Below are positions 1-57,215 of a stretch of DNA of 57,215 bases, piece after piece. How positions within the stretch are numbered: the stretch's first letter is position 1; every line of letters starts with the position of its first letter. The notes beneath the pieces are model-generated. The model ran no database searches. It worked only from the letters and a program-made list of their open reading frames with translations, and was not told the origin of the DNA. This stretch comes from a virus. Its lineage: Duplodnaviria > Caudoviricetes. The position numbers and the translations under genes are program-made. The stretch spans positions 1 to 57,215 of the IMG/VR virus record IMGVR_UViG_3300037167_000012, one strand, 5' to 3'.

Positions 1-92
1 ATATAAATAGCGTGATACCGGGGAATTATCGAGACGCCTGGTTGACACAGCCCAGCATATGCGCCAAATTGTGACAGCAATGACTATCACCC
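1..92. repeat. Terminal direct repeat, left copy (92 bp)
   Basis: 1-92 is identical to 57124-57215; indicates a circularly complete contig. Confidence 0.97.
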
Positions 93-391
93 CTGAGTAC
101 CGCAACTTGCTTGTAGCAGAACGAAAGCTGATTGAAGTCATTGCAGCCACGTCGCTTGCGCGTGAAGCAGCGGCAGCAGCAGCGTCGCTGTGCAAGGTGA
201 TTGATTGTAAGAAAGAGCTTAGGCTGTACTATCACAGCAACCGCGCACCACGCACGCAAGCCATCATCCAGGCACCGATAGAACTCATCGAAGACTCAAA
301 GGAATCTCTTTCACCCGACCTGGTCCCCACACCACCCACCCCCAAGCCCCTAGCAGGCGGCGGCGACCTTGATACAAACCCACCTCACTGA
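80..391 (+). CDS. Hypothetical protein (helical N-terminus, Pro-rich tail; small terminase subunit possible but unsupported)
   Basis: ORF 59..391; ATG at 80 preferred because TTGACA lies at 42-47. Confidence 0.5.
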   Translation: MTITPEYRNLLVAERKLIEVIAATSLAREAAAAAASLCKVIDCKKELRLYYHSNRAPRTQAIIQAPIELIEDSKESLSPDLVPTPPTPKPLAGGGDLDTNPPH

Positions 392-404
392 ACACACCTG
401 ATTT

Positions 405-608
405 ATGTACACCGACCCAGGAGTTGAGCATGACGTGTTGGTGGAGGCTCATTCTCGTCACGACCATGAGGCTCACGTTGTCTGCATGTGGCAGAGGGCG
501 AAGTATCGTGGCGGGTTCGGGTATCCGCCCGACCCAAAGCCCAGGAGACCGAGGGTGGTGAGGGTGATTGACGCTTCCGGAAACATCTCTGAAGAATTGA
601 GGCCATGA
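405..608 (+). CDS. Hypothetical protein
   Basis: 67-aa ORF starting 13 nt after the previous stop; no motif. Confidence 0.35.
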   Translation: MYTDPGVEHDVLVEAHSRHDHEAHVVCMWQRAKYRGGFGYPPDPKPRRPRVVRVIDASGNISEELRP

Positions 609-879
609 CTGGCCCACATTCGCTCCACGATTCGATTACAGGCGTCTTATGATGTTGGGGCCGCAATGTAGCTGTGGGGGTGGGTAGGGCAAGCCCAGCG
701 AGGCTTTGCGAGCGGAGGGTGTGGGTTGGAGTGGGTGGTGGGTTCTGGACTCCTGTGCTTCTTTGCGCTCTCCCCGTTTTTGCGACGGATGGGCTGGAGG
801 TGGGGTTGGTGTATTTGTCTGCTTCTGCTTCTGAGTTGTACACGTTTTGTGACAAATGTATAAATGTGTAAGAATGTTG

Positions 880-907
880 TTGACATCGAAACATAGTGTG
901 ATAATGT
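880..907 (+). promoter_or_regulatory. Sigma70-type promoter, probably leaderless, for 915..1427
   Basis: TTGACA 880-885, 16 bp, TAATGT 902-907, ATG at 915, no SD. Confidence 0.6.
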
Positions 908-914
908 CAAACCC

Positions 915-1427
915 ATGTACGGAAAATGCTATGAGGCAATGTACGAAGGTTCAATGATTGGTGCTGGAATGCACGTTTTCGCAGTCTGGAACTACATCAT
1001 CACAAAGGCGCGCGGGGGCGCGGTTGAAATCAATCCAAAGCTATTGGCGTTTACGTTGGGAGGGACAGAGCAGCAGGTAAGGGACGCTTTGGAGTTCTTG
1101 TCGTCACCCGACCCGGAGAGCCGGTCGAAGCTGGAGGAGGGCCGCAGGATAGTGCGGGAGGGAGAGTTCCAGTACCGGCTGGTGAACTGGGAGTATTACC
1201 AGCGAATCAAGACGGCGGAGGACAAACGGGAGTACAACCGGGTGAAGCAGGCGGAGTACCGGGCGCTGAAGAAGAAGCTCAAAATCAGGAAGCCGGCTGG
1301 CAGCGGGCCATTGCCCGGCGAATCGGCGGCAGTGAAGATGTTTGAAAACGGCTATACTGACAAGGATGGTCTTCCCGCCGGCCCCGACGATGAACTGGAA
1401 GAACTCAGGGAAAAGGACGCGTCGTGA
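915..1427 (+). CDS. Phage replication initiator / replisome-organiser-like protein
   Basis: MYGK...PDPESRSKLEEGRRI...YRLVNWEYYQ...KREYNRVKQAEYR matches the N-terminal winged-helix region of phage initiators. Confidence 0.65.
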   Translation: MYGKCYEAMYEGSMIGAGMHVFAVWNYIITKARGGAVEINPKLLAFTLGGTEQQVRDALEFLSSPDPESRSKLEEGRRIVREGEFQYRLVNWEYYQRIKTAEDKREYNRVKQAEYRALKKKLKIRKPAGSGPLPGESAAVKMFENGYTDKDGLPAGPDDELEELREKDAS

Positions 1428-1609
1428 AAATAAGCCGCAGGCCGACGATTCGGGAAATAATCAGGTGGCAGGTCGAGAACGACCCTCAGACCATCAAAGA
1501 CCAGCAGACAATGATGGAGAAGTGGGGGATTGACGTCCGCCCCCGTAAAAAGGCCATAAAACTGATTAAACGGGATGGCCTTTGGGGGTACGCTTCTCTG
1601 TCTCCCTGA
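1424..1609 (+). CDS. Hypothetical protein
   Basis: GTGA overlap with upstream stop; 61 aa. Confidence 0.4.
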   Translation: MKISRRPTIREIIRWQVENDPQTIKDQQTMMEKWGIDVRPRKKAIKLIKRDGLWGYASLSP

Positions 1610-1940
1610 TGAACCATTCCTCCAGCACGGGATTCCAGCGTCGGCGACCGGCTTCAAGCTGATGCAGGAACCCGTGGCTGATGTGCAGGCGCTGGGCCAT
1701 CCGGCGAAGGCTGATGTGGGCGGCCAGCCGCAGCTTCTTCAGTTCCGCGCCAATGGCGGCCTGATTTGGCTCGATTCCGGTGCCCCGGCAGCGCTTGCAT
1801 TTGTCCCCAATTGGGGACGTTTTTGTCTTGCGGAATTCAACCCGCAATGGGTTCCGGTCGGGCAGCAGTTTGTAGAACTTCACAGGCCCATCTTCCCACA
1901 CTGGTTGCAATTCTGCAAACGAAAACTGTTGACGGCTCAT
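1566..1940 (-). CDS. XRE-family HTH protein with CxxCxGxG knuckle
   Basis: LKKLRLAAHISLRRMAQRLHISHGFLHQLEAGRR helix-turn-helix; CKRCRGTG. Confidence 0.75.
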   Translation of the reverse strand: MSRQQFSFAELQPVWEDGPVKFYKLLPDRNPLRVEFRKTKTSPIGDKCKRCRGTGIEPNQAAIGAELKKLRLAAHISLRRMAQRLHISHGFLHQLEAGRRRWNPVLEEWFIRETEKRTPKGHPV

Positions 1941-1963
1941 TCGTCCCGTGGTAACAGTCCTTC

Positions 1964-2644
1964 ATGGCAGCACTAAAGAACCGGCAGATGCAGGTGCCTC
2001 ACGGCATGAAATTCCAAATCCCGGAGGTCAAGTGGAGGTCGGCTCCCTTCGCCTCCTTCGACACCATCGTCAACCAGGCGACGGCCATCATCAATTCCAA
2101 CCCCGCGCTTCAGCAAACCTACCCGACCGACCGGGAATCTGTGGCGGCCCTCGTTGACCAGTTCAACACGATGATATGCCAGCAGAACGGATGGACGGCC
2201 TACATCACCGGCGACCCCTCCCCGCCGCCCCCAAAACCGATGGCCCCCGCGTCCCAGACAAGGATGGCGTCTGTTGCGGGGGCCGTAAAAAGGGTTAACG
2301 CCGGTGCCGCCCTGCTGCTGGAATGGGAAAAAACCGGTGAGCCGCCCGTCGAATCCGCCGAGGCCGTCCGCCGCTCCGTCATCTGCGAGACCTGTCCCCA
2401 AAACGGCAAGGGCGACCTGACCTCTTGGTTCACCGTCCCCGCCGCCGAACTCATCCGTGGCCGCATCGGTCGCCTGCACTCCCTCAAACTCACCACTCCC
2501 AGCGATGAAAAGCTGGGCGTCTGCATGGCGTGCATGTGCCCGCTCAAGCTCAAGGTGTGGGCACCGCTGCCGCTCATCAAAAAGCACCTATCCCAGGAGG
2601 TTAAAAACGACCTGCCAGCCCATTGCTGGATACTCGACAAGTGA
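1964..2644 (+). CDS. Cys-rich hypothetical protein (probable metal-binding C-terminal domain)
   Basis: ICETCPQN...VCMACMCPL...PAHCW; GTGA coupling to the next gene. Confidence 0.7.
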   Translation: MAALKNRQMQVPHGMKFQIPEVKWRSAPFASFDTIVNQATAIINSNPALQQTYPTDRESVAALVDQFNTMICQQNGWTAYITGDPSPPPPKPMAPASQTRMASVAGAVKRVNAGAALLLEWEKTGEPPVESAEAVRRSVICETCPQNGKGDLTSWFTVPAAELIRGRIGRLHSLKLTTPSDEKLGVCMACMCPLKLKVWAPLPLIKKHLSQEVKNDLPAHCWILDK

Positions 2645-4020
2645 AGCCCAACCTCAGGGACGTAACCCTTGTCATCATTGACTCCACACCCAAAAAACAT
2701 CTGGCTTACCGGGCGTTGGAGAAGTCAATGGAACAGTGCGATTTTGGCTCGGTCAAGTTCCTGTCGCCGCCCCTGTCCGGCCTTGAGGAGTACAGCAATT
2801 TCTGCATCCTGGAGCTTCACCAGCACGTCCAAACCACCCACTGTCTGCTGATTCAGTCCGACGGCTACGTCCTGAACGGGGACGCCTGGTGCGACGGGTT
2901 CCTCCAGTACGATTACATCGGCGCTCCGTGGCTCCCGTCCGGGCTGGTTGGCAACGGGGGATTCAGCCTCCGCAGCCGCAAGCTCCTGAAATATCTGGCC
3001 GCCAATCCCTTTGGTGACAACCCCCACCCGGAGGACAATTACATCTGCCTGCGCCATCGAAAGTCCCTTGAGGACGCCGGATTCAAGTTCCCTGAACTGG
3101 CCACCGCCCTGAAGTTCGCCTTCGAGGGCCGCTCCTGGAACGGCAGCGGTGAATGGGCCAGTGTTCCGCTGCGCTGGAACGGCTCATTCGGGTTCCATTC
3201 GTGGCTGACGCCGCTCCCGGAAATGTCCCAAACTGGGTTCAGAATTGACCGTCCAAGAATCTTCCATCACACCGGTGATTCAGGCGATGTCATCTATTCC
3301 ATCCCGGTGATTCGGGCGCTGGGCGGAGGCGTCCTGTTCCTGTCCGACGACAACAAGTTCCCGTTCCCCCGGCGCTCGCGCTCCACCGTCAACCCGGACT
3401 GGGTCAACAATCTGGCCCCGCTGCTGGAATCCCAGGATTGCATCTGGCGGGCGTCCTTCACCCATTCAACCCCCTTCTCCACTGACTACGACCTGAATCG
3501 GTTCCGCATTGAGTGGAGCCAGCCGCTCCAGACTCCGGTCAAGTCCATCTTCCAGCAGCACCTGGATGCCTTTGGTGTTCAGTGGCCCACGGACAGGCCC
3601 TGGCTGACGGTGGCCAGTCCCGTGGTTGACCGCCCCATCGTCGTCAATCTGACCTCCCGGTATCGCAACTACCACTTCCCCTGGCTGCATCTCATCAAAA
3701 AGTACGGCGACCAGATGGCCTTCATCGGCTCGGACAAAGAGTACGGCCTGTTCGACCAGCTCGCCTATGGCGTGGGCAAAAAGGTGCCCTGGCTCAAGAC
3801 TTCCAACCTGCTGGTGGCCGCCCGAATCATTGCCGGGGCCAGGGTGTTCATCGGGAACCAGTCCTGCCCGATGGCCATTGCCCTGGGCCTGGGCAAGAAC
3901 ATCATCCAGGAATGCTGGCAGGGGAACCCCAACTGTTTCCTGCCGCGCAAGAACGTGATTTACTGGGGATTGGGAACCGTTGACCCGGAACTGTCCATCC
4001 CGGAGGAGTTCTTCCAATGA
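2641..4020 (+). CDS. Two-domain glycosyltransferase (DUF5672-like N-terminus + GT-B/GT9-like C-terminus)
   Basis: LLIQSDGYVLN, YDYIGAPW, VGNGGFSLRSRK, HPEDNYIC; then GDSGDVIYSIP and IAGARVFIGNQSCPMAIA. Confidence 0.8.
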   Translation: MKPNLRDVTLVIIDSTPKKHLAYRALEKSMEQCDFGSVKFLSPPLSGLEEYSNFCILELHQHVQTTHCLLIQSDGYVLNGDAWCDGFLQYDYIGAPWLPSGLVGNGGFSLRSRKLLKYLAANPFGDNPHPEDNYICLRHRKSLEDAGFKFPELATALKFAFEGRSWNGSGEWASVPLRWNGSFGFHSWLTPLPEMSQTGFRIDRPRIFHHTGDSGDVIYSIPVIRALGGGVLFLSDDNKFPFPRRSRSTVNPDWVNNLAPLLESQDCIWRASFTHSTPFSTDYDLNRFRIEWSQPLQTPVKSIFQQHLDAFGVQWPTDRPWLTVASPVVDRPIVVNLTSRYRNYHFPWLHLIKKYGDQMAFIGSDKEYGLFDQLAYGVGKKVPWLKTSNLLVAARIIAGARVFIGNQSCPMAIALGLGKNIIQECWQGNPNCFLPRKNVIYWGLGTVDPELSIPEEFFQ

Positions 4021-4703
4021 ACCTCACCGCCGTCACCTGCACCGGAGACCGGCCCGAAGCTTTTCTGCTCTGCCAGTTGTGGATGTCGAGACAGACCGTG
4101 CAACCCTCGCAATGGATTGTGCTGGACGACGGCCACACCCCGGTGCGATGCCTGATGGGTCAGACCCACCTGATACTGCCATACGCTTCCGATGGCAGCC
4201 TTACCAAAAAACTGACTCATCTGGCATCTTCTGGGCTGGTCAAGGACGGCGGCATTGTCTTCTGGGAAGATGATGACTGGTACTCTCCGCGCTGGCTGGA
4301 GTTCTGTGCGCGCGCCCTGGAGTCGCATGAGATAATCGGCGAGGGAAACGCAATCTATTACAACGTCGGATGGCGTCAGTGGTATGCCCACTACAACATG
4401 GCCCACGCCTCCCTCTGCTCCACCGCCATCCGGCAAACGGCCCTGTGCGCCCTGGAATGGGAGGCCAAAGACCCCGGCCCTTTCATTGACGCCCGAATCT
4501 GGCTGCATGAGCGGCCCCGCAAGGTCTATGACCAGGGAACTGACAAGCTGGTGGTCGGCATCAAGGGAATGCCCGGAAGACAGGGCTATGGCAACGGCCA
4601 CGGCCCCGACGAACCCAACGCCCACGCCGACCATTCGCTGGACAAACTGCGCTCCCTCATCCACGGTGATGCGGAGCTATACGCCCCCTTTTACCATTTA
4701 TGA
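4017..4703 (+). CDS. GT-A fold (GT2-like) glycosyltransferase
   Basis: VTCTGDRP, WIVLDDG, VFWEDDDWY DxD motif; ATGA overlaps. Confidence 0.8.
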   Translation: MNLTAVTCTGDRPEAFLLCQLWMSRQTVQPSQWIVLDDGHTPVRCLMGQTHLILPYASDGSLTKKLTHLASSGLVKDGGIVFWEDDDWYSPRWLEFCARALESHEIIGEGNAIYYNVGWRQWYAHYNMAHASLCSTAIRQTALCALEWEAKDPGPFIDARIWLHERPRKVYDQGTDKLVVGIKGMPGRQGYGNGHGPDEPNAHADHSLDKLRSLIHGDAELYAPFYHL

Positions 4704-5377
4704 CCGCCTACGAAGAACTCATCCAAAAAATCCACCTGGGCATCAACCCCTACGCCGACTATCCCAGCGCGTACTGGCCGCCGGACTATTTCGCCTTCGG
4801 CCCCGGCCAGCCCATCTTCGACGAGCTGGTGGCGGAGATAAAACCCAGGCTCATCATCGAGGTCGGCTCTTTTCTGGGCGGCTCAGCCATCACCATGGGT
4901 GGGGCCATAAAGCGTCTGGGGCTGACCGGCTCGGCCATTCTCTGCGTGGACACCTGGCTGGCCGAGCAGATTCTGTGGTCAATGCCGGAGCATCGGGTGA
5001 AGCTGAAAATCCAGTTTGGCCGCCCCTGCTTCTACTACACGTTCCTCTCCAACGTCCTGGGCAGGAAGCTGGAGGATGTCATTGTCCCGCTGCCCATGCC
5101 CAGCATTTCGGCGGGAAGGTACATCCGGGAACTTGGCATTCAAAAGGCCCAGCTCATCTACATTGACGGCTGCCATGAGGAGGGCGACTGCCTGCGCGAC
5201 CTTGAGATGTACTGGGAATTTCTGGAGCCGGGCGGAACCATGCTGGTGGATGATTACGACCCCCACGAAAAGATGTTCGTCGGACTGATTCGGGACGTGG
5301 ACAAGTTCTGTTTGGCGAAGGGCCTGACGAAGCGAATCGTCATCAACAAGGTCGTGCTTAAAAAGCCCGCCGCATGA
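4700..5377 (+). CDS. Class I SAM-dependent methyltransferase (Methyltransf_24-like)
   Basis: IIEVGSFLGGSA, CVDTW, LIYIDGCH, LEPGGTMLVDDY. Confidence 0.88.
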   Translation: MTAYEELIQKIHLGINPYADYPSAYWPPDYFAFGPGQPIFDELVAEIKPRLIIEVGSFLGGSAITMGGAIKRLGLTGSAILCVDTWLAEQILWSMPEHRVKLKIQFGRPCFYYTFLSNVLGRKLEDVIVPLPMPSISAGRYIRELGIQKAQLIYIDGCHEEGDCLRDLEMYWEFLEPGGTMLVDDYDPHEKMFVGLIRDVDKFCLAKGLTKRIVINKVVLKKPAA

Positions 5378-6123
5378 ACATTGACGTTCACATCCTGGGA
5401 CGCGACGAGGCGGAAATCCTGCCCTACGCCTTCCGCCATTACCTCACGTTCGCATCCGAAATCACGCTGCACGACATGGGCAGCACCGACAACAGCTTGG
5501 AAATCGCCTTTCACCACGGCGTCAAAGTCCGGCACTGGGACACCAAGGACAAGGTGGATGACCGGGTCAACATGCGAATCAAGAACGAATGCTGGCTGGG
5601 AACCAAGGCCGACTGGGTCATGGTGGTGGACGCCGACGAGTTCATTTATTTCCCGGAAGGTGCCGTTTCCACCCTCTCCTGGTACGTCATGGCCGGGCTT
5701 CCACTGGTTCGTCCCCAAGGCTACGAAATGTTCTCGTCCGTTGAGCCTTCCGGCGAGGGCCAGATATACGATGAAATCAAGGACGGCGCGCGCGACGACC
5801 ACTGGTACGGCAAGCCCTGTGTGTTCTCGCCCCTGCTGGTGGCGGCGATGGAATTCGCCCCCGGAGCGCACACCTCGATTGCCACACTGAAGGACGGAAG
5901 CACATTCGGCAGTCCGGGAATTCCGACCGAGCCTCCGTTTTACCTATTGCATTATCATCAAATCGGGCCTATTGAAAGGATTGCCAAAAAGTATGACCGA
6001 ACCCGCTCCAGAATGTGTGAAGCCAATGTCCAGCACGGCTGGGGCAACTTCGAGCCGGGCATCAAGCACGCCCTCGACAAACGCAACATGATACTTTCAA
6101 GATTGGAACGAGTGATACCATGA
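5374..6123 (+). CDS. GT-A fold (GT2-like) glycosyltransferase
   Basis: RDEAEILPYAFRHY, HDMGSTDNS, WVMVVDADEF, LLHYH. Confidence 0.85.
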   Translation: MNIDVHILGRDEAEILPYAFRHYLTFASEITLHDMGSTDNSLEIAFHHGVKVRHWDTKDKVDDRVNMRIKNECWLGTKADWVMVVDADEFIYFPEGAVSTLSWYVMAGLPLVRPQGYEMFSSVEPSGEGQIYDEIKDGARDDHWYGKPCVFSPLLVAAMEFAPGAHTSIATLKDGSTFGSPGIPTEPPFYLLHYHQIGPIERIAKKYDRTRSRMCEANVQHGWGNFEPGIKHALDKRNMILSRLERVIP

Positions 6124-8426
6124 ATTTCAAAACTGCGGAACAGGTCGAATCGGTCTGCTATGACATGAAACTTGCCGACTACACGCGCGGCAAGAACCGG
6201 GCGAGAATCAACAACCTGTTCAACGGGGTCAAGCCCTTCGAGAATGACGAGGAGAACCCCATCAACGTGAATTTCCTGGGAGGCACAGTCATCGCCCATG
6301 ACGCCCGCGCCCAGTTCAACTCGGCCTTCCTGAAGCCCGGAAAGTATTTCAGCGCCAGCGTGGACAGCGGCCCGACGCACAAGCGCTCCATCTGGTCTGC
6401 CGTCGTGACCAAGGAGATGAACCGAATCATGGGCCGCTCGATGGTTTATTACGAGACCTTCCGCAGCAAGTTTGCGATGGACGTGCTGCACGGAATCGGG
6501 CCTGCCGCGTGGCGCAACAAGGACTGCTGGCTGCCCAACGCCGTCGGGGTCGAGGACGTTGGCATCCCCGCCAACACGCTCCTGACGATGGAGAACCTCC
6601 CCTTCTTCTACATCTACCGCTCCTACACCGTTCCCGAACTCATCAAGCTGACCCGCAACCGGGACGTGGCGAAGAAGGCTGGGTGGAATCTTGCGCTGGT
6701 TGACCAGTGCGTCGAGTGGGTTGACCGGGAAACGATTGCCCTGATGGGAACCAACTGGCCCGAAGTCTGGTCGCCGGAGAAGACCGTCGAGCGCACCAAG
6801 GGCGATGGCGTGTTCTACGCCTCCGACCAGGTGCCGACGATTGACTGCTTCGATTTCTATTTCTGGAACGACGATGACAAGCATGAGGGCTGGAACCGGC
6901 GCATCATACTGGATTCGTGGTCGGCCCCCCAGTCCGGCACCGGGCGAGGCGAGAGCACCAGGATGGAGCGGAACGACAAGGAGGGTGTTGACCGCAACCA
7001 GTTCTTGTTCAACTCCGGCAACCGCAAGTATGCCGACCAGCTTTCAGAACTCGTCTCCTTCCAGTTTGCCGACCTGTCAAGCGTGGCCCCCTTCCGCTAT
7101 CACAGCGTCCGGTCGCTGGGCTTCCTGCTCTATGCCGTATGCCATCTCCAGAACCGGATGCGCTGCCGCTTCAACGCCGCCGTGTTCGAGGCGCTGATGA
7201 ACTATTACCGGGTCAAGTCAATGGACGACGTGGAGCGGGCGCTCAAGCTGGACATGGTCAACCAGGGGTTCATAGACGAGACCATCCATTTCGTGAAGCC
7301 CGACGAGCGCTGGCAGGTCAATGCCAATCTCATCGAGCTGGGCATGGTGGAGAACCAGCGCATCATAGACAAGAACTCAAGCTCCTGGACGGCCCAGCAG
7401 GGCCAGAACCAGCCCGGCGACCGCAAGACCAAGTTCCAGGTCATGGCCGAGATGAACCAGTCCACCGCGCTGGTGTCCGCCGCGCTGGGCCAGGCGTACC
7501 ATTATCAGGAGCCGGAATACCGGGAAATCTTCCGCCGGTTCTGCAACAAGAAATCCCAGGACAGGGACGTGCTTTCCTTCCGCGCCGCCGTGCTGCGTCA
7601 GGGGGTTCCCGAATCCGTGCTCAATGCGGAATGCTGGGACATCGAGCCGACCCGCATCATGGGGGCCGGTAACAAGACCCTGGAAATGGCCATCTCCGAA
7701 CAGTTGATGCAGATGCGAAACCTGTACGACCCGGAGCCTCAGCGGGATATTCTGCGGGACGTTACGCTGGCCATCACCGACGACCCGGCCCGCGCTCTGC
7801 GCCTGGTGCCGGAGCAGCCGCTCAAGATTTCAGACACCGTCCACGACGCCCAGTTGAGTATGGGCACGCTGATGATGGGCTTCCCCGTCGCCGTCAAGAC
7901 CGGCCAGAACCACAAGGAGTTCATCATGGTGCTGCTGACCGAGCTGGGCCAAATCATCCAGCAGACCGAGCAGTCCGGCGGCATGGCCCCGCCCGACAAA
8001 ATCAAGGGCTTCCAGATGGTGGCCCAGTGCATCGAGCAGCATCTGAAGGTGCTGGCTCAGGACAAGGATGAGAAACAGTTCGTGGCACAGGCCGAGAAGC
8101 AGCTCGCCAAGCTGATGAACCTGGTCAAGGCGTTCATCCAGCGCTTGCAAGAGCAGATGAAGAAGCAGCAGCAATCGCAGGGCGACGGAGTTGACCCGCA
8201 GACCAAGGCCAAGATGCAGGCGCAGGTCATCACCGCCCAGTCCAAGGCGAAGATTTCTCAGGACAGCCACACGCAGAAGACCGCCCAGCGGCAGGTGGCC
8301 TTCGAGATGGAGGAACAGCGCAAGCAGCGCGATTTCGACGCCGAGCAGCACCGCAAGAACGTCGAGGCGCTGCATGAGGCCGGGAGAACCAACCTGAAAT
8401 CAATGAGTGAGGGAGAGGGTGAATGA
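6120..8426 (+). CDS. Portal protein (P22-like, long Gln-rich C-terminal helical barrel)
   Basis: 768 aa; position before scaffold/capsid; HGIG turn, KTKFQV motif, Q/E/K-rich coiled C-terminus. Confidence 0.7.
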   Translation: MNFKTAEQVESVCYDMKLADYTRGKNRARINNLFNGVKPFENDEENPINVNFLGGTVIAHDARAQFNSAFLKPGKYFSASVDSGPTHKRSIWSAVVTKEMNRIMGRSMVYYETFRSKFAMDVLHGIGPAAWRNKDCWLPNAVGVEDVGIPANTLLTMENLPFFYIYRSYTVPELIKLTRNRDVAKKAGWNLALVDQCVEWVDRETIALMGTNWPEVWSPEKTVERTKGDGVFYASDQVPTIDCFDFYFWNDDDKHEGWNRRIILDSWSAPQSGTGRGESTRMERNDKEGVDRNQFLFNSGNRKYADQLSELVSFQFADLSSVAPFRYHSVRSLGFLLYAVCHLQNRMRCRFNAAVFEALMNYYRVKSMDDVERALKLDMVNQGFIDETIHFVKPDERWQVNANLIELGMVENQRIIDKNSSSWTAQQGQNQPGDRKTKFQVMAEMNQSTALVSAALGQAYHYQEPEYREIFRRFCNKKSQDRDVLSFRAAVLRQGVPESVLNAECWDIEPTRIMGAGNKTLEMAISEQLMQMRNLYDPEPQRDILRDVTLAITDDPARALRLVPEQPLKISDTVHDAQLSMGTLMMGFPVAVKTGQNHKEFIMVLLTELGQIIQQTEQSGGMAPPDKIKGFQMVAQCIEQHLKVLAQDKDEKQFVAQAEKQLAKLMNLVKAFIQRLQEQMKKQQQSQGDGVDPQTKAKMQAQVITAQSKAKISQDSHTQKTAQRQVAFEMEEQRKQRDFDAEQHRKNVEALHEAGRTNLKSMSEGEGE

Positions 8427-8809
8427 ACGTAAGCATCAAGGTCATTCCGCACAAGATGCAACGCTACGAAACCGTCGGCGACTGGGTCTTCCTTCCCGAC
8501 GGCTCGCTGGAAATTCTGGTCAGCAAGATGTCCGACTGGCGCTATGAGATGCTGGTGGCCGTCCATGAACTGGTAGAAGTGCTACTGTGCAAGGTAGCCG
8601 GGGTGACACAGGAGTCTGTGGACGCCTTCGACATCGCCTTCGAGAAGCAGCGCGAAAAATCACTGACCCTTGATACCCGCGAGCCGGGCGACGAGCCTGA
8701 CGCCCCCTACCATGTCCAGCATTGTCTTGCAACCGGAGTGGAGAGAATCGTGGCCGCGTTCATGGGCGTGAAGTGGTCGGTGTATGAGACTGAAATCAAC
8801 AGCCTATGA
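8423..8809 (+). CDS. Small putative metal-binding protein (HExxE motif)
   Basis: VAVHELVEVLL and YHVQHCLATGVE; ATGA-coupled on both sides. Confidence 0.55.
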   Translation: MNVSIKVIPHKMQRYETVGDWVFLPDGSLEILVSKMSDWRYEMLVAVHELVEVLLCKVAGVTQESVDAFDIAFEKQREKSLTLDTREPGDEPDAPYHVQHCLATGVERIVAAFMGVKWSVYETEINSL

Positions 8810-10098
8810 AGGACGCCAAGGATGTCAAAGCGCTGTGCGTGGACACGGGAATTTTCCCTCATATTGCCCGCAGACTGGCAAGGGAATTTGACACCGTCTG
8901 GTATTGGACTCCGTGGGAATCCGCATTTCCAAGACTCAAGGACTCAGTCATTGGTGACGGCTACCCCGACATCATCGCCTGCGAATCCATCGAGGAGGTG
9001 AAGGCCGAATGCGACCTGTTCGTGTTCCCCGACATCGGCTATTCCGACCTGCAAGAGGAGCTGGTGAAGCAGGGCAAGGCCGTCTGGGGCTGCCGCCGGG
9101 GGGATGAGCTGGAGGCTCGGCGCGGGAAGTTTCTGGAAGTCCTCGGCACCACCAACCTGCCTGTTCCTAAGTTCAAGAAGGTAATGGGCATCACCAGTCT
9201 GAAGCTGTTCCTGAAGGACAAGGAAGACCAGTACATCAAGGTCTCCACCTATCGGGGCGATTTTGAGACCACTCATTTCCGAAGCATGGCCGCCGACGAA
9301 TCCGTGCTGGACAAATGGGCCGTCACGCTGGGGCCGCTCCGGGAATACATGAACTTCTTCGTGTTCGAGCCGATTGACACGGAAATCGAGGACGGGATTG
9401 ATTCGTGGTGCATTGACGGCCAGTGGCCCGAAACCATCATCCACGGGATGGAGTGCAAGGACTCCGCCTACATCGGCGCGTTCCAGAAGCTGGCCGATTG
9501 CCCTGAGGAAATCCGCGTCATCAACGAGGAGTTCGGCCCCATCCTGAAGAAGTACGGCTATCGCGGCGCGTTCTCCACTGAGGGCCGCATTACCAAGGAC
9601 GGCGAGACCTATTTCATTGACCCGACCTGCCGCTTCCCCAGCCCGCCCAGCCAGTGCATGTGCGAGATGATTGGAAACCTCGGAGAGGTCATCTGGAAAG
9701 GTGCCAATGGCGAGGTGATTGAGCCGGAACAGTCCTTCAAGTTCGGAGCGCAGGCCATCTTCAAGGTTGACCGGGACGAGTGGGGCGTGTTTGAAATCCA
9801 GGACGAACTCGACCAATGGGTTAAGATAGCCTTCTCTTGCAAGGTGGACGGCAAGATATGTGTTCCCCCTGACCAGACCGGCGTTGAGGAAATCGGCTGG
9901 GTCGTGGGCGTGGGCGACACGATGGAAGAAGCCATCGAGCACCTGCGCGAGAACAAGGACGCCATGCCCGACGGCTGCAACGTCCAGTTCTCATCCATCG
10001 CCGACCTGCTCAAGGAAATCCAGACGGCTGAGGAATTGGGCATGAGCTTCACAGAAGGCAAGATTCCCGGCCCTGAGACGGTGGTTTCCAAAGAGTAA
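8806..10098 (+). CDS. ATP-grasp ligase, distantly PurD (GAR synthetase)-like
   Basis: DLFVFPD, VWGCRRGDELE, LPVP, YIK, YRGAFSTE...YFIDPTCRFPSP (metal-binding/RF motif), VVGVGDTMEEA. Confidence 0.72.
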   Translation: MKDAKDVKALCVDTGIFPHIARRLAREFDTVWYWTPWESAFPRLKDSVIGDGYPDIIACESIEEVKAECDLFVFPDIGYSDLQEELVKQGKAVWGCRRGDELEARRGKFLEVLGTTNLPVPKFKKVMGITSLKLFLKDKEDQYIKVSTYRGDFETTHFRSMAADESVLDKWAVTLGPLREYMNFFVFEPIDTEIEDGIDSWCIDGQWPETIIHGMECKDSAYIGAFQKLADCPEEIRVINEEFGPILKKYGYRGAFSTEGRITKDGETYFIDPTCRFPSPPSQCMCEMIGNLGEVIWKGANGEVIEPEQSFKFGAQAIFKVDRDEWGVFEIQDELDQWVKIAFSCKVDGKICVPPDQTGVEEIGWVVGVGDTMEEAIEHLRENKDAMPDGCNVQFSSIADLLKEIQTAEELGMSFTEGKIPGPETVVSKE

Positions 10099-10109
10099 CC
10101 AGTTATTCC

Positions 10110-10139
10110 TTGACAAACGGCCAATGGCGGCCTTATTGT
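10110..10139 (+). promoter_or_regulatory. Sigma70-type promoter upstream of the 43-aa ORF
   Basis: TTGACA 10110-10115, 18 bp, TATTGT 10134-10139, ATG 10149. Confidence 0.55.
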
Positions 10140-10148
10140 CTCGCCAGC

Positions 10149-10280
10149 ATGACAACCTGCGCCTACAACGGAACGATTGGAAGCTGTGGCTACCCACAGG
10201 CCAAGGTTGACCAGACGCCGAAATATGACAACGCCGTCCGCAAGGGTCGCAAGCGCCGGAAGAAAAGGAAACAGCCATGA
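10149..10280 (+). CDS. 43-aa peptide resembling the capsid N-terminus, with Arg/Lys tail
   Basis: Translated by hand: MTTCAYNGTIGSCGYPQAKVDQTPKYDNAVRKGRKRRKKRKQP; ATGA overlap with next ORF. Confidence 0.7.
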   Translation: MTTCAYNGTIGSCGYPQAKVDQTPKYDNAVRKGRKRRKKRKQP

Positions 10281-10456
10281 AAATCCAGCATCAGGAGCAC
10301 ACCATCGAGGAGGTCATTCGGTATTTCGTGGAGGGGTACAACCTTGAGCCGGGACAACGGGTGGCCAGCCATGAGTCAAACTATGACCCCCGCACCGGCA
10401 AAGTGTGGCTCAAGCTGGTCATCGAGGAACCTGACCTTGGAAAATCGGAGTCCTGA
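10277..10456 (+). CDS. Hypothetical 59-aa protein
   Basis: Hand-translated MKIQHQEHTIEEVIRYFVEG...; AAAGGA SD; ATGA overlap; fills the gap. Confidence 0.6.
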   Translation: MKIQHQEHTIEEVIRYFVEGYNLEPGQRVASHESNYDPRTGKVWLKLVIEEPDLGKSES

Positions 10457-10457
10457 C

Positions 10458-10658
10458 ATGAGCGAAGCCGTCCCAACATTGCCGGTGTACCAGAAGCCGG
10501 TCGAGCGCAAGCCAGCCGTGATTCCTGCGGCGGTGGCGGCATCCGTTCCCAAAACGCCCAACACGCTGAACCGGCTGATGAGCAGGATGCTCAAGCCGCA
10601 GATGAAACGCATTTCAAAACTTCAAACCGGAAAACAAAAGAAGCACAAGTTCTATTGA
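10458..10658 (+). CDS. Hypothetical basic protein
   Basis: ATG 1 nt after the previous stop, within ORF 10344..10658. Confidence 0.55.
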   Translation: MSEAVPTLPVYQKPVERKPAVIPAAVAASVPKTPNTLNRLMSRMLKPQMKRISKLQTGKQKKHKFY

Positions 10659-10660
10659 TT

Positions 10661-10990
10661 ATGGAAACCAAAACACCACTCGTATCACCACGGCCCATCA
10701 ACCCCACTCCAAAGCAGAGGTTCCTCGAAATGGGAACATGGGTATCAGCCCATCGCAAGATGACTGACAGCCCTGAATTCCAGAGGGCCATTGACTTCGC
10801 CGCCCAGCACTACGTCAGGTCGCTGCATGGAATCGCCCCCACTGACCTGACTCATCCAAACTTCATGGCCGCCAGCGCGATGAACTTCCAGCGCATTCAG
10901 GGGATGCAGGACTTCATCACCGTGCTGATGAACCTGTCTGAAGTTCCAACTCCCCGGACAGCCACCAAAAACGCCGACAACCTTGACTGA
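10661..10990 (+). CDS. Hypothetical protein (head module)
   Basis: Tightly packed ORF. Confidence 0.65.
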   Translation: METKTPLVSPRPINPTPKQRFLEMGTWVSAHRKMTDSPEFQRAIDFAAQHYVRSLHGIAPTDLTHPNFMAASAMNFQRIQGMQDFITVLMNLSEVPTPRTATKNADNLD

Positions 10991-10992
10991 TT

Positions 10993-11232
10993 ATGGCTCA
11001 ATACCGAAAGAAACCAGTAGTCATCGAGGCCGTTCAATGGACGGGAAACATTCAGGAAGTGTCTGCTTTTGCGGGCGAAAGCCTTGAGTCTCTAACTGGA
11101 GACACGCTCTGGATTAAAACACTTGAGGGAGGGCTTACGGCCCGTATGAACGACTGGATAATCAAGGGGGTTTGCAGGGAATTCTATCCCTGCAAACCAG
11201 ACATCTTTGAATCAACCTACGAGAAAGTCTGA
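10993..11232 (+). CDS. Conserved small phage protein (YRKKPVVIEA...YPCKPDIF family)
   Basis: Characteristic YRKKPVVIEAVQW, IKTLEG, DWIIKGV, FYPCKPDIFESTYE. Confidence 0.85.
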   Translation: MAQYRKKPVVIEAVQWTGNIQEVSAFAGESLESLTGDTLWIKTLEGGLTARMNDWIIKGVCREFYPCKPDIFESTYEKV

Positions 11233-11234
11233 TT

Positions 11235-12521
11235 ATGGCCGACGAACCATCCAGCGCAGCACCCGCCGCCGCAGCAGTTCCAGCAGCAGCCACTCCCGCC
11301 GCCGTGTCCAGTCCGGCACAGCCGCAGCGCCGGGAGATTAACGTCTCGGCAATACCGGCCCCAACTACGCCTATAACGCCTCCCAAGAAAGGCTCCGCGC
11401 GGGAGAAGATGCTGGAAAACCTGCGGGGCAAGGCCAAGCCCGAACCTGGCACCGCCGCCCCCGAACCGACTACTGCCGCAGCCACCGCTCCCGTTGAGGG
11501 CGATGAGCCGGAAGTCCCGGCAGAAGGCGACGAGCCAGCCGCTCCCGCCGAGGGCACCAAGCCAGCCGACAAGAAGAAGGTCAATCCCTGGAAGCTGGTG
11601 GACGAGTACAAGGCCAAGGTCAAGGAATACGAGGGCAAGATTGCTGAAGTCGAGAAGCGGGCCATCCCCGAATCCAAGTGGAAGGAGCAGCAGGAAACCC
11701 TCACCCAGCGCGAGGCCCGCCTCAAGGAACTGGAGGAGGAAATCCGATACGTCAACTACTCCAAGAGCGACGAGTTCAAGAATAAATACCAGAAGCCCTA
11801 CGACGACGCATGGAAGCGCGCAATGGGCGAACTCAAGGAGCTGACCATCGAGGCTGGCGATGGGAACACCCGCCCGGTTGAACCCAAGGACATTCTGGAC
11901 TTGGTCAACCTGCCCCTGCCAATGGCCCGCAAGGAGGCCGTGGAGAAGTTTGGCGAGTTCGCTGATGACGTGATGGCCCATCGCAAGGAGATTCGCAAGC
12001 TGTTCGACGAGCAATCCGCTGCGCTGGAGGAGGCCCGAACCAACGGCGAGGCGCGGGAGAAGGAAACCGCCGAGGCCCGCAAGAAGGAAGTCGGCGAAAT
12101 GACCGGCACCATCCGGGAACAATGGTCAAAGGCCAACGAGGACGCCGCCTCCCACCCCAAGTACGGCACCTACTTCAAGCCGGTTGAGGGCGATGAACAG
12201 GGCAACCAAAGGCTGGCCAAGGGATTTGAGCTGGCCGACCGCGCGTTCTCCGAGAACCCGCTGTCCAAGGGGCTTACCCCCGAACAGCGCACCGCCATCG
12301 TCCAGCGCCATGCCGCCGTCCGCAACCGCTGCGCCGCATTCGGCAGGCTGGTCTATATGAACGAAACGAAGGCTTCTGAAATCGCCGAGTTGAAGAAACA
12401 ACTGGCCGAATTCAACGGAGCCGAGCCGCCCGCTGATGGTGGTAGCGCAGCCCCGGCATCGCCTCCCGGAACCAAGGGCATGGCAGGCGTCCTTGAAGAC
12501 CTGAGAAAGAGGGCGAAATGA
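11235..12521 (+). CDS. Probable capsid scaffolding protein
   Basis: Pro/Ala/Glu-rich disordered N-terminus, long coiled coil, between portal and capsid. Confidence 0.65.
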   Translation: MADEPSSAAPAAAAVPAAATPAAVSSPAQPQRREINVSAIPAPTTPITPPKKGSAREKMLENLRGKAKPEPGTAAPEPTTAAATAPVEGDEPEVPAEGDEPAAPAEGTKPADKKKVNPWKLVDEYKAKVKEYEGKIAEVEKRAIPESKWKEQQETLTQREARLKELEEEIRYVNYSKSDEFKNKYQKPYDDAWKRAMGELKELTIEAGDGNTRPVEPKDILDLVNLPLPMARKEAVEKFGEFADDVMAHRKEIRKLFDEQSAALEEARTNGEAREKETAEARKKEVGEMTGTIREQWSKANEDAASHPKYGTYFKPVEGDEQGNQRLAKGFELADRAFSENPLSKGLTPEQRTAIVQRHAAVRNRCAAFGRLVYMNETKASEIAELKKQLAEFNGAEPPADGGSAAPASPPGTKGMAGVLEDLRKRAK

Positions 12522-12781
12522 GACCCGTCAACAAGCGCGTCCTGGTCTGGATTGACCAGCCGGGACTGCTCCAAGGCCAGAAAATCATCGTGCCGGATGC
12601 CCATAAGTCCGAGCCGAATACTGGCGTCGTGCTGGCCGTCGGTGATGGCAATGACGATGTCAAACCCGGCGACCACGTCATGGTCGAACGCCAGTTCAAT
12701 ACCCACGTTACCCATGAAGGGAAAATCTGCTGGCTGCTGAACCGGCAGGATATTGTGGCAGTGATAACAGCAAACAAATAA
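12518..12781 (+). CDS. groES: Co-chaperonin GroES (Cpn10)-like protein
   Basis: MRPVNKRVLV, IIVPD, GVVLAVGDG, VKPGDHV, LLNRQDIVAVI. Confidence 0.85.
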   Translation: MRPVNKRVLVWIDQPGLLQGQKIIVPDAHKSEPNTGVVLAVGDGNDDVKPGDHVMVERQFNTHVTHEGKICWLLNRQDIVAVITANK

Positions 12782-12793
12782 AGGAAAACACCA

Positions 12794-13096
12794 ATGAGAG
12801 AAACTTACCCCAACGACACCGGCGCTGCCTGTGAATCCAAAAAGGCAAGAATCCCAGAGCTTCTGGAGGCTCAGGAAAAACTTATCAACACACTGCACGG
12901 CTCCATTACCAAGCTCGAAGACAGGCTGTATAAAGTGAGCTGCGAATCATCCAACAAGTCGGTTGAGGGAAATCCATGCCCCTGTCCCGAACACCCAAAA
13001 GGAAAGACGTTTATGCGAATCTTGGAGGAGGGCAACAGTGGAATCATCGCCGCTAATGCGCGCATTCAAGAAGCCATGAAGCTGCTCGAAATCTGA
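12794..13096 (+). CDS. Hypothetical coiled-coil protein
   Basis: AAAGGA SD; 100 aa; followed by terminator. Confidence 0.65.
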   Translation: MRETYPNDTGAACESKKARIPELLEAQEKLINTLHGSITKLEDRLYKVSCESSNKSVEGNPCPCPEHPKGKTFMRILEEGNSGIIAANARIQEAMKLLEI

Positions 13097-13119
13097 ACAA
13101 TCTTCGTTCATGTGTTCAC

Positions 13120-13150
13120 GCCCCGCTGGAGAAATCTGGCGGGGCTTTTA
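13120..13150 (+). terminator. Rho-independent terminator
   Basis: GCCCCGCTGGA-GAAA-TCTGGCGGGGC then TTTT. Confidence 0.8.
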
Positions 13151-13189
13151 GTTGGTTGAATTAGTGGCGATACCTGCTACCTTTGAGGC

Positions 13190-13636
13190 ATGGGAATTGA
13201 AGCAAAACATGCCTATCGGTTTGGGTTTTTGAAGTCGGACAGGTGGCAACAGCTCCGACTGGACTGCCTCGCTAGGGATGGTACTAAATGCAGGATATGC
13301 AAGGTAAGGGATTTATCTAACGACGCACATCACATAAGGTATCCGAAGAACTGGTTCGACACAAAGATTCAAGACCTTGTGACGCTGTGCCGAGAGCATC
13401 ACGAATTGGTTCATAAAATAATGGAAGAAAGGCCAGGCCTTAACTGGAAGCAGATACGATTTAGGATTAGGATTCCAGGCGTCCATGAAATCTTCACAGG
13501 AAGAACATACCGAAGGATGCACCTCGAAAAAGCAGTCGCAACAGAAAATTATTTGACAGCTTTCATGGCGTGGGTTATTCATATCCAGCTTCGTAATCGC
13601 AACCGCGTTTCCGTGGCTTCACTTTCCGGGACGTAG
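13190..13636 (+). CDS. HNH endonuclease-like protein
   Basis: WQQLRLDCLARDGTKCRIC...DAHHIRY...DLVTLCREHHELVH. Confidence 0.85.
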   Translation: MGIEAKHAYRFGFLKSDRWQQLRLDCLARDGTKCRICKVRDLSNDAHHIRYPKNWFDTKIQDLVTLCREHHELVHKIMEERPGLNWKQIRFRIRIPGVHEIFTGRTYRRMHLEKAVATENYLTAFMAWVIHIQLRNRNRVSVASLSGT

Positions 13637-13794
13637 AACCGGCGGTTTAGACAGCCGAAAATGCCCCCGACTTGAAACGGCCTTGGTGCGCCGAAGTTGT
13701 CGGGCTTCAATTACACCTTCAGTAAATGACGTGTCCGTGTGTGCGGACGCGCCCAGTTTTGAACGCTAACTTTTTTTAGAGAAAGACTAATGAT

Positions 13795-15342
13795 ATGGCA
13801 TGTGCAGGTTCGATAATCCAAGCTTGCGATTTTCCGCAGTTCCTCGTGGACCAGACGCCGAAGTTTGACGAATTGATTATGGAGGATATAAGGCCTACTG
13901 ACGGCTGGCTCCTCAACGTATCAACTGGCACTACCCCGATGGGTACGCCGGTTGAAATCACTCAAGACCGATTCCGCAACGTGTATCCGAACGTCACGAA
14001 GGCGTGGCGCAAGGTGGTTGCCAATGGCCCCGGCTGTCAGGGCAATCCATGCGACCCGCCCGAACATCAAATCGGCTGGGGCGCTGACCGTCTGACTTAC
14101 TTCCTGGAAGGCCAGGAATGGCAGACGCCGCTGTTGTGCTACGACCAGGACATGCACATCACTCATGCGGAGCAGCACGTCCAGCAAATCATCAATGAAA
14201 TCCTGCGTCCGGCGACCACGTCCATTTCGAGCGTGTTTCTCCGCAAGCGCGCGCTGTTGTGGGCCAAGCAGAAATGGGCCGCCAACCAGTCAATGTCCGC
14301 CTTCACCTATCAGTGGACGCTGGGTGGACTCCTTTCTGACGAGGAAATCTATTTTGATTGCTCGGTCAGCCCGGCCAACCTGTACCTGCTGGTGCCGCAG
14401 ATGCTGCAAAACCGCTTCAGCCCCCTGATGCGGCGCGGCTATGGCGGCAAGAACCCCTTCAAGGAGACCGCTCCGTTCATCGAGCTGGTGACGGACATGG
14501 ACACCTGCTGGTCGCTCGACAAGCTCGGCGGCTCGGTCGGTGTTGGCGGGACTCCCAGCGTGAACGGCAACTGGCGGTTCACCGAATGGGGCGCGGCCAA
14601 TGAGTATTGGCGCTACGGTTTCAGCGGACAGATTGGCAACTACATGGTGCGCGTGGATGAAATGGGCCTCCGTTTCAACTTCGTCGGCGACCTTGGCGCC
14701 ACTGCCCACTCCAGCAACGGCAACCGCTACCGCTACCAGATTGTGCTGCCCTTCAGGAACGGCATCACCACTGGCGCAGGCGGCTCTGCGGGCCTGGGGT
14801 CGGACGAGAATCCCGACTTCGACAACGCCCAGTACAGCATCAGCTACATCTGGCACAAGAAAGCGATGGAGCTGCTGGTGCCTGACGCGCGCCCGCTCAA
14901 CGCTGAAATGCCATTCGGCCACCGCGACTTTGGCGGCAAGTGGCAGTTCGTGATGGACAACCTCGGCGCAGACGCCAATGGTGTGGCCATCACCAACAAG
15001 CGCCGGAACAAGGGGCAGTTCATTGCCGACTTCCGGTATTACGTCCGTCCGTTGCACACCGAGTTTGCGGAAGCCATCTTCCACAAACGCGAGCAGTTCT
15101 GCATCCCGCAGGTCAGCCCGTGCAACCCCGACCCCGGATACCCCGTGCAATCGTACAACTCGTCCTTGCCGATATGTCCGCTGCCGACTGGCTGGCCAGC
15201 CAACACTGGCCCCATAGCCATCCCGCAGACCACGGGCACAATCCAGGGCGTCAGCGTCCCGATTGCGACCGGCAACACGGAGCCTGTTGATACCGCCCAG
15301 CCGATTGCGGGCGAGACCAGCACGAATCCGCCCGACCGATAA
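13795..15342 (+). CDS. Major capsid protein
   Basis: 515 aa, strong codon bias, after scaffold/GroES, followed by a hairpin terminator; mainly positional. Confidence 0.75.
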   Translation: MACAGSIIQACDFPQFLVDQTPKFDELIMEDIRPTDGWLLNVSTGTTPMGTPVEITQDRFRNVYPNVTKAWRKVVANGPGCQGNPCDPPEHQIGWGADRLTYFLEGQEWQTPLLCYDQDMHITHAEQHVQQIINEILRPATTSISSVFLRKRALLWAKQKWAANQSMSAFTYQWTLGGLLSDEEIYFDCSVSPANLYLLVPQMLQNRFSPLMRRGYGGKNPFKETAPFIELVTDMDTCWSLDKLGGSVGVGGTPSVNGNWRFTEWGAANEYWRYGFSGQIGNYMVRVDEMGLRFNFVGDLGATAHSSNGNRYRYQIVLPFRNGITTGAGGSAGLGSDENPDFDNAQYSISYIWHKKAMELLVPDARPLNAEMPFGHRDFGGKWQFVMDNLGADANGVAITNKRRNKGQFIADFRYYVRPLHTEFAEAIFHKREQFCIPQVSPCNPDPGYPVQSYNSSLPICPLPTGWPANTGPIAIPQTTGTIQGVSVPIATGNTEPVDTAQPIAGETSTNPPDR

Positions 15343-15357
15343 TAGTGGTTGCGTCAT

Positions 15358-15401
15358 GCGGCTGTCCTGGCTTAGTGTTTTCCCCAGGGCAGCCGCCCTT
15401 T
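15358..15401 (+). terminator. Hairpin/terminator after capsid gene
   Basis: GCGGCTGTCCTGG...CCAGGGCAGCCGC then CCTTT. Confidence 0.6.
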
Positions 15402-15449
15402 GACCATTATGAAAACATGGATTACAGTGACTGAACCGAAAGGCAACCA

Positions 15450-15749
15450 ATGCCCAATGACGCTTCCTATTACAATGACGCTCCCGGCGGAGACGCCCCG
15501 GAGAAAACCGATTCGGACAAGCCGGATGATTCCGGTGCCAAAACCGGCCTGCTTCCCAAATCCCTGTTCGGCCATGAGTTGAGGCCCGGAGACAAGTGCG
15601 ACATCGAAGTCGTGGCCGTCCATGAGCAGGACTACGCCGTCAAGGGATGCGTGGGCCACGACGAGGGCGAGAAGCCCGAACCAGAAGGCGGCGATGAGTC
15701 TGAGCCTGCCGCCCCTCCCAGCGAGATGTCGTCCATGCTTTCTGATTGA
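15450..15749 (+). CDS. Acidic hypothetical protein
   Basis: GAAAGG SD; 99 aa. Confidence 0.65.
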   Translation: MPNDASYYNDAPGGDAPEKTDSDKPDDSGAKTGLLPKSLFGHELRPGDKCDIEVVAVHEQDYAVKGCVGHDEGEKPEPEGGDESEPAAPPSEMSSMLSD

Positions 15750-15753
15750 TTTT

Positions 15754-16326
15754 ATGCCCGCCAACAACACCGATTCATTGATTGCCAACTCGCTTTGCAT
15801 CCATCGCTGCATCCCGGACGGAATGAAGATGTCCGTCCTCATCTATCAACTGGCCACCATTGCCGGGCTGCCGACCGACAAGGCTGGCATCCAGAGCCTC
15901 ATTGACAATTCAGTCTGCATTGACAAGTGCATCCCGGATGGCCTGAAGTGGGCGGTTCTGATTGGCCTGTTCGCCAAGCTTGCCGGGATTGACACAGTTC
16001 CGATGCCCACGCCGACCACGAACCTGATACCTGCGGGGGCGGTGTATGATGTGGCGGGTCGGTATTATATGCGAGGTGGAGATGGGAATAACCCCGCAGC
16101 CTCAATCATTCAATTCGGAGGCACTTATCTATTGAAGTGGGGCAACACTGAATTTTCAGCATCAGATATGTCCTCCAACGGGACTTATTTCAGTCCGGCA
16201 TCTGGCCGACCCGGAGCGCAGTCCAGTGTTCAATTTACCTACAACGGCGCAGGTGGAGATTTGGGATTCTATTTAACATCTTCGACTCCCGGCGCACTTG
16301 TCACCGCAACCATCTACGCTGTTTAA
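15754..16326 (+). CDS. Putative virion protein with two N-terminal CxxxC-IP repeats
   Basis: SLIANSLCIHRCIPDGMK and SLIDNSVCIDKCIPDGLK; ATG 4 nt after previous stop. Confidence 0.7.
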   Translation: MPANNTDSLIANSLCIHRCIPDGMKMSVLIYQLATIAGLPTDKAGIQSLIDNSVCIDKCIPDGLKWAVLIGLFAKLAGIDTVPMPTPTTNLIPAGAVYDVAGRYYMRGGDGNNPAASIIQFGGTYLLKWGNTEFSASDMSSNGTYFSPASGRPGAQSSVQFTYNGAGGDLGFYLTSSTPGALVTATIYAV

Positions 16327-16329
16327 TTT

Positions 16330-16587
16330 ATGCTTACCCAAGACCAGATTGCCGTGTTGATAGCCGATTCGGTGTGCATCAATTCGTGCATCCCGCCCGG
16401 CTTCCAGTTGGCCGTCCTAATCTATTTGGCCAGCCAGATAGCTGCCAATGGCGGCACTGGCTCAGGTGCCACCTTTGCCGACTATGGCGGTGGAGCGCCT
16501 ACATTTACCCCGTCAGCCGGAACCGGGCTGGCTGTTGACACCTCGGATGGAACCCTGTGGGAATACTACAATGGAGCATGGCACTGA
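16330..16587 (+). CDS. Small putative virion protein with one CxxxC-IP repeat
   Basis: VLIADSVCINSCIPPGFQLAVLIY; C-terminal DGTLWEYYNGAWH. Confidence 0.7.
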   Translation: MLTQDQIAVLIADSVCINSCIPPGFQLAVLIYLASQIAANGGTGSGATFADYGGGAPTFTPSAGTGLAVDTSDGTLWEYYNGAWH

Positions 16588-16588
16588 T

Positions 16589-18802
16589 ATGAAAAACCTA
16601 ATTACCGTCATCCTGTTTGCGCTGCTGGCCTGTCTGCCAGCGGAGGCTGGATTCGTACCCAACGCCTATGACCAGACCAATACGGCAGGGGTGGATGCGC
16701 GCGTTCAGTCTTTTGTTGGCAGCAACAGCACAACCTTTGTCCAAGACCAGATTGCGAATAGCCATACCAATGCGCCCAGCCTGTCAGTCGGCTCCGCAGC
16801 CACGGCGAATGCCGTCAATCCGACGAATACTTCCGTGGTACAATACGCCAACCCGATTAACTATTACAGCGTTACCAATGGCTTGACGAATACCGCAGTC
16901 TTTGGCACTTACACTCCCACAAATTATGCCGGGGTGTGGACTTGGAATGCAAATTGGTTGGCGACGAATTTTGCGCTTACAGTGCAAACTGGTGCTTGGG
17001 TAACTGCGTCTGGAGGCGTGACGTGCTATTCTCCATCGCCTTTACCAACGAATCAGCGTGGCTGGTGGTTTTATGTGACGCCTTTGGCTGGCGGAACGAA
17101 TGGATTTACGCATCATGGGAGGGGGAACGGTGGTACTGCAACTCCATTGATTACTTTAACGAACGTGAACAGCGGTTCTGGTAGTTTTACTTTGGCATGG
17201 AACATCTCAACCAATTCGGTCACGAACACATTCCCCAAAACTGTTATCGGAACATTATCACTGCCAGTTGGCGCATGGGATGGACAGGGAGTCATTTCGC
17301 CAGTCGGGATTGCAAACGGAGGCTCTATCTTCTTCAATGGCGGGGCAGAGTATGGGCCGGATTCGATTAACTATAACACAGGGTCAAACTCCACCACGTC
17401 CGGGATTAACGAATTCATTTTTGATCATCCGAATGATGTCGTGCATTTGGGAGAGGGAACGTATATCGTCACCGACACAATAAACTGCAACAACCAAATT
17501 ATCTGTTCTGGTTTTCAAAACACAATCATACAAAATCAATCCACGAACTCACCCATTATTTATTTCACCGGAACGATTAACAGGGGAATATCAGGAGCAA
17601 CAATTACTTCCACGGTCAATGACCACAAGACATACGTTGCGTTTAGTCCCGCTCAAAGTTTGTTCGTTACCGATTGCTGGTTTGAGCCATGGGCCGCTTT
17701 AACTAACGGTGCCTTTGTTCCGCTGTGGGAAACAAGTGGTGGGATTCCTGATAACGAATCCATCGGTATTACGATGGGATTTAACTATGGCCCGGCTCAG
17801 GTTCAAAGGTGCTGGTTTCTCAATTTAGCTTGTGGGGCTGATATGTATGCCGATGGGCCGTTGTTCAAAGATAATGGCATCGAGTACATGAGCGGAACAA
17901 ACTCATGGCCTACCAATTCGCCGTACGCTTCTGGTGCTGCTGTGATTTTCGAGGCATCGCAAAACAATCATGCGGAGATTGAGGACAACTACTTCGGGCT
18001 TACAACTGTTGCATACCTGCTCGTGCCACCAGTGAACTCGATAGCTACGAATAACTTTATGTCAATAGACGACCAATTTGAGAGCGTCGTTGTTGGAGTA
18101 GAGCTTAATACGAATCAGTTTTGGACTTTCAAAAACCCAAGAATATTCGCGGGTGTAGGTTTAACGTATTGGGGTAGGATTTATGATTCTATAAGTTATA
18201 GTCCGTCTGACCCGACGACCACCACTCTCTACCCCGGTGGCAACAGCAGCCAGATAACAGTTGACGATGACCGCAATGGGTATACCAGCAGGGGCAGGAC
18301 ATTTGGTGGGACGGTGGTCAGCACAAATGCGGTTGGCTTTGTCGGAACATTTGTTGGCAACGGCTCCGGTCTGACCAATGTTCCATCATCGAGCGTCACA
18401 GTTGATACCACCATGAGCAGCACTCCGACGGTGAATGCGAATGGCCAAACAAATTACTCACTGTCTGTAACCAATTATCCAGTGAAGGCAAGCTGGTCAA
18501 TCCTCACAAACAATCTTGTCAATGGGGTGATGTACTCGAATAGTTTGTCGCAGAGAGCAATTATTATTGGTAGATATGTTTCAACAATGTCTTCACCGGG
18601 GACAGGGGGTTACTACTTCGTTTCTGTTTCGGGCGGACGCGATGGAAACAATAAAACCAATAATTATCAGGTTAAGGGAGCATCGGGGTTTGTTGCAATG
18701 ATGCCAGTCTTTCAGCCTGTCAACGCAGGAGAAGTTTTTCAGTTTGTGGATAATACTGCGGCAGGCAGTGGGTACATAACCAACTGCGATTTGATTTATT
18801 AA
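16589..18802 (+). CDS. Signal-peptide-bearing tailspike/depolymerase-like protein (probable beta-helix)
   Basis: MKNLITVILFALLACLPAEA signal peptide; VVHLGEGTYIVTDTI beta-helix entry; FVGNGSGLTNV fibre motif; Thr/Asn-rich; AT-richer core. Confidence 0.65.
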   Translation: MKNLITVILFALLACLPAEAGFVPNAYDQTNTAGVDARVQSFVGSNSTTFVQDQIANSHTNAPSLSVGSAATANAVNPTNTSVVQYANPINYYSVTNGLTNTAVFGTYTPTNYAGVWTWNANWLATNFALTVQTGAWVTASGGVTCYSPSPLPTNQRGWWFYVTPLAGGTNGFTHHGRGNGGTATPLITLTNVNSGSGSFTLAWNISTNSVTNTFPKTVIGTLSLPVGAWDGQGVISPVGIANGGSIFFNGGAEYGPDSINYNTGSNSTTSGINEFIFDHPNDVVHLGEGTYIVTDTINCNNQIICSGFQNTIIQNQSTNSPIIYFTGTINRGISGATITSTVNDHKTYVAFSPAQSLFVTDCWFEPWAALTNGAFVPLWETSGGIPDNESIGITMGFNYGPAQVQRCWFLNLACGADMYADGPLFKDNGIEYMSGTNSWPTNSPYASGAAVIFEASQNNHAEIEDNYFGLTTVAYLLVPPVNSIATNNFMSIDDQFESVVVGVELNTNQFWTFKNPRIFAGVGLTYWGRIYDSISYSPSDPTTTTLYPGGNSSQITVDDDRNGYTSRGRTFGGTVVSTNAVGFVGTFVGNGSGLTNVPSSSVTVDTTMSSTPTVNANGQTNYSLSVTNYPVKASWSILTNNLVNGVMYSNSLSQRAIIIGRYVSTMSSPGTGGYYFVSVSGGRDGNNKTNNYQVKGASGFVAMMPVFQPVNAGEVFQFVDNTAAGSGYITNCDLIY

Positions 18803-18803
18803 A

Positions 18804-19328
18804 ATGCGCCACATCCTCTCCATCCTGTTTGCCCTGCTACTGGCTATCCCGGCGATGGCTGACTGGATTGAGTTCACGTCGCCGAGTACCAACTTCGCGG
18901 TGAGTTATTGCACCAATCTGGCTGCCCCAAACTGGACGCCGTGGTTGTTTGGGAATGGTGAGATTACCGTGGCCAGTACAACGATTGATGCGCTGAATCC
19001 GCGCCGGGTGATTTATCCATGTCAGTCCTGGTCGGTGGATGTCGTCTGGGAAACCGCTCCCAATGGCTACCGCTTTTACTTGGGTGGAGTATCCGGGGTT
19101 TACACCAATAGCACGAACACTGGAACAAATGGACACTTTGTCGTCAGTGGTTTGGTCGAGAATACCACCTATTATCTCGCTACGACAACGTATAACGCCA
19201 CGGGTATTGGCAGTCCATTTTCAGCGGAGCTGGTCTTACTGCCGCCTTCCTGTCCGATATACTCAACGCCCGTAGTGTTCTTTCAGGCGGGTACGAACAG
19301 ACTGGCAATTAACAAAGTGAAGGGGTGA
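18804..19328 (+). CDS. Signal-peptide protein with fibronectin type III domain
   Basis: MRHILSILFALLLAIPAMA; GYRFYLGGVSGVYTN...VSGLVENTTYYLATTTYNATGIGSPFS. Confidence 0.75.
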   Translation: MRHILSILFALLLAIPAMADWIEFTSPSTNFAVSYCTNLAAPNWTPWLFGNGEITVASTTIDALNPRRVIYPCQSWSVDVVWETAPNGYRFYLGGVSGVYTNSTNTGTNGHFVVSGLVENTTYYLATTTYNATGIGSPFSAELVLLPPSCPIYSTPVVFFQAGTNRLAINKVKG

Positions 19329-19727
19329 ATGGCAATGAGCACACTTGAAATAGGACTTTTCCTTTTAATCTTCGGCGCTGTGGGTGCCTGCATTGCCGCC
19401 GGAACGACCGTCGCTTTCCTAATATCAAACCGGGTGACCGCCCTTGAGGTGGCGCTAAAATTCTGGACGCAAGAAATGGAGATGTTCGGCAAGAAGGCAA
19501 TGGCGATGCTGCACAGCCCGCACACCCCAGAGCTGGACAGGCTGATTGAGAAAGACCAGGCTAACAACTTGGACGAAGCTGATTGGAAAAGACTGCTTGA
19601 GATGGCCACAGAAGAAGAAAAGAATCTTTCCAACCCCAAGTTTGAGCGGGCGTTGGCGGCCTTTGTTTCAATAGAATGCCGCAAGAGGCTGAAGCTGGCC
19701 CAGCTACCGTTCCGAAAACACATCTGA
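19329..19727 (+). CDS. Single-pass membrane protein (lysis region)
   Basis: N-terminal hydrophobic helix, then charged helical domain. Confidence 0.6.
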   Translation: MAMSTLEIGLFLLIFGAVGACIAAGTTVAFLISNRVTALEVALKFWTQEMEMFGKKAMAMLHSPHTPELDRLIEKDQANNLDEADWKRLLEMATEEEKNLSNPKFERALAAFVSIECRKRLKLAQLPFRKHI

Positions 19728-19764
19728 TATTTGACTATCCTGAAAACAGAGCTAACTTAAAACT

Positions 19765-20097
19765 ATGACTCATTCCAAAACAACCATCGGCGGCCTGCTC
19801 TCATCTGTTGGTAAGGCGCTGGCGGGCACGGGAATACTGGCCCAGCTCACCCAACTGCTGCCCGCCTCAAACGTAATTCCAGCCTCCATCCTTCTGGCCA
19901 TTTGGTGGATAACATTGGCTGGCGTTGTTCTTGGGGTGGTGGGAACAGCCATGACCTCTTGGTTTGCAGCAGACGCCTCGATTGTGAACAATGTGGCTGC
20001 CGCAGTTGACCAGATTAACCAGAAGGGTGCCAGTCCGCTTGCGGCACCCTCCGCAACCAACCCCCCAACCCCGACCGCAGCAATACCCAAACCATGA
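19765..20097 (+). CDS. Putative holin
   Basis: 110 aa, two hydrophobic segments, KTTIGG start and FAAD end typical of small phage holins. Confidence 0.55.
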   Translation: MTHSKTTIGGLLSSVGKALAGTGILAQLTQLLPASNVIPASILLAIWWITLAGVVLGVVGTAMTSWFAADASIVNNVAAAVDQINQKGASPLAAPSATNPPTPTAAIPKP

Positions 20098-20459
20098 AAA
20101 CACTCCTGAAATCATTCGCAATCGCCACCTGCATCATGCTGGTGGGTTTCTGTGCATCAACCGCCATTGTCGGCTGCTCATCCTCATCGCAGCGCACGGC
20201 CTACAACACCATCTTTTCGGTGGAACAAACGGCCACCCTTGCCGTGGACGACTACTTCACACTGGTCATCAAGGGGACTGTTACAACGAACGGAGTCCCG
20301 ATTGTGGCCAAGGGATTTAATGACCTTCAGGCCGCTGGCAGGCTGGCTGCGGCTGCCTCGGAGTACGGGACGAATGCGCTTGCCCCATCAAGTTTAATCG
20401 TCGAGGCCACCGCCCTCGGAAGCCTGATTCAAAACATCGAAGCCACAACCAAGAAATAA
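20094..20459 (+). CDS. Lipoprotein (spanin-like candidate)
   Basis: Basic start, hydrophobic stretch, lipobox IVG-C. Confidence 0.6.
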   Translation: MKTLLKSFAIATCIMLVGFCASTAIVGCSSSSQRTAYNTIFSVEQTATLAVDDYFTLVIKGTVTTNGVPIVAKGFNDLQAAGRLAAAASEYGTNALAPSSLIVEATALGSLIQNIEATTKK

Positions 20460-20460
20460 T

Positions 20461-20694
20461 ATGCCAGTATCACTTATCATCGCCCTGTTGACGACTTTCG
20501 GGCCGTCGGCGGTGCAACTAATCACGGCGCTAATCGCAAAGTGGGAAACCAACGGTTCTGTCACCTCGGCTGAATGGGCCGCCCTGAGCGCGTCCCTAAC
20601 GCAGACCGCAAAAGACCGCATGAGGCTTCAGCTCATTGCCGCAGGCATTGACCCCGCAAGTCCGCAGGGCATTGCGATGTTGGCTCTTGTCTGA
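20461..20694 (+). CDS. Small amphipathic hypothetical protein
   Basis: ATG 1 nt after stop; 77 aa. Confidence 0.6.
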   Translation: MPVSLIIALLTTFGPSAVQLITALIAKWETNGSVTSAEWAALSASLTQTAKDRMRLQLIAAGIDPASPQGIAMLALV

Positions 20695-20695
20695 T

Positions 20696-20995
20696 ATGTC
20701 AATTTCATCTGGCTGGCAGTGGTTCAGGTCACGCTGCCTTCCAGCAACCAAAAACGACTTGATTGAAATGAGCAAACTTATGGCTACAAAAGCAGACCTC
20801 GACACAGTAATCGCAGCATTGCCCGCTGCCATTGAAACCGCAGTTGAAACCGCCCTAGCTCCCATCATAGCCGCAATTCAGGCCAGCGCTGGCGGGGCCG
20901 ACCTCCAGCCGGAGATTGACCAGTTGAATGCCCTCGGCGGAACGGTCGCCACAAAGGTCGCAGCCGACCTTACGCCGCCTCCCGCCGCGAAGTAA
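20696..20995 (+). CDS. Ala-rich helical hypothetical protein
   Basis: ATG 1 nt after stop, within ORF 20636..20995. Confidence 0.6.
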   Translation: MSISSGWQWFRSRCLPATKNDLIEMSKLMATKADLDTVIAALPAAIETAVETALAPIIAAIQASAGGADLQPEIDQLNALGGTVATKVAADLTPPPAAK

Positions 20996-21010
20996 CGCGC
21001 CACAATTATT

Positions 21011-21142
21011 ATGACCGAAAATATCCATATCATTCTTCCGGTGCTGGCCTTAGTCCTTGCGGTTGCGGGGATGGTGAAACCGGCTTGGCCGCTTTTGGCG
21101 GTGGCCGTGCTGTTGCTGGCTGTGAACGCGCTGGTGAAGTAA
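21011..21142 (+). CDS. 43-aa two-helix membrane peptide
   Basis: Hand-translated MTENIHIILPVLALVLAVAGMVKPAWPLLAVAVLLLAVNALVK. Confidence 0.6.
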   Translation: MTENIHIILPVLALVLAVAGMVKPAWPLLAVAVLLLAVNALVK

Positions 21143-21199
21143 CTTTGGGGTTAGTGGAACTGGCCGGGGTGGGATTATGATTTTGCCCGCTCCGGCCCT

Positions 21200-23023
21200 T
21201 CAGTCTTCGAGGCAGCCTTCCTTCCACGCGACCGCCGACTTCTCCCTGAGGATTTTCTTCCAAGCACTGTCCTTCTCGACGTGCTTTGCGGAAAGGGCGT
21301 TGTCCACGACGAACCCCAGCCGGGCGGCCCCCTCAAGCCCGATGCACAGCGCGTCAAACATGTCGGGAGAGCGCCCGATTTTCAGCTTCATCTCCTGCTT
21401 GGTTTCAACCTCAATCAGGTTGTTCCCGACCATCTTCCATTCGCGCGCGCAGCCCTCGGTCATCACCGCGTCCCTCATTCCCCTGAACTGACCGGCTTCA
21501 ATGGCCAGCCGCACCCGGAACCAAAGCTCAGTTATCAGCTTGCGGTAATACTTGTTGGCCGGAATCTGAATCTGGGCTGACACCAGCCGGTCGGTGGGTG
21601 TGCCGCCGCAATCAATCGGGTTGGTCTGGGGAGACCAGAGCCGGGCAAAGCTGCTGACCAGCGCCGTCCTCATGCCGGAGTCGAAGAAGAAGTTCTGGGG
21701 CGGGATGTTCCGGGTGACGCACTGGGACTGGACGTAGTTCACAATCTGGTCGGTCACTTCCACGTCAATCTGGACGTTGATGGGGACGAGGGTGATTTCG
21801 TTCAGGGCCACGATTTGGCGGTGCCGGTTGCTGGCGGTCTTCTGGTTGACGATGTTGTAAAGCAGGTCTGAGGGGTCAATCGGCTCGGCCTCCTGCCCGA
21901 ACTTCAGCACACCAAAGATGCAGCGGTCGCCGCCCACTCCGCCATAGGCCGCATCCAGAAAGGCCGCGCTGGTCTGGTTGGAGTTCAGCCAGTTGGGTTC
22001 GTCCATCGCGTGGTTCTTGAGGCAGAGCTGGCGGGTGATGACCCGTCGGCTCCCTTGTCCGCGCGGCATCATGCCCATGTTCATCATGGTGAACTGGAGC
22101 GAGTCCCTGCCGTATTGGGCGATGTCCCGGTCAATCGCCTCCTGGGTGATGAGGGGGATGCCCAGATGTCCGTCCAGATTGGGGGAGTCCGTGCCGACGA
22201 ACTGGATGCAGATGCCGTCGGGCCTGCGGGTCTCCCACGTCTTGGTCTTGGGAATCTGGTCAATGCCGCCATCCCAGCCACCCAGCTTGAATGCAGGCTC
22301 ACAGAAGCAGCCCAGCGCGTCCGTGGTCTCCTTGGGGTTCCCCAGCCCCACCACCTTCAAATCCGGGTTCTTGTCGAGGTTGGAAATGGCCATCATAAAC
22401 GATGCCGGTAGCATTTGCAGCTCGTCGGCAATCATCCTCATGCGCTTGTTCTTGATGCCGATGAAGTCCTCCAGTCCTTGAAAGTTTCCTCCGCGTTTGA
22501 AGGGGACGCCGATGATGCCGTTTCGGAAGTCGCGTCCGTCCGTGACCTCCATCCGGGAGTCGTTCACAATGCGGAGTCGGCCCTCGATTAGGTGCCCCGG
22601 AAGGTTTGGCCATCGGCTCTTTGCCAGCCGGTGGTACTTCTTGATTTCCCCGAAGATGCGGTCTTGAAGTCGCTCGGTCGTGGTGGAGCAAATCAGGACG
22701 GTGGTGCAGGCCGGAAAGCAATACCAGTCAGCCAGAACGTCGGTGGCGGCCCCGTTAGTCTTGCCGCTGCTGGATGGGCCAAGGATGCCGATGGTGCGGT
22801 GGGTCAGGTACTCCTTCAGTTGCAGCTCGTTCCATTCGTGCCAAATCTTGGCCTCGCCGTAGAGCAGGGTCTCAAGCTGTTTGAAGTGCCAGAACATGCC
22901 GTTGCCAATGGCCTGACCCTGCTTTCCAGTCCACTGGCCGCCGCGCTTAATCATCTCGATTTCAACGTCCACGTCGGATGCGCCCTGGCTGAACTGAAGA
23001 CCGTATCGTATTTTTCCTGCCAC
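21200..23023 (-). CDS. terL: Terminase large subunit
   Basis: Walker A GPSSSGKT, Walker B MIADE, GLGNP coupling motif, nuclease FLDAAYGGVGGD and RSPDMFDA. Confidence 0.9.
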   Translation of the reverse strand: MAGKIRYGLQFSQGASDVDVEIEMIKRGGQWTGKQGQAIGNGMFWHFKQLETLLYGEAKIWHEWNELQLKEYLTHRTIGILGPSSSGKTNGAATDVLADWYCFPACTTVLICSTTTERLQDRIFGEIKKYHRLAKSRWPNLPGHLIEGRLRIVNDSRMEVTDGRDFRNGIIGVPFKRGGNFQGLEDFIGIKNKRMRMIADELQMLPASFMMAISNLDKNPDLKVVGLGNPKETTDALGCFCEPAFKLGGWDGGIDQIPKTKTWETRRPDGICIQFVGTDSPNLDGHLGIPLITQEAIDRDIAQYGRDSLQFTMMNMGMMPRGQGSRRVITRQLCLKNHAMDEPNWLNSNQTSAAFLDAAYGGVGGDRCIFGVLKFGQEAEPIDPSDLLYNIVNQKTASNRHRQIVALNEITLVPINVQIDVEVTDQIVNYVQSQCVTRNIPPQNFFFDSGMRTALVSSFARLWSPQTNPIDCGGTPTDRLVSAQIQIPANKYYRKLITELWFRVRLAIEAGQFRGMRDAVMTEGCAREWKMVGNNLIEVETKQEMKLKIGRSPDMFDALCIGLEGAARLGFVVDNALSAKHVEKDSAWKKILREKSAVAWKEGCLED

Positions 23024-23029
23024 AGCCCA

Positions 23030-23079
23030 ACCCTACCACATCTGATTTAAGTTGAAAACCTGATTGTTTGGGCTACCGT
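23030..23079. promoter_or_regulatory. Overlapping divergent promoters for terL (-) and 23086 (+)
   Basis: + strand TTGAAA 23052-57, 16 bp, TACCGT 23074-79, 6 bp, ATG; - strand TTTCAA, 16 bp, TAGGGT, 6 bp, GTG. Confidence 0.5.
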
Positions 23080-23085
23080 TGTCGC

Positions 23086-23289
23086 ATGAGCCAGCTTTAC
23101 GACGAATGCTGCCCGCCGGGGGTGCAGTCGCAGCCAGCGAACCCCATCATGTATTACGATGTCACGCTGGGAGACCCGGCCTCGCAGGGAATCGTACCTC
23201 CCTACCCCTCAATGAGGGCGGTGATATTCGAGGATAACGGCGCTGGCGCGGGCTATGTCTGGAACCCATCATCCCAATCCTGGAAATGA
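23086..23289 (+). CDS. Small putative virion protein
   Basis: MSQLYDECCPP...GYVWNPSSQSWK; ATGA coupling. Confidence 0.6.
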   Translation: MSQLYDECCPPGVQSQPANPIMYYDVTLGDPASQGIVPPYPSMRAVIFEDNGAGAGYVWNPSSQSWK

Positions 23290-23846
23290 AAAGAATAATC
23301 ATCCTCATCGTTCTGTTTGTGGTCATGCTGCTCCCGGCAAGGGCGGCCTATGTAAGCTTCCAAGACCTTTACAACTTCTGGCAGACCCACCAGTTTTCGG
23401 GGCCGCAAGGCCCGCCCGGAACCAACGGATTGCCCGGCATCAATGGCACCAATGGAGCGCCCGGAGCGCCAGGGTCGCCAGGGGCAGCCGGGGCTACTGG
23501 GGCTACTGGGGCGACCGGAGCTGCCGGGCCTAGTGGAACAAACCTGGTTACGACCTCAACGTACTCAGACAGCACATTGACCCTGAACAATGGCCGGTGG
23601 ATAAACCAAATCTCCAGCAGTGGAACTTTGACAAACATCATTGCGCCATCGCCTTTCACTTGGTCAACTCTTATAGTTTCAAACGCCGGGCCAGCCACAA
23701 ACAACTTTTCAATAACGGCGGCGGCAAGATTTTACGGCCCAATCAGCACCAACAGCTTATCCATTCTGCCAGGCAAGATGGCCTACATCAGTGTGGATTG
23801 CCTGACCGGGTCGTGGACAAACATCTGCACCGCGCAGCAGCAATGA
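23286..23846 (+). CDS. Signal-peptide protein with collagen-like Gly-X-Y repeat
   Basis: MKRIIILIVLFVVMLLPARA; GPQGPPGTNGLPGINGTNGAPGAPGSPGAAGATGATGATGAAGPSG. Confidence 0.8.
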   Translation: MKRIIILIVLFVVMLLPARAAYVSFQDLYNFWQTHQFSGPQGPPGTNGLPGINGTNGAPGAPGSPGAAGATGATGATGAAGPSGTNLVTTSTYSDSTLTLNNGRWINQISSSGTLTNIIAPSPFTWSTLIVSNAGPATNNFSITAAARFYGPISTNSLSILPGKMAYISVDCLTGSWTNICTAQQQ

Positions 23847-24667
23847 GCAGACTTTTCCACTTCGTCCTGTTTTGCTTTCTGGCTATCCCGGCTACGCCTG
23901 GCTCTGGGCAGCCATTTACTTTTGGCGACATTGCGTTTCTTGCCCAGCAGTCGGGGGGCGCGGCCTCAGTCGTCACCAATCCATCGCCCTACCTTCTCGA
24001 CCTGAATGCCGACTTAGGAGTTTTCTCCGATTCAGGAATCACTCCAGCCACCAATAATGGCTCTTTGATAGGCCAATGGAACGACCAAAGCGGGAATGGA
24101 TATAATTTCACACAAGCGGTTCGACCCGCCTTGGAGACAAATATTCTCAACGGGCACTCTATTGTGAGATACGCTTCTAGCCCCTATGGGGGAGGACTAA
24201 GCGGCGGCACTGGGGACAGTTTAGTCAATACCAACCTTGTTCACTCCTGCCCGCTGGTTGTTTATATGGTGGTGGCTGTGGCGTCAGGGGATTGGTCATT
24301 GGGGCAGATATTTTATTACAGCCCCAACTCCACTAGTGCTCCAGGTCTATTTGGGGAGCACAACCCCGCAAACCTTTTTACTGGTGCGACGGGCGACTAC
24401 AATATCACGACCGCCCTTTTCCCGACGAACAGGTTCAATCTGATAACTGTCTCCTGGTTTTCAGCGTCCAATAATATAAGATTGAACGGAGCCGACATCG
24501 GGAGCAGTGCTAACGGAACTGATGTGGGGTTCAACGGCCTTGGCATCGAGCCTTCTTTTCTGTCTTATTGTGACATCGCCCGATTCATCATCAGCACGAA
24601 CGCGTCCCTGTTGTCCGTCACCAACACCGAGCACATGCTTTCAACCAACTACAACATCACCCTTTAA
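23843..24667 (+). CDS. Probable signal-peptide protein with LamG/ConA-like lectin domain
   Basis: MSRLFHFVLFCFLAIPA; LDLNADLGV...IGQWNDQSGNGYNFTQ...RP...NG...EHMLSTNYNI. Confidence 0.7.
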   Translation: MSRLFHFVLFCFLAIPATPGSGQPFTFGDIAFLAQQSGGAASVVTNPSPYLLDLNADLGVFSDSGITPATNNGSLIGQWNDQSGNGYNFTQAVRPALETNILNGHSIVRYASSPYGGGLSGGTGDSLVNTNLVHSCPLVVYMVVAVASGDWSLGQIFYYSPNSTSAPGLFGEHNPANLFTGATGDYNITTALFPTNRFNLITVSWFSASNNIRLNGADIGSSANGTDVGFNGLGIEPSFLSYCDIARFIISTNASLLSVTNTEHMLSTNYNITL

Positions 24668-24669
24668 TT

Positions 24670-25665
24670 ATGAACTCTTGTCCTCCTGTCAACATCCCCG
24701 GAGCGCCCGGCCAGAGTGCGTTCACCCTGACCACTGCCAGCATCACCATACCCGCCGCGAACAATACGGTCGTGGCCAGCGTCCAAAGCTCCATCTGGGC
24801 CGCCAATGGAGTAATCGTCGTGGTTTCCGATGGAACCAATTTAGGAACCTTCATGGTTGTCGGCAACAGCGCCAACATCACCCAACTCACCTTGCGGTGG
24901 CTCAATGCGCTGGGGGATTCGGCCACGGGGACACTGATTGCCAACGGCGCAATCGTGACGCCGGTTGGCTCGCCCGGGGCGGCTGGGCAGAACTCCTACA
25001 CCACCCTCCGCGCTGGAGTGGCCGCTCCCGGGGTTGGCGGGATTGGCAACACCTACTCCATTCAGGTGGTTAACTCGCTCTGGATGGCCGTCGGTCAGAC
25101 CATCGTAATCGCAGGGCCGCTCACCTACACCGTGGCGGCTGCCCCAACCAACCAGCTTTTGTGCAGCCTGACTTACATCGGCTCATCGAACGACATACTG
25201 GTCGGAACTGCGCTCACCGGGTCAGTCGTTTCGCCGGGCGGCCCACCCGTTTCCACCGGCGGACTGGCCACCAGCGGAGCCAACTCAAACATCACCGGAC
25301 TCTCCGGGTTAACCACCCCGCTGAGCATCGCCCAAGGCGGCACTGGAACCTCGACGCCCTATCCGGCGCTCACTCCGACTCCGACAGTTTCCCTCAAGCC
25401 AGTGCAGTCAGGGACAGCCCAGCTTGTTAATGGAATTGCCACCGTCAACACCGCCACCATCTACAAAGACGCCAGCAACGTGACCACCAGTGTCGTGGTG
25501 GTTAGCCTCCTTGTTCCGGGCGGGACGAGAACCGCCTTCGCCGGATACCAAGTGGCCACCATCGTTCAGGGCAGTCCCGGCTCATTCACCATCACGGCCA
25601 TCAACGCCGCCGGAGCCACGCTTGCGGCCTGCACCGACACTGTTGCGTGGCAAATAATTGGATAA
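24670..25665 (+). CDS. Tail fibre-like structural protein with two repeated beta modules
   Basis: Repeats PGAPGQSAFT... and PGAAGQNSYT...; ATSGANSNITGLSGLTTPLSIAQGGTG fibre motif. Confidence 0.7.
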   Translation: MNSCPPVNIPGAPGQSAFTLTTASITIPAANNTVVASVQSSIWAANGVIVVVSDGTNLGTFMVVGNSANITQLTLRWLNALGDSATGTLIANGAIVTPVGSPGAAGQNSYTTLRAGVAAPGVGGIGNTYSIQVVNSLWMAVGQTIVIAGPLTYTVAAAPTNQLLCSLTYIGSSNDILVGTALTGSVVSPGGPPVSTGGLATSGANSNITGLSGLTTPLSIAQGGTGTSTPYPALTPTPTVSLKPVQSGTAQLVNGIATVNTATIYKDASNVTTSVVVVSLLVPGGTRTAFAGYQVATIVQGSPGSFTITAINAAGATLAACTDTVAWQIIG

Positions 25666-25666
25666 T

Positions 25667-28201
25667 ATGCCCGCTGAGGTATTTGACAGGCTCGGTAATT
25701 TCTCCAAGGGCATGGACAGCGGGGTTGACCCGCTGCTTCTGCCCAATACCCAGCTTGCGTTCGCCTCCAATGCAACGGTGCGCGGGGACTTCCTGAGACC
25801 ACGGCCCGCCTATGCGAACATCAACCTCAGCTACGCCTCCGATTCTGTCCGCAATGATTTGCAGGCCGGTCTTTTTCAGGGCGCTCGTTACTACAAGCCT
25901 GATTCCGGGGCCGAATCCATAGGCGTGCAGGTGGGCGGGTTGCAGTTTCTTTTCACGCCGGATGCGGCAGGGGGCTGCGCCGTAACTGAAATCTCCATTC
26001 CCGGAGACCCCAGCTCCGCCACTCAACCCCAGGCATGGATTAGGCAGGCGGAGAACTTCCTGATATTTAACAACGGCCTTGACCTGCCGGTGTTTTACGA
26101 CGGGTCAACCAGTCGCCGCTCAAACGGGGCGGGCCAGCAGCTTGCCGAGGTTGGCCCCGCATTCACTGCACCAACCATCGGAACCACTGTCGATATAACA
26201 GTTGCGGCTCCGGGCTACTCTGGCCCACTGAACCAGACCATCCTCATCGGCTCGGCGCATTATGTGGTGACAGCGGTAGGCGGAAACACGGCAACGTCCC
26301 AAGTGACGCTTCAATGCCTGTTTGAAACCGGCGCGTCCCATTCAGTTGGAGACAGTTTGCTCATCATGCCGGGGGTGGTGGGCGGGGTTACTTTGGGTGC
26401 CAGATTTAATGTTGATTCGTCGGGGCACAAGGCATACCCAGTTACCTCCACCTCAACCGGAGCACTTCCGCCCGGATTTCCTACAGGGCCGTATCCCTGG
26501 ACTCCTCTATTGTTTTCTTATACCATTGGGGGTGTGGCTGCCTTTACCGGAAGGTCGTATGGAAATTACGACACCTATACTGGTAAAACACTGCCCGGGA
26601 ACGATTCATTTTTCTTCTTTGTGTATCCATTCGGACAGTCGGTGATGCCATCGACTGGACTTATCTGCACCATTGCCAGCCTTGCCGGGGTGGTCAGCAA
26701 CGTGGGAACTCTGGCTGCTGGATTCGCCGCCCAACCTGTTGGAAATGAAATAAGCGTAGGCATCACCAAGCCTTACGTTGGAAGCGTCGGCGACATTGTC
26801 TGGATTGGGAGTGGACAATACCGGGTGGTTTCGTTCGGAACCGCGCAGCCTGTCTCCAGCCTGACCATCACCGTCGAGAATCTTGACGACACTCCCCACT
26901 CGGTTGCGACGAACACCCCCTTACTAACCCTGCCTGAGCTTCCCGCCGGGCGCGCGCTTACCTACGGTCTGGGTCAGGTCTGGGAATCCATGACGGACGG
27001 CATCAGCTTTCTGGCCTCGGACATCGTGGACAGCGACAGCGGCTCTCCCCAGTATAACTACCGGGATTCGGTCTTGAGAGTCACTCAGAACTCGTTTCTG
27101 AATGGCGGCGGCCTGTTCCGGGTTCCGGGGACGGTGGGCGACATAAGGGCGATGGAGTTTGTGGCGCAACTGGACGTTTCGCTTGGTCAGGGGCCGCTCC
27201 AAATATTCACCCCGACCTGCGTGTTTGGGTGTGCGATTCCGCCCGGAACGCAATGGGCCTCCGTCAGCGCCCCGTTGCTGACCCAGGCACTTCTGGGGGC
27301 CGGCGGCTGCTCCCACGAAGCCGTTGCGCTTACCAACGGAGACATCATTTTCCGCTCCGCCGACGGACAAATCCGCTCGCTGCTGATGGCCCGGCTGGAC
27401 TACAACCGATGGAGCAATACCCCCATCAGCCGGGAGATGAATCGAGTGCTGGCGCTGGAAGACCAGTCCCTGCTTGATTACGCCATCATCAAGGTGTTTG
27501 ATAACCGGGCGCTCATAGGAACCGGGCTGACCGCCTCCACTCGCGGCGTGTATTGCTCCTCGCTGGTGGCGTTGAACTTCGACCCGGTATGCTCCCTGCG
27601 CGGCGAGGAGGACTCTGTGTATGACGGCCAGTGGACTGGCCTGAATGTCCTGAAGCTGGTCAGTGGATTCTTTGGCGGGGTGGAGCGCTGCTTCGCCGTC
27701 TGCCTGAGCGCCGACCTGACCCAGATTGAGCTGCATGAAATCCTGCCATCGGACGGCCCGACCTCGGCTCACTTTGACAACGGCAACCAGCCCATCCAGG
27801 TTTCATTTGAAACTTCCGTGCTGGACTTTGACGACCGCAAGGCGGAAAAAAGAAACTATCACCGGCTGAAGTACGGGGAGATTTTCGTTGATGAGATTGT
27901 GGGGGATGTTCAGTTCCAGGCATTTTACAAGCCCGACCAGTGGACGGACTGGGTTCCGTGGCATTCATGGACTCGAAAATATATTCCCCCGGGCGACCCC
28001 GGATTCAGTCCTCGCATCGGACTGCCGGAGCCGGATGGAGCGGTCTTCGACAGGGTCAACGACCGGCCATTGCGCGAAGGGTTCTGGTTCCAGTTCAAGT
28101 TGGTGATGACCGGACAGGCCAGGTTTCTTGGCGCTCGTTTCTCAGCCGACATCATCCCGATGCCCAAGTTTGCGGTGCCGATGTTTGATAAAACAAGTTG
28201 A
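25667..28201 (+). CDS. Tail nozzle/hub protein (P22 gp10 / T7 gp12-like)
   Basis: FSKGMDSGVDPLLLP...NATVRG start, beta-rich 844 aa, C-terminal GFWFQFKL; precedes ejection genes. Confidence 0.65.
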   Translation: MPAEVFDRLGNFSKGMDSGVDPLLLPNTQLAFASNATVRGDFLRPRPAYANINLSYASDSVRNDLQAGLFQGARYYKPDSGAESIGVQVGGLQFLFTPDAAGGCAVTEISIPGDPSSATQPQAWIRQAENFLIFNNGLDLPVFYDGSTSRRSNGAGQQLAEVGPAFTAPTIGTTVDITVAAPGYSGPLNQTILIGSAHYVVTAVGGNTATSQVTLQCLFETGASHSVGDSLLIMPGVVGGVTLGARFNVDSSGHKAYPVTSTSTGALPPGFPTGPYPWTPLLFSYTIGGVAAFTGRSYGNYDTYTGKTLPGNDSFFFFVYPFGQSVMPSTGLICTIASLAGVVSNVGTLAAGFAAQPVGNEISVGITKPYVGSVGDIVWIGSGQYRVVSFGTAQPVSSLTITVENLDDTPHSVATNTPLLTLPELPAGRALTYGLGQVWESMTDGISFLASDIVDSDSGSPQYNYRDSVLRVTQNSFLNGGGLFRVPGTVGDIRAMEFVAQLDVSLGQGPLQIFTPTCVFGCAIPPGTQWASVSAPLLTQALLGAGGCSHEAVALTNGDIIFRSADGQIRSLLMARLDYNRWSNTPISREMNRVLALEDQSLLDYAIIKVFDNRALIGTGLTASTRGVYCSSLVALNFDPVCSLRGEEDSVYDGQWTGLNVLKLVSGFFGGVERCFAVCLSADLTQIELHEILPSDGPTSAHFDNGNQPIQVSFETSVLDFDDRKAEKRNYHRLKYGEIFVDEIVGDVQFQAFYKPDQWTDWVPWHSWTRKYIPPGDPGFSPRIGLPEPDGAVFDRVNDRPLREGFWFQFKLVMTGQARFLGARFSADIIPMPKFAVPMFDKTS

Positions 28202-28231
28202 AACAAACCCAGACAGGACTATTATCGCCTT

Positions 28232-29239
28232 ATGCTAACGACGTTCGGAGACATTAAGCGGAGCCGGGTGCTCCAGATTGCCTCCGCCAACCCGGACGGC
28301 CCGGAATTCGCGTCACTGGTCAACGCCGCCACCCGCCAGTTGATGACCAGGGGAAGCTGGTGGGGGACTGTTCAGGGGATTCGGGGCTGCGTCTATGACG
28401 GCTGCGTGGTATGGCCCCGCACCGTGTCCGCCGTGCTCGCCCTGAACGCCAACAATCATCCCACCATTCCCGCCAACCGCTGGTATGAATACATGCAGTG
28501 GGACGGGCAGTGCAGCGACTGGGCCGGCGCTTACTCCCGCCGCCACCGGGGGCATGCGGGCCGCCACGAAAGCGTCAACGACGGAACCCTGCCGGTGTTC
28601 AATCCAATTCCCGATGGCCAGTGCCGGCTGATTCGATTCTACATAGACAACCCCAACGACGCTGGCAAGACCATCAGAATTTACGGCAAGGACGGCAACG
28701 GCCAGATGCTGACCGGAATCCGCCCCGACAACACGGTTCAGGATGGAATCGTGCTCACGCTTCAGCTTCCCTACGTCGAGACCAATTTTCTGATTCGGAG
28801 GATTGACCGGGTGGTAAAAGACCCCACCCTGAGCCGGGTTCGCGGATACCAGGTGGACACCGATGGGATTCTCTACGACATGTGCGTCTATGAGGCCGGC
28901 GAGACATCGCCAGATTATTTCCGCACCCGAGTTCACGCCCGGACTGGGCGCGGCTGTTGTCCGACCATGATAAATGCTCTGGTTAAGCTGGCGTTTGTCC
29001 CGGTCAGGTTTGACGACGACCTGGTGCTCATCGAGAATATGGACGCCCTCCGGGACATGGTAATGAGCATTAAGGAGAAGGAGGCGGGCCACATCACCGA
29101 GTCCAGGGCCGCAGAACAATCCGCCTTTCGGGAGCTAAACTACGAGCTGCGGAATCGGGTTCCCGACGAGCAGGTCATTGTCAGCTTCCGGCCATTTGGA
29201 AATGATTCCCTGGCCGGGCAAGGAACAGGAATGATATGA
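28232..29239 (+). CDS. Head-tail adaptor-like protein
   Basis: TTFGDIK...LVNAATRQLMTRGSWWG helical start and helical end; positional. Confidence 0.55.
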   Translation: MLTTFGDIKRSRVLQIASANPDGPEFASLVNAATRQLMTRGSWWGTVQGIRGCVYDGCVVWPRTVSAVLALNANNHPTIPANRWYEYMQWDGQCSDWAGAYSRRHRGHAGRHESVNDGTLPVFNPIPDGQCRLIRFYIDNPNDAGKTIRIYGKDGNGQMLTGIRPDNTVQDGIVLTLQLPYVETNFLIRRIDRVVKDPTLSRVRGYQVDTDGILYDMCVYEAGETSPDYFRTRVHARTGRGCCPTMINALVKLAFVPVRFDDDLVLIENMDALRDMVMSIKEKEAGHITESRAAEQSAFRELNYELRNRVPDEQVIVSFRPFGNDSLAGQGTGMI

Positions 29240-29946
29240 AAACGCCCGCGAAGCACAGGCTGGTGTGTCAGCGGTATTATGAAACCCACAGGGATTTCTA
29301 CAAGCAATACGCCCATGAGCACAGGGCGAACAGGAAGAAGTATTGTCGCACGCCACCCACGCCGGAAAAGCAGAAGGAATACAGTTTCCAGTACCGATTT
29401 CATCACGATGCCGAACTTAGGAAGAAGAAGGCCGAATACTACCAGCGAAACAAGGAGCGCCTGAAGGAAAAGAGCCGCTTGAGACACCAGCAAAAGCGGG
29501 ACTCGATTCTCCCAAAGATGAGGGAATATGGAAGGACTCACAAATCACAGTCGAGGGAGTATTCTCGAAGGCGCTACCATCAAGATATTGAAAAGTCGAG
29601 AGCTAAGGGCCGGGAGTATGCTAGGGCGTATTACCACAGGAACTCAGAAAAGATAAAGGCGGCGGCAAGGGTGAGTGGCGCTCTGCGCCGTCGCTGCAAA
29701 ATCCTGACCAGCAAACTAGAATTGGCCAAGATTAAGAACATGATTTTGGAGGCCAAGCAGTCCCTTTCAACAAAGTGCGCCTACTGCGGACTTCCGCTCC
29801 ACGGAAAAGAATTTCACGCCGACCACATCCAGCCGCTCTCTCGAATGGGGAGACATGAATTAAGCAATATGGCTATTGCCTGCCCAAGGTGTAATATATC
29901 CAAGGGTGACAAGCCGCTTGATGAGTGGCTGGCAACCAGAAACTAA
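29236..29946 (+). CDS. HNH homing endonuclease
   Basis: CAYCG...HADHIQPLSRMGRHELSNMAIACPRCNISKGDK; Arg/Tyr-rich helical N-terminus. Confidence 0.92.
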   Translation: MKTPAKHRLVCQRYYETHRDFYKQYAHEHRANRKKYCRTPPTPEKQKEYSFQYRFHHDAELRKKKAEYYQRNKERLKEKSRLRHQQKRDSILPKMREYGRTHKSQSREYSRRRYHQDIEKSRAKGREYARAYYHRNSEKIKAAARVSGALRRRCKILTSKLELAKIKNMILEAKQSLSTKCAYCGLPLHGKEFHADHIQPLSRMGRHELSNMAIACPRCNISKGDKPLDEWLATRN

Positions 29947-29950
29947 TTAT

Positions 29951-30538
29951 ATGTCGTTTTTTTCAAGCGTGTTTGGTTCCAAGCCGGACTATTCAAAGGT
30001 CAAAGACCCGTACCAGCAGGTGCAGGAGATTGACCCCTCGCTGCCCAATCTGACCGGCAAGGTGTCCAGCAACATCAGCAGCTATCTGTCCGGCCAGTTG
30101 CCAACCGATGTGCTGGATGAGATACGAAACTCCGGTGCCGCGTGGGGCGTCAAGAGCGGGATGCCGGGCAGCGGTGCGGCCAACAATGTCACGCTGGAAA
30201 GTCTGGGACTCAACTCGCTCGATTTAATGGAAAAGGGACAGGGGGACTACATGAACTTCCTGACCGGAGTGGGCAGCACGACGATGCCGGTGCAGGAGCA
30301 GATGACGGCTGCCAATGCCGCCGCAGCGCCCAACCCAGCCGCAGCGGGCTTGTTTGACTTGGGGGTGGGAACCATCGGGAGCATTCTGGGGATGGTGGGT
30401 GGCGGCGGTGCGGCGGGGGGCATGGGCGGCAGTGGTGGGATGGCCTACGCCCCAACTGCCGGAACTGATTTTGGAGACCCTTATGGATATGGAACCGGAG
30501 GGCCGCTTGAGGGCGGCGCTTGGGACATGAGCATGTGA
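29951..30538 (+). CDS. Internal virion/DNA ejection protein (small)
   Basis: MSFFSSVFG start, Gly/Ala-rich C-terminus; position. Confidence 0.6.
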   Translation: MSFFSSVFGSKPDYSKVKDPYQQVQEIDPSLPNLTGKVSSNISSYLSGQLPTDVLDEIRNSGAAWGVKSGMPGSGAANNVTLESLGLNSLDLMEKGQGDYMNFLTGVGSTTMPVQEQMTAANAAAAPNPAAAGLFDLGVGTIGSILGMVGGGGAAGGMGGSGGMAYAPTAGTDFGDPYGYGTGGPLEGGAWDMSM

Positions 30539-30542
30539 TTTT

Positions 30543-31385
30543 ATGGCTGATTTACCTTCATGGCTTGAGACCAGACCAACGGATGCCCGCGATTCGTTGA
30601 TGTCGGGCTTGCAGATTGGACTTGAGTTCAAGCAGAACCGTCAGCGCAATGAGCTGGCCAAGGCCGAGCTGGGCCAGCAGGCTCAGGAAATTCAGCAGAG
30701 GGGACAGCGGCTTCAGATTGAAGACCAGGTTTTGCAGCAGGGGATGAAGTTGAAGATTCAGGACGCCCAGCGCAAGTTTCAGGCCCAGCAGGGGTATCAG
30801 TCCTTCGTCAGTGGTGGCGGCGACCCGGTGGAGGGCATGATGAAGTTCGGCCCGCAGATGGGCAAGTCGCTGACTGGGCTGGGGGGGATTGCCAATGCCC
30901 GCCGTCAGGCCGCTGACATTCCCAAGGAGATTGCCGTCACGCCAGAAGGCACTCGAATCTGGCAGTCTCAGGGCCATCTCTATGGCTTCGACAAGCCAAC
31001 AGCAGCCTCGTTACCGGGTCACATGACCGACGAACAGAAGGAGGCTCAAAAGAGGGCTGACGCCGAGCGCGAGTTCAAGCTCAAGAATCTTCAGGCTGAT
31101 AAGGCAAGGATTGACAAGGCTGAGGCCGCGCTGCCAACCGAGATGCTGCCTGACGAACTGAGAAGCGCAAAGGCAAAGACCCTCAGGATTCAAAGGGAGC
31201 GCAACGACGCTGCATTCAAGGCTCTGAAATACAACCCGGCTGGTGAAAACCCGGTTGATGAAACTAATAAAAATGCCGACGCAGTCGCCCCGGAAGATGC
31301 GGGGCCTCCGGCGGCAGGAGCTGGAGGTGATGTTGTAGCCACCTACGACCCCAAGACTGGCACTTTCAAGAAGTCAACTAAATGA
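30543..31385 (+). CDS. Internal virion/DNA ejection protein (medium)
   Basis: Gln-rich coiled N-terminus; position between small and giant ejection genes. Confidence 0.6.
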   Translation: MADLPSWLETRPTDARDSLMSGLQIGLEFKQNRQRNELAKAELGQQAQEIQQRGQRLQIEDQVLQQGMKLKIQDAQRKFQAQQGYQSFVSGGGDPVEGMMKFGPQMGKSLTGLGGIANARRQAADIPKEIAVTPEGTRIWQSQGHLYGFDKPTAASLPGHMTDEQKEAQKRADAEREFKLKNLQADKARIDKAEAALPTEMLPDELRSAKAKTLRIQRERNDAAFKALKYNPAGENPVDETNKNADAVAPEDAGPPAAGAGGDVVATYDPKTGTFKKSTK

Positions 31386-31389
31386 CGCA

Positions 31390-34300
31390 ATGCCTACCAA
31401 GATTCAAGTTGAAGGCGTGGGTCTCGTTGAATTCCCTGACGGGATGGCAGACGAGCAGATTAAGGCCGCGCTCGACAAGGAATATGGCCAGCCCCAAGCA
31501 GCCCCGTTTCGAGGAGCATTGTCCTCGCTTGAGCAGGGCGCAGGGCTGATTCCCAAGGCGGCGGCAGCCGTTCAGGAATACCTCACACCGAAGGTTCAGC
31601 GCACCAATGTCCCCCTCTGGAATGGTGAGCAGGGAGACCGAAGCGGCCCGATGTCCATACAGTCTGGAGGTCAGACCCACACCGCCTCCCCACCGGCGGC
31701 CATTCCGAACGCTTTCGAGGTTGTCCCCAGAACTCCGCTTGAGGTGGTTGCCGCCACCAAGACCAACCCACTTTACAAGATTGGTCAAACTGCCGCCGAG
31801 TCAGTGCCAATGACTCCGTTGCAGGAAAAGAGCAACTGGACAAAGGCCGGCGAGATGGCTGGCTCCGGCGCGAAGATGGCTCTGGGGCCGCTGGCCATCC
31901 CCGCCTATGCCGCTGAGCCGCTGGGCGAAATCCCCGATGAATACACCAACATCAAGCAGTCCAATCCACAAATGCCCGACGATGAGGCCGCCGACCAAGC
32001 CCTGAGCCGCTCAGTGGATAAGGGGCTGCTTACGGCCTTGGTGTTCTATGCCATCCCCGCAGCGATGCGAAAGCCGCTTGGAAAATATCTGGCCGCCAAG
32101 ATGGGAACCACTGGGTTCAAGGCATGGGTGGGTGGACGAATCGGGGCCGCAACCGAGGGCGGCGTTCTTGGCGCGGCATTGGATTTGAGCCAGAAGTCCG
32201 TTGAAGGACAGAAACCAGACTCCCAGACCGCAAAGTCAGCAGCCGGGCTTGCAATGGCCAACGTGCTGTTCCCTTGGCGGGAAGGATTCAAGAAAGGAGC
32301 ACAAAATGCCAGCGGTAAGCCAGGCGCAGCGGGCGCTGCTCAACCAGAAGTTCGGCCACAAGTGGGTGAAAAAACACCACTTCGACAACCGGGGGAAACT
32401 GCCGGAGCACAAACGCCAGCAGCACCAGTGGAAGGAAAAGCGGAAGTTCCTCTGAGGGCCAAGAACTACGACGTTCAGTTCGACGACGGGATGAACCGCT
32501 GGGTGGTGGTCAATCCGGCTGGTGGAATTGAGAGCGACCATCCCACTCAGAGCATCGCCGTCAATGAGGCCAACAAGCTGCATGACCGGGATGAGGCCGC
32601 CGCAAAGCCGAAGGACATTCTGCTCACAAGAGAGGAAGCTGAACCCGGTGGACACGACAAGATTCAGGCCATTGCAGACAAATACCACCTGAGCTGGGAT
32701 GACGCCGTTAAGCTGGTCTCAAAGGAGCGGGACAGGTATGGGATGGTCAAAAACCTCGCCCCCGAATCCGCTGCCGAGCCAGCCAAGTCCGATTTGGAGG
32801 ATGAATACCAGTCCATCATCAACGAAGCAGCCGCCAAGATGGATGTCCCAGTTAGGTCGGTGGACGAAACAGACCCCAACCAGCCATTTTCTTCCAAAAA
32901 GGCGATAGGAATTGCGACAATAGACCGTAAAACCGGAACCATTTTGGTCAACCAAAAGAGAATGGCGAGGTTCCTTGGTGCCATGAGTCCAGACAGGCGG
33001 GCGCAGGCCATTCGTTCCATCTTGGGACATGAGCGCATCCACCTGGCCGCCACCGACGAAGACGCGATTACCTATCTCAAATCCCTGAGTGGACTTGAGG
33101 TGCGGATTGGTAAATCAATTTACAGCATGGGGAGCACCCTCAATGAGATGTCAGACACGCTTTGGGGCCATGAGCTGCTTCGTCAGCGCATCGAGAAGTT
33201 ATCCGGTTGGCGCACGGAGGAAGTTATCAACGCCGTCGGCAAGCAACGATGGAAGCTGGAATCCCTAAACGCCTTGGAGTCTGTTGTCAGGAACATTAGA
33301 ACCCGGCTTGGCACCAACATCAGCCCGGAAATCCGGGCCATTCTCGACCGGGTTCAAAGCAACATCACACTCGGAAAGGCTGTGGCATCCGGTGTCAGTC
33401 CAATGGCCCAGCCGGGCGAAGACGAAACCGGGGAGCAGAAGTTGAACAAACGCCAGAAAAAGAACCGCAAGGCCGACGCTCTGGTAAATATGAATACCAG
33501 AGAATCCATTTCGGCCCGTGCCAAGATTGATGAGCATGAGGCCCTTTTTGGTAAAATGATAGGAGACTCAGGAAAGGCCGCCGACACTTACGGAACCAAG
33601 ATTGGCACTCGGCAGGATTTTCTGACCCGGTTTTACAAAGATGCCGGGAATCGAGCTTTTAACGAAATCGGCGAAGACAAGGACACTGAAGAATGGTTCG
33701 TCAATAAATTCTCCAAAGACCACGGCGTTGGCGAGGGGGAAGCAAGGGAGTGGTTGAGCAAATACCGTGAACTCAGGGATAATTACCACAGGGCGGTATT
33801 AAGGGAATGGGTCAAGAGTTTGGATGAGACGCTGGAATTCCAGAAAAAGAAGCTTCAGGACGAACCAGATGATGCTCACCTCCAGAATTTCATTCGAGAA
33901 AATCAGGAGATGAGGGACAGGTTCAGCAGGGAGCTTGATTCCGGCTCTGACCAGCAATCATTTCCCGCCCGGCCCGAACGCTCAAAGAAGGAAGACCCCA
34001 ACCAGGGGGTGTTTGACACCATCAGAAGCGCGGCCAAATTCAGCCAGATGCGCCTTGCTGCCGCCGGAGACCAGGAGGTAATGGCCGGGGCCGAGAAACA
34101 GAAGTTCAAGGATGCGATGGGCAGCCTTGCTCCGAAGGAACCCGGCCCCACTCCTCGCGCGCCCAACCCCAAGGCCGAGAAGATGGCTGATGACGTTGGT
34201 GGTCTCAAATATATCGGAGAGTGGAACGTCAAGGGAAAGCCCTATTGGATGTTCAACATCACACAGGAGGGCCGTGAGACCACGATGGTCGTTCCTGATA

Positions 34301-37300
34301 CGGCCACGGTTGATGATTTAGCCAAGAAGAAGGCTGACAAAATCAAGGAGTATGATGAGGCGGCTGGCCAAGAACAATTTCCGATGTCCGCAGAGCGTGG
34401 CCGCCCTTCAAATCGCAAGGAGTCCGTCAATCAGGACAAGATGGATTTTGCCGGAGCCTCAGTCAACACGGTCGAGGAAGCCCAGAAGCCGGTTCCTGAA
34501 GGCGAGCGCCTATCCGCTGAGAAGGCTGGCGCATTGCCGCCGCTGTCCGCTGCTGATTTGGAGAACCGGGCTGACAAGTGGATGAAGGAGCAGGTCGCGG
34601 CCACAATGGACAAGGCGGTGAAAGCTCCCACGGCTGGCGGTTCAGTCGCGCTGCCTACGTTCAAGGAATTTGTGGAGTCCATGAAGAAGCAGCAGGGAGG
34701 CGTCCAGCCCGGCCAGCTCAAGGAGATGTGGCAGGGAGCGGTTGACCGGACTCTGAGCGCCGCTTCTGACGACCAGCTTCGAGCCATGATTCAGGCGGGC
34801 TTTGGTCGGGAATCCAAGCTGGCCAGGTTTTCAAGGGCGGCCCTGTCCTACACCAAGGACACCCCGCCACTGGAGCTGGAGGGTGAAATCGGGGTCAAGA
34901 CCAGCCGGGAGGAATCTGCGGAAGCGGCTGCTGGAAGGCTCAAGCGCGCCAAGGACGCTGAGCGACCGGCCATGTTCGAGCGGAAGGCTTCAGAGCGGCA
35001 GGAGGCGAAGGAGGAGAGGAATGCGCCGCGCCGCCGCCGGATGATTGTTTCCGCCCTGTTCAAGCGAATGGTGCTGCCCGCCTACCGTGAGGATGCGCTG
35101 CCTCAAGACCGCAAAACTGTCACGCCCTCAGAAATCCGCTACGGTGGCGGCAAGGAGATTTCCGCTTATCAGTCCTTTGATGCCACCAGCCAGAACGACC
35201 CGGAGCTGGGCAAGATGCTGGTGGATGACGCCCGCCGTTCCGGTGAAGACCCGGTGACGACCACCAAGCGCCTGACGGTCATCATGGACAAGAAATCCGG
35301 CAAGGTGGCGATGGTGAGCACCTACAACCATCCAACCAAGGGCACGATGCTGGTTGACCCAGTGCATCCACAGGGCCACCACGCGCCGCTGGACGACGTT
35401 CTGAAGCGTTACCGGGTGCTCTATTCCGTGCTGCTCGACCAGCCGGTGAAGGGATTCAAGCGCACGTTCGATTCCGTGGCCGATTACAACGATAGATTCG
35501 GCAAGGAGGCACAGGGGAATTACAGCCGGGAGACCAGCTACGACCCGCGCAATGTTCCGATTTCCGAGTTCACTGAGGGGGTTGAGGGCACTGAAGGGCT
35601 TGAGGGTGAGGGTGGTGATGTGATGGGGCCGGGAAAGAAAGCGGCGATGGCCGTGACCGGAGTGGGCGAGGGCGCATCAGAAAGGGGAAGTCACACCCCT
35701 ATTACTGATGTTGAGGCGAGCGCAGTCAACAATCATGTTGTCGATACGTTGGGAGAGGAGCCTGCCAATCCAGACGAGGTTGTTGATGTTATATTCGACA
35801 TCCAAGACAGGATTGGAAATTACCAGAAGGCCGCAGAGCAGTATTCAAAGCTGTCCGAGGAGCTGGATAAAATCAAAGAGAATCCAGAGGAGGGTTGGTC
35901 TGAAAAGGAAAAGAAGGACGCCAAACGGATTGGTTCGCAATTATCCAAACTGCGCATCCAAATGGATGGTGCCAAGGTAAATCCCTCCGCCATATCTGGC
36001 ATATCCAAGATTGCCCAACTTTTGCAGCGCGAGAACCCCGACCTGACGACCGAGGAGCTGGTCAACAAGCTGGCCCAGACAATTTATGAAGACAAAAACC
36101 TTGAGGCGACTGTCGCCCGTACAGAGAAAAGCGCGGCTGCCAAGGCTGGCGAGACTGCTCGGCCTGAAGTTCAAGCCAAGCCTTCCGAAACCGGGCGCGA
36201 CCTGAACATGCTCAACCGGCGTCCGCCAACAGATGTCCGGCCTGAGAATGTTCCTCCGGGCACGATGCCGGAGTTCACGCACAATCCGCCGGTTCCTGAA
36301 GCGACCACCACGCCGCGCAACCCGGATTACCTGTCCCCGGAAGATGCCGAGTGGGTCAACGCATTGTCTCTAATGCCGGAGTTCCATGCCGACGCCAAGG
36401 ACGCCGTTCGTCAGGCTGCGGCATACAAGCCGACCGAGTTCGTCCCGACCGTCGAATATCCCGAGCCAGCCAAGGAGGGGGAGCGCACGCTGACTGACCG
36501 ACCAAAGCAGCCGCAGCTCAAGGAGCAGTCGCCCATGTCGGCGGAAAGGCTCAGTAACGAGCTGGATAAAAAGAGGCGTCAAATCAACGCCGTTTGGTTG
36601 CGCCGGTCTTCCAAAATGGAAATAACAGCCGCCGCTGATGGTGCCGATAATCTGGCCCCCGTAGCCGGAGAGCACGCCAGGAGAACATTGAGACTGGTGA
36701 ACAAGGATGAGATGGTTCGCAGCACGCCGATTGCGTTGCTGGCCTGCGGCAAGGTTGGCGAGAATCCCAACACCGGGAAGAAGTTCTTTTTCTACGACCA
36801 GAAGGCTCTGGACTCCAAAATCACACAGGCCAAGCTTGGAGCAATCAAGGCCCAAGGAGTCATGGACGACCCCAAGACCTCCTTCAAGGAGTGGCGTCTT
36901 GCCAAGCAAATGAAGGCGGCGGCGGAGCGTCTTGAGTTAATCGCCCAATACACCAAAGACCATTTCAAAGACCAGGATGTGAAGGACATGGCAATGGCCT
37001 GCCGAAGGGAGCTTTATGACCAGTTGGTCAGGGAGCATGAGCACGGCGTCAGCACCACCGACTTTGGTGAGACCTATTTCCCCACCCGCTACGAAGGTGA
37101 GATGTTCAATCTGGACACCATCCGGTTCGGTTCGGACGAAACCATCGGAAATCGGTTCACGGCAAGGAAGGTGTTCCGTGACCACTACGAGGCCATCATG
37201 CACGGCCCGTTCATCCCCAAGAGCTACGACGCCGCTGACATCATCAGTCATCGTGTCCGTCAGGGAGCCAGGGCCATTGGAAGGCGTATGTGGGTTGAGG

Positions 37301-39201
37301 CATTGAAAGACATGAAGGATGCCGTCAGCGGGAAGCCAATCGCAATGGATGCAACTCCGGGGCATCCCCGCCAGTTGGTCAATCCAGATACCGGCGAGAA
37401 AGAATTTCACGGAGACCCGTGGCAGGCCCCTTCCCCGGAGTATGAAATGATAAAGCCGACTGATTCTGGAACCCCGATTGCCGTCCTGAAGCCCTACGCC
37501 GGGCTGATGAAGACCTGCACGGCAGAAAGCGCATTTCGCGGGTCTCCGGCAGGGGAACTTTCGGTTTATTTTAGTTCGATGCTTAAGCACGGCGTCGTAC
37601 TGGTGGGAGACACGTTTCATTACAGCCGCTTGATGCAGTACGGAACCGCAATGCGGAGAGGGGTGCCCTCATTCAACAACGGTTTTGCCGCACTGATGTA
37701 TCGGGCCGAGGATTTGGCGGGGCCGAATGGGGAGCCGGGGCCAGCGGTCAAGTCGGGAGAGGTTTATCCAGAATCGGCAAAATGGGCGCTGGCAAAGGAG
37801 GCCGTCATAGACGACGCTGGAACCCACAAACTGATGAGTCATCAGGAGGTTTTGCAGGAGATGGTCGGGCGAGGTCTTAATGCGACCCGCATTGGAGATG
37901 CCATCTATAAGGACGCAGTCCAGAAGATTCCGCTTGTGGGCGAGGTGCTTTACAAGGCGGTCGGCCCCTGGAACCGATTCCTGTTTGACCGCTTCATGCC
38001 TGGACTGATTTCCGATGGTGCGGTCAGGAATTTTGTGAAGCTGCACCAGGCGAACCCGGACGTGCCTTACTCGAAGCTGATGCGGGATGTCATCACTGAC
38101 ATGAACGTCTATTATGGAAACATGGGCAGGCAGGGAGTGTTCACCAATCCGACACTTCGGGATGCGGCTCAAGTGACCATGCTGGCTCCGATGTGGCAGG
38201 AGGGGCTGATTGGAAAGGAATTGAGGACGATGGGAAGACTGACGGGCATCTCAAACCTGACGGGTCGAAGGGGCGTGCCGCAACTGGGCGCGCTGGGTGG
38301 GGCGGTCACTCGCGGCCTTGCCTCCTACTTCCTGCTGACCCAAGCCATCAACCTGGTTACGCGCCGCCAACTGACCTTTCAGAACAAAGAGAAGGGGCAT
38401 GAGTTGGATGCGTGGATTCCGACGGGCGAAAAGACCGGGATTTGGATTTCCCCGATGTCGGTATTCGCGGAGAAGACCCACGACTTGATACGCCTTTGTG
38501 AGGCCAAGCCCAAAGCGTGGGATGCCATTACCCAAATGGGTGAGAATGCGCTGGGGCCAGTGGGCAAGTTTGCCCACGTCCTGAGAAGCAGCCGGTCTCC
38601 GTCGGGAGAATACCTGACCACCACCCCGTCCGTTATTTCAACAGCAGTTGAGCAGTTGACCCCCACCCCAATTTCTCTAGGCAAGGGAATCCAGTGGGCC
38701 GGATATGCGGCAGGCGTTAGTCCAAAACCTGAACCCGGAACCACTTGGCGGCAAATGATTGCATCTGGAATGGGAATCAAAACCCAGCCCGGACAAGACG
38801 CCAACACTCAGGCTGAGGCGTCGGCCCGGAAGTTCGCGCAGGACAACATGCTCAAAAGCGATTCACAGGTCATCATTCCAACGGACGAGCCGAGCTACGC
38901 CAAGCTGCGCCATGCGTTCAAGATTGGGGATGAAGGTTCAACCAAGAAGATTTTCGATACGCTGGTTTCCAAACGCAAGACCGGCCAAAGCGCCTATGCC
39001 CGCCGTGAGCAGATTGTGAAGGACATGCAGAACTGGGCGCGCCGGCCATTCACTGGAAGCAATAACGGAGACCGGCTGTGGATTCATTCCATGACCGATG
39101 CTGAACGGGAGATGTACAGCAATGCCGTCCAGCAACGCTACGAGCTGCTATACGGCTGGGAGAAGTGGTATCTGACGCAGGTGGGCAATCCGGGTCAGTG
39201 A
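31390..39201 (+). CDS. Giant internal virion/ejection protein (2603 aa) with zincin-like HExxH domain
   Basis: VEFPDGMADEQIKAAL start; GHERIH at 33025-33042; last gene of the structural block. Confidence 0.75.
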   Translation: MPTKIQVEGVGLVEFPDGMADEQIKAALDKEYGQPQAAPFRGALSSLEQGAGLIPKAAAAVQEYLTPKVQRTNVPLWNGEQGDRSGPMSIQSGGQTHTASPPAAIPNAFEVVPRTPLEVVAATKTNPLYKIGQTAAESVPMTPLQEKSNWTKAGEMAGSGAKMALGPLAIPAYAAEPLGEIPDEYTNIKQSNPQMPDDEAADQALSRSVDKGLLTALVFYAIPAAMRKPLGKYLAAKMGTTGFKAWVGGRIGAATEGGVLGAALDLSQKSVEGQKPDSQTAKSAAGLAMANVLFPWREGFKKGAQNASGKPGAAGAAQPEVRPQVGEKTPLRQPGETAGAQTPAAPVEGKAEVPLRAKNYDVQFDDGMNRWVVVNPAGGIESDHPTQSIAVNEANKLHDRDEAAAKPKDILLTREEAEPGGHDKIQAIADKYHLSWDDAVKLVSKERDRYGMVKNLAPESAAEPAKSDLEDEYQSIINEAAAKMDVPVRSVDETDPNQPFSSKKAIGIATIDRKTGTILVNQKRMARFLGAMSPDRRAQAIRSILGHERIHLAATDEDAITYLKSLSGLEVRIGKSIYSMGSTLNEMSDTLWGHELLRQRIEKLSGWRTEEVINAVGKQRWKLESLNALESVVRNIRTRLGTNISPEIRAILDRVQSNITLGKAVASGVSPMAQPGEDETGEQKLNKRQKKNRKADALVNMNTRESISARAKIDEHEALFGKMIGDSGKAADTYGTKIGTRQDFLTRFYKDAGNRAFNEIGEDKDTEEWFVNKFSKDHGVGEGEAREWLSKYRELRDNYHRAVLREWVKSLDETLEFQKKKLQDEPDDAHLQNFIRENQEMRDRFSRELDSGSDQQSFPARPERSKKEDPNQGVFDTIRSAAKFSQMRLAAAGDQEVMAGAEKQKFKDAMGSLAPKEPGPTPRAPNPKAEKMADDVGGLKYIGEWNVKGKPYWMFNITQEGRETTMVVPDTATVDDLAKKKADKIKEYDEAAGQEQFPMSAERGRPSNRKESVNQDKMDFAGASVNTVEEAQKPVPEGERLSAEKAGALPPLSAADLENRADKWMKEQVAATMDKAVKAPTAGGSVALPTFKEFVESMKKQQGGVQPGQLKEMWQGAVDRTLSAASDDQLRAMIQAGFGRESKLARFSRAALSYTKDTPPLELEGEIGVKTSREESAEAAAGRLKRAKDAERPAMFERKASERQEAKEERNAPRRRRMIVSALFKRMVLPAYREDALPQDRKTVTPSEIRYGGGKEISAYQSFDATSQNDPELGKMLVDDARRSGEDPVTTTKRLTVIMDKKSGKVAMVSTYNHPTKGTMLVDPVHPQGHHAPLDDVLKRYRVLYSVLLDQPVKGFKRTFDSVADYNDRFGKEAQGNYSRETSYDPRNVPISEFTEGVEGTEGLEGEGGDVMGPGKKAAMAVTGVGEGASERGSHTPITDVEASAVNNHVVDTLGEEPANPDEVVDVIFDIQDRIGNYQKAAEQYSKLSEELDKIKENPEEGWSEKEKKDAKRIGSQLSKLRIQMDGAKVNPSAISGISKIAQLLQRENPDLTTEELVNKLAQTIYEDKNLEATVARTEKSAAAKAGETARPEVQAKPSETGRDLNMLNRRPPTDVRPENVPPGTMPEFTHNPPVPEATTTPRNPDYLSPEDAEWVNALSLMPEFHADAKDAVRQAAAYKPTEFVPTVEYPEPAKEGERTLTDRPKQPQLKEQSPMSAERLSNELDKKRRQINAVWLRRSSKMEITAAADGADNLAPVAGEHARRTLRLVNKDEMVRSTPIALLACGKVGENPNTGKKFFFYDQKALDSKITQAKLGAIKAQGVMDDPKTSFKEWRLAKQMKAAAERLELIAQYTKDHFKDQDVKDMAMACRRELYDQLVREHEHGVSTTDFGETYFPTRYEGEMFNLDTIRFGSDETIGNRFTARKVFRDHYEAIMHGPFIPKSYDAADIISHRVRQGARAIGRRMWVEALKDMKDAVSGKPIAMDATPGHPRQLVNPDTGEKEFHGDPWQAPSPEYEMIKPTDSGTPIAVLKPYAGLMKTCTAESAFRGSPAGELSVYFSSMLKHGVVLVGDTFHYSRLMQYGTAMRRGVPSFNNGFAALMYRAEDLAGPNGEPGPAVKSGEVYPESAKWALAKEAVIDDAGTHKLMSHQEVLQEMVGRGLNATRIGDAIYKDAVQKIPLVGEVLYKAVGPWNRFLFDRFMPGLISDGAVRNFVKLHQANPDVPYSKLMRDVITDMNVYYGNMGRQGVFTNPTLRDAAQVTMLAPMWQEGLIGKELRTMGRLTGISNLTGRRGVPQLGALGGAVTRGLASYFLLTQAINLVTRRQLTFQNKEKGHELDAWIPTGEKTGIWISPMSVFAEKTHDLIRLCEAKPKAWDAITQMGENALGPVGKFAHVLRSSRSPSGEYLTTTPSVISTAVEQLTPTPISLGKGIQWAGYAAGVSPKPEPGTTWRQMIASGMGIKTQPGQDANTQAEASARKFAQDNMLKSDSQVIIPTDEPSYAKLRHAFKIGDEGSTKKIFDTLVSKRKTGQSAYARREQIVKDMQNWARRPFTGSNNGDRLWIHSMTDAEREMYSNAVQQRYELLYGWEKWYLTQVGNPGQ
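32306..32455 (+). CDS. Overprinted 49-aa basic protein (+1 frame inside the giant gene)
   Basis: GAAAGGAG SD 6 nt before ATG; MPAVSQAQRALLNQKFGHKWVKKHHFDNRGKLPEHK... Confidence 0.6.
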   Translation: MPAVSQAQRALLNQKFGHKWVKKHHFDNRGKLPEHKRQQHQWKEKRKFL

Positions 39202-39368
39202 GCCTTTTCTTTTTTACAGTTTTCACAGATATACCCTACCCGCCAACCAAACCAAACACCGGGAGTCACCTCCTGGATGGCTTTTGGCTTTTGGCAAACG
39301 TCGCATTTCCCATCGAATCTCTCCACCCAATCGTCCTTAGGGGTATTAAGTAAGAATGCTTTCATAAT

Positions 39369-40184
39369 TCAAACCTTCCAAACGCACTGATTCACGATGT
39401 TCTCAAGGTCTTCGGCAGTGCCGCCGAGCTTGACGAATTCCCGGATGTCCTTGGTGGGCAGAATGACGGTCGCGCAGGGGACTCCAATGACCTCAGCCAG
39501 CCTCTGAGCACCATCAAGCCCCGGATTGTATTTGTGGCCGACCAGCTCCTTGTCGGGGTCATTGTCCGCAATGATGACTAATCGGCTGATTTTGAGCCTA
39601 GGAAGGGCTGTGGCGAGGTCTGATGAGCCGCCGCTACAAGATGGTCTCCCGATGGTAAAAAGCCCCAGCGTGAGGCCAGCGGCGCAATCTGTCGGCCCCT
39701 CCACGATGTAAGCCGTCGGCTGAACGGTCATGTAAGGCAGAAATAACCCCTGCTTTGACCCCTTGACCGCCCATTTCTCCCCATTTTCACTGCGTAATCT
39801 GATGCCAACGGCCATCCCAGTGGCCCCAGAACGCATCGGAAAGGCCCAAGCCTTGTGTTCTGGTGCCCATGCCGCCCTCAATTCGAGCAGGGAAGCCCCC
39901 GAAACCCCAAGGTTTGTGGCCAGTCGAGCAATCCAGTCGGCTCTTGTTTCGGTCAGCCACCGCCTCATCATGGCCTCAGCGTCAATCACCGGCGCTGGTT
40001 TCTCTCGATGAATGACCGGCTTGGGATGCTCGCCGCCGAGCTTATGAATCCATCCCTGTGACCCATCTTTGAACGTGTGGGGCCGGTCTGAGGATGACCT
40101 CATGCAGATTGCGATGTCATCGAAGATAAGGCAGTAATCCGGCTTTCCGCACGCAGGGCAAGGATTCTGTTTGCTGACTCTCAT
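39369..40184 (-). CDS. DNA primase (Zn finger + TOPRIM)
   Basis: CPACGKPDYC..C; YIVEGPTD; IIADND; KDIRE. Confidence 0.88.
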   Translation of the reverse strand: MRVSKQNPCPACGKPDYCLIFDDIAICMRSSSDRPHTFKDGSQGWIHKLGGEHPKPVIHREKPAPVIDAEAMMRRWLTETRADWIARLATNLGVSGASLLELRAAWAPEHKAWAFPMRSGATGMAVGIRLRSENGEKWAVKGSKQGLFLPYMTVQPTAYIVEGPTDCAAGLTLGLFTIGRPSCSGGSSDLATALPRLKISRLVIIADNDPDKELVGHKYNPGLDGAQRLAEVIGVPCATVILPTKDIREFVKLGGTAEDLENIVNQCVWKV

Positions 40185-40513
40185 AGGTCAAGTATTATCT
40201 CGGTGCGCTCATCTTCTTTGTGGGCAACCTTTTTCTGGCCGACTTCGACGGTGATGTCTTCTTGCCGGTCGTTAGGTATGAGGCCAGAGTATCGAAGGCC
40301 GTCCACAAAATATTTGATGACAGGGTTGTCTGGGTCGAGCAGTTTTTGGCGGAAGCTGACAACCCGCACAGCAATGCGTTTTGTGTCTTCCTTCTCTCCG
40401 CCGTCCTGTCCCAGTGGCTCATTTTGAACAGCAGGTTCAGCGACGGGACTGGGTGGAACACGACGATTTTTATTCTCATAATTCCTCAGTTCTTCAGGTG
40501 TCCAGTTTGGCAT
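40181..40513 (-). CDS. RusA-like Holliday junction resolvase
   Basis: DPDNPVIKYFVDGLRYSGLIPND. Confidence 0.75.
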   Translation of the reverse strand: MPNWTPEELRNYENKNRRVPPSPVAEPAVQNEPLGQDGGEKEDTKRIAVRVVSFRQKLLDPDNPVIKYFVDGLRYSGLIPNDRQEDITVEVGQKKVAHKEDERTEIILDL

Positions 40514-40517
40514 ATAG

Positions 40518-40853
40518 TCATGGTGCCATAGTGACCGCCTTGTCCGGCATAAAGGCGAACGTCTCAGTTCTGAAATCGGCCAGCGTCCTGATCAATGCCG
40601 GTATCTGGTTTTCCTCAATCATCTGGGCTGACCGGCGCTGCTTATGGGCCTTCTTCTTGTAATCATTGGCCCCGTCCAGCCAGTATTGCCTCTCTCCTTC
40701 GGTCAGTTTTGGATTGTTGGATTCCTTGATGTTATTCTTGACGATGATGTCCATGTCGTCGGCGTTCTGCAAGGCCCGCCTGAGCGACCTGCGTTTCTTG
40801 GCGATGGCCAGCCGGATTTCCAGCTCGGTCTCGAATCTGCGTTGTTTGCTCAT
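40518..40853 (-). CDS. Hypothetical coiled-coil protein
   Basis: Start MSKQRRF chosen by ATGA overlap with 40850. Confidence 0.6.
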   Translation of the reverse strand: MSKQRRFETELEIRLAIAKKRRSLRRALQNADDMDIIVKNNIKESNNPKLTEGERQYWLDGANDYKKKAHKQRRSAQMIEENQIPALIRTLADFRTETFAFMPDKAVTMAP

Positions 40854-41044
40854 ATAATCTTTCTCCAAAATCTGCAAGCCCATGTCTCGATGCTTTTTTG
40901 TCCATCGCGCCTTATTCTTAATCTCTTGCCGTAATAATCCTTCGGGGGAATGATACTGATAACAACTCCAGTAAGGGAAGTGAGTCCCCATTTCTGGATT
41001 GTTTTGGTCATCACCACTCTATCTCCTATCTCTATTTTGCTCAT
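40850..41044 (-). CDS. Small SH3/KOW-like protein
   Basis: IEIGDRVVM...TGVVISI; ATGA overlap with helicase stop. Confidence 0.6.
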   Translation of the reverse strand: MSKIEIGDRVVMTKTIQKWGLTSLTGVVISIIPPKDYYGKRLRIRRDGQKSIETWACRFWRKII

Positions 41045-42723
41045 GGTTTTATTGCCTCTCTTGTTGGTTGATTGCGTTTCCATCCTGCGTCAGCCACCTC
41101 TTGGATGAGCCTCGACGCTTCAATTTGTTTCATGTCTCTGGTGCTCAATTCAGGATACCACTTCTTGACCAGCTTGCATTGACCGGGCGTGGCCAGTTTG
41201 CCTTTGAACCGGCGCATGATTTCCCCGATGAGCCTTACCGCCTCAGTGTAACTGTAATCGTCAGGGTTGAATCCTTGCCTGACCAAGAAATTGCTGCCCT
41301 TCTCCGAAAGCACGCGCACGTTGTCCCATGCGCCGTGACGAACGGGATGAATGTCCATCACATTGAACGCATCCACGGTCTGCGTGCTGTATTGCACCTT
41401 CGCCAGCAGTCGGTTCTTGCGGGCCTGTTCAGCCAGCCGTTGAGCTTCCAGCTTCTTGCGTATCTTTTCCTCCTCATCTTTGAGCAGGTCGGTCATCAGC
41501 ACCGGCACCGCCGACTGCCTGACGGTATCGGCGGCCTTGCGTGCGGCCTCCTCGCTCACGTTTCCGCTCAGGATGTCGGCAGTACACACCAGCTTATGTC
41601 GGCCAGAGTCCCCAGCGAAGTCCACCAGTCTGCATCTAGGCTTGGCGCTCAGTGAAATAGCCAGCTTTCTTGACGCTCTAGTTGGGTGGGGGTCAACAAC
41701 CCCCGCCAGCGGCCTCATGCAGCGACCGGCTCGCTGGGTATATCGCAACCTCGACTTTGTTGGCGACGCCATTATCACTACCTCCACCTCCGGGCAGTCA
41801 AATCCCTCGGTATAAACATTACAGTTACACAGCACCTGGATTCCGCCCGACTTGAAATCTTCCAACAACTGCCTGCGGGAATCCTTGGGGGTTTTCCCGC
41901 AGACCCATCCAGCCATTCCTGAACGGTGGCGGTTAAATATGTCGCAAAGAATCTCAGCCTGCTTGACTGACGCGGTAAAAACAATCGCCCGCTTGGTTCC
42001 TATGATGGGGATGGAAGCGCCCGCCACTCCTTGCAGGTTACGCTCGGATTCCATGACCGCCGATAGCTCCTTGCCGTTCAGGTCTCCCGCCGTCGTCTTG
42101 ATATGGGAGAAGTCCAAACCAGCTATCGTCACCATCTGCTGCTCTACCGGCACCAGCCAGCCGTCGTGGATTGCATCGAGTATCGGGTATTCAAATGCAG
42201 CCGACTGGAATACCCGCCCCAAAGCCTCCTCATCCGACCTGTCTGGTGTCGCCGTCAGCCCCAGCACCTTTAGGTTCGGGTTGTTTGACGTGAAATAGTG
42301 GATGATGTTTTTGTATGTTTTGGCTGTCGCTCTGTGGGCCTCATCTATAACCAGAAGACCAAACTCTTTTGGGTTTAGACGACCCATCCTTGTTCGGTCT
42401 CCACAGGCCGAATTCAGAGTTTGAACCGTGGCGATTACGACCGGACTTTTGGTGTAGATGTTGTTGGAAGCCATCAGTTCGCCCATTTCGATGGAGCAGT
42501 CCAAGCCAGTGGTCTCCATGATTTTGTCACGGGCTTGGAAGATTAGCTCCTCACGGTGGGCGACGACGAGCGCCCTCTGCGGCTGCACGTCTCCCACCAG
42601 CAGGGCAAATACGATGGTCTTGCCAGTGCCGGTGGGCATCACGGCCATTGTGGATGTGAATTCTAGCCACTTCTCCACAATGGCCTGCCGTATCGCCTGC
42701 TGGTAATCTCTTGGAGTTATCAT
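41041..42723 (-). CDS. Superfamily 2 DExH helicase
   Basis: PRDYQ, PTGTGKT, DEAH, TATP, TEGFD, QRAGR. Confidence 0.95.
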   Translation of the reverse strand: MITPRDYQQAIRQAIVEKWLEFTSTMAVMPTGTGKTIVFALLVGDVQPQRALVVAHREELIFQARDKIMETTGLDCSIEMGELMASNNIYTKSPVVIATVQTLNSACGDRTRMGRLNPKEFGLLVIDEAHRATAKTYKNIIHYFTSNNPNLKVLGLTATPDRSDEEALGRVFQSAAFEYPILDAIHDGWLVPVEQQMVTIAGLDFSHIKTTAGDLNGKELSAVMESERNLQGVAGASIPIIGTKRAIVFTASVKQAEILCDIFNRHRSGMAGWVCGKTPKDSRRQLLEDFKSGGIQVLCNCNVYTEGFDCPEVEVVIMASPTKSRLRYTQRAGRCMRPLAGVVDPHPTRASRKLAISLSAKPRCRLVDFAGDSGRHKLVCTADILSGNVSEEAARKAADTVRQSAVPVLMTDLLKDEEEKIRKKLEAQRLAEQARKNRLLAKVQYSTQTVDAFNVMDIHPVRHGAWDNVRVLSEKGSNFLVRQGFNPDDYSYTEAVRLIGEIMRRFKGKLATPGQCKLVKKWYPELSTRDMKQIEASRLIQEVADAGWKRNQPTREAIKP

Positions 42724-42724
42724 T

Positions 42725-42988
42725 TTATGAATGCAACATAACCTGTTGAACTTTTTGACCTGCTAATGTGGGCGATATTGTCCACCCGCCCCACGGAGTC
42801 CGATAGCTGCTGAACTGCATTTGTGGGTGTCCTTTGAGTTTCACAATCACAACAGCGTCGGGGCTGATTTTGGGGCGGAACACGTTACTGTTCTCAGGAA
42901 TCAATTCAGCCGCAGCTTTGCGTTGGTAATACGCCGCAATCCTTTGCTGCTTCCTGTTTTTGTAACCACTTGAATGATAACGAGACAT
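42725..42988 (-). CDS. Hypothetical protein
   Basis: Stop 1 nt before helicase ATG. Confidence 0.6.
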   Translation of the reverse strand: MSRYHSSGYKNRKQQRIAAYYQRKAAAELIPENSNVFRPKISPDAVVIVKLKGHPQMQFSSYRTPWGGWTISPTLAGQKVQQVMLHS

Positions 42989-43026
42989 GCTAATTAGTTG
43001 ATTTTAGGTGATGGTTAATTGCTTTG

Positions 43027-43287
43027 TTAAGCCAAATACCAATAGACGCGCTGTTTCCGCTCCTTGTAGAGTCGGACGACCGACACGCGGCCAGCCTTGT
43101 TGCGGTTCGTGAATGAGTATTCAGACATTTCTGGCGTGTGAATTTTTACGTCGATATACCACCCATGATTCACAAGAGCAGATTGAACTTGCTCAAATGT
43201 TTTTCCACGCTTTTGGCCTAACAAGCGGTTGGAGCCAACGTCCACCGCGCCTTCAGTTTGTTGTTGAGTTGTTTGCATATTGTTCAC
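43027..43287 (-). CDS. Cassette 1 hypothetical protein
   Basis: Starts in attC1 loop; stop TAA is the TTA of the GTTAAGC core. Confidence 0.6.
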   Translation of the reverse strand: MNNMQTTQQQTEGAVDVGSNRLLGQKRGKTFEQVQSALVNHGWYIDVKIHTPEMSEYSFTNRNKAGRVSVVRLYKERKQRVYWYLA

Positions 43288-43332
43288 TTTCAGTTTTCCG
43301 GCGGTGGCCGTTGCTCACCCGCAGCGTTATCT
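43216..43332 (+). repeat. attC site 1 (117 bp)
   Basis: GCCTAAC-AAGCGGTTGGAGCCAACGTCCACCGC...GCGGTGGCCGTTGCTCACCCGCAGC-GTTATCT; two extra bases in left arm. Confidence 0.85.
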
Positions 43333-43643
43333 GGCTCAGGTTCCCATTTCATCGGGAGCGCCAAGCCATAGGACGCCAGCAGTATTTTCCCGCATTTATT
43401 GCAGGGGCACTCCACTTGCTGGTCATGCCTTCTGTTCATTTTGGAGAGGTAGCCCGTATGGTTACAAAATCGCTGTCGGAGCCAGATAACACCGCGCCGG
43501 AGCCAATCGGGCTTGCCCTTCCAGTTTGCGCGGCGGCTTCTATTGCGGTCATCACACTCGCACCAACCACACATGTCAGGCCCGGAGCCGGCCAGCCCTT
43601 GAAGCTCGATTCCGCAGCGTTTGCATTTCAGAGGTTCTATCAT
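43290..43643 (-). CDS. Cassette 2 Cys-rich hypothetical protein
   Basis: GAAAGGA SD, ATGA overlap, CxxC pairs. Confidence 0.65.
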   Translation of the reverse strand: MIEPLKCKRCGIELQGLAGSGPDMCGWCECDDRNRSRRANWKGKPDWLRRGVIWLRQRFCNHTGYLSKMNRRHDQQVECPCNKCGKILLASYGLALPMKWEPEPDNAAGEQRPPPEN

Positions 43644-43685
43644 TTGTTCCTTTCGACGCCCGATTGCTCAGCTTGGACGTTGGGC
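43484..43685 (+). repeat. attC site 2 (202 bp, long coding loop)
   Basis: AGATAAC-ACCGCGCCGGAGCCAATCGGGC...GCCCGATTGCTCAGCTTGGAC-GTTGGGC. Confidence 0.75.
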
Positions 43686-43966
43686 TGCTTTTCGCGATCT
43701 CGCAGTTTGTTGCCGCCTGCCACGCGATAGAACTTGTCGAGGTCGCGTTTTTCTTTCGGGTCTAGTGGTCTGCCAAAGACCCTCTCAAAAGTGCTTCGAG
43801 ATGCACCGCACCGCTCGCACACATCTCCACTCCATGAGTTGTAGTGGGTTACTCGGATGCGCCTGATTTTATGGATTCCAAGTTTGCAGAGCATTCGGGC
43901 GAGCAGCCCAACAAGCCCGCCGGAGCCAACATCGGTTGGCCGCTTCAGTTTTTCGATAGCATTCAT
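43640..43966 (-). CDS. Cassette 3 hypothetical protein (C-x4-H ... CxxC)
   Basis: GAAAGGAC SD and ATG lie inside attC3 loop; LCKLGIHK...CERCG. Confidence 0.65.
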   Translation of the reverse strand: MNAIEKLKRPTDVGSGGLVGLLARMLCKLGIHKIRRIRVTHYNSWSGDVCERCGASRSTFERVFGRPLDPKEKRDLDKFYRVAGGNKLRDREKQPNVQAEQSGVERNK

Positions 43967-44017
43967 TGTTAGTCCTTTCGTCATTAGTCCGATGTGGCTC
44001 ATCGGGCAGCGTTAGGC
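43906..44017 (+). repeat. attC site 3 (112 bp)
   Basis: GCCCAAC-AAGCCCGCCGGAGCCAACATCGG...CCGATGTGGCTCATCGGGCAGC-GTTAGGC. Confidence 0.88.
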
Positions 44018-44223
44018 GGCATGGCGTCGCTCATCGTTTTTCCGTCCGCTGTCAGGATAAGGAATGAGCCTTTGCACTCCTCGCCGTGATATTTATGATT
44101 CGTGACAACCAAGTTTGCGGTGTGCTTATTTTGCGCGACCGGCACTTGATTCTGGCACGCCGGACATATTGCCAGAGGCCGGTTATCTCTTTTTTTTCTT
44201 TCGTATCTCATAAAATGCCGCAT
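43999..44223 (-). CDS. Cassette 4 zinc-finger-like protein
   Basis: CPAC...H...CKGS; stop inside attC3 right arm. Confidence 0.6.
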   Translation of the reverse strand: MRHFMRYERKKRDNRPLAICPACQNQVPVAQNKHTANLVVTNHKYHGEECKGSFLILTADGKTMSDAMPPNAAR

Positions 44224-44328
44224 AACAAGTGCGTCGAGCCAATCCCGGTTGGCCGCTGCACTTTATTCGTTCAGGTTTCTGGTTGTTGTGTGTCGTGAGT
44301 CCGGGATGGCTCACGCACGACGTTAGAT
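44220..44328 (+). repeat. attC site 4 (109 bp)
   Basis: GCATAAC-AAGTG-CGTCGAGC-CAATCCCGG...CCGGGATG-GCTCACG-CACGAC-GTTAGAT; canonical 5/6-bp spacers and extrahelical C and A. Confidence 0.92.
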
Positions 44329-44544
44329 GCTTTCGAGTAGCGACAGATGGCTGGCGCGTTCTCGCATCAGGCCACAGTCGCAGGCTTCCGATTCGTTCGT
44401 GATTATTCCAAGCTTGCCGTTGGCGTTGGTCACTTTGGAGACGAAGCACCAGTCAAAGTGCCGTCCGTAGTTTTCGAGCGCGGAGTTTTTCGTTACCAGC
44501 GCGGCTCGCAGAGCTTCGATTTTTTGTTGTTCGTTCATACGCAT
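44323..44544 (-). CDS. Cassette 5 hypothetical protein
   Basis: H..WC...CDCG motif; start at attC5 R'', stop in attC4 R'. Confidence 0.6.
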   Translation of the reverse strand: MRMNEQQKIEALRAALVTKNSALENYGRHFDWCFVSKVTNANGKLGIITNESEACDCGLMRERASHLSLLESI

Positions 44545-44630
44545 CTAACCAATCGGTGCAGGCAACGGCGGGTTGCGCTGCGGGTTAATTCGGGCGTCAG
44601 GCTCCGCCGTGCCTGACCTCACTGTTAGCG
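44543..44630 (+). repeat. attC site 5 (88 bp)
   Basis: ATCTAAC-CAATC-GGTGCAGGCAACGGCGG...CCGCCGTGCCTGACC-TCACT-GTTAGCG. Confidence 0.88.
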
Positions 44631-44854
44631 GCCCGCATGTACCGCCTCAGCTTGGTGTTCTTGTAGATGGCCTTGCTGCCTTGATGCTTGCGGACTCTCG
44701 CAGAATTGGCCTTGGCGTGCTTCAGGCATCTGCCGCCAAACACAGATGGCTTGCCGCAGGTCATGCACAGTCCGGACTTGTTGTGCCTGAGTTGGCATTT
44801 TCTCTGCCGCGAGACTGGCAGGTCGGTGAACTCGTCAATGATTTTGGCTCTCAT
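44597..44854 (-). CDS. Zinc-finger-like protein; its 3' end is the array insertion point
   Basis: GLCMTCGK...CLKH; ATGA overlap; last 8 codons come from attC5. Confidence 0.7.
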   Translation of the reverse strand: MRAKIIDEFTDLPVSRQRKCQLRHNKSGLCMTCGKPSVFGGRCLKHAKANSARVRKHQGSKAIYKNTKLRRYMRAANSEVRHGGA

Positions 44855-45603
44855 TTTGCCACCTTCTTTCTCATCTCCTTGAGCTTAACATCGGTGTACT
44901 GGTCGTAGAACAGCTTGCTGACCAGCCCCCGCCCGCTGCACACGCGGCAGGTGTCAGGCAGCTTGCCCTGACATGCCGGACAGACTGCATGAGGCATGGC
45001 CCGCTTGATGTCCGAATAGGTGTTGCTGAGGTCGGCCATCAGCGACGTGAAGTTGACTTCGCTCCACAGGGCATCCTTGGTTTCATACGCCTTCAGACAG
45101 GTGGACTTGATTTTGATTACGGCATTGAGCAGCACCTGAATCTCGTCCTTGCGCTTCCAGTATGGGAGGGCTTTGGTGGGCACATCGAACCCTTCGGAGT
45201 CCTTCTCTTTTGCCTTGGCGTCAACCACTGCCGGCTTGCCGATGGCGGCCATTAGCTTGTCAGAGGGAGTCCCCTTCAACTTAATAGCTTTGTTTATTGA
45301 GACTGGGTGGAAACTAGTTTCCGCTGGTTTCCCTGATTTGCAAGGACTTACATCGGTTATTTGCTTGATTTTGTCCATTGTCGGCTTGGCCAAAACCAAC
45401 CTGTTGGCCCATTGCTTTGTGATGCCGCATTCAAGCTCACAGAAGTCCTTCCATGAGTCGTATTTGAGCTTCCAGATTCTGCGCTCCTTGGCCTCGGCGA
45501 CCACCTCCATCAGGTTGAGTTTCTCCGTTGCCTCACGCCAGTTCTTCAGAACCTTCGAGATGCGGACGAACGCCTGTTCGTCGGTGTCGGTGTATTTATT
45601 CAT
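44851..45603 (-). CDS. Hypothetical DNA-binding protein with C-terminal CxxC-CxxC
   Basis: YDSWKDFCELECGITKQWANRLV HTH-like; CPACQG...CRVCSGRG. Confidence 0.65.
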   Translation of the reverse strand: MNKYTDTDEQAFVRISKVLKNWREATEKLNLMEVVAEAKERRIWKLKYDSWKDFCELECGITKQWANRLVLAKPTMDKIKQITDVSPCKSGKPAETSFHPVSINKAIKLKGTPSDKLMAAIGKPAVVDAKAKEKDSEGFDVPTKALPYWKRKDEIQVLLNAVIKIKSTCLKAYETKDALWSEVNFTSLMADLSNTYSDIKRAMPHAVCPACQGKLPDTCRVCSGRGLVSKLFYDQYTDVKLKEMRKKVAK

Positions 45604-45660
45604 AGTTTCATTTCTGTTTGTTATAGACGTAGCAGCAGAACATTATCCAGAGCACAAACA

Positions 45661-46569
45661 TCACTCCGGCTGCGATGAGTTGGGGTTGCATTTTTTCTCC
45701 TTCGCCTTTCTGTTCTTCTTGAGCGCCAGCTTGATGGCCCGCGTGTCGCACGGTTTCATGGCCTCACGAACCCGCTTGGCATAGGACGGATACATACCCA
45801 CAAGGAACTCCCGGCCATTCGTCGTGTCCATGACCTTGAGCAACTGGCGGCCTTCATGGAACGCCAGAATGCACTGGGCCAGAATCCTCGATGTTTTGTC
45901 GGGGTTGAGTCCGATGTTCTGCTCCAGATACTTCACGAACGTCTTGGTCGGTGTGGTCAGCCCATCCAGTGTGGAGATTTGGCGGCAGAACTCGCGCGCC
46001 TTCTCCTGCTCGCCGTGATGGTACAGTGTCAGCGGCCCGACGATGTAGCCCTTGCGCTTGCCGTGGTCGAGGCAGTCAATCACGGATTCAATGTCCTTGC
46101 CCCACAGTTCGTGGATGAGCATTGAATTGGTCGTGGAGAGCCTTCTTGTCCCGCCTGACGGATAGACCATCAGGGCGATTGAGCGGCACGCAGCAGCCGT
46201 CAGTGCGCCGTTCTTGATTCCATGCAACTGCATCTGCTGGCCAGTCTGACGGAACCTGCCCCGGTCAATGGTGTCCATCGAGTTAAGCTCGATGCCGTTC
46301 TTGTTCTCCGACACCGGAATGTCGTATGTGACCAGCGACTCGATGGTCTTGCCGCTGAACACGACCGCCCAGAGCCGGTGCTGCCCATCGCAGAGGTTCT
46401 TGTTGGTGTCAAAGGCCAGCCCTTGATGATTCAGCACCCACCTTCCATTTCGCATGTCGGCAGCATACGCCTGAACGGTGTTCTCCGACAGCTTGCGGTT
46501 GTAGGGGTTGTGATTCTCCAGAATGTCAATGGCCCATTCGGGAGTGATTACTTCGGTCTTCGTTCTCAT
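45661..46569 (-). CDS. ParB/Srx-fold DGQHR protein
   Basis: ITPEWA...NRKLS...YAADMRNGRW...LCDGQHRL...DTIDRG. Confidence 0.8.
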   Translation of the reverse strand: MRTKTEVITPEWAIDILENHNPYNRKLSENTVQAYAADMRNGRWVLNHQGLAFDTNKNLCDGQHRLWAVVFSGKTIESLVTYDIPVSENKNGIELNSMDTIDRGRFRQTGQQMQLHGIKNGALTAAACRSIALMVYPSGGTRRLSTTNSMLIHELWGKDIESVIDCLDHGKRKGYIVGPLTLYHHGEQEKAREFCRQISTLDGLTTPTKTFVKYLEQNIGLNPDKTSRILAQCILAFHEGRQLLKVMDTTNGREFLVGMYPSYAKRVREAMKPCDTRAIKLALKKNRKAKEKKCNPNSSQPE

Positions 46570-46829
46570 GGCTTGACCTCCGTGCATTTAATGCGAACAA
46601 GGGTGGTGGATTGTTCCAGTTCCAATAACCATCCGTCGGGTATATTTTTTCCTATTGTTACCCCAGTTAGATATTCCCAATACTCCCTCTTTGCCTCCCA
46701 GTGTGCGTTTTGGGGAGCCGATGTCATTGCGTCCCGAAGAATGCAGAGAACCATTCTCTGCTTCTGGGTTGGAATCACATACTCCACCCTCGGCGGAGTT
46801 GGTTTAACTTTCTTTCGGAATGGCCACAT
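46566..46829 (-). CDS. Hypothetical protein
   Basis: GAAAGGAC SD before MWPF; ATGA overlap. Confidence 0.6.
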   Translation of the reverse strand: MWPFRKKVKPTPPRVEYVIPTQKQRMVLCILRDAMTSAPQNAHWEAKREYWEYLTGVTIGKNIPDGWLLELEQSTTLVRIKCTEVKP

Positions 46830-46830
46830 A

Positions 46831-47931
46831 TTAGTCCTTTCTCTTGAATGACGGTTCGTTTTCCTTTGTTTCAACCAGTCCGGCAGTCAGGGCGGATAGC
46901 TCGTCAGTGAGCTTCTTGCCCTTGGTTTGTGTGACTGCCGCCAGTTGTTCTTTCAACTTCGTTTTGGCCACGCCGATGCAGCCCATGAACTGCTGCAATG
47001 AGCCGCCTCTGGCCGAGAAGCGGTCAAATACTCCCTGTGGGTTGGTGATGGTCTCGCGCTTGTTGCCGGGTTTCAGCTCGTAGCCTGGAATAGCTTCGGG
47101 GTCGGCTGCCAGCAGCTTCTTCATCTCGTCCCGGCAGTCATCAATCCATTTCTGGGCGATGCCAACCCGGTCAAGGAATGCCGCCCGCTGCAATGGCGTC
47201 CATTGAACGACTGGAGTGTCGAATCCGATTGCCGTCTCTGGAACCATGCTGCTGGCCCATTTGCTGTAAGCCTCACATTTGGACTTCGCCAAGCAGAACT
47301 TGCACTGCGCCTCGCCCGCCGTTCGTGGAGCGTCCGGTTTGTTGCTGGCTCCGACCCTCAGATACAACTGCTCGCGCGCCTTCATTATGTCGGCCCTTGA
47401 ATACGAGCACAGCTCCGGCTCCCATGTCACCAGCGGCTGGATGACGCAGCATACAATCTCCGACAGCAGGGGATTGCTCACGTCATACAGGCAGACTTGG
47501 TCTCGCAACTGCATGTTCTTGGGAGAGTCGGGAATGTCCCCTTGAAGGCATTTGTACTCCAGAATGAGCGCCTTGGTTCCCATGCGATAGACCGTGTCAA
47601 TCTGGCCTGAGTGCCGAAGCCCGTCGGCCCAGTTAATCCAGTATCGGATTTCACGAACCGGCTTGGGCACGGCATCAGTCCCGAAGACTTTGAGCACAAC
47701 CTTCTTCTCGATTTCACAGCAGGCGTCGTAGGTGTCCACCTGCTCGATGTTCAACCCGGTCGGGTCTTGTTTGGCGAGCGCGGCATGAATCTGCGTGCCA
47801 TGCGTCGCGTCGTCCGTCTTGATGTCGGGGCAGCCCTTCTGGGCCATGAATCTCCCGGCACATAGCGAATCAGGAAGTGCGCTTGAGGCACTGGTGAACT
47901 CGCCGCGTGATTGCGTGTTTGGTGTGGTCAT
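46831..47931 (-). CDS. PD-(D/E)xK exonuclease (DUF2800/Cas4-like), RecT partner
   Basis: SASS...C, GTQIH, GQID, LEYK, QLRDQ, CKFCLAKSKC. Confidence 0.8.
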   Translation of the reverse strand: MTTPNTQSRGEFTSASSALPDSLCAGRFMAQKGCPDIKTDDATHGTQIHAALAKQDPTGLNIEQVDTYDACCEIEKKVVLKVFGTDAVPKPVREIRYWINWADGLRHSGQIDTVYRMGTKALILEYKCLQGDIPDSPKNMQLRDQVCLYDVSNPLLSEIVCCVIQPLVTWEPELCSYSRADIMKAREQLYLRVGASNKPDAPRTAGEAQCKFCLAKSKCEAYSKWASSMVPETAIGFDTPVVQWTPLQRAAFLDRVGIAQKWIDDCRDEMKKLLAADPEAIPGYELKPGNKRETITNPQGVFDRFSARGGSLQQFMGCIGVAKTKLKEQLAAVTQTKGKKLTDELSALTAGLVETKENEPSFKRKD

Positions 47932-48221
47932 TTGTCTCCTATTGTTCCGCAGCCGTGTTCAGCGTACTGCAAGTATTTTCCGATTTTGGCTTTCTTGGAA
48001 ATAACGCCCTTCTCAGATGGGGTTGGTATCAACCCGCGCTCAATCAGCATTTGCATGATTCCAAGAAGGTCGTCCAGCTCCTCCGTTATTCTTTCCGCGT
48101 TGGTCTTGGATTGACCGGGCTGGCATTCAGATAGTCCAAAGCGCAATGCCTTGGACACCCTCTGGCCGACCTCGTCGCACTCCTCAGACAGAATCAGCAG
48201 TAGATGTTCGTCGGTGGTCAT
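47928..48221 (-). CDS. MazG-like nucleotide pyrophosphohydrolase
   Basis: LSEECDEVGQRVSKALRFG...EELDDL. Confidence 0.75.
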   Translation of the reverse strand: MTTDEHLLLILSEECDEVGQRVSKALRFGLSECQPGQSKTNAERITEELDDLLGIMQMLIERGLIPTPSEKGVISKKAKIGKYLQYAEHGCGTIGDK

Positions 48222-49336
48222 TTCACTCCTTTGATTTTGGCCGTTATCTCCGCATTCTGGTCATGCAAAAGAGTCAGCACATCCGGCTGCTTATCAGCCA
48301 GAATGTCCAGCGTGGTTATGTCGGCCTCGATGACTCCATTCGTTTGCAGGAAGTCAATGACCTGCGGCTCTTTGATTCCAGCCAGCCCGAAGAAGCCCTT
48401 GACGGCCTTGAGCGTGTTGTATTCAGGCTTCGACGTGTCGTGCGGCTCAGGGTGCATCTCAGTCGCAGGGGCCGCAGACTCAAACGCTTCGTCGGCAGGA
48501 TTCTTAACCTTTGCCGGTTCGCGTTTGATTAGCGGAGGCGGCGGCGGTTCCGGCGCAGGCGGTGGGGCATCCACTTGAGGTTCGCCAAAGTCCGGCTTGG
48601 AAGGAATGTCCGTGCTGTCCACGAACTCCACCTTGCCCGTCTCGGCGTCAATGACTGCGCCTTCATCCATCCCCAGAGCCTTCTGCATCTGGATGGACTT
48701 CGGCCCCCAGAGCTTCAGCAGCGACTTGAGGACGGTCTTCAGGGCCATCCGGTCGAAGTTGGTGAACCAGCCCGTGTTCTGTTTCTTCGCGTCGTTTAGC
48801 CCCGCATTGTAAGCCTTGCTGAACTTCTTGGCGTGGTTGGTGATTTGCTCCACCGTCCAGTAGGAGCCGCGCTCGAATCCGTTGAGCAGTTTGAACTTTG
48901 CCGCGTAGCCAATGACCTTGCCCTCTGGATTCTTCGGGTTGACCGTAAGCTCTCCCGAAAGCTCGTCATAGTCCAGAAGTTCTCCTTCGTGCACTATTGT
49001 CCAGCCAAGGTTCTTGTATTGGCCTGACCGCATGGCGAGTTGGGAGAATCCGACGTAGCCGATTTGGAACGTGGCTTTGTCGCCATAGGGGACGATGTGG
49101 GCCTCACCCAGATTTGGGTCAATGCTCAAGTCGAGGGCTGCCGCCGTCAGTGCCGCCCCGATGACTGAATTGGGGTCGCACTTCTGCAACTGCCACGACT
49201 GGTTGACGATTTGGACGAGCGCTGCCGCAAACTGCGGGGCGCGTGTGCCCATGATTTCCTTGAGGCGATTCTTCACCTCGTCTTTTTGCACAACGTCTTT
49301 CAAGGCTGTGCTTTTTATCAATGATTGATTGCTCAT
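48218..49336 (-). CDS. recT: RecT-family ssDNA annealing protein
   Basis: LQKCDPNSV...LGEAHIVPY...FQIGYVG...RSGQY...MALKTVLK. Confidence 0.92.
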   Translation of the reverse strand: MSNQSLIKSTALKDVVQKDEVKNRLKEIMGTRAPQFAAALVQIVNQSWQLQKCDPNSVIGAALTAAALDLSIDPNLGEAHIVPYGDKATFQIGYVGFSQLAMRSGQYKNLGWTIVHEGELLDYDELSGELTVNPKNPEGKVIGYAAKFKLLNGFERGSYWTVEQITNHAKKFSKAYNAGLNDAKKQNTGWFTNFDRMALKTVLKSLLKLWGPKSIQMQKALGMDEGAVIDAETGKVEFVDSTDIPSKPDFGEPQVDAPPPAPEPPPPPLIKREPAKVKNPADEAFESAAPATEMHPEPHDTSKPEYNTLKAVKGFFGLAGIKEPQVIDFLQTNGVIEADITTLDILADKQPDVLTLLHDQNAEITAKIKGVK

Positions 49337-49461
49337 GTGTTTGTTTTAAGAGATGTCGGCGGCATACGAGTCGGAGGACTCGTTTTGCGGTGGACAGTGG
49401 GGACTAGACCGTGCCGCCGACAAGATTGATGGTTGTGTTCTGTCGCTTTCAAAGTGTTTGC

Positions 49462-49490
49462 ATTTTAGCTTACAGACCGCTCAATGTCAA
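49462..49490 (-). promoter_or_regulatory. Near-consensus sigma70 promoter for the recT operon
   Basis: TTGACA-17 bp-TAAAAT on - strand. Confidence 0.8.
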
Positions 49491-50668
49491 GCGCCGTAGC
49501 CGAATTTCTGTTCTTGTTCGACGCAGTATGCCTCCCATTCGGCGGGACTCATTTCGTGCTGCTTCTTGGTTTCCATTGCCAGCTCCTCCTGCAATTCGCC
49601 CTGCACTTCCTCTTGCAGGTCGGCGGGTAATGGTGGCGTGGCCTTTTCCAGCACCTGAACCTCCTTGAACCGCTTGAGTATTTCCGGCAGCAGGGAGTTG
49701 TGGGTCTTCATGGCGTCGAGCACCGGAGCCAGCTCTGCATCTCCGGCCAAGTTCTCCAGAATGCCCAGCAGCTCCTCATCCACTGCCGCCCTTATTTCCG
49801 GGGTCAGCTTGTTGCCAGCGGCCTTGAGTTCGTCCGCGAAGAAGTTCTTGCGAACCCATTTCCGCAGCATCTTGATGGCCTTGGATGGGTAGCCCGTATA
49901 GCCGGTGTCGTTCTCGTCGTATGTTTGGCTTCCATTGCGGCCATACCTGCCGGTATAGACGACTCCATTGCCGCCGTAGCCGGGCCATTTCTTTTCAATC
50001 AGGTTGGCCACCCACTCCTCCGGGAAGGGCGTGTCGGCGGGCGGGGGAATGACCATCTGCCGCTCGGCCATACTGTTCAGGTCGGGATAGACGCCAAACA
50101 TATCGGCCATTTCGTCGGCTTTGTCCCTCACTTCCTTGCTAAAGTCCCAAAACTCGCGCAGGTCGGGCTGGAACTTGCAGCCCCGGTAATAGAACCGGGA
50201 GTGAATGCTGTATTTCTCCTTGTTCATGTCGCCAATGGTGATGTGGATTCCCTCCTGGGTCTTCTCATTGTCCGAGTCGGTTCCCGATTGGAACGCCCCG
50301 GCATCGCAATGGTGGTGAACCGTTCCGTAGAGCATCCAGTCGTCGCCGAACCTGGCCCTTTGAATGGCCGTGTTGGGGTCGTCAGGCAGCTCCTTGGTGG
50401 ACAGCCCGCAGCTTGCTTCCTGCGGGAACGCCCACGCCTTCCATCCATGCTCCAGATGGACGAACAGCCGCACCTGCGACTCGCCGTGCGTCTTGAGATA
50501 CGACCATTTGAAGAACGACAGCACCTCGTTCCACATGGCGGGCGTGAACTTCGGCCCCGTGTAGCGGAATGCCGCCGTCGTCTGCTTGATTTGATGCGTC
50601 ATTTTGCATTCAAACAGCGGGTGGGACTTTTGTTCCACCAGCTCTGATTTTGCTTCCAGTATTTTCAT
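49487..50668 (-). CDS. JAB/MPN-domain metalloprotease (prokaryotic Ub-system peptidase)
   Basis: GESQVRL catalytic Glu; GTVHHHCDAGAFQSGTD = HxH-x7-S-x2-D; GIHITIG. Confidence 0.88.
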   Translation of the reverse strand: MKILEAKSELVEQKSHPLFECKMTHQIKQTTAAFRYTGPKFTPAMWNEVLSFFKWSYLKTHGESQVRLFVHLEHGWKAWAFPQEASCGLSTKELPDDPNTAIQRARFGDDWMLYGTVHHHCDAGAFQSGTDSDNEKTQEGIHITIGDMNKEKYSIHSRFYYRGCKFQPDLREFWDFSKEVRDKADEMADMFGVYPDLNSMAERQMVIPPPADTPFPEEWVANLIEKKWPGYGGNGVVYTGRYGRNGSQTYDENDTGYTGYPSKAIKMLRKWVRKNFFADELKAAGNKLTPEIRAAVDEELLGILENLAGDAELAPVLDAMKTHNSLLPEILKRFKEVQVLEKATPPLPADLQEEVQGELQEELAMETKKQHEMSPAEWEAYCVEQEQKFGYGA

Positions 50669-50695
50669 TTGCTTTTGTCCTTTCTTTGGTTGTTG

Positions 50696-52108
50696 TTAAA
50701 AGATTGCAGGGGATTCTGCATCCAGCGCCCTTGCCTTGTCCGGCAGATTGGCATGAACCCAGTCTCTGAGCCTTGTTTCAAGTGTGGAGACTGGGTAATC
50801 CCAATCAGTATCGTCCGAGCCTTCGCATTCTTGGTTGTCGTATTCGTAGGTGTCGCCGTCCGGCTCCATGTTCGGCTCCGTCCGTTCGTGGATGTCGTCG
50901 GCAATGGTCTCTTTGGCCGCATCCAGCAGCCCAGCCCAACTGTCCGCGCCTTCAGCAATGCTCTCCAGCTCACCCGACGTGAATCTGAATTCACTCCTGC
51001 CATAGGTTCCGACGGAGTAGCGGCATGTTCCCCGCTCGTGCCCGGTAAAGTCCACGGTGATTTCAAGTCCGGGCATCGCTGACACCTTAGCCTTCTTTGC
51101 CTCAACCTTGCCTTGGATGGATTGGAGCCAGTCTTCCAGCTTTTCAATCGTGTTGCAGTCGTCCGGCGGCATCTGCTTGGTCTGTTTGAGTATCCAGCCC
51201 CGCACAAACTCATTCTTCGGTGCCGTTTCCATCAGCTTGATGAACTCAAAACCGAAATAGACCGGAACCAGCTTGCGCTTGATGGGCGTGCCATCGGGAT
51301 TGGTTCGCACAACTTTGTTGGCCCATTCGGGAATCCCAACCTCACCCGGAATTGGCAGAATCTCCGCGATTTCACCTTCATCTTCGCAGGCCATCGTACC
51401 GCCGTAATTTCCATAGATGTGCGCCTTTTCCCGGTCTTGGGTTTCGCCTCTACCCCCCATCCATTTCCCGTCTGCCAACCTGATAATCAGGGGGTGTCTA
51501 TGTCTTCCATCCCGTTGCCGATGGTCATACATTCGCTGCATTTCCGCCCGGTTGAATTCCGCGATGGCATCAGGAACCCGGCGACCTGCTGGCTCTGGAG
51601 CCACGCCTTCAAGGAATTCAACAGTGTTGCCGGGAGTGGCACCTCCATTCGCCATGCCGTAAGTCTCGAAGATTAAAGCTTCATCCCGGTTGGGGCAGCG
51701 GCGCATACCTTCCCCGCGCGCAACATACCCCCTCGGCGTTGAGATGATGCACCTCCCCTGGATTCTTGGGTCATGCGTGTTGTTATTATAGATTCGTTCA
51801 GCTTCCTCCGTGCTGATTGTTCTTATTGCCGCCGGAACTCGCCGTGCCGGAGCTGGGGCGGCTGCATCTTCATCGGGAAGGATTTCAAATATGGAATCTC
51901 CCTCTCCAGCCGACGGGGTCGCACCGTGTCCTAGAAACACAAATGCTTCGTTCCGGTTGCGGGTGTATGTGGTGTGCGCCGCATCCCCACTGCGGTAGGT
52001 TCCGTCGGGGCGTCTGATTATCTGGCGCATTTGAGATTCGTCGCCGCCATTGTCCCATGCTGCTTGCATATCGTCATGCGTCATTTCTCTTATTGCTGGT
52101 GGTATCAT
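50696..52108 (-). CDS. Protein with three ~85-aa N-terminal repeats and acidic C-terminal domain
   Basis: (I/V)PxAI...II...G...xRxxA.(I/V)(F/Y)...E(I/F)L three times; ATGA-coupled to E1. Confidence 0.75.
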   Translation of the reverse strand: MIPPAIREMTHDDMQAAWDNGGDESQMRQIIRRPDGTYRSGDAAHTTYTRNRNEAFVFLGHGATPSAGEGDSIFEILPDEDAAAPAPARRVPAAIRTISTEEAERIYNNNTHDPRIQGRCIISTPRGYVARGEGMRRCPNRDEALIFETYGMANGGATPGNTVEFLEGVAPEPAGRRVPDAIAEFNRAEMQRMYDHRQRDGRHRHPLIIRLADGKWMGGRGETQDREKAHIYGNYGGTMACEDEGEIAEILPIPGEVGIPEWANKVVRTNPDGTPIKRKLVPVYFGFEFIKLMETAPKNEFVRGWILKQTKQMPPDDCNTIEKLEDWLQSIQGKVEAKKAKVSAMPGLEITVDFTGHERGTCRYSVGTYGRSEFRFTSGELESIAEGADSWAGLLDAAKETIADDIHERTEPNMEPDGDTYEYDNQECEGSDDTDWDYPVSTLETRLRDWVHANLPDKARALDAESPAIF

Positions 52109-52782
52109 TTGATTTGTCCTTTCATGGTTTGGTTTGATGAATAACTTTCGATTTTAGACAGGTTGGCTGCCAGCTTGTGCGGCAGGAACTTGCGGGCCTC
52201 TGCGTCCATCTTGCGGGCCTCAATCGCCCAAGCGACGAACAGATGCTGAGCCAGTGCCGCTGACATGAAGTTGCTCGACACAAGCTGCCTGGTCGCCACC
52301 TGAGCCTCGCCCGTGCAGCCCATCGCCCTTGCGCGCGGGTCGCCCGTGGCGTCCTTGTTTATTTCCGGGTAATACACGCGCGGGTCGAGCGGAGAGTCCT
52401 TCCATTCCGGCAGGTAGAGATACGCCTCCGCCGAGTTGGTCTCGTTGGCCGCGAATATCGCCTTGCACCCGTAATGGTCGCACGACTCCAGCGCTGACTT
52501 TCGCGCGGGCATGTTGTCCACGCAGACCAGCAGCCAGTCGCGCGGGTCGAGTTCAATCAGGCCAAGATAGTAGAACTCCGGTCGGCTCTGGCAGCCGTAG
52601 CGGGCCGCCAGCGCGTCAGCCTTGTTCTTGCCTATGTCGTCCTGTGTGTAAAGCTGGCGGTTCAGGTTCTTCTCCTCCAGCGTGTCGCCGTCAATGACCG
52701 TGACGTTATCCGGCCCGGTCAGCATACAGATAGTCGGGCAAAGCCATGAGCCGCCGCCGCCCGCTCCTTCGATGTAGTTCAT
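52105..52782 (-). CDS. ThiF/E1-like adenylating enzyme
   Basis: GAGGGGSW, IDGDTLEEKNLNRQ, GKNKADAL, CVDNMPAR, candidate active Cys in MGCTGEAQ. Confidence 0.92.
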   Translation of the reverse strand: MNYIEGAGGGGSWLCPTICMLTGPDNVTVIDGDTLEEKNLNRQLYTQDDIGKNKADALAARYGCQSRPEFYYLGLIELDPRDWLLVCVDNMPARKSALESCDHYGCKAIFAANETNSAEAYLYLPEWKDSPLDPRVYYPEINKDATGDPRARAMGCTGEAQVATRQLVSSNFMSAALAQHLFVAWAIEARKMDAEARKFLPHKLAANLSKIESYSSNQTMKGQIK

Positions 52783-53132
52783 ATAATTCCAAATCCCCCC
52801 TGCGCGGTGATTACCAGCGCCCTTTTTACCGGCGTAATTGGTGGAACAGCTTCCAGAACCGCCATCCTCTCAAGCCCCCGCTGGACGATTTCATCGAACC
52901 TGCTTATGTCATTGCTGTTCATCGCCGCCCGGAACTGAATGCTGCAATTAAGCATCAATGCCATTTTAGCCCTGCTCATCCCGTCAAGCCGCGAGGCTTC
53001 GGGAAGACTCTGGAACCATCTCAGCTTGGCATCAAGTTCCTTCATCAGCTTGGCTGGGTCTTCGTGGCTATTTCTGTGTGGAGCTTCCGGGGCGGTCGTG
53101 GCCGTTTCCACTATTGCCTTTAGCGCGCTCAT
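52779..53132 (-). CDS. Hypothetical helical protein between E2 and E1
   Basis: ATGA-coupled on both sides. Confidence 0.65.
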   Translation of the reverse strand: MSALKAIVETATTAPEAPHRNSHEDPAKLMKELDAKLRWFQSLPEASRLDGMSRAKMALMLNCSIQFRAAMNSNDISRFDEIVQRGLERMAVLEAVPPITPVKRALVITAQGGFGII

Positions 53133-53911
53133 TCGTCACCTCCTGAAGCTGGCGGAAGTGAAAGAGTTTCCAGAACCGGATTGGAAATCCTCTCGCACAG
53201 ATTGTTCCATTGCCCCTCGCAAGGAAGCGTTTTGAACCCTTCATTCTCCGGCTTGAACCGGAAGAAGGATGCAAACTTGCCCTCAGACTTTATCAGGTCG
53301 GAGTTGTAAGGGCTGTCCATGAATTGCTTCCATGCCGCCTCCAGCGCCTGCGGCAGTGTGGGATGCTCCCGGTCGCGCCATTCGTTGCCCATGCAGACTT
53401 CGCCGGTGCCGTCATAGACGTTGGCCAGCGGAATCCGGTACATCCGGTTGGAGCCGCTCGTTGCCACCAGATAGCATTTGGCCACGGTGTACACGGAGTC
53501 GCCCGCGCCACGATGGGTCTTGACCATAAGCCACATTTTTACCTTGCCCATGCAGGCCGCGCTCACATCCCAGTCAATGCTGATTTTGGGATGGTCGCTG
53601 TCGGCTGGCGGTTCAAATGTCGGCGTCATCACCTTGTCCGACAGGCGGAACGTGGTGTTGAGCCGGATGATGGGCATGGGGATGGTTCCATCCACATGAA
53701 GCGTTCCATTCTTGTCGCTGACGATGCACAGGCTCACCGGCTGCTTTTGGATGAACAGCGCGTCGCGCATCCAGATTTTCTGGTTGTCTTTGAGGGCCGA
53801 GAACACCGCGTCCTCATTGATGGCGATTTCGGTTTGATTCCATGTTCTTCGGAACAGCCTGCCGTCTTCTGACAGCAGTAGTTCGGTAAGGCTTCCATTT
53901 TCCAATAGCAT
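53129..53911 (-). CDS. Prokaryotic E2-like protein (E2 family D-like)
   Basis: YRIPLANVYDGTGEVCMG with catalytic Cys; FMDSPYNSDL. Confidence 0.8.
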   Translation of the reverse strand: MLLENGSLTELLLSEDGRLFRRTWNQTEIAINEDAVFSALKDNQKIWMRDALFIQKQPVSLCIVSDKNGTLHVDGTIPMPIIRLNTTFRLSDKVMTPTFEPPADSDHPKISIDWDVSAACMGKVKMWLMVKTHRGAGDSVYTVAKCYLVATSGSNRMYRIPLANVYDGTGEVCMGNEWRDREHPTLPQALEAAWKQFMDSPYNSDLIKSEGKFASFFRFKPENEGFKTLPCEGQWNNLCERISNPVLETLSLPPASGGDE

Positions 53912-53946
53912 AATGTTTGTCCTTTCAAAGTTGAATGTTGACGCAC

Positions 53947-53982
53947 AAAAAGGCGGGAGGCCCGGTTAAGAGCCTCCCGCTT
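53947..53982 (-). terminator. Rho-independent terminator between Ubl and E2 genes
   Basis: - strand GCGGGAGGCTC-TTAACC-GGGCCTCCCGC-CTTTTT. Confidence 0.85.
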
Positions 53983-54002
53983 GTGCTGTTCAACGCTGCC
54001 GA

Positions 54003-54227
54003 TTAGTTGTTCTTCGTGTTCGCCTTGGTCTCGACCCGGATGGTCGCACCCGCCGGAGCGTCGGTGGAGAAGTCAATCTCCACGCCGCCTACCAGCGCGC
54101 GCACGTTGTCGCCGTAGCCCAGAATGGCACGGATATTATGGTCGTTGACCACGTCGCCCACGGTGGCATCAGTGGGGAACTGGCGTGAAGCGCGGTCGGT
54201 GCCGCAGACTACAATAATCTCTTTCAT
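54003..54227 (-). CDS. Ubiquitin-like (beta-grasp) protein, 74 aa
   Basis: IIVVCG...RQFPTDATVGDVV...VRALVGG...GATIRVETKANTKNN; beta-beta-alpha-beta pattern; adjacent to E2/E1/JAB. Confidence 0.75.
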   Translation of the reverse strand: MKEIIVVCGTDRASRQFPTDATVGDVVNDHNIRAILGYGDNVRALVGGVEIDFSTDAPAGATIRVETKANTKNN

Positions 54228-54273
54228 GTGTTTTTCTTTTGTTTGGTTGATGATGTTATTGGGACAGCTCGAC

Positions 54274-54711
54274 TTAGCCTCCCACCACGTCGCTGACCTT
54301 GATGGCGCTGGCCGAGAGAGCCAGCAGCGCCTCGCGGTGCTTGCCGATGCGCTCACAGGCCGCGTCAATGTTCTTCTGCTCGCGGGTGATGTCCGCAACC
54401 AGGTTGACCGAGAGGATGCTGACCCTGTCCTGCTCAGCCTTGTTCGCCCTCTCAATGGCCTTGATGATGGTATCCGTGTTCGGATTGCCGTCATTGGGCA
54501 GCTCGGTGCCGCCCATAACCGCGCTGAGCGTAATGGAGGCGTTGGCAATCTTCAGGATTTCCGCCTGGAAACCCTTGATGCGGTCGTTGAAGCCGCGAAT
54601 GCTCGCCTGCTCGCCGGTGATGAGGTTGATGAGACGAACGCCCTCGCGCTCGACCGCCTCCTGGTTTGATTTATTGGTCAGTTGAACTGCCGTTTGCACT
54701 ATGGTTGTCAT
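54274..54711 (-). CDS. Coiled-coil protein with an internal duplication
   Basis: NKSNQEAV...ITGEQASI and NKAEQDRV...ITREQKNI halves. Confidence 0.7.
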   Translation of the reverse strand: MTTIVQTAVQLTNKSNQEAVEREGVRLINLITGEQASIRGFNDRIKGFQAEILKIANASITLSAVMGGTELPNDGNPNTDTIIKAIERANKAEQDRVSILSVNLVADITREQKNIDAACERIGKHREALLALSASAIKVSDVVGG

Positions 54712-54844
54712 AGTTTTTTGTTTGTTGTGTTTTCTTGCAAGTGAGCGGGGCCGATTGGCCATTTGCTGCCGCTCTCAACATCGTGAACCACTGCCCACGA
54801 ACTCACCGCCCGATGATGAACCGGACGGTGACTTCGGGGAAGGA

Positions 54845-55072
54845 TTAAAGGTTGCTCCTTATCCAGAACGGCACTGCATAGGCAAGGAAGTCCGGCAGGA
54901 TTCCCTTGTGCTCAAGTTGCTCGCGGAATGTGCCGTAATATTCCTTGAGCTGTTTGGTTTGTTCCCCCTCATTGACCGGCAACTGCATGATTCTCAGCGT
55001 CTCGGCTATCTGCTCCTTGGTAAGAATGTCGCCGAGCTTCATTGCCGGGTAGTGAGTCAGAAGTTTGCTCAT
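54845..55072 (-). CDS. Hypothetical protein
   Basis: ATGA overlap; 75 aa. Confidence 0.6.
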   Translation of the reverse strand: MSKLLTHYPAMKLGDILTKEQIAETLRIMQLPVNEGEQTKQLKEYYGTFREQLEHKGILPDFLAYAVPFWIRSNL

Positions 55073-55344
55073 GCCAGTTGCCTGATGTGAAGGGTTTGGA
55101 CGTTCTCCTTGTGGTTGCGATGGAGCTTCATCTGCTCCTGATGCTCCCGGACATTCCGCCGGATGATTCGAGTCTCATGGCTGGGTTTGGCCCGGCCAAT
55201 CTGCTTGGGCATCTCCTTGAGCCGGCGAGCAACCCGCGCGGCTGCGTTGTGCTTGTTGTCTTGAGTTCTCAGGAATTGCACCTGATATTTGCTGGCGTGC
55301 TTCGATGAGCGACGCAGCTTCTTTCCACCTTTTGCTTGTCCCAT
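55069..55344 (-). CDS. Basic hypothetical protein
   Basis: GAAAGGAC SD; Lys/Arg-rich. Confidence 0.65.
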   Translation of the reverse strand: MGQAKGGKKLRRSSKHASKYQVQFLRTQDNKHNAAARVARRLKEMPKQIGRAKPSHETRIIRRNVREHQEQMKLHRNHKENVQTLHIRQLA

Positions 55345-55380
55345 ATTAGTCCTTTCAGTTGTTGGTTTATTGCGGTGAGA

Positions 55381-55668
55381 TTATGTCAGTGGGTTGGCGT
55401 CGGATACCAGTTTGTAGGCCATTGCCGCCGCTTGAACAACCATGCCTGCGTGCATGGCTGATGTGATTTCCACCAGTTCGGCGTGGTTCAAGTCCTGGAA
55501 TTCGCGCTTGAATTCCTCCTCCGCCTTGCCCTTGAACTCCTCCAGCCATTCGCCCAGCTTGCCGAGTTTGTCGGCGCTGGTCATTTCCTCAATCCCGACG
55601 CGCTCCTTGGATGATTCGCGCACCCGCTCTTGGATGCCGGATAGTTTTTGTTTGGTTTCGTCTCGCAT
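55381..55668 (-). CDS. Hypothetical protein
   Basis: AAAGGAC SD. Confidence 0.65.
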   Translation of the reverse strand: MRDETKQKLSGIQERVRESSKERVGIEEMTSADKLGKLGEWLEEFKGKAEEEFKREFQDLNHAELVEITSAMHAGMVVQAAAMAYKLVSDANPLT

Positions 55669-55750
55669 AATGTTTGTCCTTTCCCTGCCGCTTCATGCAG
55701 CAGAACAAAGCCAAGGTTGGCTGTCCCTTGGCTTGTGCTCTACCGCCGGA

Positions 55751-55996
55751 TTAGGAATTATCACTGAAGCCTTCAAGCTTTCGGATGGCTTCAAGTGGCG
55801 TCATAAATGTTGGAATCTCGTCTTTGAGGTGGAATGGTTCTGGCTCTATTGGCCGTGAGATTATACGCTTCCGTAGCTGTTCGGATGCGACGGCGGCAGC
55901 TATGCGCGCCTTCTGTCTGTCCTCGCTTTTCCATGGGCCGTCGGAATCGCCAAGCCAAGTGGCGTCGGACATGTCCATTAGTCCATATTCAATCAT
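55751..55996 (-). CDS. Hypothetical protein
   Basis: GAAAGGAC SD before MIEYGL. Confidence 0.65.
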   Translation of the reverse strand: MIEYGLMDMSDATWLGDSDGPWKSEDRQKARIAAAVASEQLRKRIISRPIEPEPFHLKDEIPTFMTPLEAIRKLEGFSDNS

Positions 55997-56076
55997 TTTG
56001 TCCTTTCTTTTGCTGCCATTAAACGGCAGAATCCGCAGCCCTGTTTCCAAGGCTGCGATGTTCTGCTGGCCTGCTA

Positions 56077-56796
56077 TCAGGCAATCGCGGGTTCGGCGAC
56101 CGGCGCTTTGGCTGCGGCAACCGCTTCCTCACGCATCACGTCCCGTTCGAGCTGTTTTTCATCGTCGCTCAGTTGGGCGTCAGTCCACGCTTGCTCTTGG
56201 GCAAGAATGGCTTCGGCCAACGCCCGTTCCTGTTCGACGGTCAGGTCGCCGGTTTTGACAGCGACTTCCGGCGTGGCATCGCTGACTTCAGAGGCCACTT
56301 CAACCGTGTTTTTGGCTTCTTCCGCATCGGCCTTGAGCTTGGCTTCGCGCATCTTGATGATGACGCTCTCATCCACGCCCAGCGCCTTTGCCAGTTCAGC
56401 GGTGTCCACCCGGTCATCACGTTCGACACTGACAACCTTGTAAGTGCGGACGACGCGACCGTCTTTCATGCGGCGCACGCTGATAGGCGTGTTGTGCGCG
56501 GTATAGTCCTGGCTGTCCAGCGCCGCGAGTTCGGCCTTGATGCCTTTCAACGCGTCGTCGGTCATTTCCAGAATGGCCTTGTCCAGCTTGGCGACATTGG
56601 TTTTACCCTCCAGCTTGAGGGATTTGGCCAGGTCGCGCCGCTTGCCAATGGTCATTGCCACGCCCAACAACTCGCCGTCCACCAGCCCGCCAGCCCGTTT
56701 TTCAACAGTCTGAAAGCGGCTGATGCCAGCAGCCAACGTGTCGGTTTCACCGCTGTATGCGAACAGCGCCATTTGATTTCCATTGTTCTCGCTCAT
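56077..56796 (-). CDS. Hypothetical early protein
   Basis: GAAAGGAC SD; 239 aa; acidic Ala-rich C-terminus. Confidence 0.7.
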   Translation of the reverse strand: MSENNGNQMALFAYSGETDTLAAGISRFQTVEKRAGGLVDGELLGVAMTIGKRRDLAKSLKLEGKTNVAKLDKAILEMTDDALKGIKAELAALDSQDYTAHNTPISVRRMKDGRVVRTYKVVSVERDDRVDTAELAKALGVDESVIIKMREAKLKADAEEAKNTVEVASEVSDATPEVAVKTGDLTVEQERALAEAILAQEQAWTDAQLSDDEKQLERDVMREEAVAAAKAPVAEPAIA

Positions 56797-56915
56797 TTTA
56801 CTCTGTCCTTTCGGTGATGCGGCCTGTTTCAGTAGCCGACCGCATCACAGGTTAATGCTACGCTCAGACGCCGAAGCGATACGACCGTAACATTCAACCG
56901 GGGCAGAGCCAATGA

Positions 56916-57107
56916 TTACGCCATCACCGATTCCATGAACGCATAGTCCCGCAACCGCATCGCATACCTGACCTCATCGGGCAAGTCATCGTAGCGCGGC
57001 AGTTGAGCCAGCGACTTTATCTGTTTTGGACGCTCAACCTTGTTCGCCTTGTGAACAGGTCTCACAGCGTCACTCAGTTTCATTTCATACTGTGGTGCTT
57101 GATACAT
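56916..57107 (-). CDS. Hypothetical protein, first gene of the leftward operon
   Basis: GAAAGGA SD. Confidence 0.55.
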   Translation of the reverse strand: MYQAPQYEMKLSDAVRPVHKANKVERPKQIKSLAQLPRYDDLPDEVRYAMRLRDYAFMESVMA

Positions 57108-57123
57108 AGTGTGTTCCTTTCAC

Positions 57124-57215
57124 ATATAAATAGCGTGATACCGGGGAATTATCGAGACGCCTGGTTGACACAGCCCAGCATATGCGCCAAATTGTGACAG
57201 CAATGACTATCACCC
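57124..57215. repeat. Terminal direct repeat, right copy (92 bp)
   Basis: Identical to 1-92. Confidence 0.97.

Follow-up and report, generated by a model that had tools for sequence, protein, structure and literature searches.

Integron-type gene cassettes occupy a 1598-bp block (43027-44624), with GTTA at either end, in the genome of an uncultured phage, and it is very probable that a host integron integrase (IntI) put them there at a secondary, attG-like G|TT site within a small phage gene. The window, by which we mean the whole 57,215-nucleotide stretch that was analysed, had been read in an earlier note as carrying cassettes inserted by an integron integrase at a non-attC site, and that reading holds up: the borders of the block are those of attC recombination at G|TT, the flank has no attC, and an unrelated viral contig provides a parallel. 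The array is real and not a chimera, since two more protein clusters include the junction-bearing tail of the interrupted gene, and an identical cassette 1 protein is found on 41 contigs, the longest of them 57,313 bp. The features of the region are as follows.

42725..42988, minus strand: next phage gene downstream, 87 aa, without a family; ATG 1 nt past the rebuilt stop
42989..43026, minus strand: 38-nt remnant, now intergenic; putative left half of the target, no attC structure
43026..43029, plus strand: left junction G|TTA; the G is phage DNA, TTAAGC is cassette 1
43027..43326, plus strand: cassette 1, 300 bp; ORF 43027-43287 (minus), stop TAA within the R' core
43216..43332, plus strand: attC_a, GCCTAAC...GTTATCT, 62.1 bits
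43327..44011, plus strand: cassette 2, 685 bp; ORFs 43290-43643 and 43640-44002 (both minus)
43484..43625, plus strand: decayed attC-like stretch; its AGATAAC complements in full TTATCT, the cassette start at 43327
43906..44017, plus strand: attC_c, GCCCAAC...GTTAGGC, 89.5 bits
44012..44322, plus strand: cassette 3, 311 bp; ORF 43999-44223 (minus), 74 aa, running 13 nt beyond the cassette border
44220..44328, plus strand: attC_d, GCATAAC...GTTAGAT, 79.7 bits
44323..44624, plus strand: cassette 4, 302 bp; ORF 44323-44538/44544 (minus), 71-73 aa, stop TAA within the R' core
44543..44630, plus strand: attC_e, ATCTAAC...CACTG|TTAGCG, 59.7 bits; the last six bases are phage DNA
44624..44627, plus strand: right junction G|TTA; the G is attC, TTAGCG is phage DNA
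44597..44854, minus strand: phage gene as it is at present (gene 44854), 85 aa, KIIDEFTDLP family; last 8 codons from attC_e

The cassettes of the insert are genuine and of the integron type. Its four attC sites, 88-117 bp in length and all with the plus strand as top strand, lie within 1.4 kb and score 59.7-89.5 bits, and everything else in the 57 kb, on both strands, scores at most 11.9 bits. Tested against the core-site consensus (R'' RYYYAAC, R' G|TTRRRY), all four have an invariant AAC and GTT, with the outer bases partly off consensus. Three of these sites fold into long hairpins with bulges, R'' and R' being paired (z -2.3 to -3.2); for attC_d the ends pair by eye, but the fold of lowest energy is another one. 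When nine attC sites are aligned, the extrahelical bases fall in the 5' arm of the plus strand in every one, 88.6% of cells pair (25-38% in slid controls), and compensatory change is seen in 10 of 22 pairs, a result that none of 500 shuffles equalled; the structure was drawn from the very nine sequences scored, which favours this result. The first bases of cassettes 1, 3 and 4 are complementary to the R'' of the same cassette at 6/7, 6/7 and 7/7 positions respectively (in cassette 4, TTAGAT against ATCTAAC). A CALIN is said to have been defined by Cury and colleagues in 2016 as at least two close attC sites on the same strand without a nearby intI, and the window has four on the same strand and, over the complete record of 57 kb, no intI, there being no match to the integron integrase model TIGR02249 at E<=1. 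What the earlier note called an array is supported in only four attC sites; the fifth attC-like stretch, at 43484-43625, has decayed, and a functional site there was rejected (z +1.0, no fold, no model match). Cassette 2, whose ORFs have weak matches to small phage protein families, probably arose by fusion of two cassettes once this internal attC had decayed.

At the left border of the block G43026 is followed by TTAAGC and at the right border G44624 is followed by TTAGCG; GTTA being present at both ends, any cut inside it yields an identical product. In-silico deletion of 43027-44624 lengthens the 85-aa product of gene 44854 to 88 aa and places the rebuilt stop, TAG at 42992-42990, 1 nt from the next ATG at 42988-42986. 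Recomputation thus bears out what had been claimed from the sequence, that joining G43026 to T44625 alters the end of the gene and that its stop then lies 1 nt ahead of the ATG at 42988. The further claim, that tight packing is restored, stands in part: the gap between the downstream gene (42725..42988) and the helicase gene is also 1 nt, and 4-nt overlaps are common in the gene block, but gaps of ~50 nt are present too. Within the 38-nt remnant (42989-43026) the restored frame alone of the three is open to the end, and the remnant may once have been the 3' end of gene 44854, with codons KAINHHLKSTN and a stop. Taken alone the rebuilt reading frame is modest evidence, because one of three frames is open over 12 codons and ~50-nt gaps occur here. 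The interrupted gene appears not to have been destroyed, 11 residues of its tail having been replaced by 8 residues read from attC. The crossover, G43026|TT, lies in a flank (42940-43032) that has no fold (-3.8 kcal/mol, z +0.17) and in which the attC covariance model, run on both strands at E<=10, found no match; the left GTTAAGC is accordingly without an attC arm, as had been noted.

A 68.6-kb viral contig, L074, has one DNA similarity to the window, a stretch of 283 bp at 95.8% identity in cassette 4 (window 44345-44627), which ends 3 nt beyond the G|TT. Excision in silico of its 1667-bp array at the equivalent sites yields a 223-aa MT-A70 methylase ORF in frame, the two halves of which match Pfam positions 1-72 and 89-172 and meet at one alignment column when compared with two intact phage homologues. 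The target in this contig, TGG|TTACAT inside the MT-A70 gene, differs from that in the window. The rebuilding in frame of a Pfam-recognisable gene validates the excision method of the earlier note, and L074, judged by its sequence, independently supports insertion at G|TT. Arrays of the same attC family occur in at least five further viral loci, and three phages have their arrays in the recombination/replication module. Copies of attC_d, 92-98% identical, are found in five other viral loci beside differing cargo. The cargo of the arrays in L074 and L084 includes DNA methylases. No array borders could be read by eye in L083 and L084.

It is unlikely that the block entered without an integron integrase, whether by illegitimate or microhomology joining at GTTA or by homologous exchange of a module with an array-carrying phage. 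Off-target homologous or illegitimate recombination has been proposed for phage CALINs by Qi et al. (2023, PMC9892861, in the part of that paper considered here), and RecT-like and exonuclease genes lie near the array in this phage. In addition, the close relatives of gene 44854, two candidates among 5.8 billion proteins, both already have the attC-derived tail and the same junction, from which it follows that the insertion event is not recent. Against such routes stand the position of both ends exactly at the IntI G|TT crossover, with the attC R' on the right and the cassette start on the left, and the independent array of L074, which is likewise excised precisely to the base; microhomology joining also gives no reason for the homology between the phages to halt at the cassette borders.

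An array-free relative was found neither among GenBank phages (megablast and blastn with the flanks) nor in IMG/VR, searched with a 23-mer of the left flank and with three neighbouring proteins, nor for gene 44854 in the 5.8 billion proteins, JGI metagenomes and genome contigs. The distant relatives of this gene (29, of which 27 come from JGI metagenomes and 2 from genome contigs) have variable tails and no synteny, the 85-aa gene being the sole match between them and the window, and are for these reasons uninformative on the rebuilt tail, for which no homologue was found among relatives of the gene. A second copy of cassette 1, by which the left border could be fixed by homology, was not found either. 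The lack of an empty site, of a homologue of the rebuilt tail and of a second cassette 1 would suit a reading in which the present arrangement is the original one and the rebuilt ORF a coincidence, with the array lying in an old intergenic region or replacing other DNA and its left border placed elsewhere. We regard this as very unlikely. The present gene takes its last 8 codons from an attC that stands, at 95.8% identity, next to another gene in an unrelated phage, so the present tail cannot be ancestral; the start of cassette 1, TTAAGC, fits its own R'' at all but one of seven positions; and the frame that alone stays open through the remnant is the one that stops just short of the next gene.

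The attC family of the window was found at five loci in four Verrucomicrobiota MAGs (among 37 pattern matches), and an integron integrase was detected in all four (412-484 bits with TIGR02249, cut-off 265 bits) and in none of 14 control genomes. At all four Verrucomicrobiota intI loci the arrays are divergent from intI, which fixes the attC top strand. We infer that the host is likely a member of the Verrucomicrobiota. The cassette contents were absent at the DNA level from 401 sampled Verrucomicrobiota genomes, in which the attC arm alone was matched, in 2 genomes. That the phage evolved the target as a working, attI-like landing site for recruiting cassettes is highly improbable: the rebuilt target TG|TTAG matches the same 6 nt at four candidate attI crossovers (chosen by eye) beside Verrucomicrobiota intI, and both the further viral loci with arrays of this attC family and the repeated location in the recombination/replication module would suit such a site, but the likeness is of 6 nt within coding sequence, the L074 target differs, and the phage has neither the adjoining intI nor, to the eye, in the flank (42900-43030), the integrase-binding repeats that go with an attI site.

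Unexpectedly, those phage cassette genes to which a coding strand could be assigned are antisense to attC, which the earlier note does not mention. Bacterial arrays show the opposite, all five Pfam-supported ORFs in them being sense to attC. A codon model prefers the minus strand for each of the five cassette ORFs in the window, and between cassette 4 and its copy in L074 seven of the eight substitutions are silent in the minus frame and seven of the eight are replacing in the plus frame; plus-strand ORFs were rejected as cassette genes on these two grounds, and no cassette gene on the attC top strand upstream of its attC was found in the window. Calling the strand of small cassettes from GC3 proved too noisy. 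An explanation of the orientation bias by attC top strands acting as terminators was set aside after a simple scan revealed no terminator-like site at the inner hairpins. Searches of Pfam and PHROGs gave no function for the five window ORFs, the matches being sub-threshold only (DUF1660, phrog_2670, phrog_4188). Two of the ORFs span cassette borders and one attC has decayed, which indicates some reworking of the array after it was inserted.

The action of IntI and the order of events, as we infer them, would be as follows. A host IntI would have acted on the folded bottom strand of a cassette attC and on double-stranded phage DNA, recombining the two at a secondary site, a G|TT 12 codons ahead of the stop in the small gene. 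The outcome would be the four cassettes, probably five at first, now present between G43026 and T44625, each starting with TT and ending with the G of its attC as it would at attI. Growth of the array would probably have come through more insertions at the left junction or at a resident attC; cassette 4 may have been the first to be inserted, because it is individually mobile. The body of the gene would have been kept and its tail of 11 residues exchanged for the 8 read from attC. The cassette genes are on the phage coding strand and so would be transcribed with the replication and recombination genes.

We tentatively put forward a broader possibility, namely that phages of peat Verrucomicrobiota keep a pool of antisense cassettes made from phage genes, which the host integrase may move between unrelated phages at GTT. 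With the gene antisense to attC, the recombinogenic bottom strand would be the phage coding strand, and cassettes might be born, for example, when a resident attC recombined with a nearby GTT. If this were true, integron machinery would serve phage-to-phage exchange of accessory genes such as DNA methylases, and would give insight into cassette birth.

The footprint of insertion at G|TT is readable in two unrelated phages, in one of which a protein family offers a check on the rebuilt gene. It speaks for host integron integrases acting on phage DNA, be the phage infecting or resident, and for the ability of phages to carry cassettes from cell to cell. The antisense orientation and the recurrence of one attC with varied cargo have a bearing on how cassettes form; in the parts of the literature considered here we found no description of either, and no natural case that joins phage attC clusters and attG insertion with base-precise junctions.

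Among known systems, sedentary chromosomal integrons, such as that with the Vibrio cholerae repeats, have homogeneous attC sites. The window resembles them in its long attC sites, which form one sequence family over many cassettes, but differs in having no integrase, attI or Pc platform, and the phage arrays are short, are embedded in phage operons and carry their genes in the opposite orientation. Phage CALINs have already been published (PMC9892861), and in the part of that paper considered here they are, like the window, attC arrays with cargo in phages without intI, with DNA methylases among the cargo as in L074 and L084. The same part of the paper gives no base-precise empty site, whereas here there are G|TT junctions and an empty site that can be rebuilt; one cassette common to unrelated phages, a likely Verrucomicrobiota host and antisense genes are further differences from it. 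The aadB cassette, found at secondary sites in the plasmids RSF1010 and pRAY (as cited in 10.1101/2022.09.11.507474), is likewise a natural cassette outside an integron and is expressed from a resident promoter, but, as described there, it is a single resistance cassette with a sense gene in plasmids, unlike the phage array. There is also a likeness to the attG sites of Loot et al. (10.1101/2022.09.11.507474), for which the portion of that study drawn on here gives the consensus 5'-GWT-3' with cleavage after the G and proposes that small CALINs and SALINs arise by insertion at attG. The window target likewise is 5'-GWT-3' without attC or attI structure, and the insert has TT at its start and the G of an attC at its end; the attG work was experimental, on the E. 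coli chromosome with IntI1-3, whereas the insertion described here is deduced for natural phages, with an uncharacterised IntI and several cassettes.

Within the cassette block, which interrupts a phage gene on the minus strand (44597-44854; a member of the KIIDEFTDLP family), four attC sites of one shared layout are read on the plus strand, and the cassettes are delimited from that layout.

attC sites and cassettes of the array
43216-43332, plus strand, attC site of the shared layout
43906-44017, plus strand, attC site of the shared layout
44220-44328, plus strand, attC site of the shared layout
44543-44630, plus strand, attC site of the shared layout
43027-43326, cassette 1, from the attC layout
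43327-44011, cassette 2, from the attC layout, probably a fusion of two
44012-44322, cassette 3, from the attC layout
44323-44624, cassette 4, from the attC layout

The 5' arm starts with a 7-nt core whose last bases are AAC and a 5-6-nt spacer; these are followed by stems of 3 bp and 6 bp separated by one bulged base, then by a bulged A and further stem. After this arm come a 40-65-nt loop, a bulge-free complementary arm, a 6-7-nt spacer and G|TT. Folded as single-stranded DNA, three of the four sites form the expected hairpin (z -2.3 to -3.2) and the fourth favours an alternative fold. A covariance model built on these four sites and five bacterial ones detects only the four in the window, all on the plus strand at 60-90 bits, the next-best match in the 57 kb (11.9 bits) being the reverse strand of one of them. 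At 43484-43625 lies an attC-like stretch whose 5' arm is convincing and whose core (AGATAAC) complements the start of the cassette at 43327 at every position; it was rejected as a fifth site, having no fold (z +1.0) and no covariance-model score, and is treated here as a decayed attC. ATGA stop/start overlaps at 43999-44002 and 43640-43643 join three ORFs over cassette or attC borders, a 74-aa ORF extends 13 nt beyond its own cassette border and a 117-aa ORF covers the decayed attC, which suggests that the cassette ORFs were remodelled after insertion.

The IMG/VR virus record that contains the array is complete, at 57,215 bp, and has direct terminal repeats. The genes from 39 to 52 kb, on the minus strand, make up a block for phage replication and recombination; among them are those for a DNA helicase (phrog_16, E 3e-84), an exonuclease (phrog_69) and a RecT-like annealing protein (phrog_148). 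Seven large plus-strand ORFs between 2623 and 28201 (428-847 aa) were compared with PHROG and none matched at E<=1e-5; the phage thus has a very divergent structural module.

The earlier note had placed the array at a GTT and rebuilt the empty site by excision in silico, and its arithmetic was reproduced on recomputation: removal of 43027-44624 (1598 bp) lengthens the interrupted gene from 85 to 88 aa and puts its stop at 42992-42990, 1 nt ahead of the ATG at 42988. Because both ends of the block read GTTA (43026-43029 and 44624-44627), the position of the cut within GTTA is immaterial to the product. The restored frame is the sole open frame through the 38-nt remnant; taken alone this evidence is modest, because the block, mostly tightly packed with 1-nt gaps and 4-nt overlaps, also has gaps of ~50 nt. 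At the right junction the last attC ends CACTG|TTAGCG, with the phage gene formed by the bases 3' of the G, and at the left junction phage DNA ends in a G, after which cassette 1 begins with TTAAGC. In the left-flank phage DNA neither folding nor the covariance model finds an attC left arm, whose absence the note had also stated. Both junctions are the product expected from recombination at G|TT between a cassette attC and a non-attC site, and the target is consistent with 5'-GWT-3', the attG consensus in the literature. Cassettes 1, 3 and 4 each begin with bases that complement the cassette's own R'' core, at 6/7, 6/7 and 7/7 positions respectively, which is what units that had once circularised should show. 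The left junction is also crossed, on the minus strand at 43001-43030, by a sequence resembling a sigma-70 promoter (TTAACA, 18 nt, TAAAAT; 10/12, by consensus only) upstream of the gene at 42988, its -35 hexamer made of cassette and phage bases.

No relative without the array, and so no empty site, came out of searches in GenBank phages, IMG/VR, a set of 5.8 billion proteins, JGI metagenomes and genome contigs. The interrupted gene has two close relatives, both with the attC-derived tail, and an identical cassette 1 protein occurs on 41 contigs, so that the insertion is fixed in the sampled material and is not an assembly artefact; the tails of distant relatives are variable and uninformative on the rebuilt one. 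A 72-aa variant of the gene (P0002) lacks 13 internal residues and has the same attC-derived tail. The continued function of the interrupted gene, the action of IntI, the order of insertion and the host are inferences.

The cassette 4 protein has three relatives among 5.8 billion proteins, the nearest on L074, an otherwise unrelated IMG/VR contig of 68.6 kb. The two DNAs share one stretch (283 bp, 95.8%) spanning the cassette 4 gene and its attC, and homology stops 3 nt beyond G|TT; the remainder of the cassette, to the TTAGATGC start, is also present in L074 with an indel (by eye). Four differences between the two copies of this attC fall in the loop (three) and spacer (one), and none in the stems. 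In L074 cassette 4 belongs to a 1667-bp array interrupting an MT-A70 methylase gene, whose halves correspond to Pfam positions 1-72 and 89-172. When 9921-11587 is excised, from one equivalent site to the other, a 223-aa ORF results, and the halves aligned to two intact phage methylases meet at a single column; the same method of excision thus yields a verifiable intact gene where it can be checked. The L074 copy of the cassette 4 gene has lost its stop and reads through to 89 aa, and on the L074 minus strand, at 10227-10246, just a 5-nt spacer separates an R'' core from an R'-like core, with no stems or loop, as if an attC had been collapsed by deletion.

A 21-nt motif common to two of the window's attC sites also occurs in five further IMG/VR loci, with seven model-supported attC sites in L083, nine in L084, five in L087 (which appears to overlap L084), four in L086 and one in L085. 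All five carry copies of the attC at 44220-44328 at 92-98% identity, with homology restricted to the attC and different adjoining cargo, a pattern like that of the homogeneous attC sites in chromosomal integrons and one that suggests pairing of one attC with many genes. The L083 array adjoins ERF, PDDEXK and HNH genes. Beside the nine-site array of L084, co-directional with its cassette genes, is a Xer-like tyrosine recombinase ORF (9658-10545), rejected as an integron integrase (43.5 bits to XerD).

The 21-nt motif, searched in 596 Gb of prokaryote genomes, gave 37 matches, about half of them expected by chance on our own estimate; the five with full attC context (L040, L053, L060, L061, L063) are all in Verrucomicrobiota, from four MAGs. 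The covariance model detects arrays at these loci, for example eight matches in L061, on one strand throughout. The curated TIGR02249 cut-off for integron integrases is exceeded in 4/4 MAGs versus 0/14 control genomes, and the phage has no hit to this model at E<=1. Arrays of the same family are found at all four intI loci, upstream of and divergent from intI, which makes the attC top strand the plus strand of the window. Verrucomicrobiota MAGs also contain relatives of the interrupted gene (60-62% identity), in agreement with a probable host in that phylum. At three other loci (L016, L017, L018; for example L018 6074-7600) a relative of that gene, at 67% identity over residues 4-48, sits ~1 kb upstream of sense cassettes of canonical form that have attC matches (48.8 bits); a prepilin-type gene on the contig makes it probably bacterial. 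In the Verrucomicrobiota integron of L040, a sense cassette (3229-4488) encodes a 419-aa Beta-lactamase family protein (PF00144, 106.6 bits) and the next a SAM-dependent methyltransferase.

The window's cassettes are filled by minus-strand ORFs, which run antisense to the attC top strand. Under a codon model trained on 30 long window ORFs, all five minus-strand ORFs are favoured (0.02-0.23 bits per codon) and all five plus-strand alternatives tested within the array disfavoured; of the eight differences between the cassette 4 copies, seven are silent in the minus frame and seven replacing in the plus frame. Plus-strand ORFs were rejected as cassette genes on both counts. Antisense genes above the Pfam cut-off are also found in L074 (C-5 cytosine methylase, PF00145) and L084 (N6/N4 methylase, PF01555), and among ORFs of at least 100 aa in bacterial arrays of this family Pfam matches above cut-off occur in 5/11 sense versus 0/6 antisense. 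By length alone, a measure that leaves small cassettes ambiguous, the sense ORF is longer in 16/19 bacterial cassettes and the antisense ORF in 13/19 viral ones; a GC3-based call was too noisy for use. A terminator explanation of the orientation bias was not supported when examined.

Qi et al. 2023 (PMC9892861) reported 17 CALINs in phages, showed recombination of phage attC sites with attI1 and suggested illegitimate or homologous recombination as their origin, and a preprint by Loot et al. (10.1101/2022.09.11.507474) demonstrated that cassettes insert at attG sites, a route its authors put forward for the origin of small CALINs. In the papers found on integron attC sites in viral contigs or in Verrucomicrobiota, neither cassette sharing between unrelated phages nor inverted gene orientation is described. 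The array described here unites phage CALINs and attG insertion in a natural, base-precise footprint, and adds to that work cassettes common to unrelated phages and an inverted gene orientation.

Follow-up and report, generated by a model that had tools for sequence, protein, structure and literature searches.

Introduction

Can a phage that encodes no recombinase of its own acquire and exchange small genes in the form of integron cassettes? This question is raised by a complete phage genome of 57 kb with terminal repeats (the window, i.e. the whole 57,215-nt stretch of DNA that was analysed), in which the region 43026-44630 is made up of five attC sites with small genes between them. An earlier note on this DNA described the region as a cassette array with no integrase and with all genes antisense, and proposed that the phage gains, loses and shuffles accessory genes by borrowing the integron integrase (IntI) of its host.

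The kind of element is already known, since Qi et al. 2023 (PMC9892861) describe integrase-less attC clusters in virulent phages; as reported there, 17 CALINs were found in 10,705 NCBI phage genomes, and IntI1 recombined 5 of 6 virulent-phage attC sites. Those phage CALINs resemble the present array in having at least two attC, small ORFs and no intI (PMC9892861), and a term search of the main text of that paper turns up neither metagenomic viruses nor Verrucomicrobiota nor natural indels. The spread of the attC family, the natural cassette polymorphism and the gene strand, which is reversed relative to host arrays, are new.

Results

Evidence that the five sites are integron attC

We built a covariance model, R2, from 117 elements at 40 other viral loci, with zero sequence from the window. 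On the genome, R2 finds five sites only, all on the - strand and at 42-99 bits, while the next match scores 14.7 bits (E 0.22); on the opposite strand, the five sites score at most 10.5 bits. All five lie where the earlier note had placed attC sites. They are listed here by their + (top) strand coordinates, each site being counted from its R'' 7-mer through its R' 7-mer.

43216-43332, top strand +: attC-1; R'' GCCTAAC, R' GTTATCT; R2 59.6 bits, E 3e-11, - strand 43210-43340
43484-43685, top strand +: attC-2, 202 nt; R2 42 bits, E 2e-7, - strand 43475-43693, with a long loop insertion
43906-44017, top strand +: attC-3; R'' GCCCAAC, R' GTTAGGC; R2 99.1 bits, E 8e-20, - strand 43900-44025
44220-44328, top strand +: attC-4; R'' GCATAAC, R' GTTAGAT; R2 97.4 bits, - strand 44214-44336
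44543-44630, top strand +: attC-5; R'' ATCTAAC, R' GTTAGCG; R2 43.3 bits, E 1e-7, - strand 44537-44637

When compared with the ends RYYYAAC and GTTRRRY, AAC and GTT are present in all five sites, and R' reads fully as GTTRRRY in three (GTTGGGC, GTTAGGC and GTTAGAT), with GTTATCT and GTTAGCG deviating. The usual length of attC is 57-141 nt, and four of the sites measure 88-117 nt. attC-2, at 202 nt, exceeds this range owing to a coding insertion in its loop: the stem arms are 43504-43512 and 43658-43666, and ~150 nt of the loop encode the Zn-ribbon N-terminus of a 117-aa ORF. Minimum-energy folding gives long imperfect stems at four of the five junctions (z -1.1 to -2.8) and a z of +1.7 at the junction with the 150-nt loop. 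attC-1 folds as a long imperfect stem that holds the RBS and start of an 86-aa ORF inside its loop; attC-5 is the most degenerate of the five, and its minimum-energy fold is not closed as one stem. Both the folds and R2 show bulged bases in the left arm of the + strand, in agreement with the extra left-arm bases reported earlier. A scan of 42000-46000 against Rfam (E up to 10), which may hold no attC family, gave three chance-level matches, none of them attC-like.

The family behind R2 is a structural one. In its alignment, 84% of cells are paired and covariation scores 0.396; shuffles give 66% and 0.126, and 0 of 500 reach the covariation observed. Among the 117 members, pairing in the L-box helices is 94-99%, with many double changes. 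Pairing in the middle helix is only 38%, in keeping with a central spacer that is unpaired. AAC and GTT hardly vary, and a one-base bulge lies on the 3' arm of the model-sense strand. The elements therefore have an R box, a central spacer, an L box with an extrahelical base and a variable loop, which is the imperfect-palindrome layout of attC described by Nivina et al. 2016.

R2 also recognizes attC sites of a class 1 integron (Pseudomonas aeruginosa plasmid), namely those of aadB (45.9 bits) and blaOXA (36.2 bits), in the expected places and on the strand opposite the cassette genes (E 1e-9 and 2e-7); on the gene strand, the scores are only 21.1 and 1.9 bits. The class 1 sites (aadB, blaOXA-10-like) share with the phage sites the R box, the L box, the bulge on the same arm and the AAC/GTT cores. 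They differ in being shorter, with a loop of 3-4 nt versus 45-150 nt in the phage, and in having top-strand genes with attC at the 3' end. Among viral loci, attC-4 is 98% identical over its 109 nt to a site in L101 (6453-6561), and its identity to sites in L103, L109 and L114 is 92-95%; the flanking sequences are unrelated. In an all-vs-all blastn comparison, the hairpins alone are conserved; one long block is shared by L104 and L109 (98% over 879 nt), both flanking hairpins included. Recognition of class 1 sites by R2, the signature at cassette ends and adjacency to intI (see below) independently confirm the identification of the five window sites as integron attC.

Cassettes and their ends

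The cassettes and the neighbouring genes are as follows, each cassette running from the TT of a core to the next G.

41041-42723, -: Superfamily II helicase (ResIII, Helicase_C and phrog_16 matches), the conserved flank used for finding relatives
42717-43026, +: possible degenerate cassette 0; 9-nt exact pair GTTATCATT/AATGATAAC at 42716/42981; 87-aa ORF 42725-42988 (-)
43027-43326, +: cassette 1; boundaries from GTTAAGCCAAA/TTTGGCCTAAC; 86-aa ORF 43027-43287 (-)
43327-43679, +: cassette 2; exact 12-nt end complementarity; 117-aa Cys-rich ORF 43290-43643 (-)
43680-44011, +: cassette 3; exact 11-nt end complementarity; ORF 43640-44002 (-)
44012-44322, +: cassette 4; 74-aa Cys/His-rich ORF 43999-44223 (-)
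44323-44624, +: cassette 5; 73-aa ORF 44323-44544 (-)
44597-44854, -: 85-aa Cys-rich ORF upstream of attC-5 and ending inside it, at the array flank toward a 250-aa gene

The earlier note had pointed out that the first bases of each cassette complement its own R'', and this proves to be exact or one base off in all five cases. The pairs GTTATCTGGCTC/GAGCCAGATAAC (12 nt), GTTGGGCTGCT/AGCAGCCCAAC (11 nt) and GTTAGATGC/GCATCTAAC (9 nt) are exact, while GTTAGGCGGCAT/ATGCCGCATAAC (12 nt) and the cassette 1 pair (11 nt) each contain 1 mismatch. Across the whole genome, exact GTTx/x'AAC pairs of at least 9 nt at a spacing of 100-450 nt number 7, where 0.83 would be expected and no more than 3 occur in any of 100 shuffles. 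Four of these 7 are in tandem within 42716-44549, an interval that also contains 5 of the 7 pairs of at least 11 nt with up to one mismatch. The same signature is found elsewhere in the family, where the 9 nt past GTT of one site and the 9 nt before AAC of the next are complementary at 6.93 of 9 positions (n=55). The two sides of a single hairpin reach 3.85 (n=104), and random pairs 3.67. For the first base after GTT, complementarity is 0.93 with the next site versus 0.51 with its own. In the host arrays described below, the corresponding values are 8.00 versus 6.08 (n=50).

The small genes are fitted closely to these units. For three of the five cassette genes, the start codon and a Shine-Dalgarno-like GAAAG(G) motif lie in an attC loop, and the remaining two start just past the core. 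Each ORF leaves through the far end of its cassette and stops either at the TAA of the core (..TAAC) or within the next attC, often at the TGA of its conserved GCTGAGCC box. Thus, the 86-aa ORF, which starts in the attC-1 loop, has its TAA stop at the cassette boundary, the 117-aa ORF extends its final 12 codons into attC-1, the 74-aa ORF uses a TGA within the conserved GATGAGCC box of attC-3, and the TAA of the 73-aa ORF is inside the core ..TCTAAC. Two other readings of the arm sequences were rejected: a conserved N-terminal peptide (DVGSxxLxG) encoded by the attC arm, as different ORFs read the arm in different frames, and a sigma-54-like or phage promoter at TTGGCTCC..CTTGTTA, whose spacing does not fit and which is the L'/R' arm of attC.

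Residues 55-87 of the 117-aa ORF match phrog_4188 (E 4e-4), and the ORF has a homolog at 10570-10824 of L001 (46% identity over 56 aa, E 7e-15) in which similarity begins at the cassette boundary. The cassette 3 ORF is DUF1660-like from M37 (E 0.002, under the Pfam cut-off) and matches phrog_2670 (E 1e-3). A tblastn search of seven small proteins against 263 loci found relatives only for the 117-aa ORF, in L001, and for the 87-aa ORF, at 4 viral loci; the latter are 64-65% identical homologs in attC-bearing viral contigs (L111/L105, L082 and L112). The same search gave no relatives in host arrays, the host sample being small. The 87-aa ORF belongs to what may be a degenerate sixth unit that precedes cassette 1 and is absent from the earlier list: its left core overlaps the helicase start codon, and its attC is cut down to a 44-nt remnant before the first cassette, where the R2 score of 7.2 bits (E 9.7) is not significant.

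The phage lacks an integrase that adjoins the same attC family elsewhere

A CALIN, as defined by IntegronFinder, consists of at least two attC close together with intI not nearby. Since five attC are found within 1.4 kb and intI is not found in the phage genome, the array is a CALIN and not a complete integron, which would combine intI, attI and a Pc promoter with the array. A search with PF00589 in six frames of the whole 57-kb genome gives 0 matches, so that the earlier statement that no tyrosine recombinase is present holds, and none is found in any of the 10 virus records with attC whose completeness is 90% or more.

In three viral contigs (L098, L120 and L095), the same elements are adjoined by TIGR02249 integron integrases, with scores of 347, 347 and 263.8 bits (cut-off 265). 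The earlier note had suggested looking for the attC family beside intI in candidate hosts, and it is indeed there: all five of the array-bearing Verrucomicrobiota genomes tested contain a TIGR02249 match above the cut-off, and the geometry of intI and attC in them is that of class 1 integrons. A pattern scan of genome contigs gave at least 120 stretches; among the matches listed, 58 of 80 carry Verrucomicrobiota-type names and there are up to 14 exact matches per 8 kb. Like the phage array, the arrays in Verrucomicrobiota MAGs have this attC family (~100 bits to R2, 113 nt) and the cassette-end signature. The MAG arrays have intI at one end, tens of cassettes and top-strand genes (41/50); in the phage, there are five cassettes with bottom-strand genes and no intI. 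Sedentary chromosomal integrons with a homogeneous attC family are well known, the Vibrio VCR arrays being the textbook case. From the MAG labels and the shared attC, the host of the phage is probably a member of the Verrucomicrobiota living in peat.

Cassette genes of the phage are on the attC bottom strand

The assignment of + as the top strand, made in the earlier note from extrahelical bases, is borne out by the orientation of R2 matches on class 1 sites, by the geometry relative to intI and by the arm that carries the extrahelical base, which is the arm that Nivina et al. 2016 call L''. Because the R2 sense corresponds to the bottom strand of class 1 attC, + is the top strand of the window sites and the window genes are on the bottom strand. 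All the small ORFs are on -, and the description of the genes as antisense is therefore correct.

In the usual cassette arrangement, which is not strictly defining, the ORF occupies the top strand and attC marks its 3' end; this arrangement is not found in the window. The window shares its reversed strand with the phage family: ORF cover is better on the bottom strand for 48 of the 64 phage cassettes but for 8 of the 50 host cassettes (Fisher p 8e-11), and the top strand is the better one in 41 of the latter. Furthermore, in host arrays, Pfam matches above the cut-off are found for 3 of 7 top-strand ORFs versus 0 of 3 bottom-strand ORFs. The cover of stop-free frames is only a weak strand signal, as is the co-direction of long flanking ORFs (29 of 40 loci), and the number of ORFs of at least 40 aa that start inside an element (57/106 viral vs 36/56 host) is non-discriminating. 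Tetrasphaera phage TJE1, from the survey of Qi et al. 2023, has the usual orientation: R2 finds two sites there (27.5 and 16.7 bits), both on the strand opposite the genes and located where orf1 and orf2 have their 3' ends. In the window, the genes are on the bottom strand and each has attC at its 5' end.

Natural genomes differ by exactly two cassettes

A natural form of the phage lacks exactly 43327-44011 (685 bp), in which cassettes 2 and 3 are missing. The 685-bp joint falls within a 9-mer, GCAGCGTTA, that is common to the cores of attC-1 (43321-43329) and attC-3 (44006-44014). Contigs with this joint (43320->44006) are present in 4 of the 4 peat metagenome runs examined, and the full form occurs in the same runs. 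In X20, the joint is spanned by a 17,521-nt contig (depth 10.6, side 255), which is the only long contig; the joint contigs of the other runs have sides of 30 letters in X18 and 21 in both X17 and X19. Such short sides (21, 30 and 21) may stem from other organisms, and X17 and X19 accordingly carry weak weight. In X18, loose ends or contig breaks at 43326 and 43681 raise the possibility that cassette 2 also occurs elsewhere; these are single short contigs, uncounted.

Over 20 runs (17 studies, 2018-2025), the array is nearly invariant, with 92-99% of sampled words present, and cassette turnover is therefore not fast. In the closest relative, whose helicase is 73% identical, this locus contains a single attC and two other small ORFs. 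Among 80 more distant relatives, attC elements were found in only 2, at other genome positions (up to 8 kb on each helicase side). Relatives of the helicase in viral contigs numbered zero by single-protein search and required an alignment-based search, and no blastn match to 41000-47000 was found among 50,697 phage records. Since precisely two cassettes separate the phage variants, the genes seem to be exchanged as integron cassettes. The proposal that the phage gains, loses and shuffles such genes thus finds direct support at the population level, both in the two-cassette indel of 685 bp and in the differing content of the closest relative.

Discussion

We propose that the region is a CALIN of the early or replication operon whose cassettes are exchanged at attC cores, most likely by an integron integrase acting in trans, a reading to which we assign a probability of approximately 0.8. 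Five cassettes, and possibly a sixth, make up the array, each attC consisting of an R box with AAC/GTT, an unpaired centre, a bulged L box and a variable loop. Cassettes would come and go through site-specific exchange between two folded attC sites at the G|TT core, and the catalyst would most likely be an integron integrase supplied either by the infected cell or by a co-infecting element. The probable host phylum has large chromosomal integrons of the same attC family, and the phage lineage, in contrast to host arrays, carries its cassette genes on the bottom strand of attC. Indirect evidence for recombination by IntI, which would act on the folded bottom strand with cleavage at the core, comes from the cassette-end signature and from the 685-bp indel, whose joint includes the core. 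Exchange would take place in the course of infection, and the small Cys-rich proteins may be of some benefit. On the other side stand the near-invariance of the array over 20 runs, the length of attC-2 and the poor fold of attC-5.

The proposal has to be weighed against the possibility that the sites are attC by descent and are now dispersed repeats, with turnover by RecT/exonuclease recombination of the phage or by slippage and with no integrase. The phage does have a RecT-like protein (phrog_148, E 8e-66) and an exonuclease (phrog_69, E 8e-18) in addition to lacking an integrase, and the near-identical hairpins in different phages (98% over 109 nt, with unrelated flanks) make homology available for recombination. 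Given these proteins and the similar arms (the 685-bp joint lies in 9 nt of identity, and the arms look alike by eye over ~20 nt, uncomputed), a homology-driven or slippage deletion could yield the same joint. Homologous exchange, however, is expected to place crossovers anywhere along the ~100-nt repeat, whereas the halves of the L box remain complementary (94-99% paired) and the partner switches at the first base after GTT (0.93 vs 0.51). Such a switch immediately after GTT argues that past crossovers occurred at the core, as by IntI. The joint itself includes the attC core, and 9 nt of identity is short for RecT-type annealing. We thus regard recombination without an integrase as rather unlikely. 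Turnover of that kind would resemble the PeSL (promoter-early stem-loop) cassettes of T4-type phages, reportedly described by Arbiol et al. in 2010, which are said to move by homologous recombination and to carry promoters. Those are likewise small accessory phage genes bounded by a repeated stem-loop and shuffled between phages, but they are not known to have an AAC/GTT core, end-to-end complementarity or a link to an integrase.

Less probable still is the view that the hairpins serve the early operon chiefly at the RNA level, for processing or stability between genes or for presenting the RBS and start in a loop, with their likeness to attC being secondary. It is true that all sites are on the mRNA-sense strand, that the start and GAAAG(G) motif occupy the loop in 3 of 5, that upstream ORFs terminate in the 5' arm and that the - strand folds are stable (z -2.4 to -2.8 for three). 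This view leaves unexplained the complementarity of cassette ends, the recognition of class 1 sites, the linkage to intI and the indel at the cores; moreover, since the same elements are antisense to the genes in host arrays, a role in mRNA cannot define the attC family. The hairpins may nonetheless have a second, RNA-level role in phages. As for chance palindromes in a GC-rich gene cluster, the modest folding z-scores are all that speaks for them, and the pair statistics, the covariation, the cassette signature, the R2 matches and the recognition of class 1 sites refute this explanation, leaving it hardly any probability.

With cassette exchange by integron integrase as the preferred reading, a further proposal, which we put forward tentatively and would rate somewhat below an even chance, is that phages of Verrucomicrobiota run a mirror-image cassette pool of their own, in which the gene is on the bottom strand, the RBS and start are in the loop and the stop is donated by the core or by the conserved box of the neighbour, presumably with use of the host's attC family and the host's integrase. 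If so, a phage cassette would be expressed wherever it lands in the phage operon, whereas host cassettes would be antisense and silent there. In addition, the folding strand would be the mRNA-sense side, i.e. the lagging-strand template of a co-directionally replicated genome, and phage arrays could exceed host arrays in their proneness to recombine. Reversed cassettes could also help to show how cassettes are born.

These findings extend integron cassette exchange from a few cultured phages to widespread uncultivated phages of soil and peat and, by way of the attC family that both have, connect a phage array with chromosomal integrons in a candidate host phylum. In natural populations, two forms of the genome coexist exactly two cassettes apart, at attC cores. 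The gene strand, which is reversed compared with both host arrays and TJE1, provides a clean, testable contrast that bears on the control of cassette dynamics by strand choice and array orientation, and on the origin of cassettes. A phage without a recombinase would therefore be able to trade small accessory genes with borrowed machinery, which we infer to be the IntI of its host.

Palindromes and Complementary Ends in the Array

The record is 57,215 bp long, has direct terminal repeats and is rated complete. Between a 250-aa ORF and a superfamily II helicase gene lie seven small ORFs, all on the - strand, interspersed with five imperfect palindromes that on the + strand start with ..YAAC and end with GTT... 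The features are listed below, with attC sites running from R'' to R' and cassettes delimited on the top strand from the TT of one core to the next G.

41041-42723, -, superfamily II helicase, one border of the small-ORF cluster
43216-43332, top strand +, attC-1
43484-43685, top strand +, attC-2
43906-44017, top strand +, attC-3
44220-44328, top strand +, attC-4
44543-44630, top strand +, attC-5
43027-43326, top strand +, cassette 1
43327-43679, top strand +, cassette 2
43680-44011, top strand +, cassette 3
44012-44322, top strand +, cassette 4
44323-44624, top strand +, cassette 5
44851-45603, -, 250-aa ORF, the other border

The two ends of each stretch from GTT to the next AAC are mutually complementary, exactly over 12, 11 and 9 nt and, with one mismatch, over 12 and 11 nt. 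The whole genome holds 7 exact end pairs of at least 9 nt against a mean of 0.83 in shuffles (maximum 3), and four of these 7 stand head to tail at 42716-44549, confirming the palindromes and complementary cassette ends reported in the earlier note. A possible sixth unit, now decayed, is suggested by a further complementary pair, GTTATCATT/AATGATAAC at 42716/42981. Long imperfect stems appear in four of the five junction folds, with folding z-scores that are modest because the loops are large. The 87-aa ORF beside the helicase (42725-42988, -) has 64-65% identical homologs in four attC-bearing viral loci (L111, L105, L082 and L112).

Identification of the Palindromes as attC Sites

An Rfam search of the array region returned no attC match, and a test was therefore built from relatives. 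Helicase homologs number in the thousands, mostly on 54-59-kb contigs, with a few in Verrucomicrobiota MAGs. A first model, made from three window sites and two sites of one relative, found elements in only two of 80 IMG/VR loci around helicase homologs (L026 and L001), at differing genome places and always in the same sense as the adjoining genes. A gapped pattern derived from the conserved arms matched 40 loci on 36 viral contigs. These contain 117 elements at E <=0.01, in arrays of up to 19 per contig, with a single strand common to all elements inside each locus.

In the 117-element alignment, 84% of cells are paired (66% in shuffles), with a covariation score of 0.396 vs. 0.126, and 0 of 500 shuffles reach either value; the pairing figures are somewhat inflated, as the alignment was fitted to the model's own structure. 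When the partner is shifted by one to three columns, pairing falls to 31-47%. Pairing is 94-99% in the inner helices, where compensatory changes are numerous; the AAC/GTT triplets are near-invariant, and the 3' arm has one bulged base. The helix between the inner helices and AAC/GTT is only 38% paired, and is thus really an unpaired spacer. This structure matches the attC layout as outlined by Nivina et al. (2016), namely: an R box, an unpaired central spacer, an L box with an extrahelical base, and a variable loop.

The covariance model from these 117 elements (R2), trained without window sequence and run with filters off, recovers all five sites on the - strand (99.1, 97.4, 59.6, 43.3 and 42 bits), as expected from their earlier description as attC. 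Elsewhere in the genome no match exceeds 14.7 bits (E 0.22), and the + strand reading of the five sites reaches at most 10.5 bits. The attC at 44219-44327, including its 50-nt loop, is 92-98% identical across five viral contigs with unrelated flanks (relatives at L101:6453-6561, L103:8408-8514, L109:2117-2224 and L114:304-414), reflecting either a site kept very uniform or recent spread.

In order to orient the sites, we used a plasmid class 1 integron, reached via an integrase from one viral contig that is 44% identical to IntI1, as a control; it carries intI1 on the + strand, and aadB and a blaOXA gene on the - strand. R2 finds both of its attC sites, in the correct intergenic gaps, on the + strand (45.9 and 36.2 bits), with 21.1 and 1.9 bits on the gene strand. 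Since R2 matches opposite the class 1 cassette genes, the model sense is the canonical bottom strand; therefore, the - strand of the window is the bottom strand and + the top. The geometry of the control recurs in three viral contigs and three of Verrucomicrobiota, where the elements are located upstream of the intI 5' end with the model sense towards intI. Both lines agree with the top-strand call made previously from bulged bases.

Cassette Genes on the Bottom Strand

The window cassette genes lie on the bottom strand (-), so that all five are antisense to the attC top strand, as the earlier note stated. Three have their start codon within the attC loop, preceded by a GAAAG(G) motif, and two begin directly behind the core. 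Two frames close in the core itself (TAA of ..TAAC), and three continue into the next attC, by between a few and twelve codons. Unusually for an attC, the attC-2 loop contains a coding insertion: about 150 extra nt, at 43520-43643, encode a Zn-ribbon-like N-terminus (CxxC..CxxC) that continues in frame into the 117-aa cassette protein. The C-terminal part of this protein has a homolog in the viral locus L001 (46% identity over 56 aa, E 7e-15); the cassette boundary is where this similarity sets in, and the N-termini encoded in the loops are unrelated. Family matches of the cassette proteins are weak: phrog_4188 (E 4e-4), phrog_2670 (E 1e-3) and DUF1660 (E 0.002, below the Pfam cut-off). Elsewhere in the window, the 2603-aa ORF at 31390-39201 (+) and the ORFs at 49487-50668, 50696-52108 and 53129-53911 have no PHROG match at E 0.001.

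For a strand census, start-to-stop ORF cover of each cassette body was compared between the two strands. Among 64 bodies of viral arrays, the bottom strand is better in 48 and the top in 14 (2 ties), vs. 8 and 41 (1 tie) among 50 bodies of Verrucomicrobiota arrays (Fisher's exact p = 8e-11, by a crude measure on arrays from few genomes). In the host arrays, three of the seven top-strand ORFs tested have above-cut-off Pfam matches (YcxB, DUF4279 and DMP19-like), and none of the three bottom-strand ORFs tested has one. Two viral loci, L026 (391-1191) and L120 (3382-4338), have PAPS-reductase-like genes whose start lies within an attC loop and whose frame continues through the attC arm (N-termini ..VVSSDLLAR.. 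and ..VASSDLLCP..); thus, larger phage genes are also framed as reversed cassettes.

Crossovers at the Core and Cassette Variation

The complementarity of cassette starts to their own R'', borne out in the window, extends to the family. For 55 successive element pairs on other viral contigs, the nine bases after GTT were compared with three partners: 6.93 of 9 are complementary to the nine bases before AAC of the next site, 3.85 to those before AAC of the same hairpin, and 3.67 in random pairs. Already the first base behind GTT shows the full partner switch (0.93 with the next site vs. 0.51 with its own), and the L-box halves within each hairpin stay complementary, which argues for past crossovers at the core. 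The host arrays carry the same signature (8.00 vs. 6.08, n=50).

The closest relative reached is a 9.3-kb metagenome contig with a 73% identical helicase. The order of its ParB-like gene, 250-aa gene and helicase is kept, and the latter two are separated by just a single attC (47.3 bits) and a pair of small ORFs unrelated to those of the window. The window array itself is almost unchanged in 20 runs from 17 studies, 2018-2025 (92-99% of sampled words), and is therefore not in rapid flux. Contigs of four peat metagenome runs (X17-X20) were compared with window 42000-45600. In all four, 43320 is joined to 44006, skipping 685 bases, with nine letters, GCAGCGTTA, fitting both sides; these occur at 43321-43329 (attC-1 end) and 44006-44014 (attC-3 end) and include the G|TT crossover point. 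What is missing, 43327-44011, corresponds exactly to cassettes 2 and 3. Variable cassette content, foreseen in the earlier note, is seen both in metagenome contigs and in a relative.

In X20, the short form is a 17.5-kb contig of depth 10.6 (shorter side 255 letters), with the long form on contigs of depth 3-4; in X17, the depths are 7.2 for a 736-nt contig bridging the long form and 3.9 for the joint contig. The joint sides in X17, X18 and X19 are short (21, 30 and 21 letters) and carry little weight singly. Nine bases of identity are too short for a de Bruijn assembly artefact, given an assembly word length that we take to be 31. In X18, contigs also break exactly at 43326 and 43681, the cores bounding cassette 2, with loose ends that differ from the window on both sides; these single short contigs hint at cassette 2 in another context too.

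The 685-base joint is what attC x attC recombination, by excision or by insertion, should leave behind. The same joint could also arise through slippage, or through exchange of the RecT type, between the two similar arms, and the phage encodes its own homologous-recombination pair a few kb from the array: a RecT-like annealing protein (48218-49336, -; phrog_148, E 8e-66) and an exonuclease (46831-47931, -; phrog_69, E 8e-18). However, end complementarity, together with the retained L-box pairing, places past crossovers at the core, where integron integrases cut, and homologous exchange would not stay confined there.

Integrases and the Probable Host

No tyrosine recombinase was found in any frame of the window, in agreement with the earlier reading. 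Six of the 36 attC-bearing viral contigs have one, and none of the ten that are at least 90% complete does. Three of the six are integron integrases by NCBIfam TIGR02249 (347, 347 and 263.8 bits; cut-off 265) and sit within a few hundred bases of attC elements; their contigs may be phages or prophages with complete integrons, or else bacterial fragments. The integrase of viral contig L120 (5200-6192, +; 347 bits) is identical in L098 (979-1971, -). Integrase-bearing IMG/VR contigs, L095/L123 among them, also have phage-like genes, e.g. a PAPS-reductase-like ORF, and a 557-aa ORF of L120 (6254-7927, -) appears by eye to be a second tyrosine recombinase.

Scanned over one genome per prokaryote species, the gapped arm pattern matched at least 120 stretches. 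Among the matches listed, 58 of 80 rows bear Verrucomicrobiota names: Chthoniobacter, Geminisphaera colitermitum TAV2 and an Opitutaceae isolate, alongside MAGs with the labels Verrucomicrobiae, subdivision 3 or Limisphaerales. Some Mb-sized contigs have up to 14 exact matches per 8 kb. All five Verrucomicrobiota genomes tested have above-cut-off integron integrases, several in some, and the attC family does occur beside intI in candidate hosts. Sites in their arrays are highly uniform, each of ~100 bits and 113 nt. The attC family of the phage is thus that of Verrucomicrobiota chromosomal integrons, and Verrucomicrobiota is its probable host phylum; the runs holding the phage are peat and permafrost metagenomes. 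The enzyme that recombines the phage sites is one that we infer.

One Verrucomicrobiota MAG (G038, the genome of L165) has at least four separate above-cut-off integron integrase matches, many weaker tyrosine recombinase matches, and attC arrays on several Mb-sized contigs. Arrays of this GC-rich attC family, otherwise mainly one of Verrucomicrobiota, also occur in MAGs labelled 'uncultured Bifidobacteriaceae' (L130, L138, L163, L169, L177, L178, L189, L195 and L204), bin labels that look doubtful.

Relation to Known Phage CALINs

In Qi et al. 2023 (PMC9892861), a screen of 10,705 NCBI phage genomes gave 3 complete integrons, one In0 and 17 CALINs, with virulent phages among the carriers; of six attC sites taken from virulent phages, five were recombined with attI1 by IntI1. 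Elements of this kind are thus already described, and the central idea of the earlier note is already in print there. By term search, the main text of that paper does not mention antisense genes, Verrucomicrobiota or metagenomic viruses, and at title and abstract level we found no work on reversed phage cassettes or on an attC family common to phages and Verrucomicrobiota. In the virulent Tetrasphaera phage TJE1, the published CALIN is oriented in the usual way, unlike that of the window: R2 matches the strand that does not carry the genes, where orf1 and orf2 have their 3' ends (27.5 bits, E 3e-4; 16.7 bits, E 0.07). Reversal is therefore a feature of the window's phage group, not of phage CALINs generally.

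The window array is a genuine CALIN, in a phage that lacks an integrase. Its sites are members of a large attC family common to the chromosomal integrons of the probable host phylum, it has a natural polymorphism of two cassettes, with the joint at the cores, and it carries its genes on the strand opposite to the usual one.
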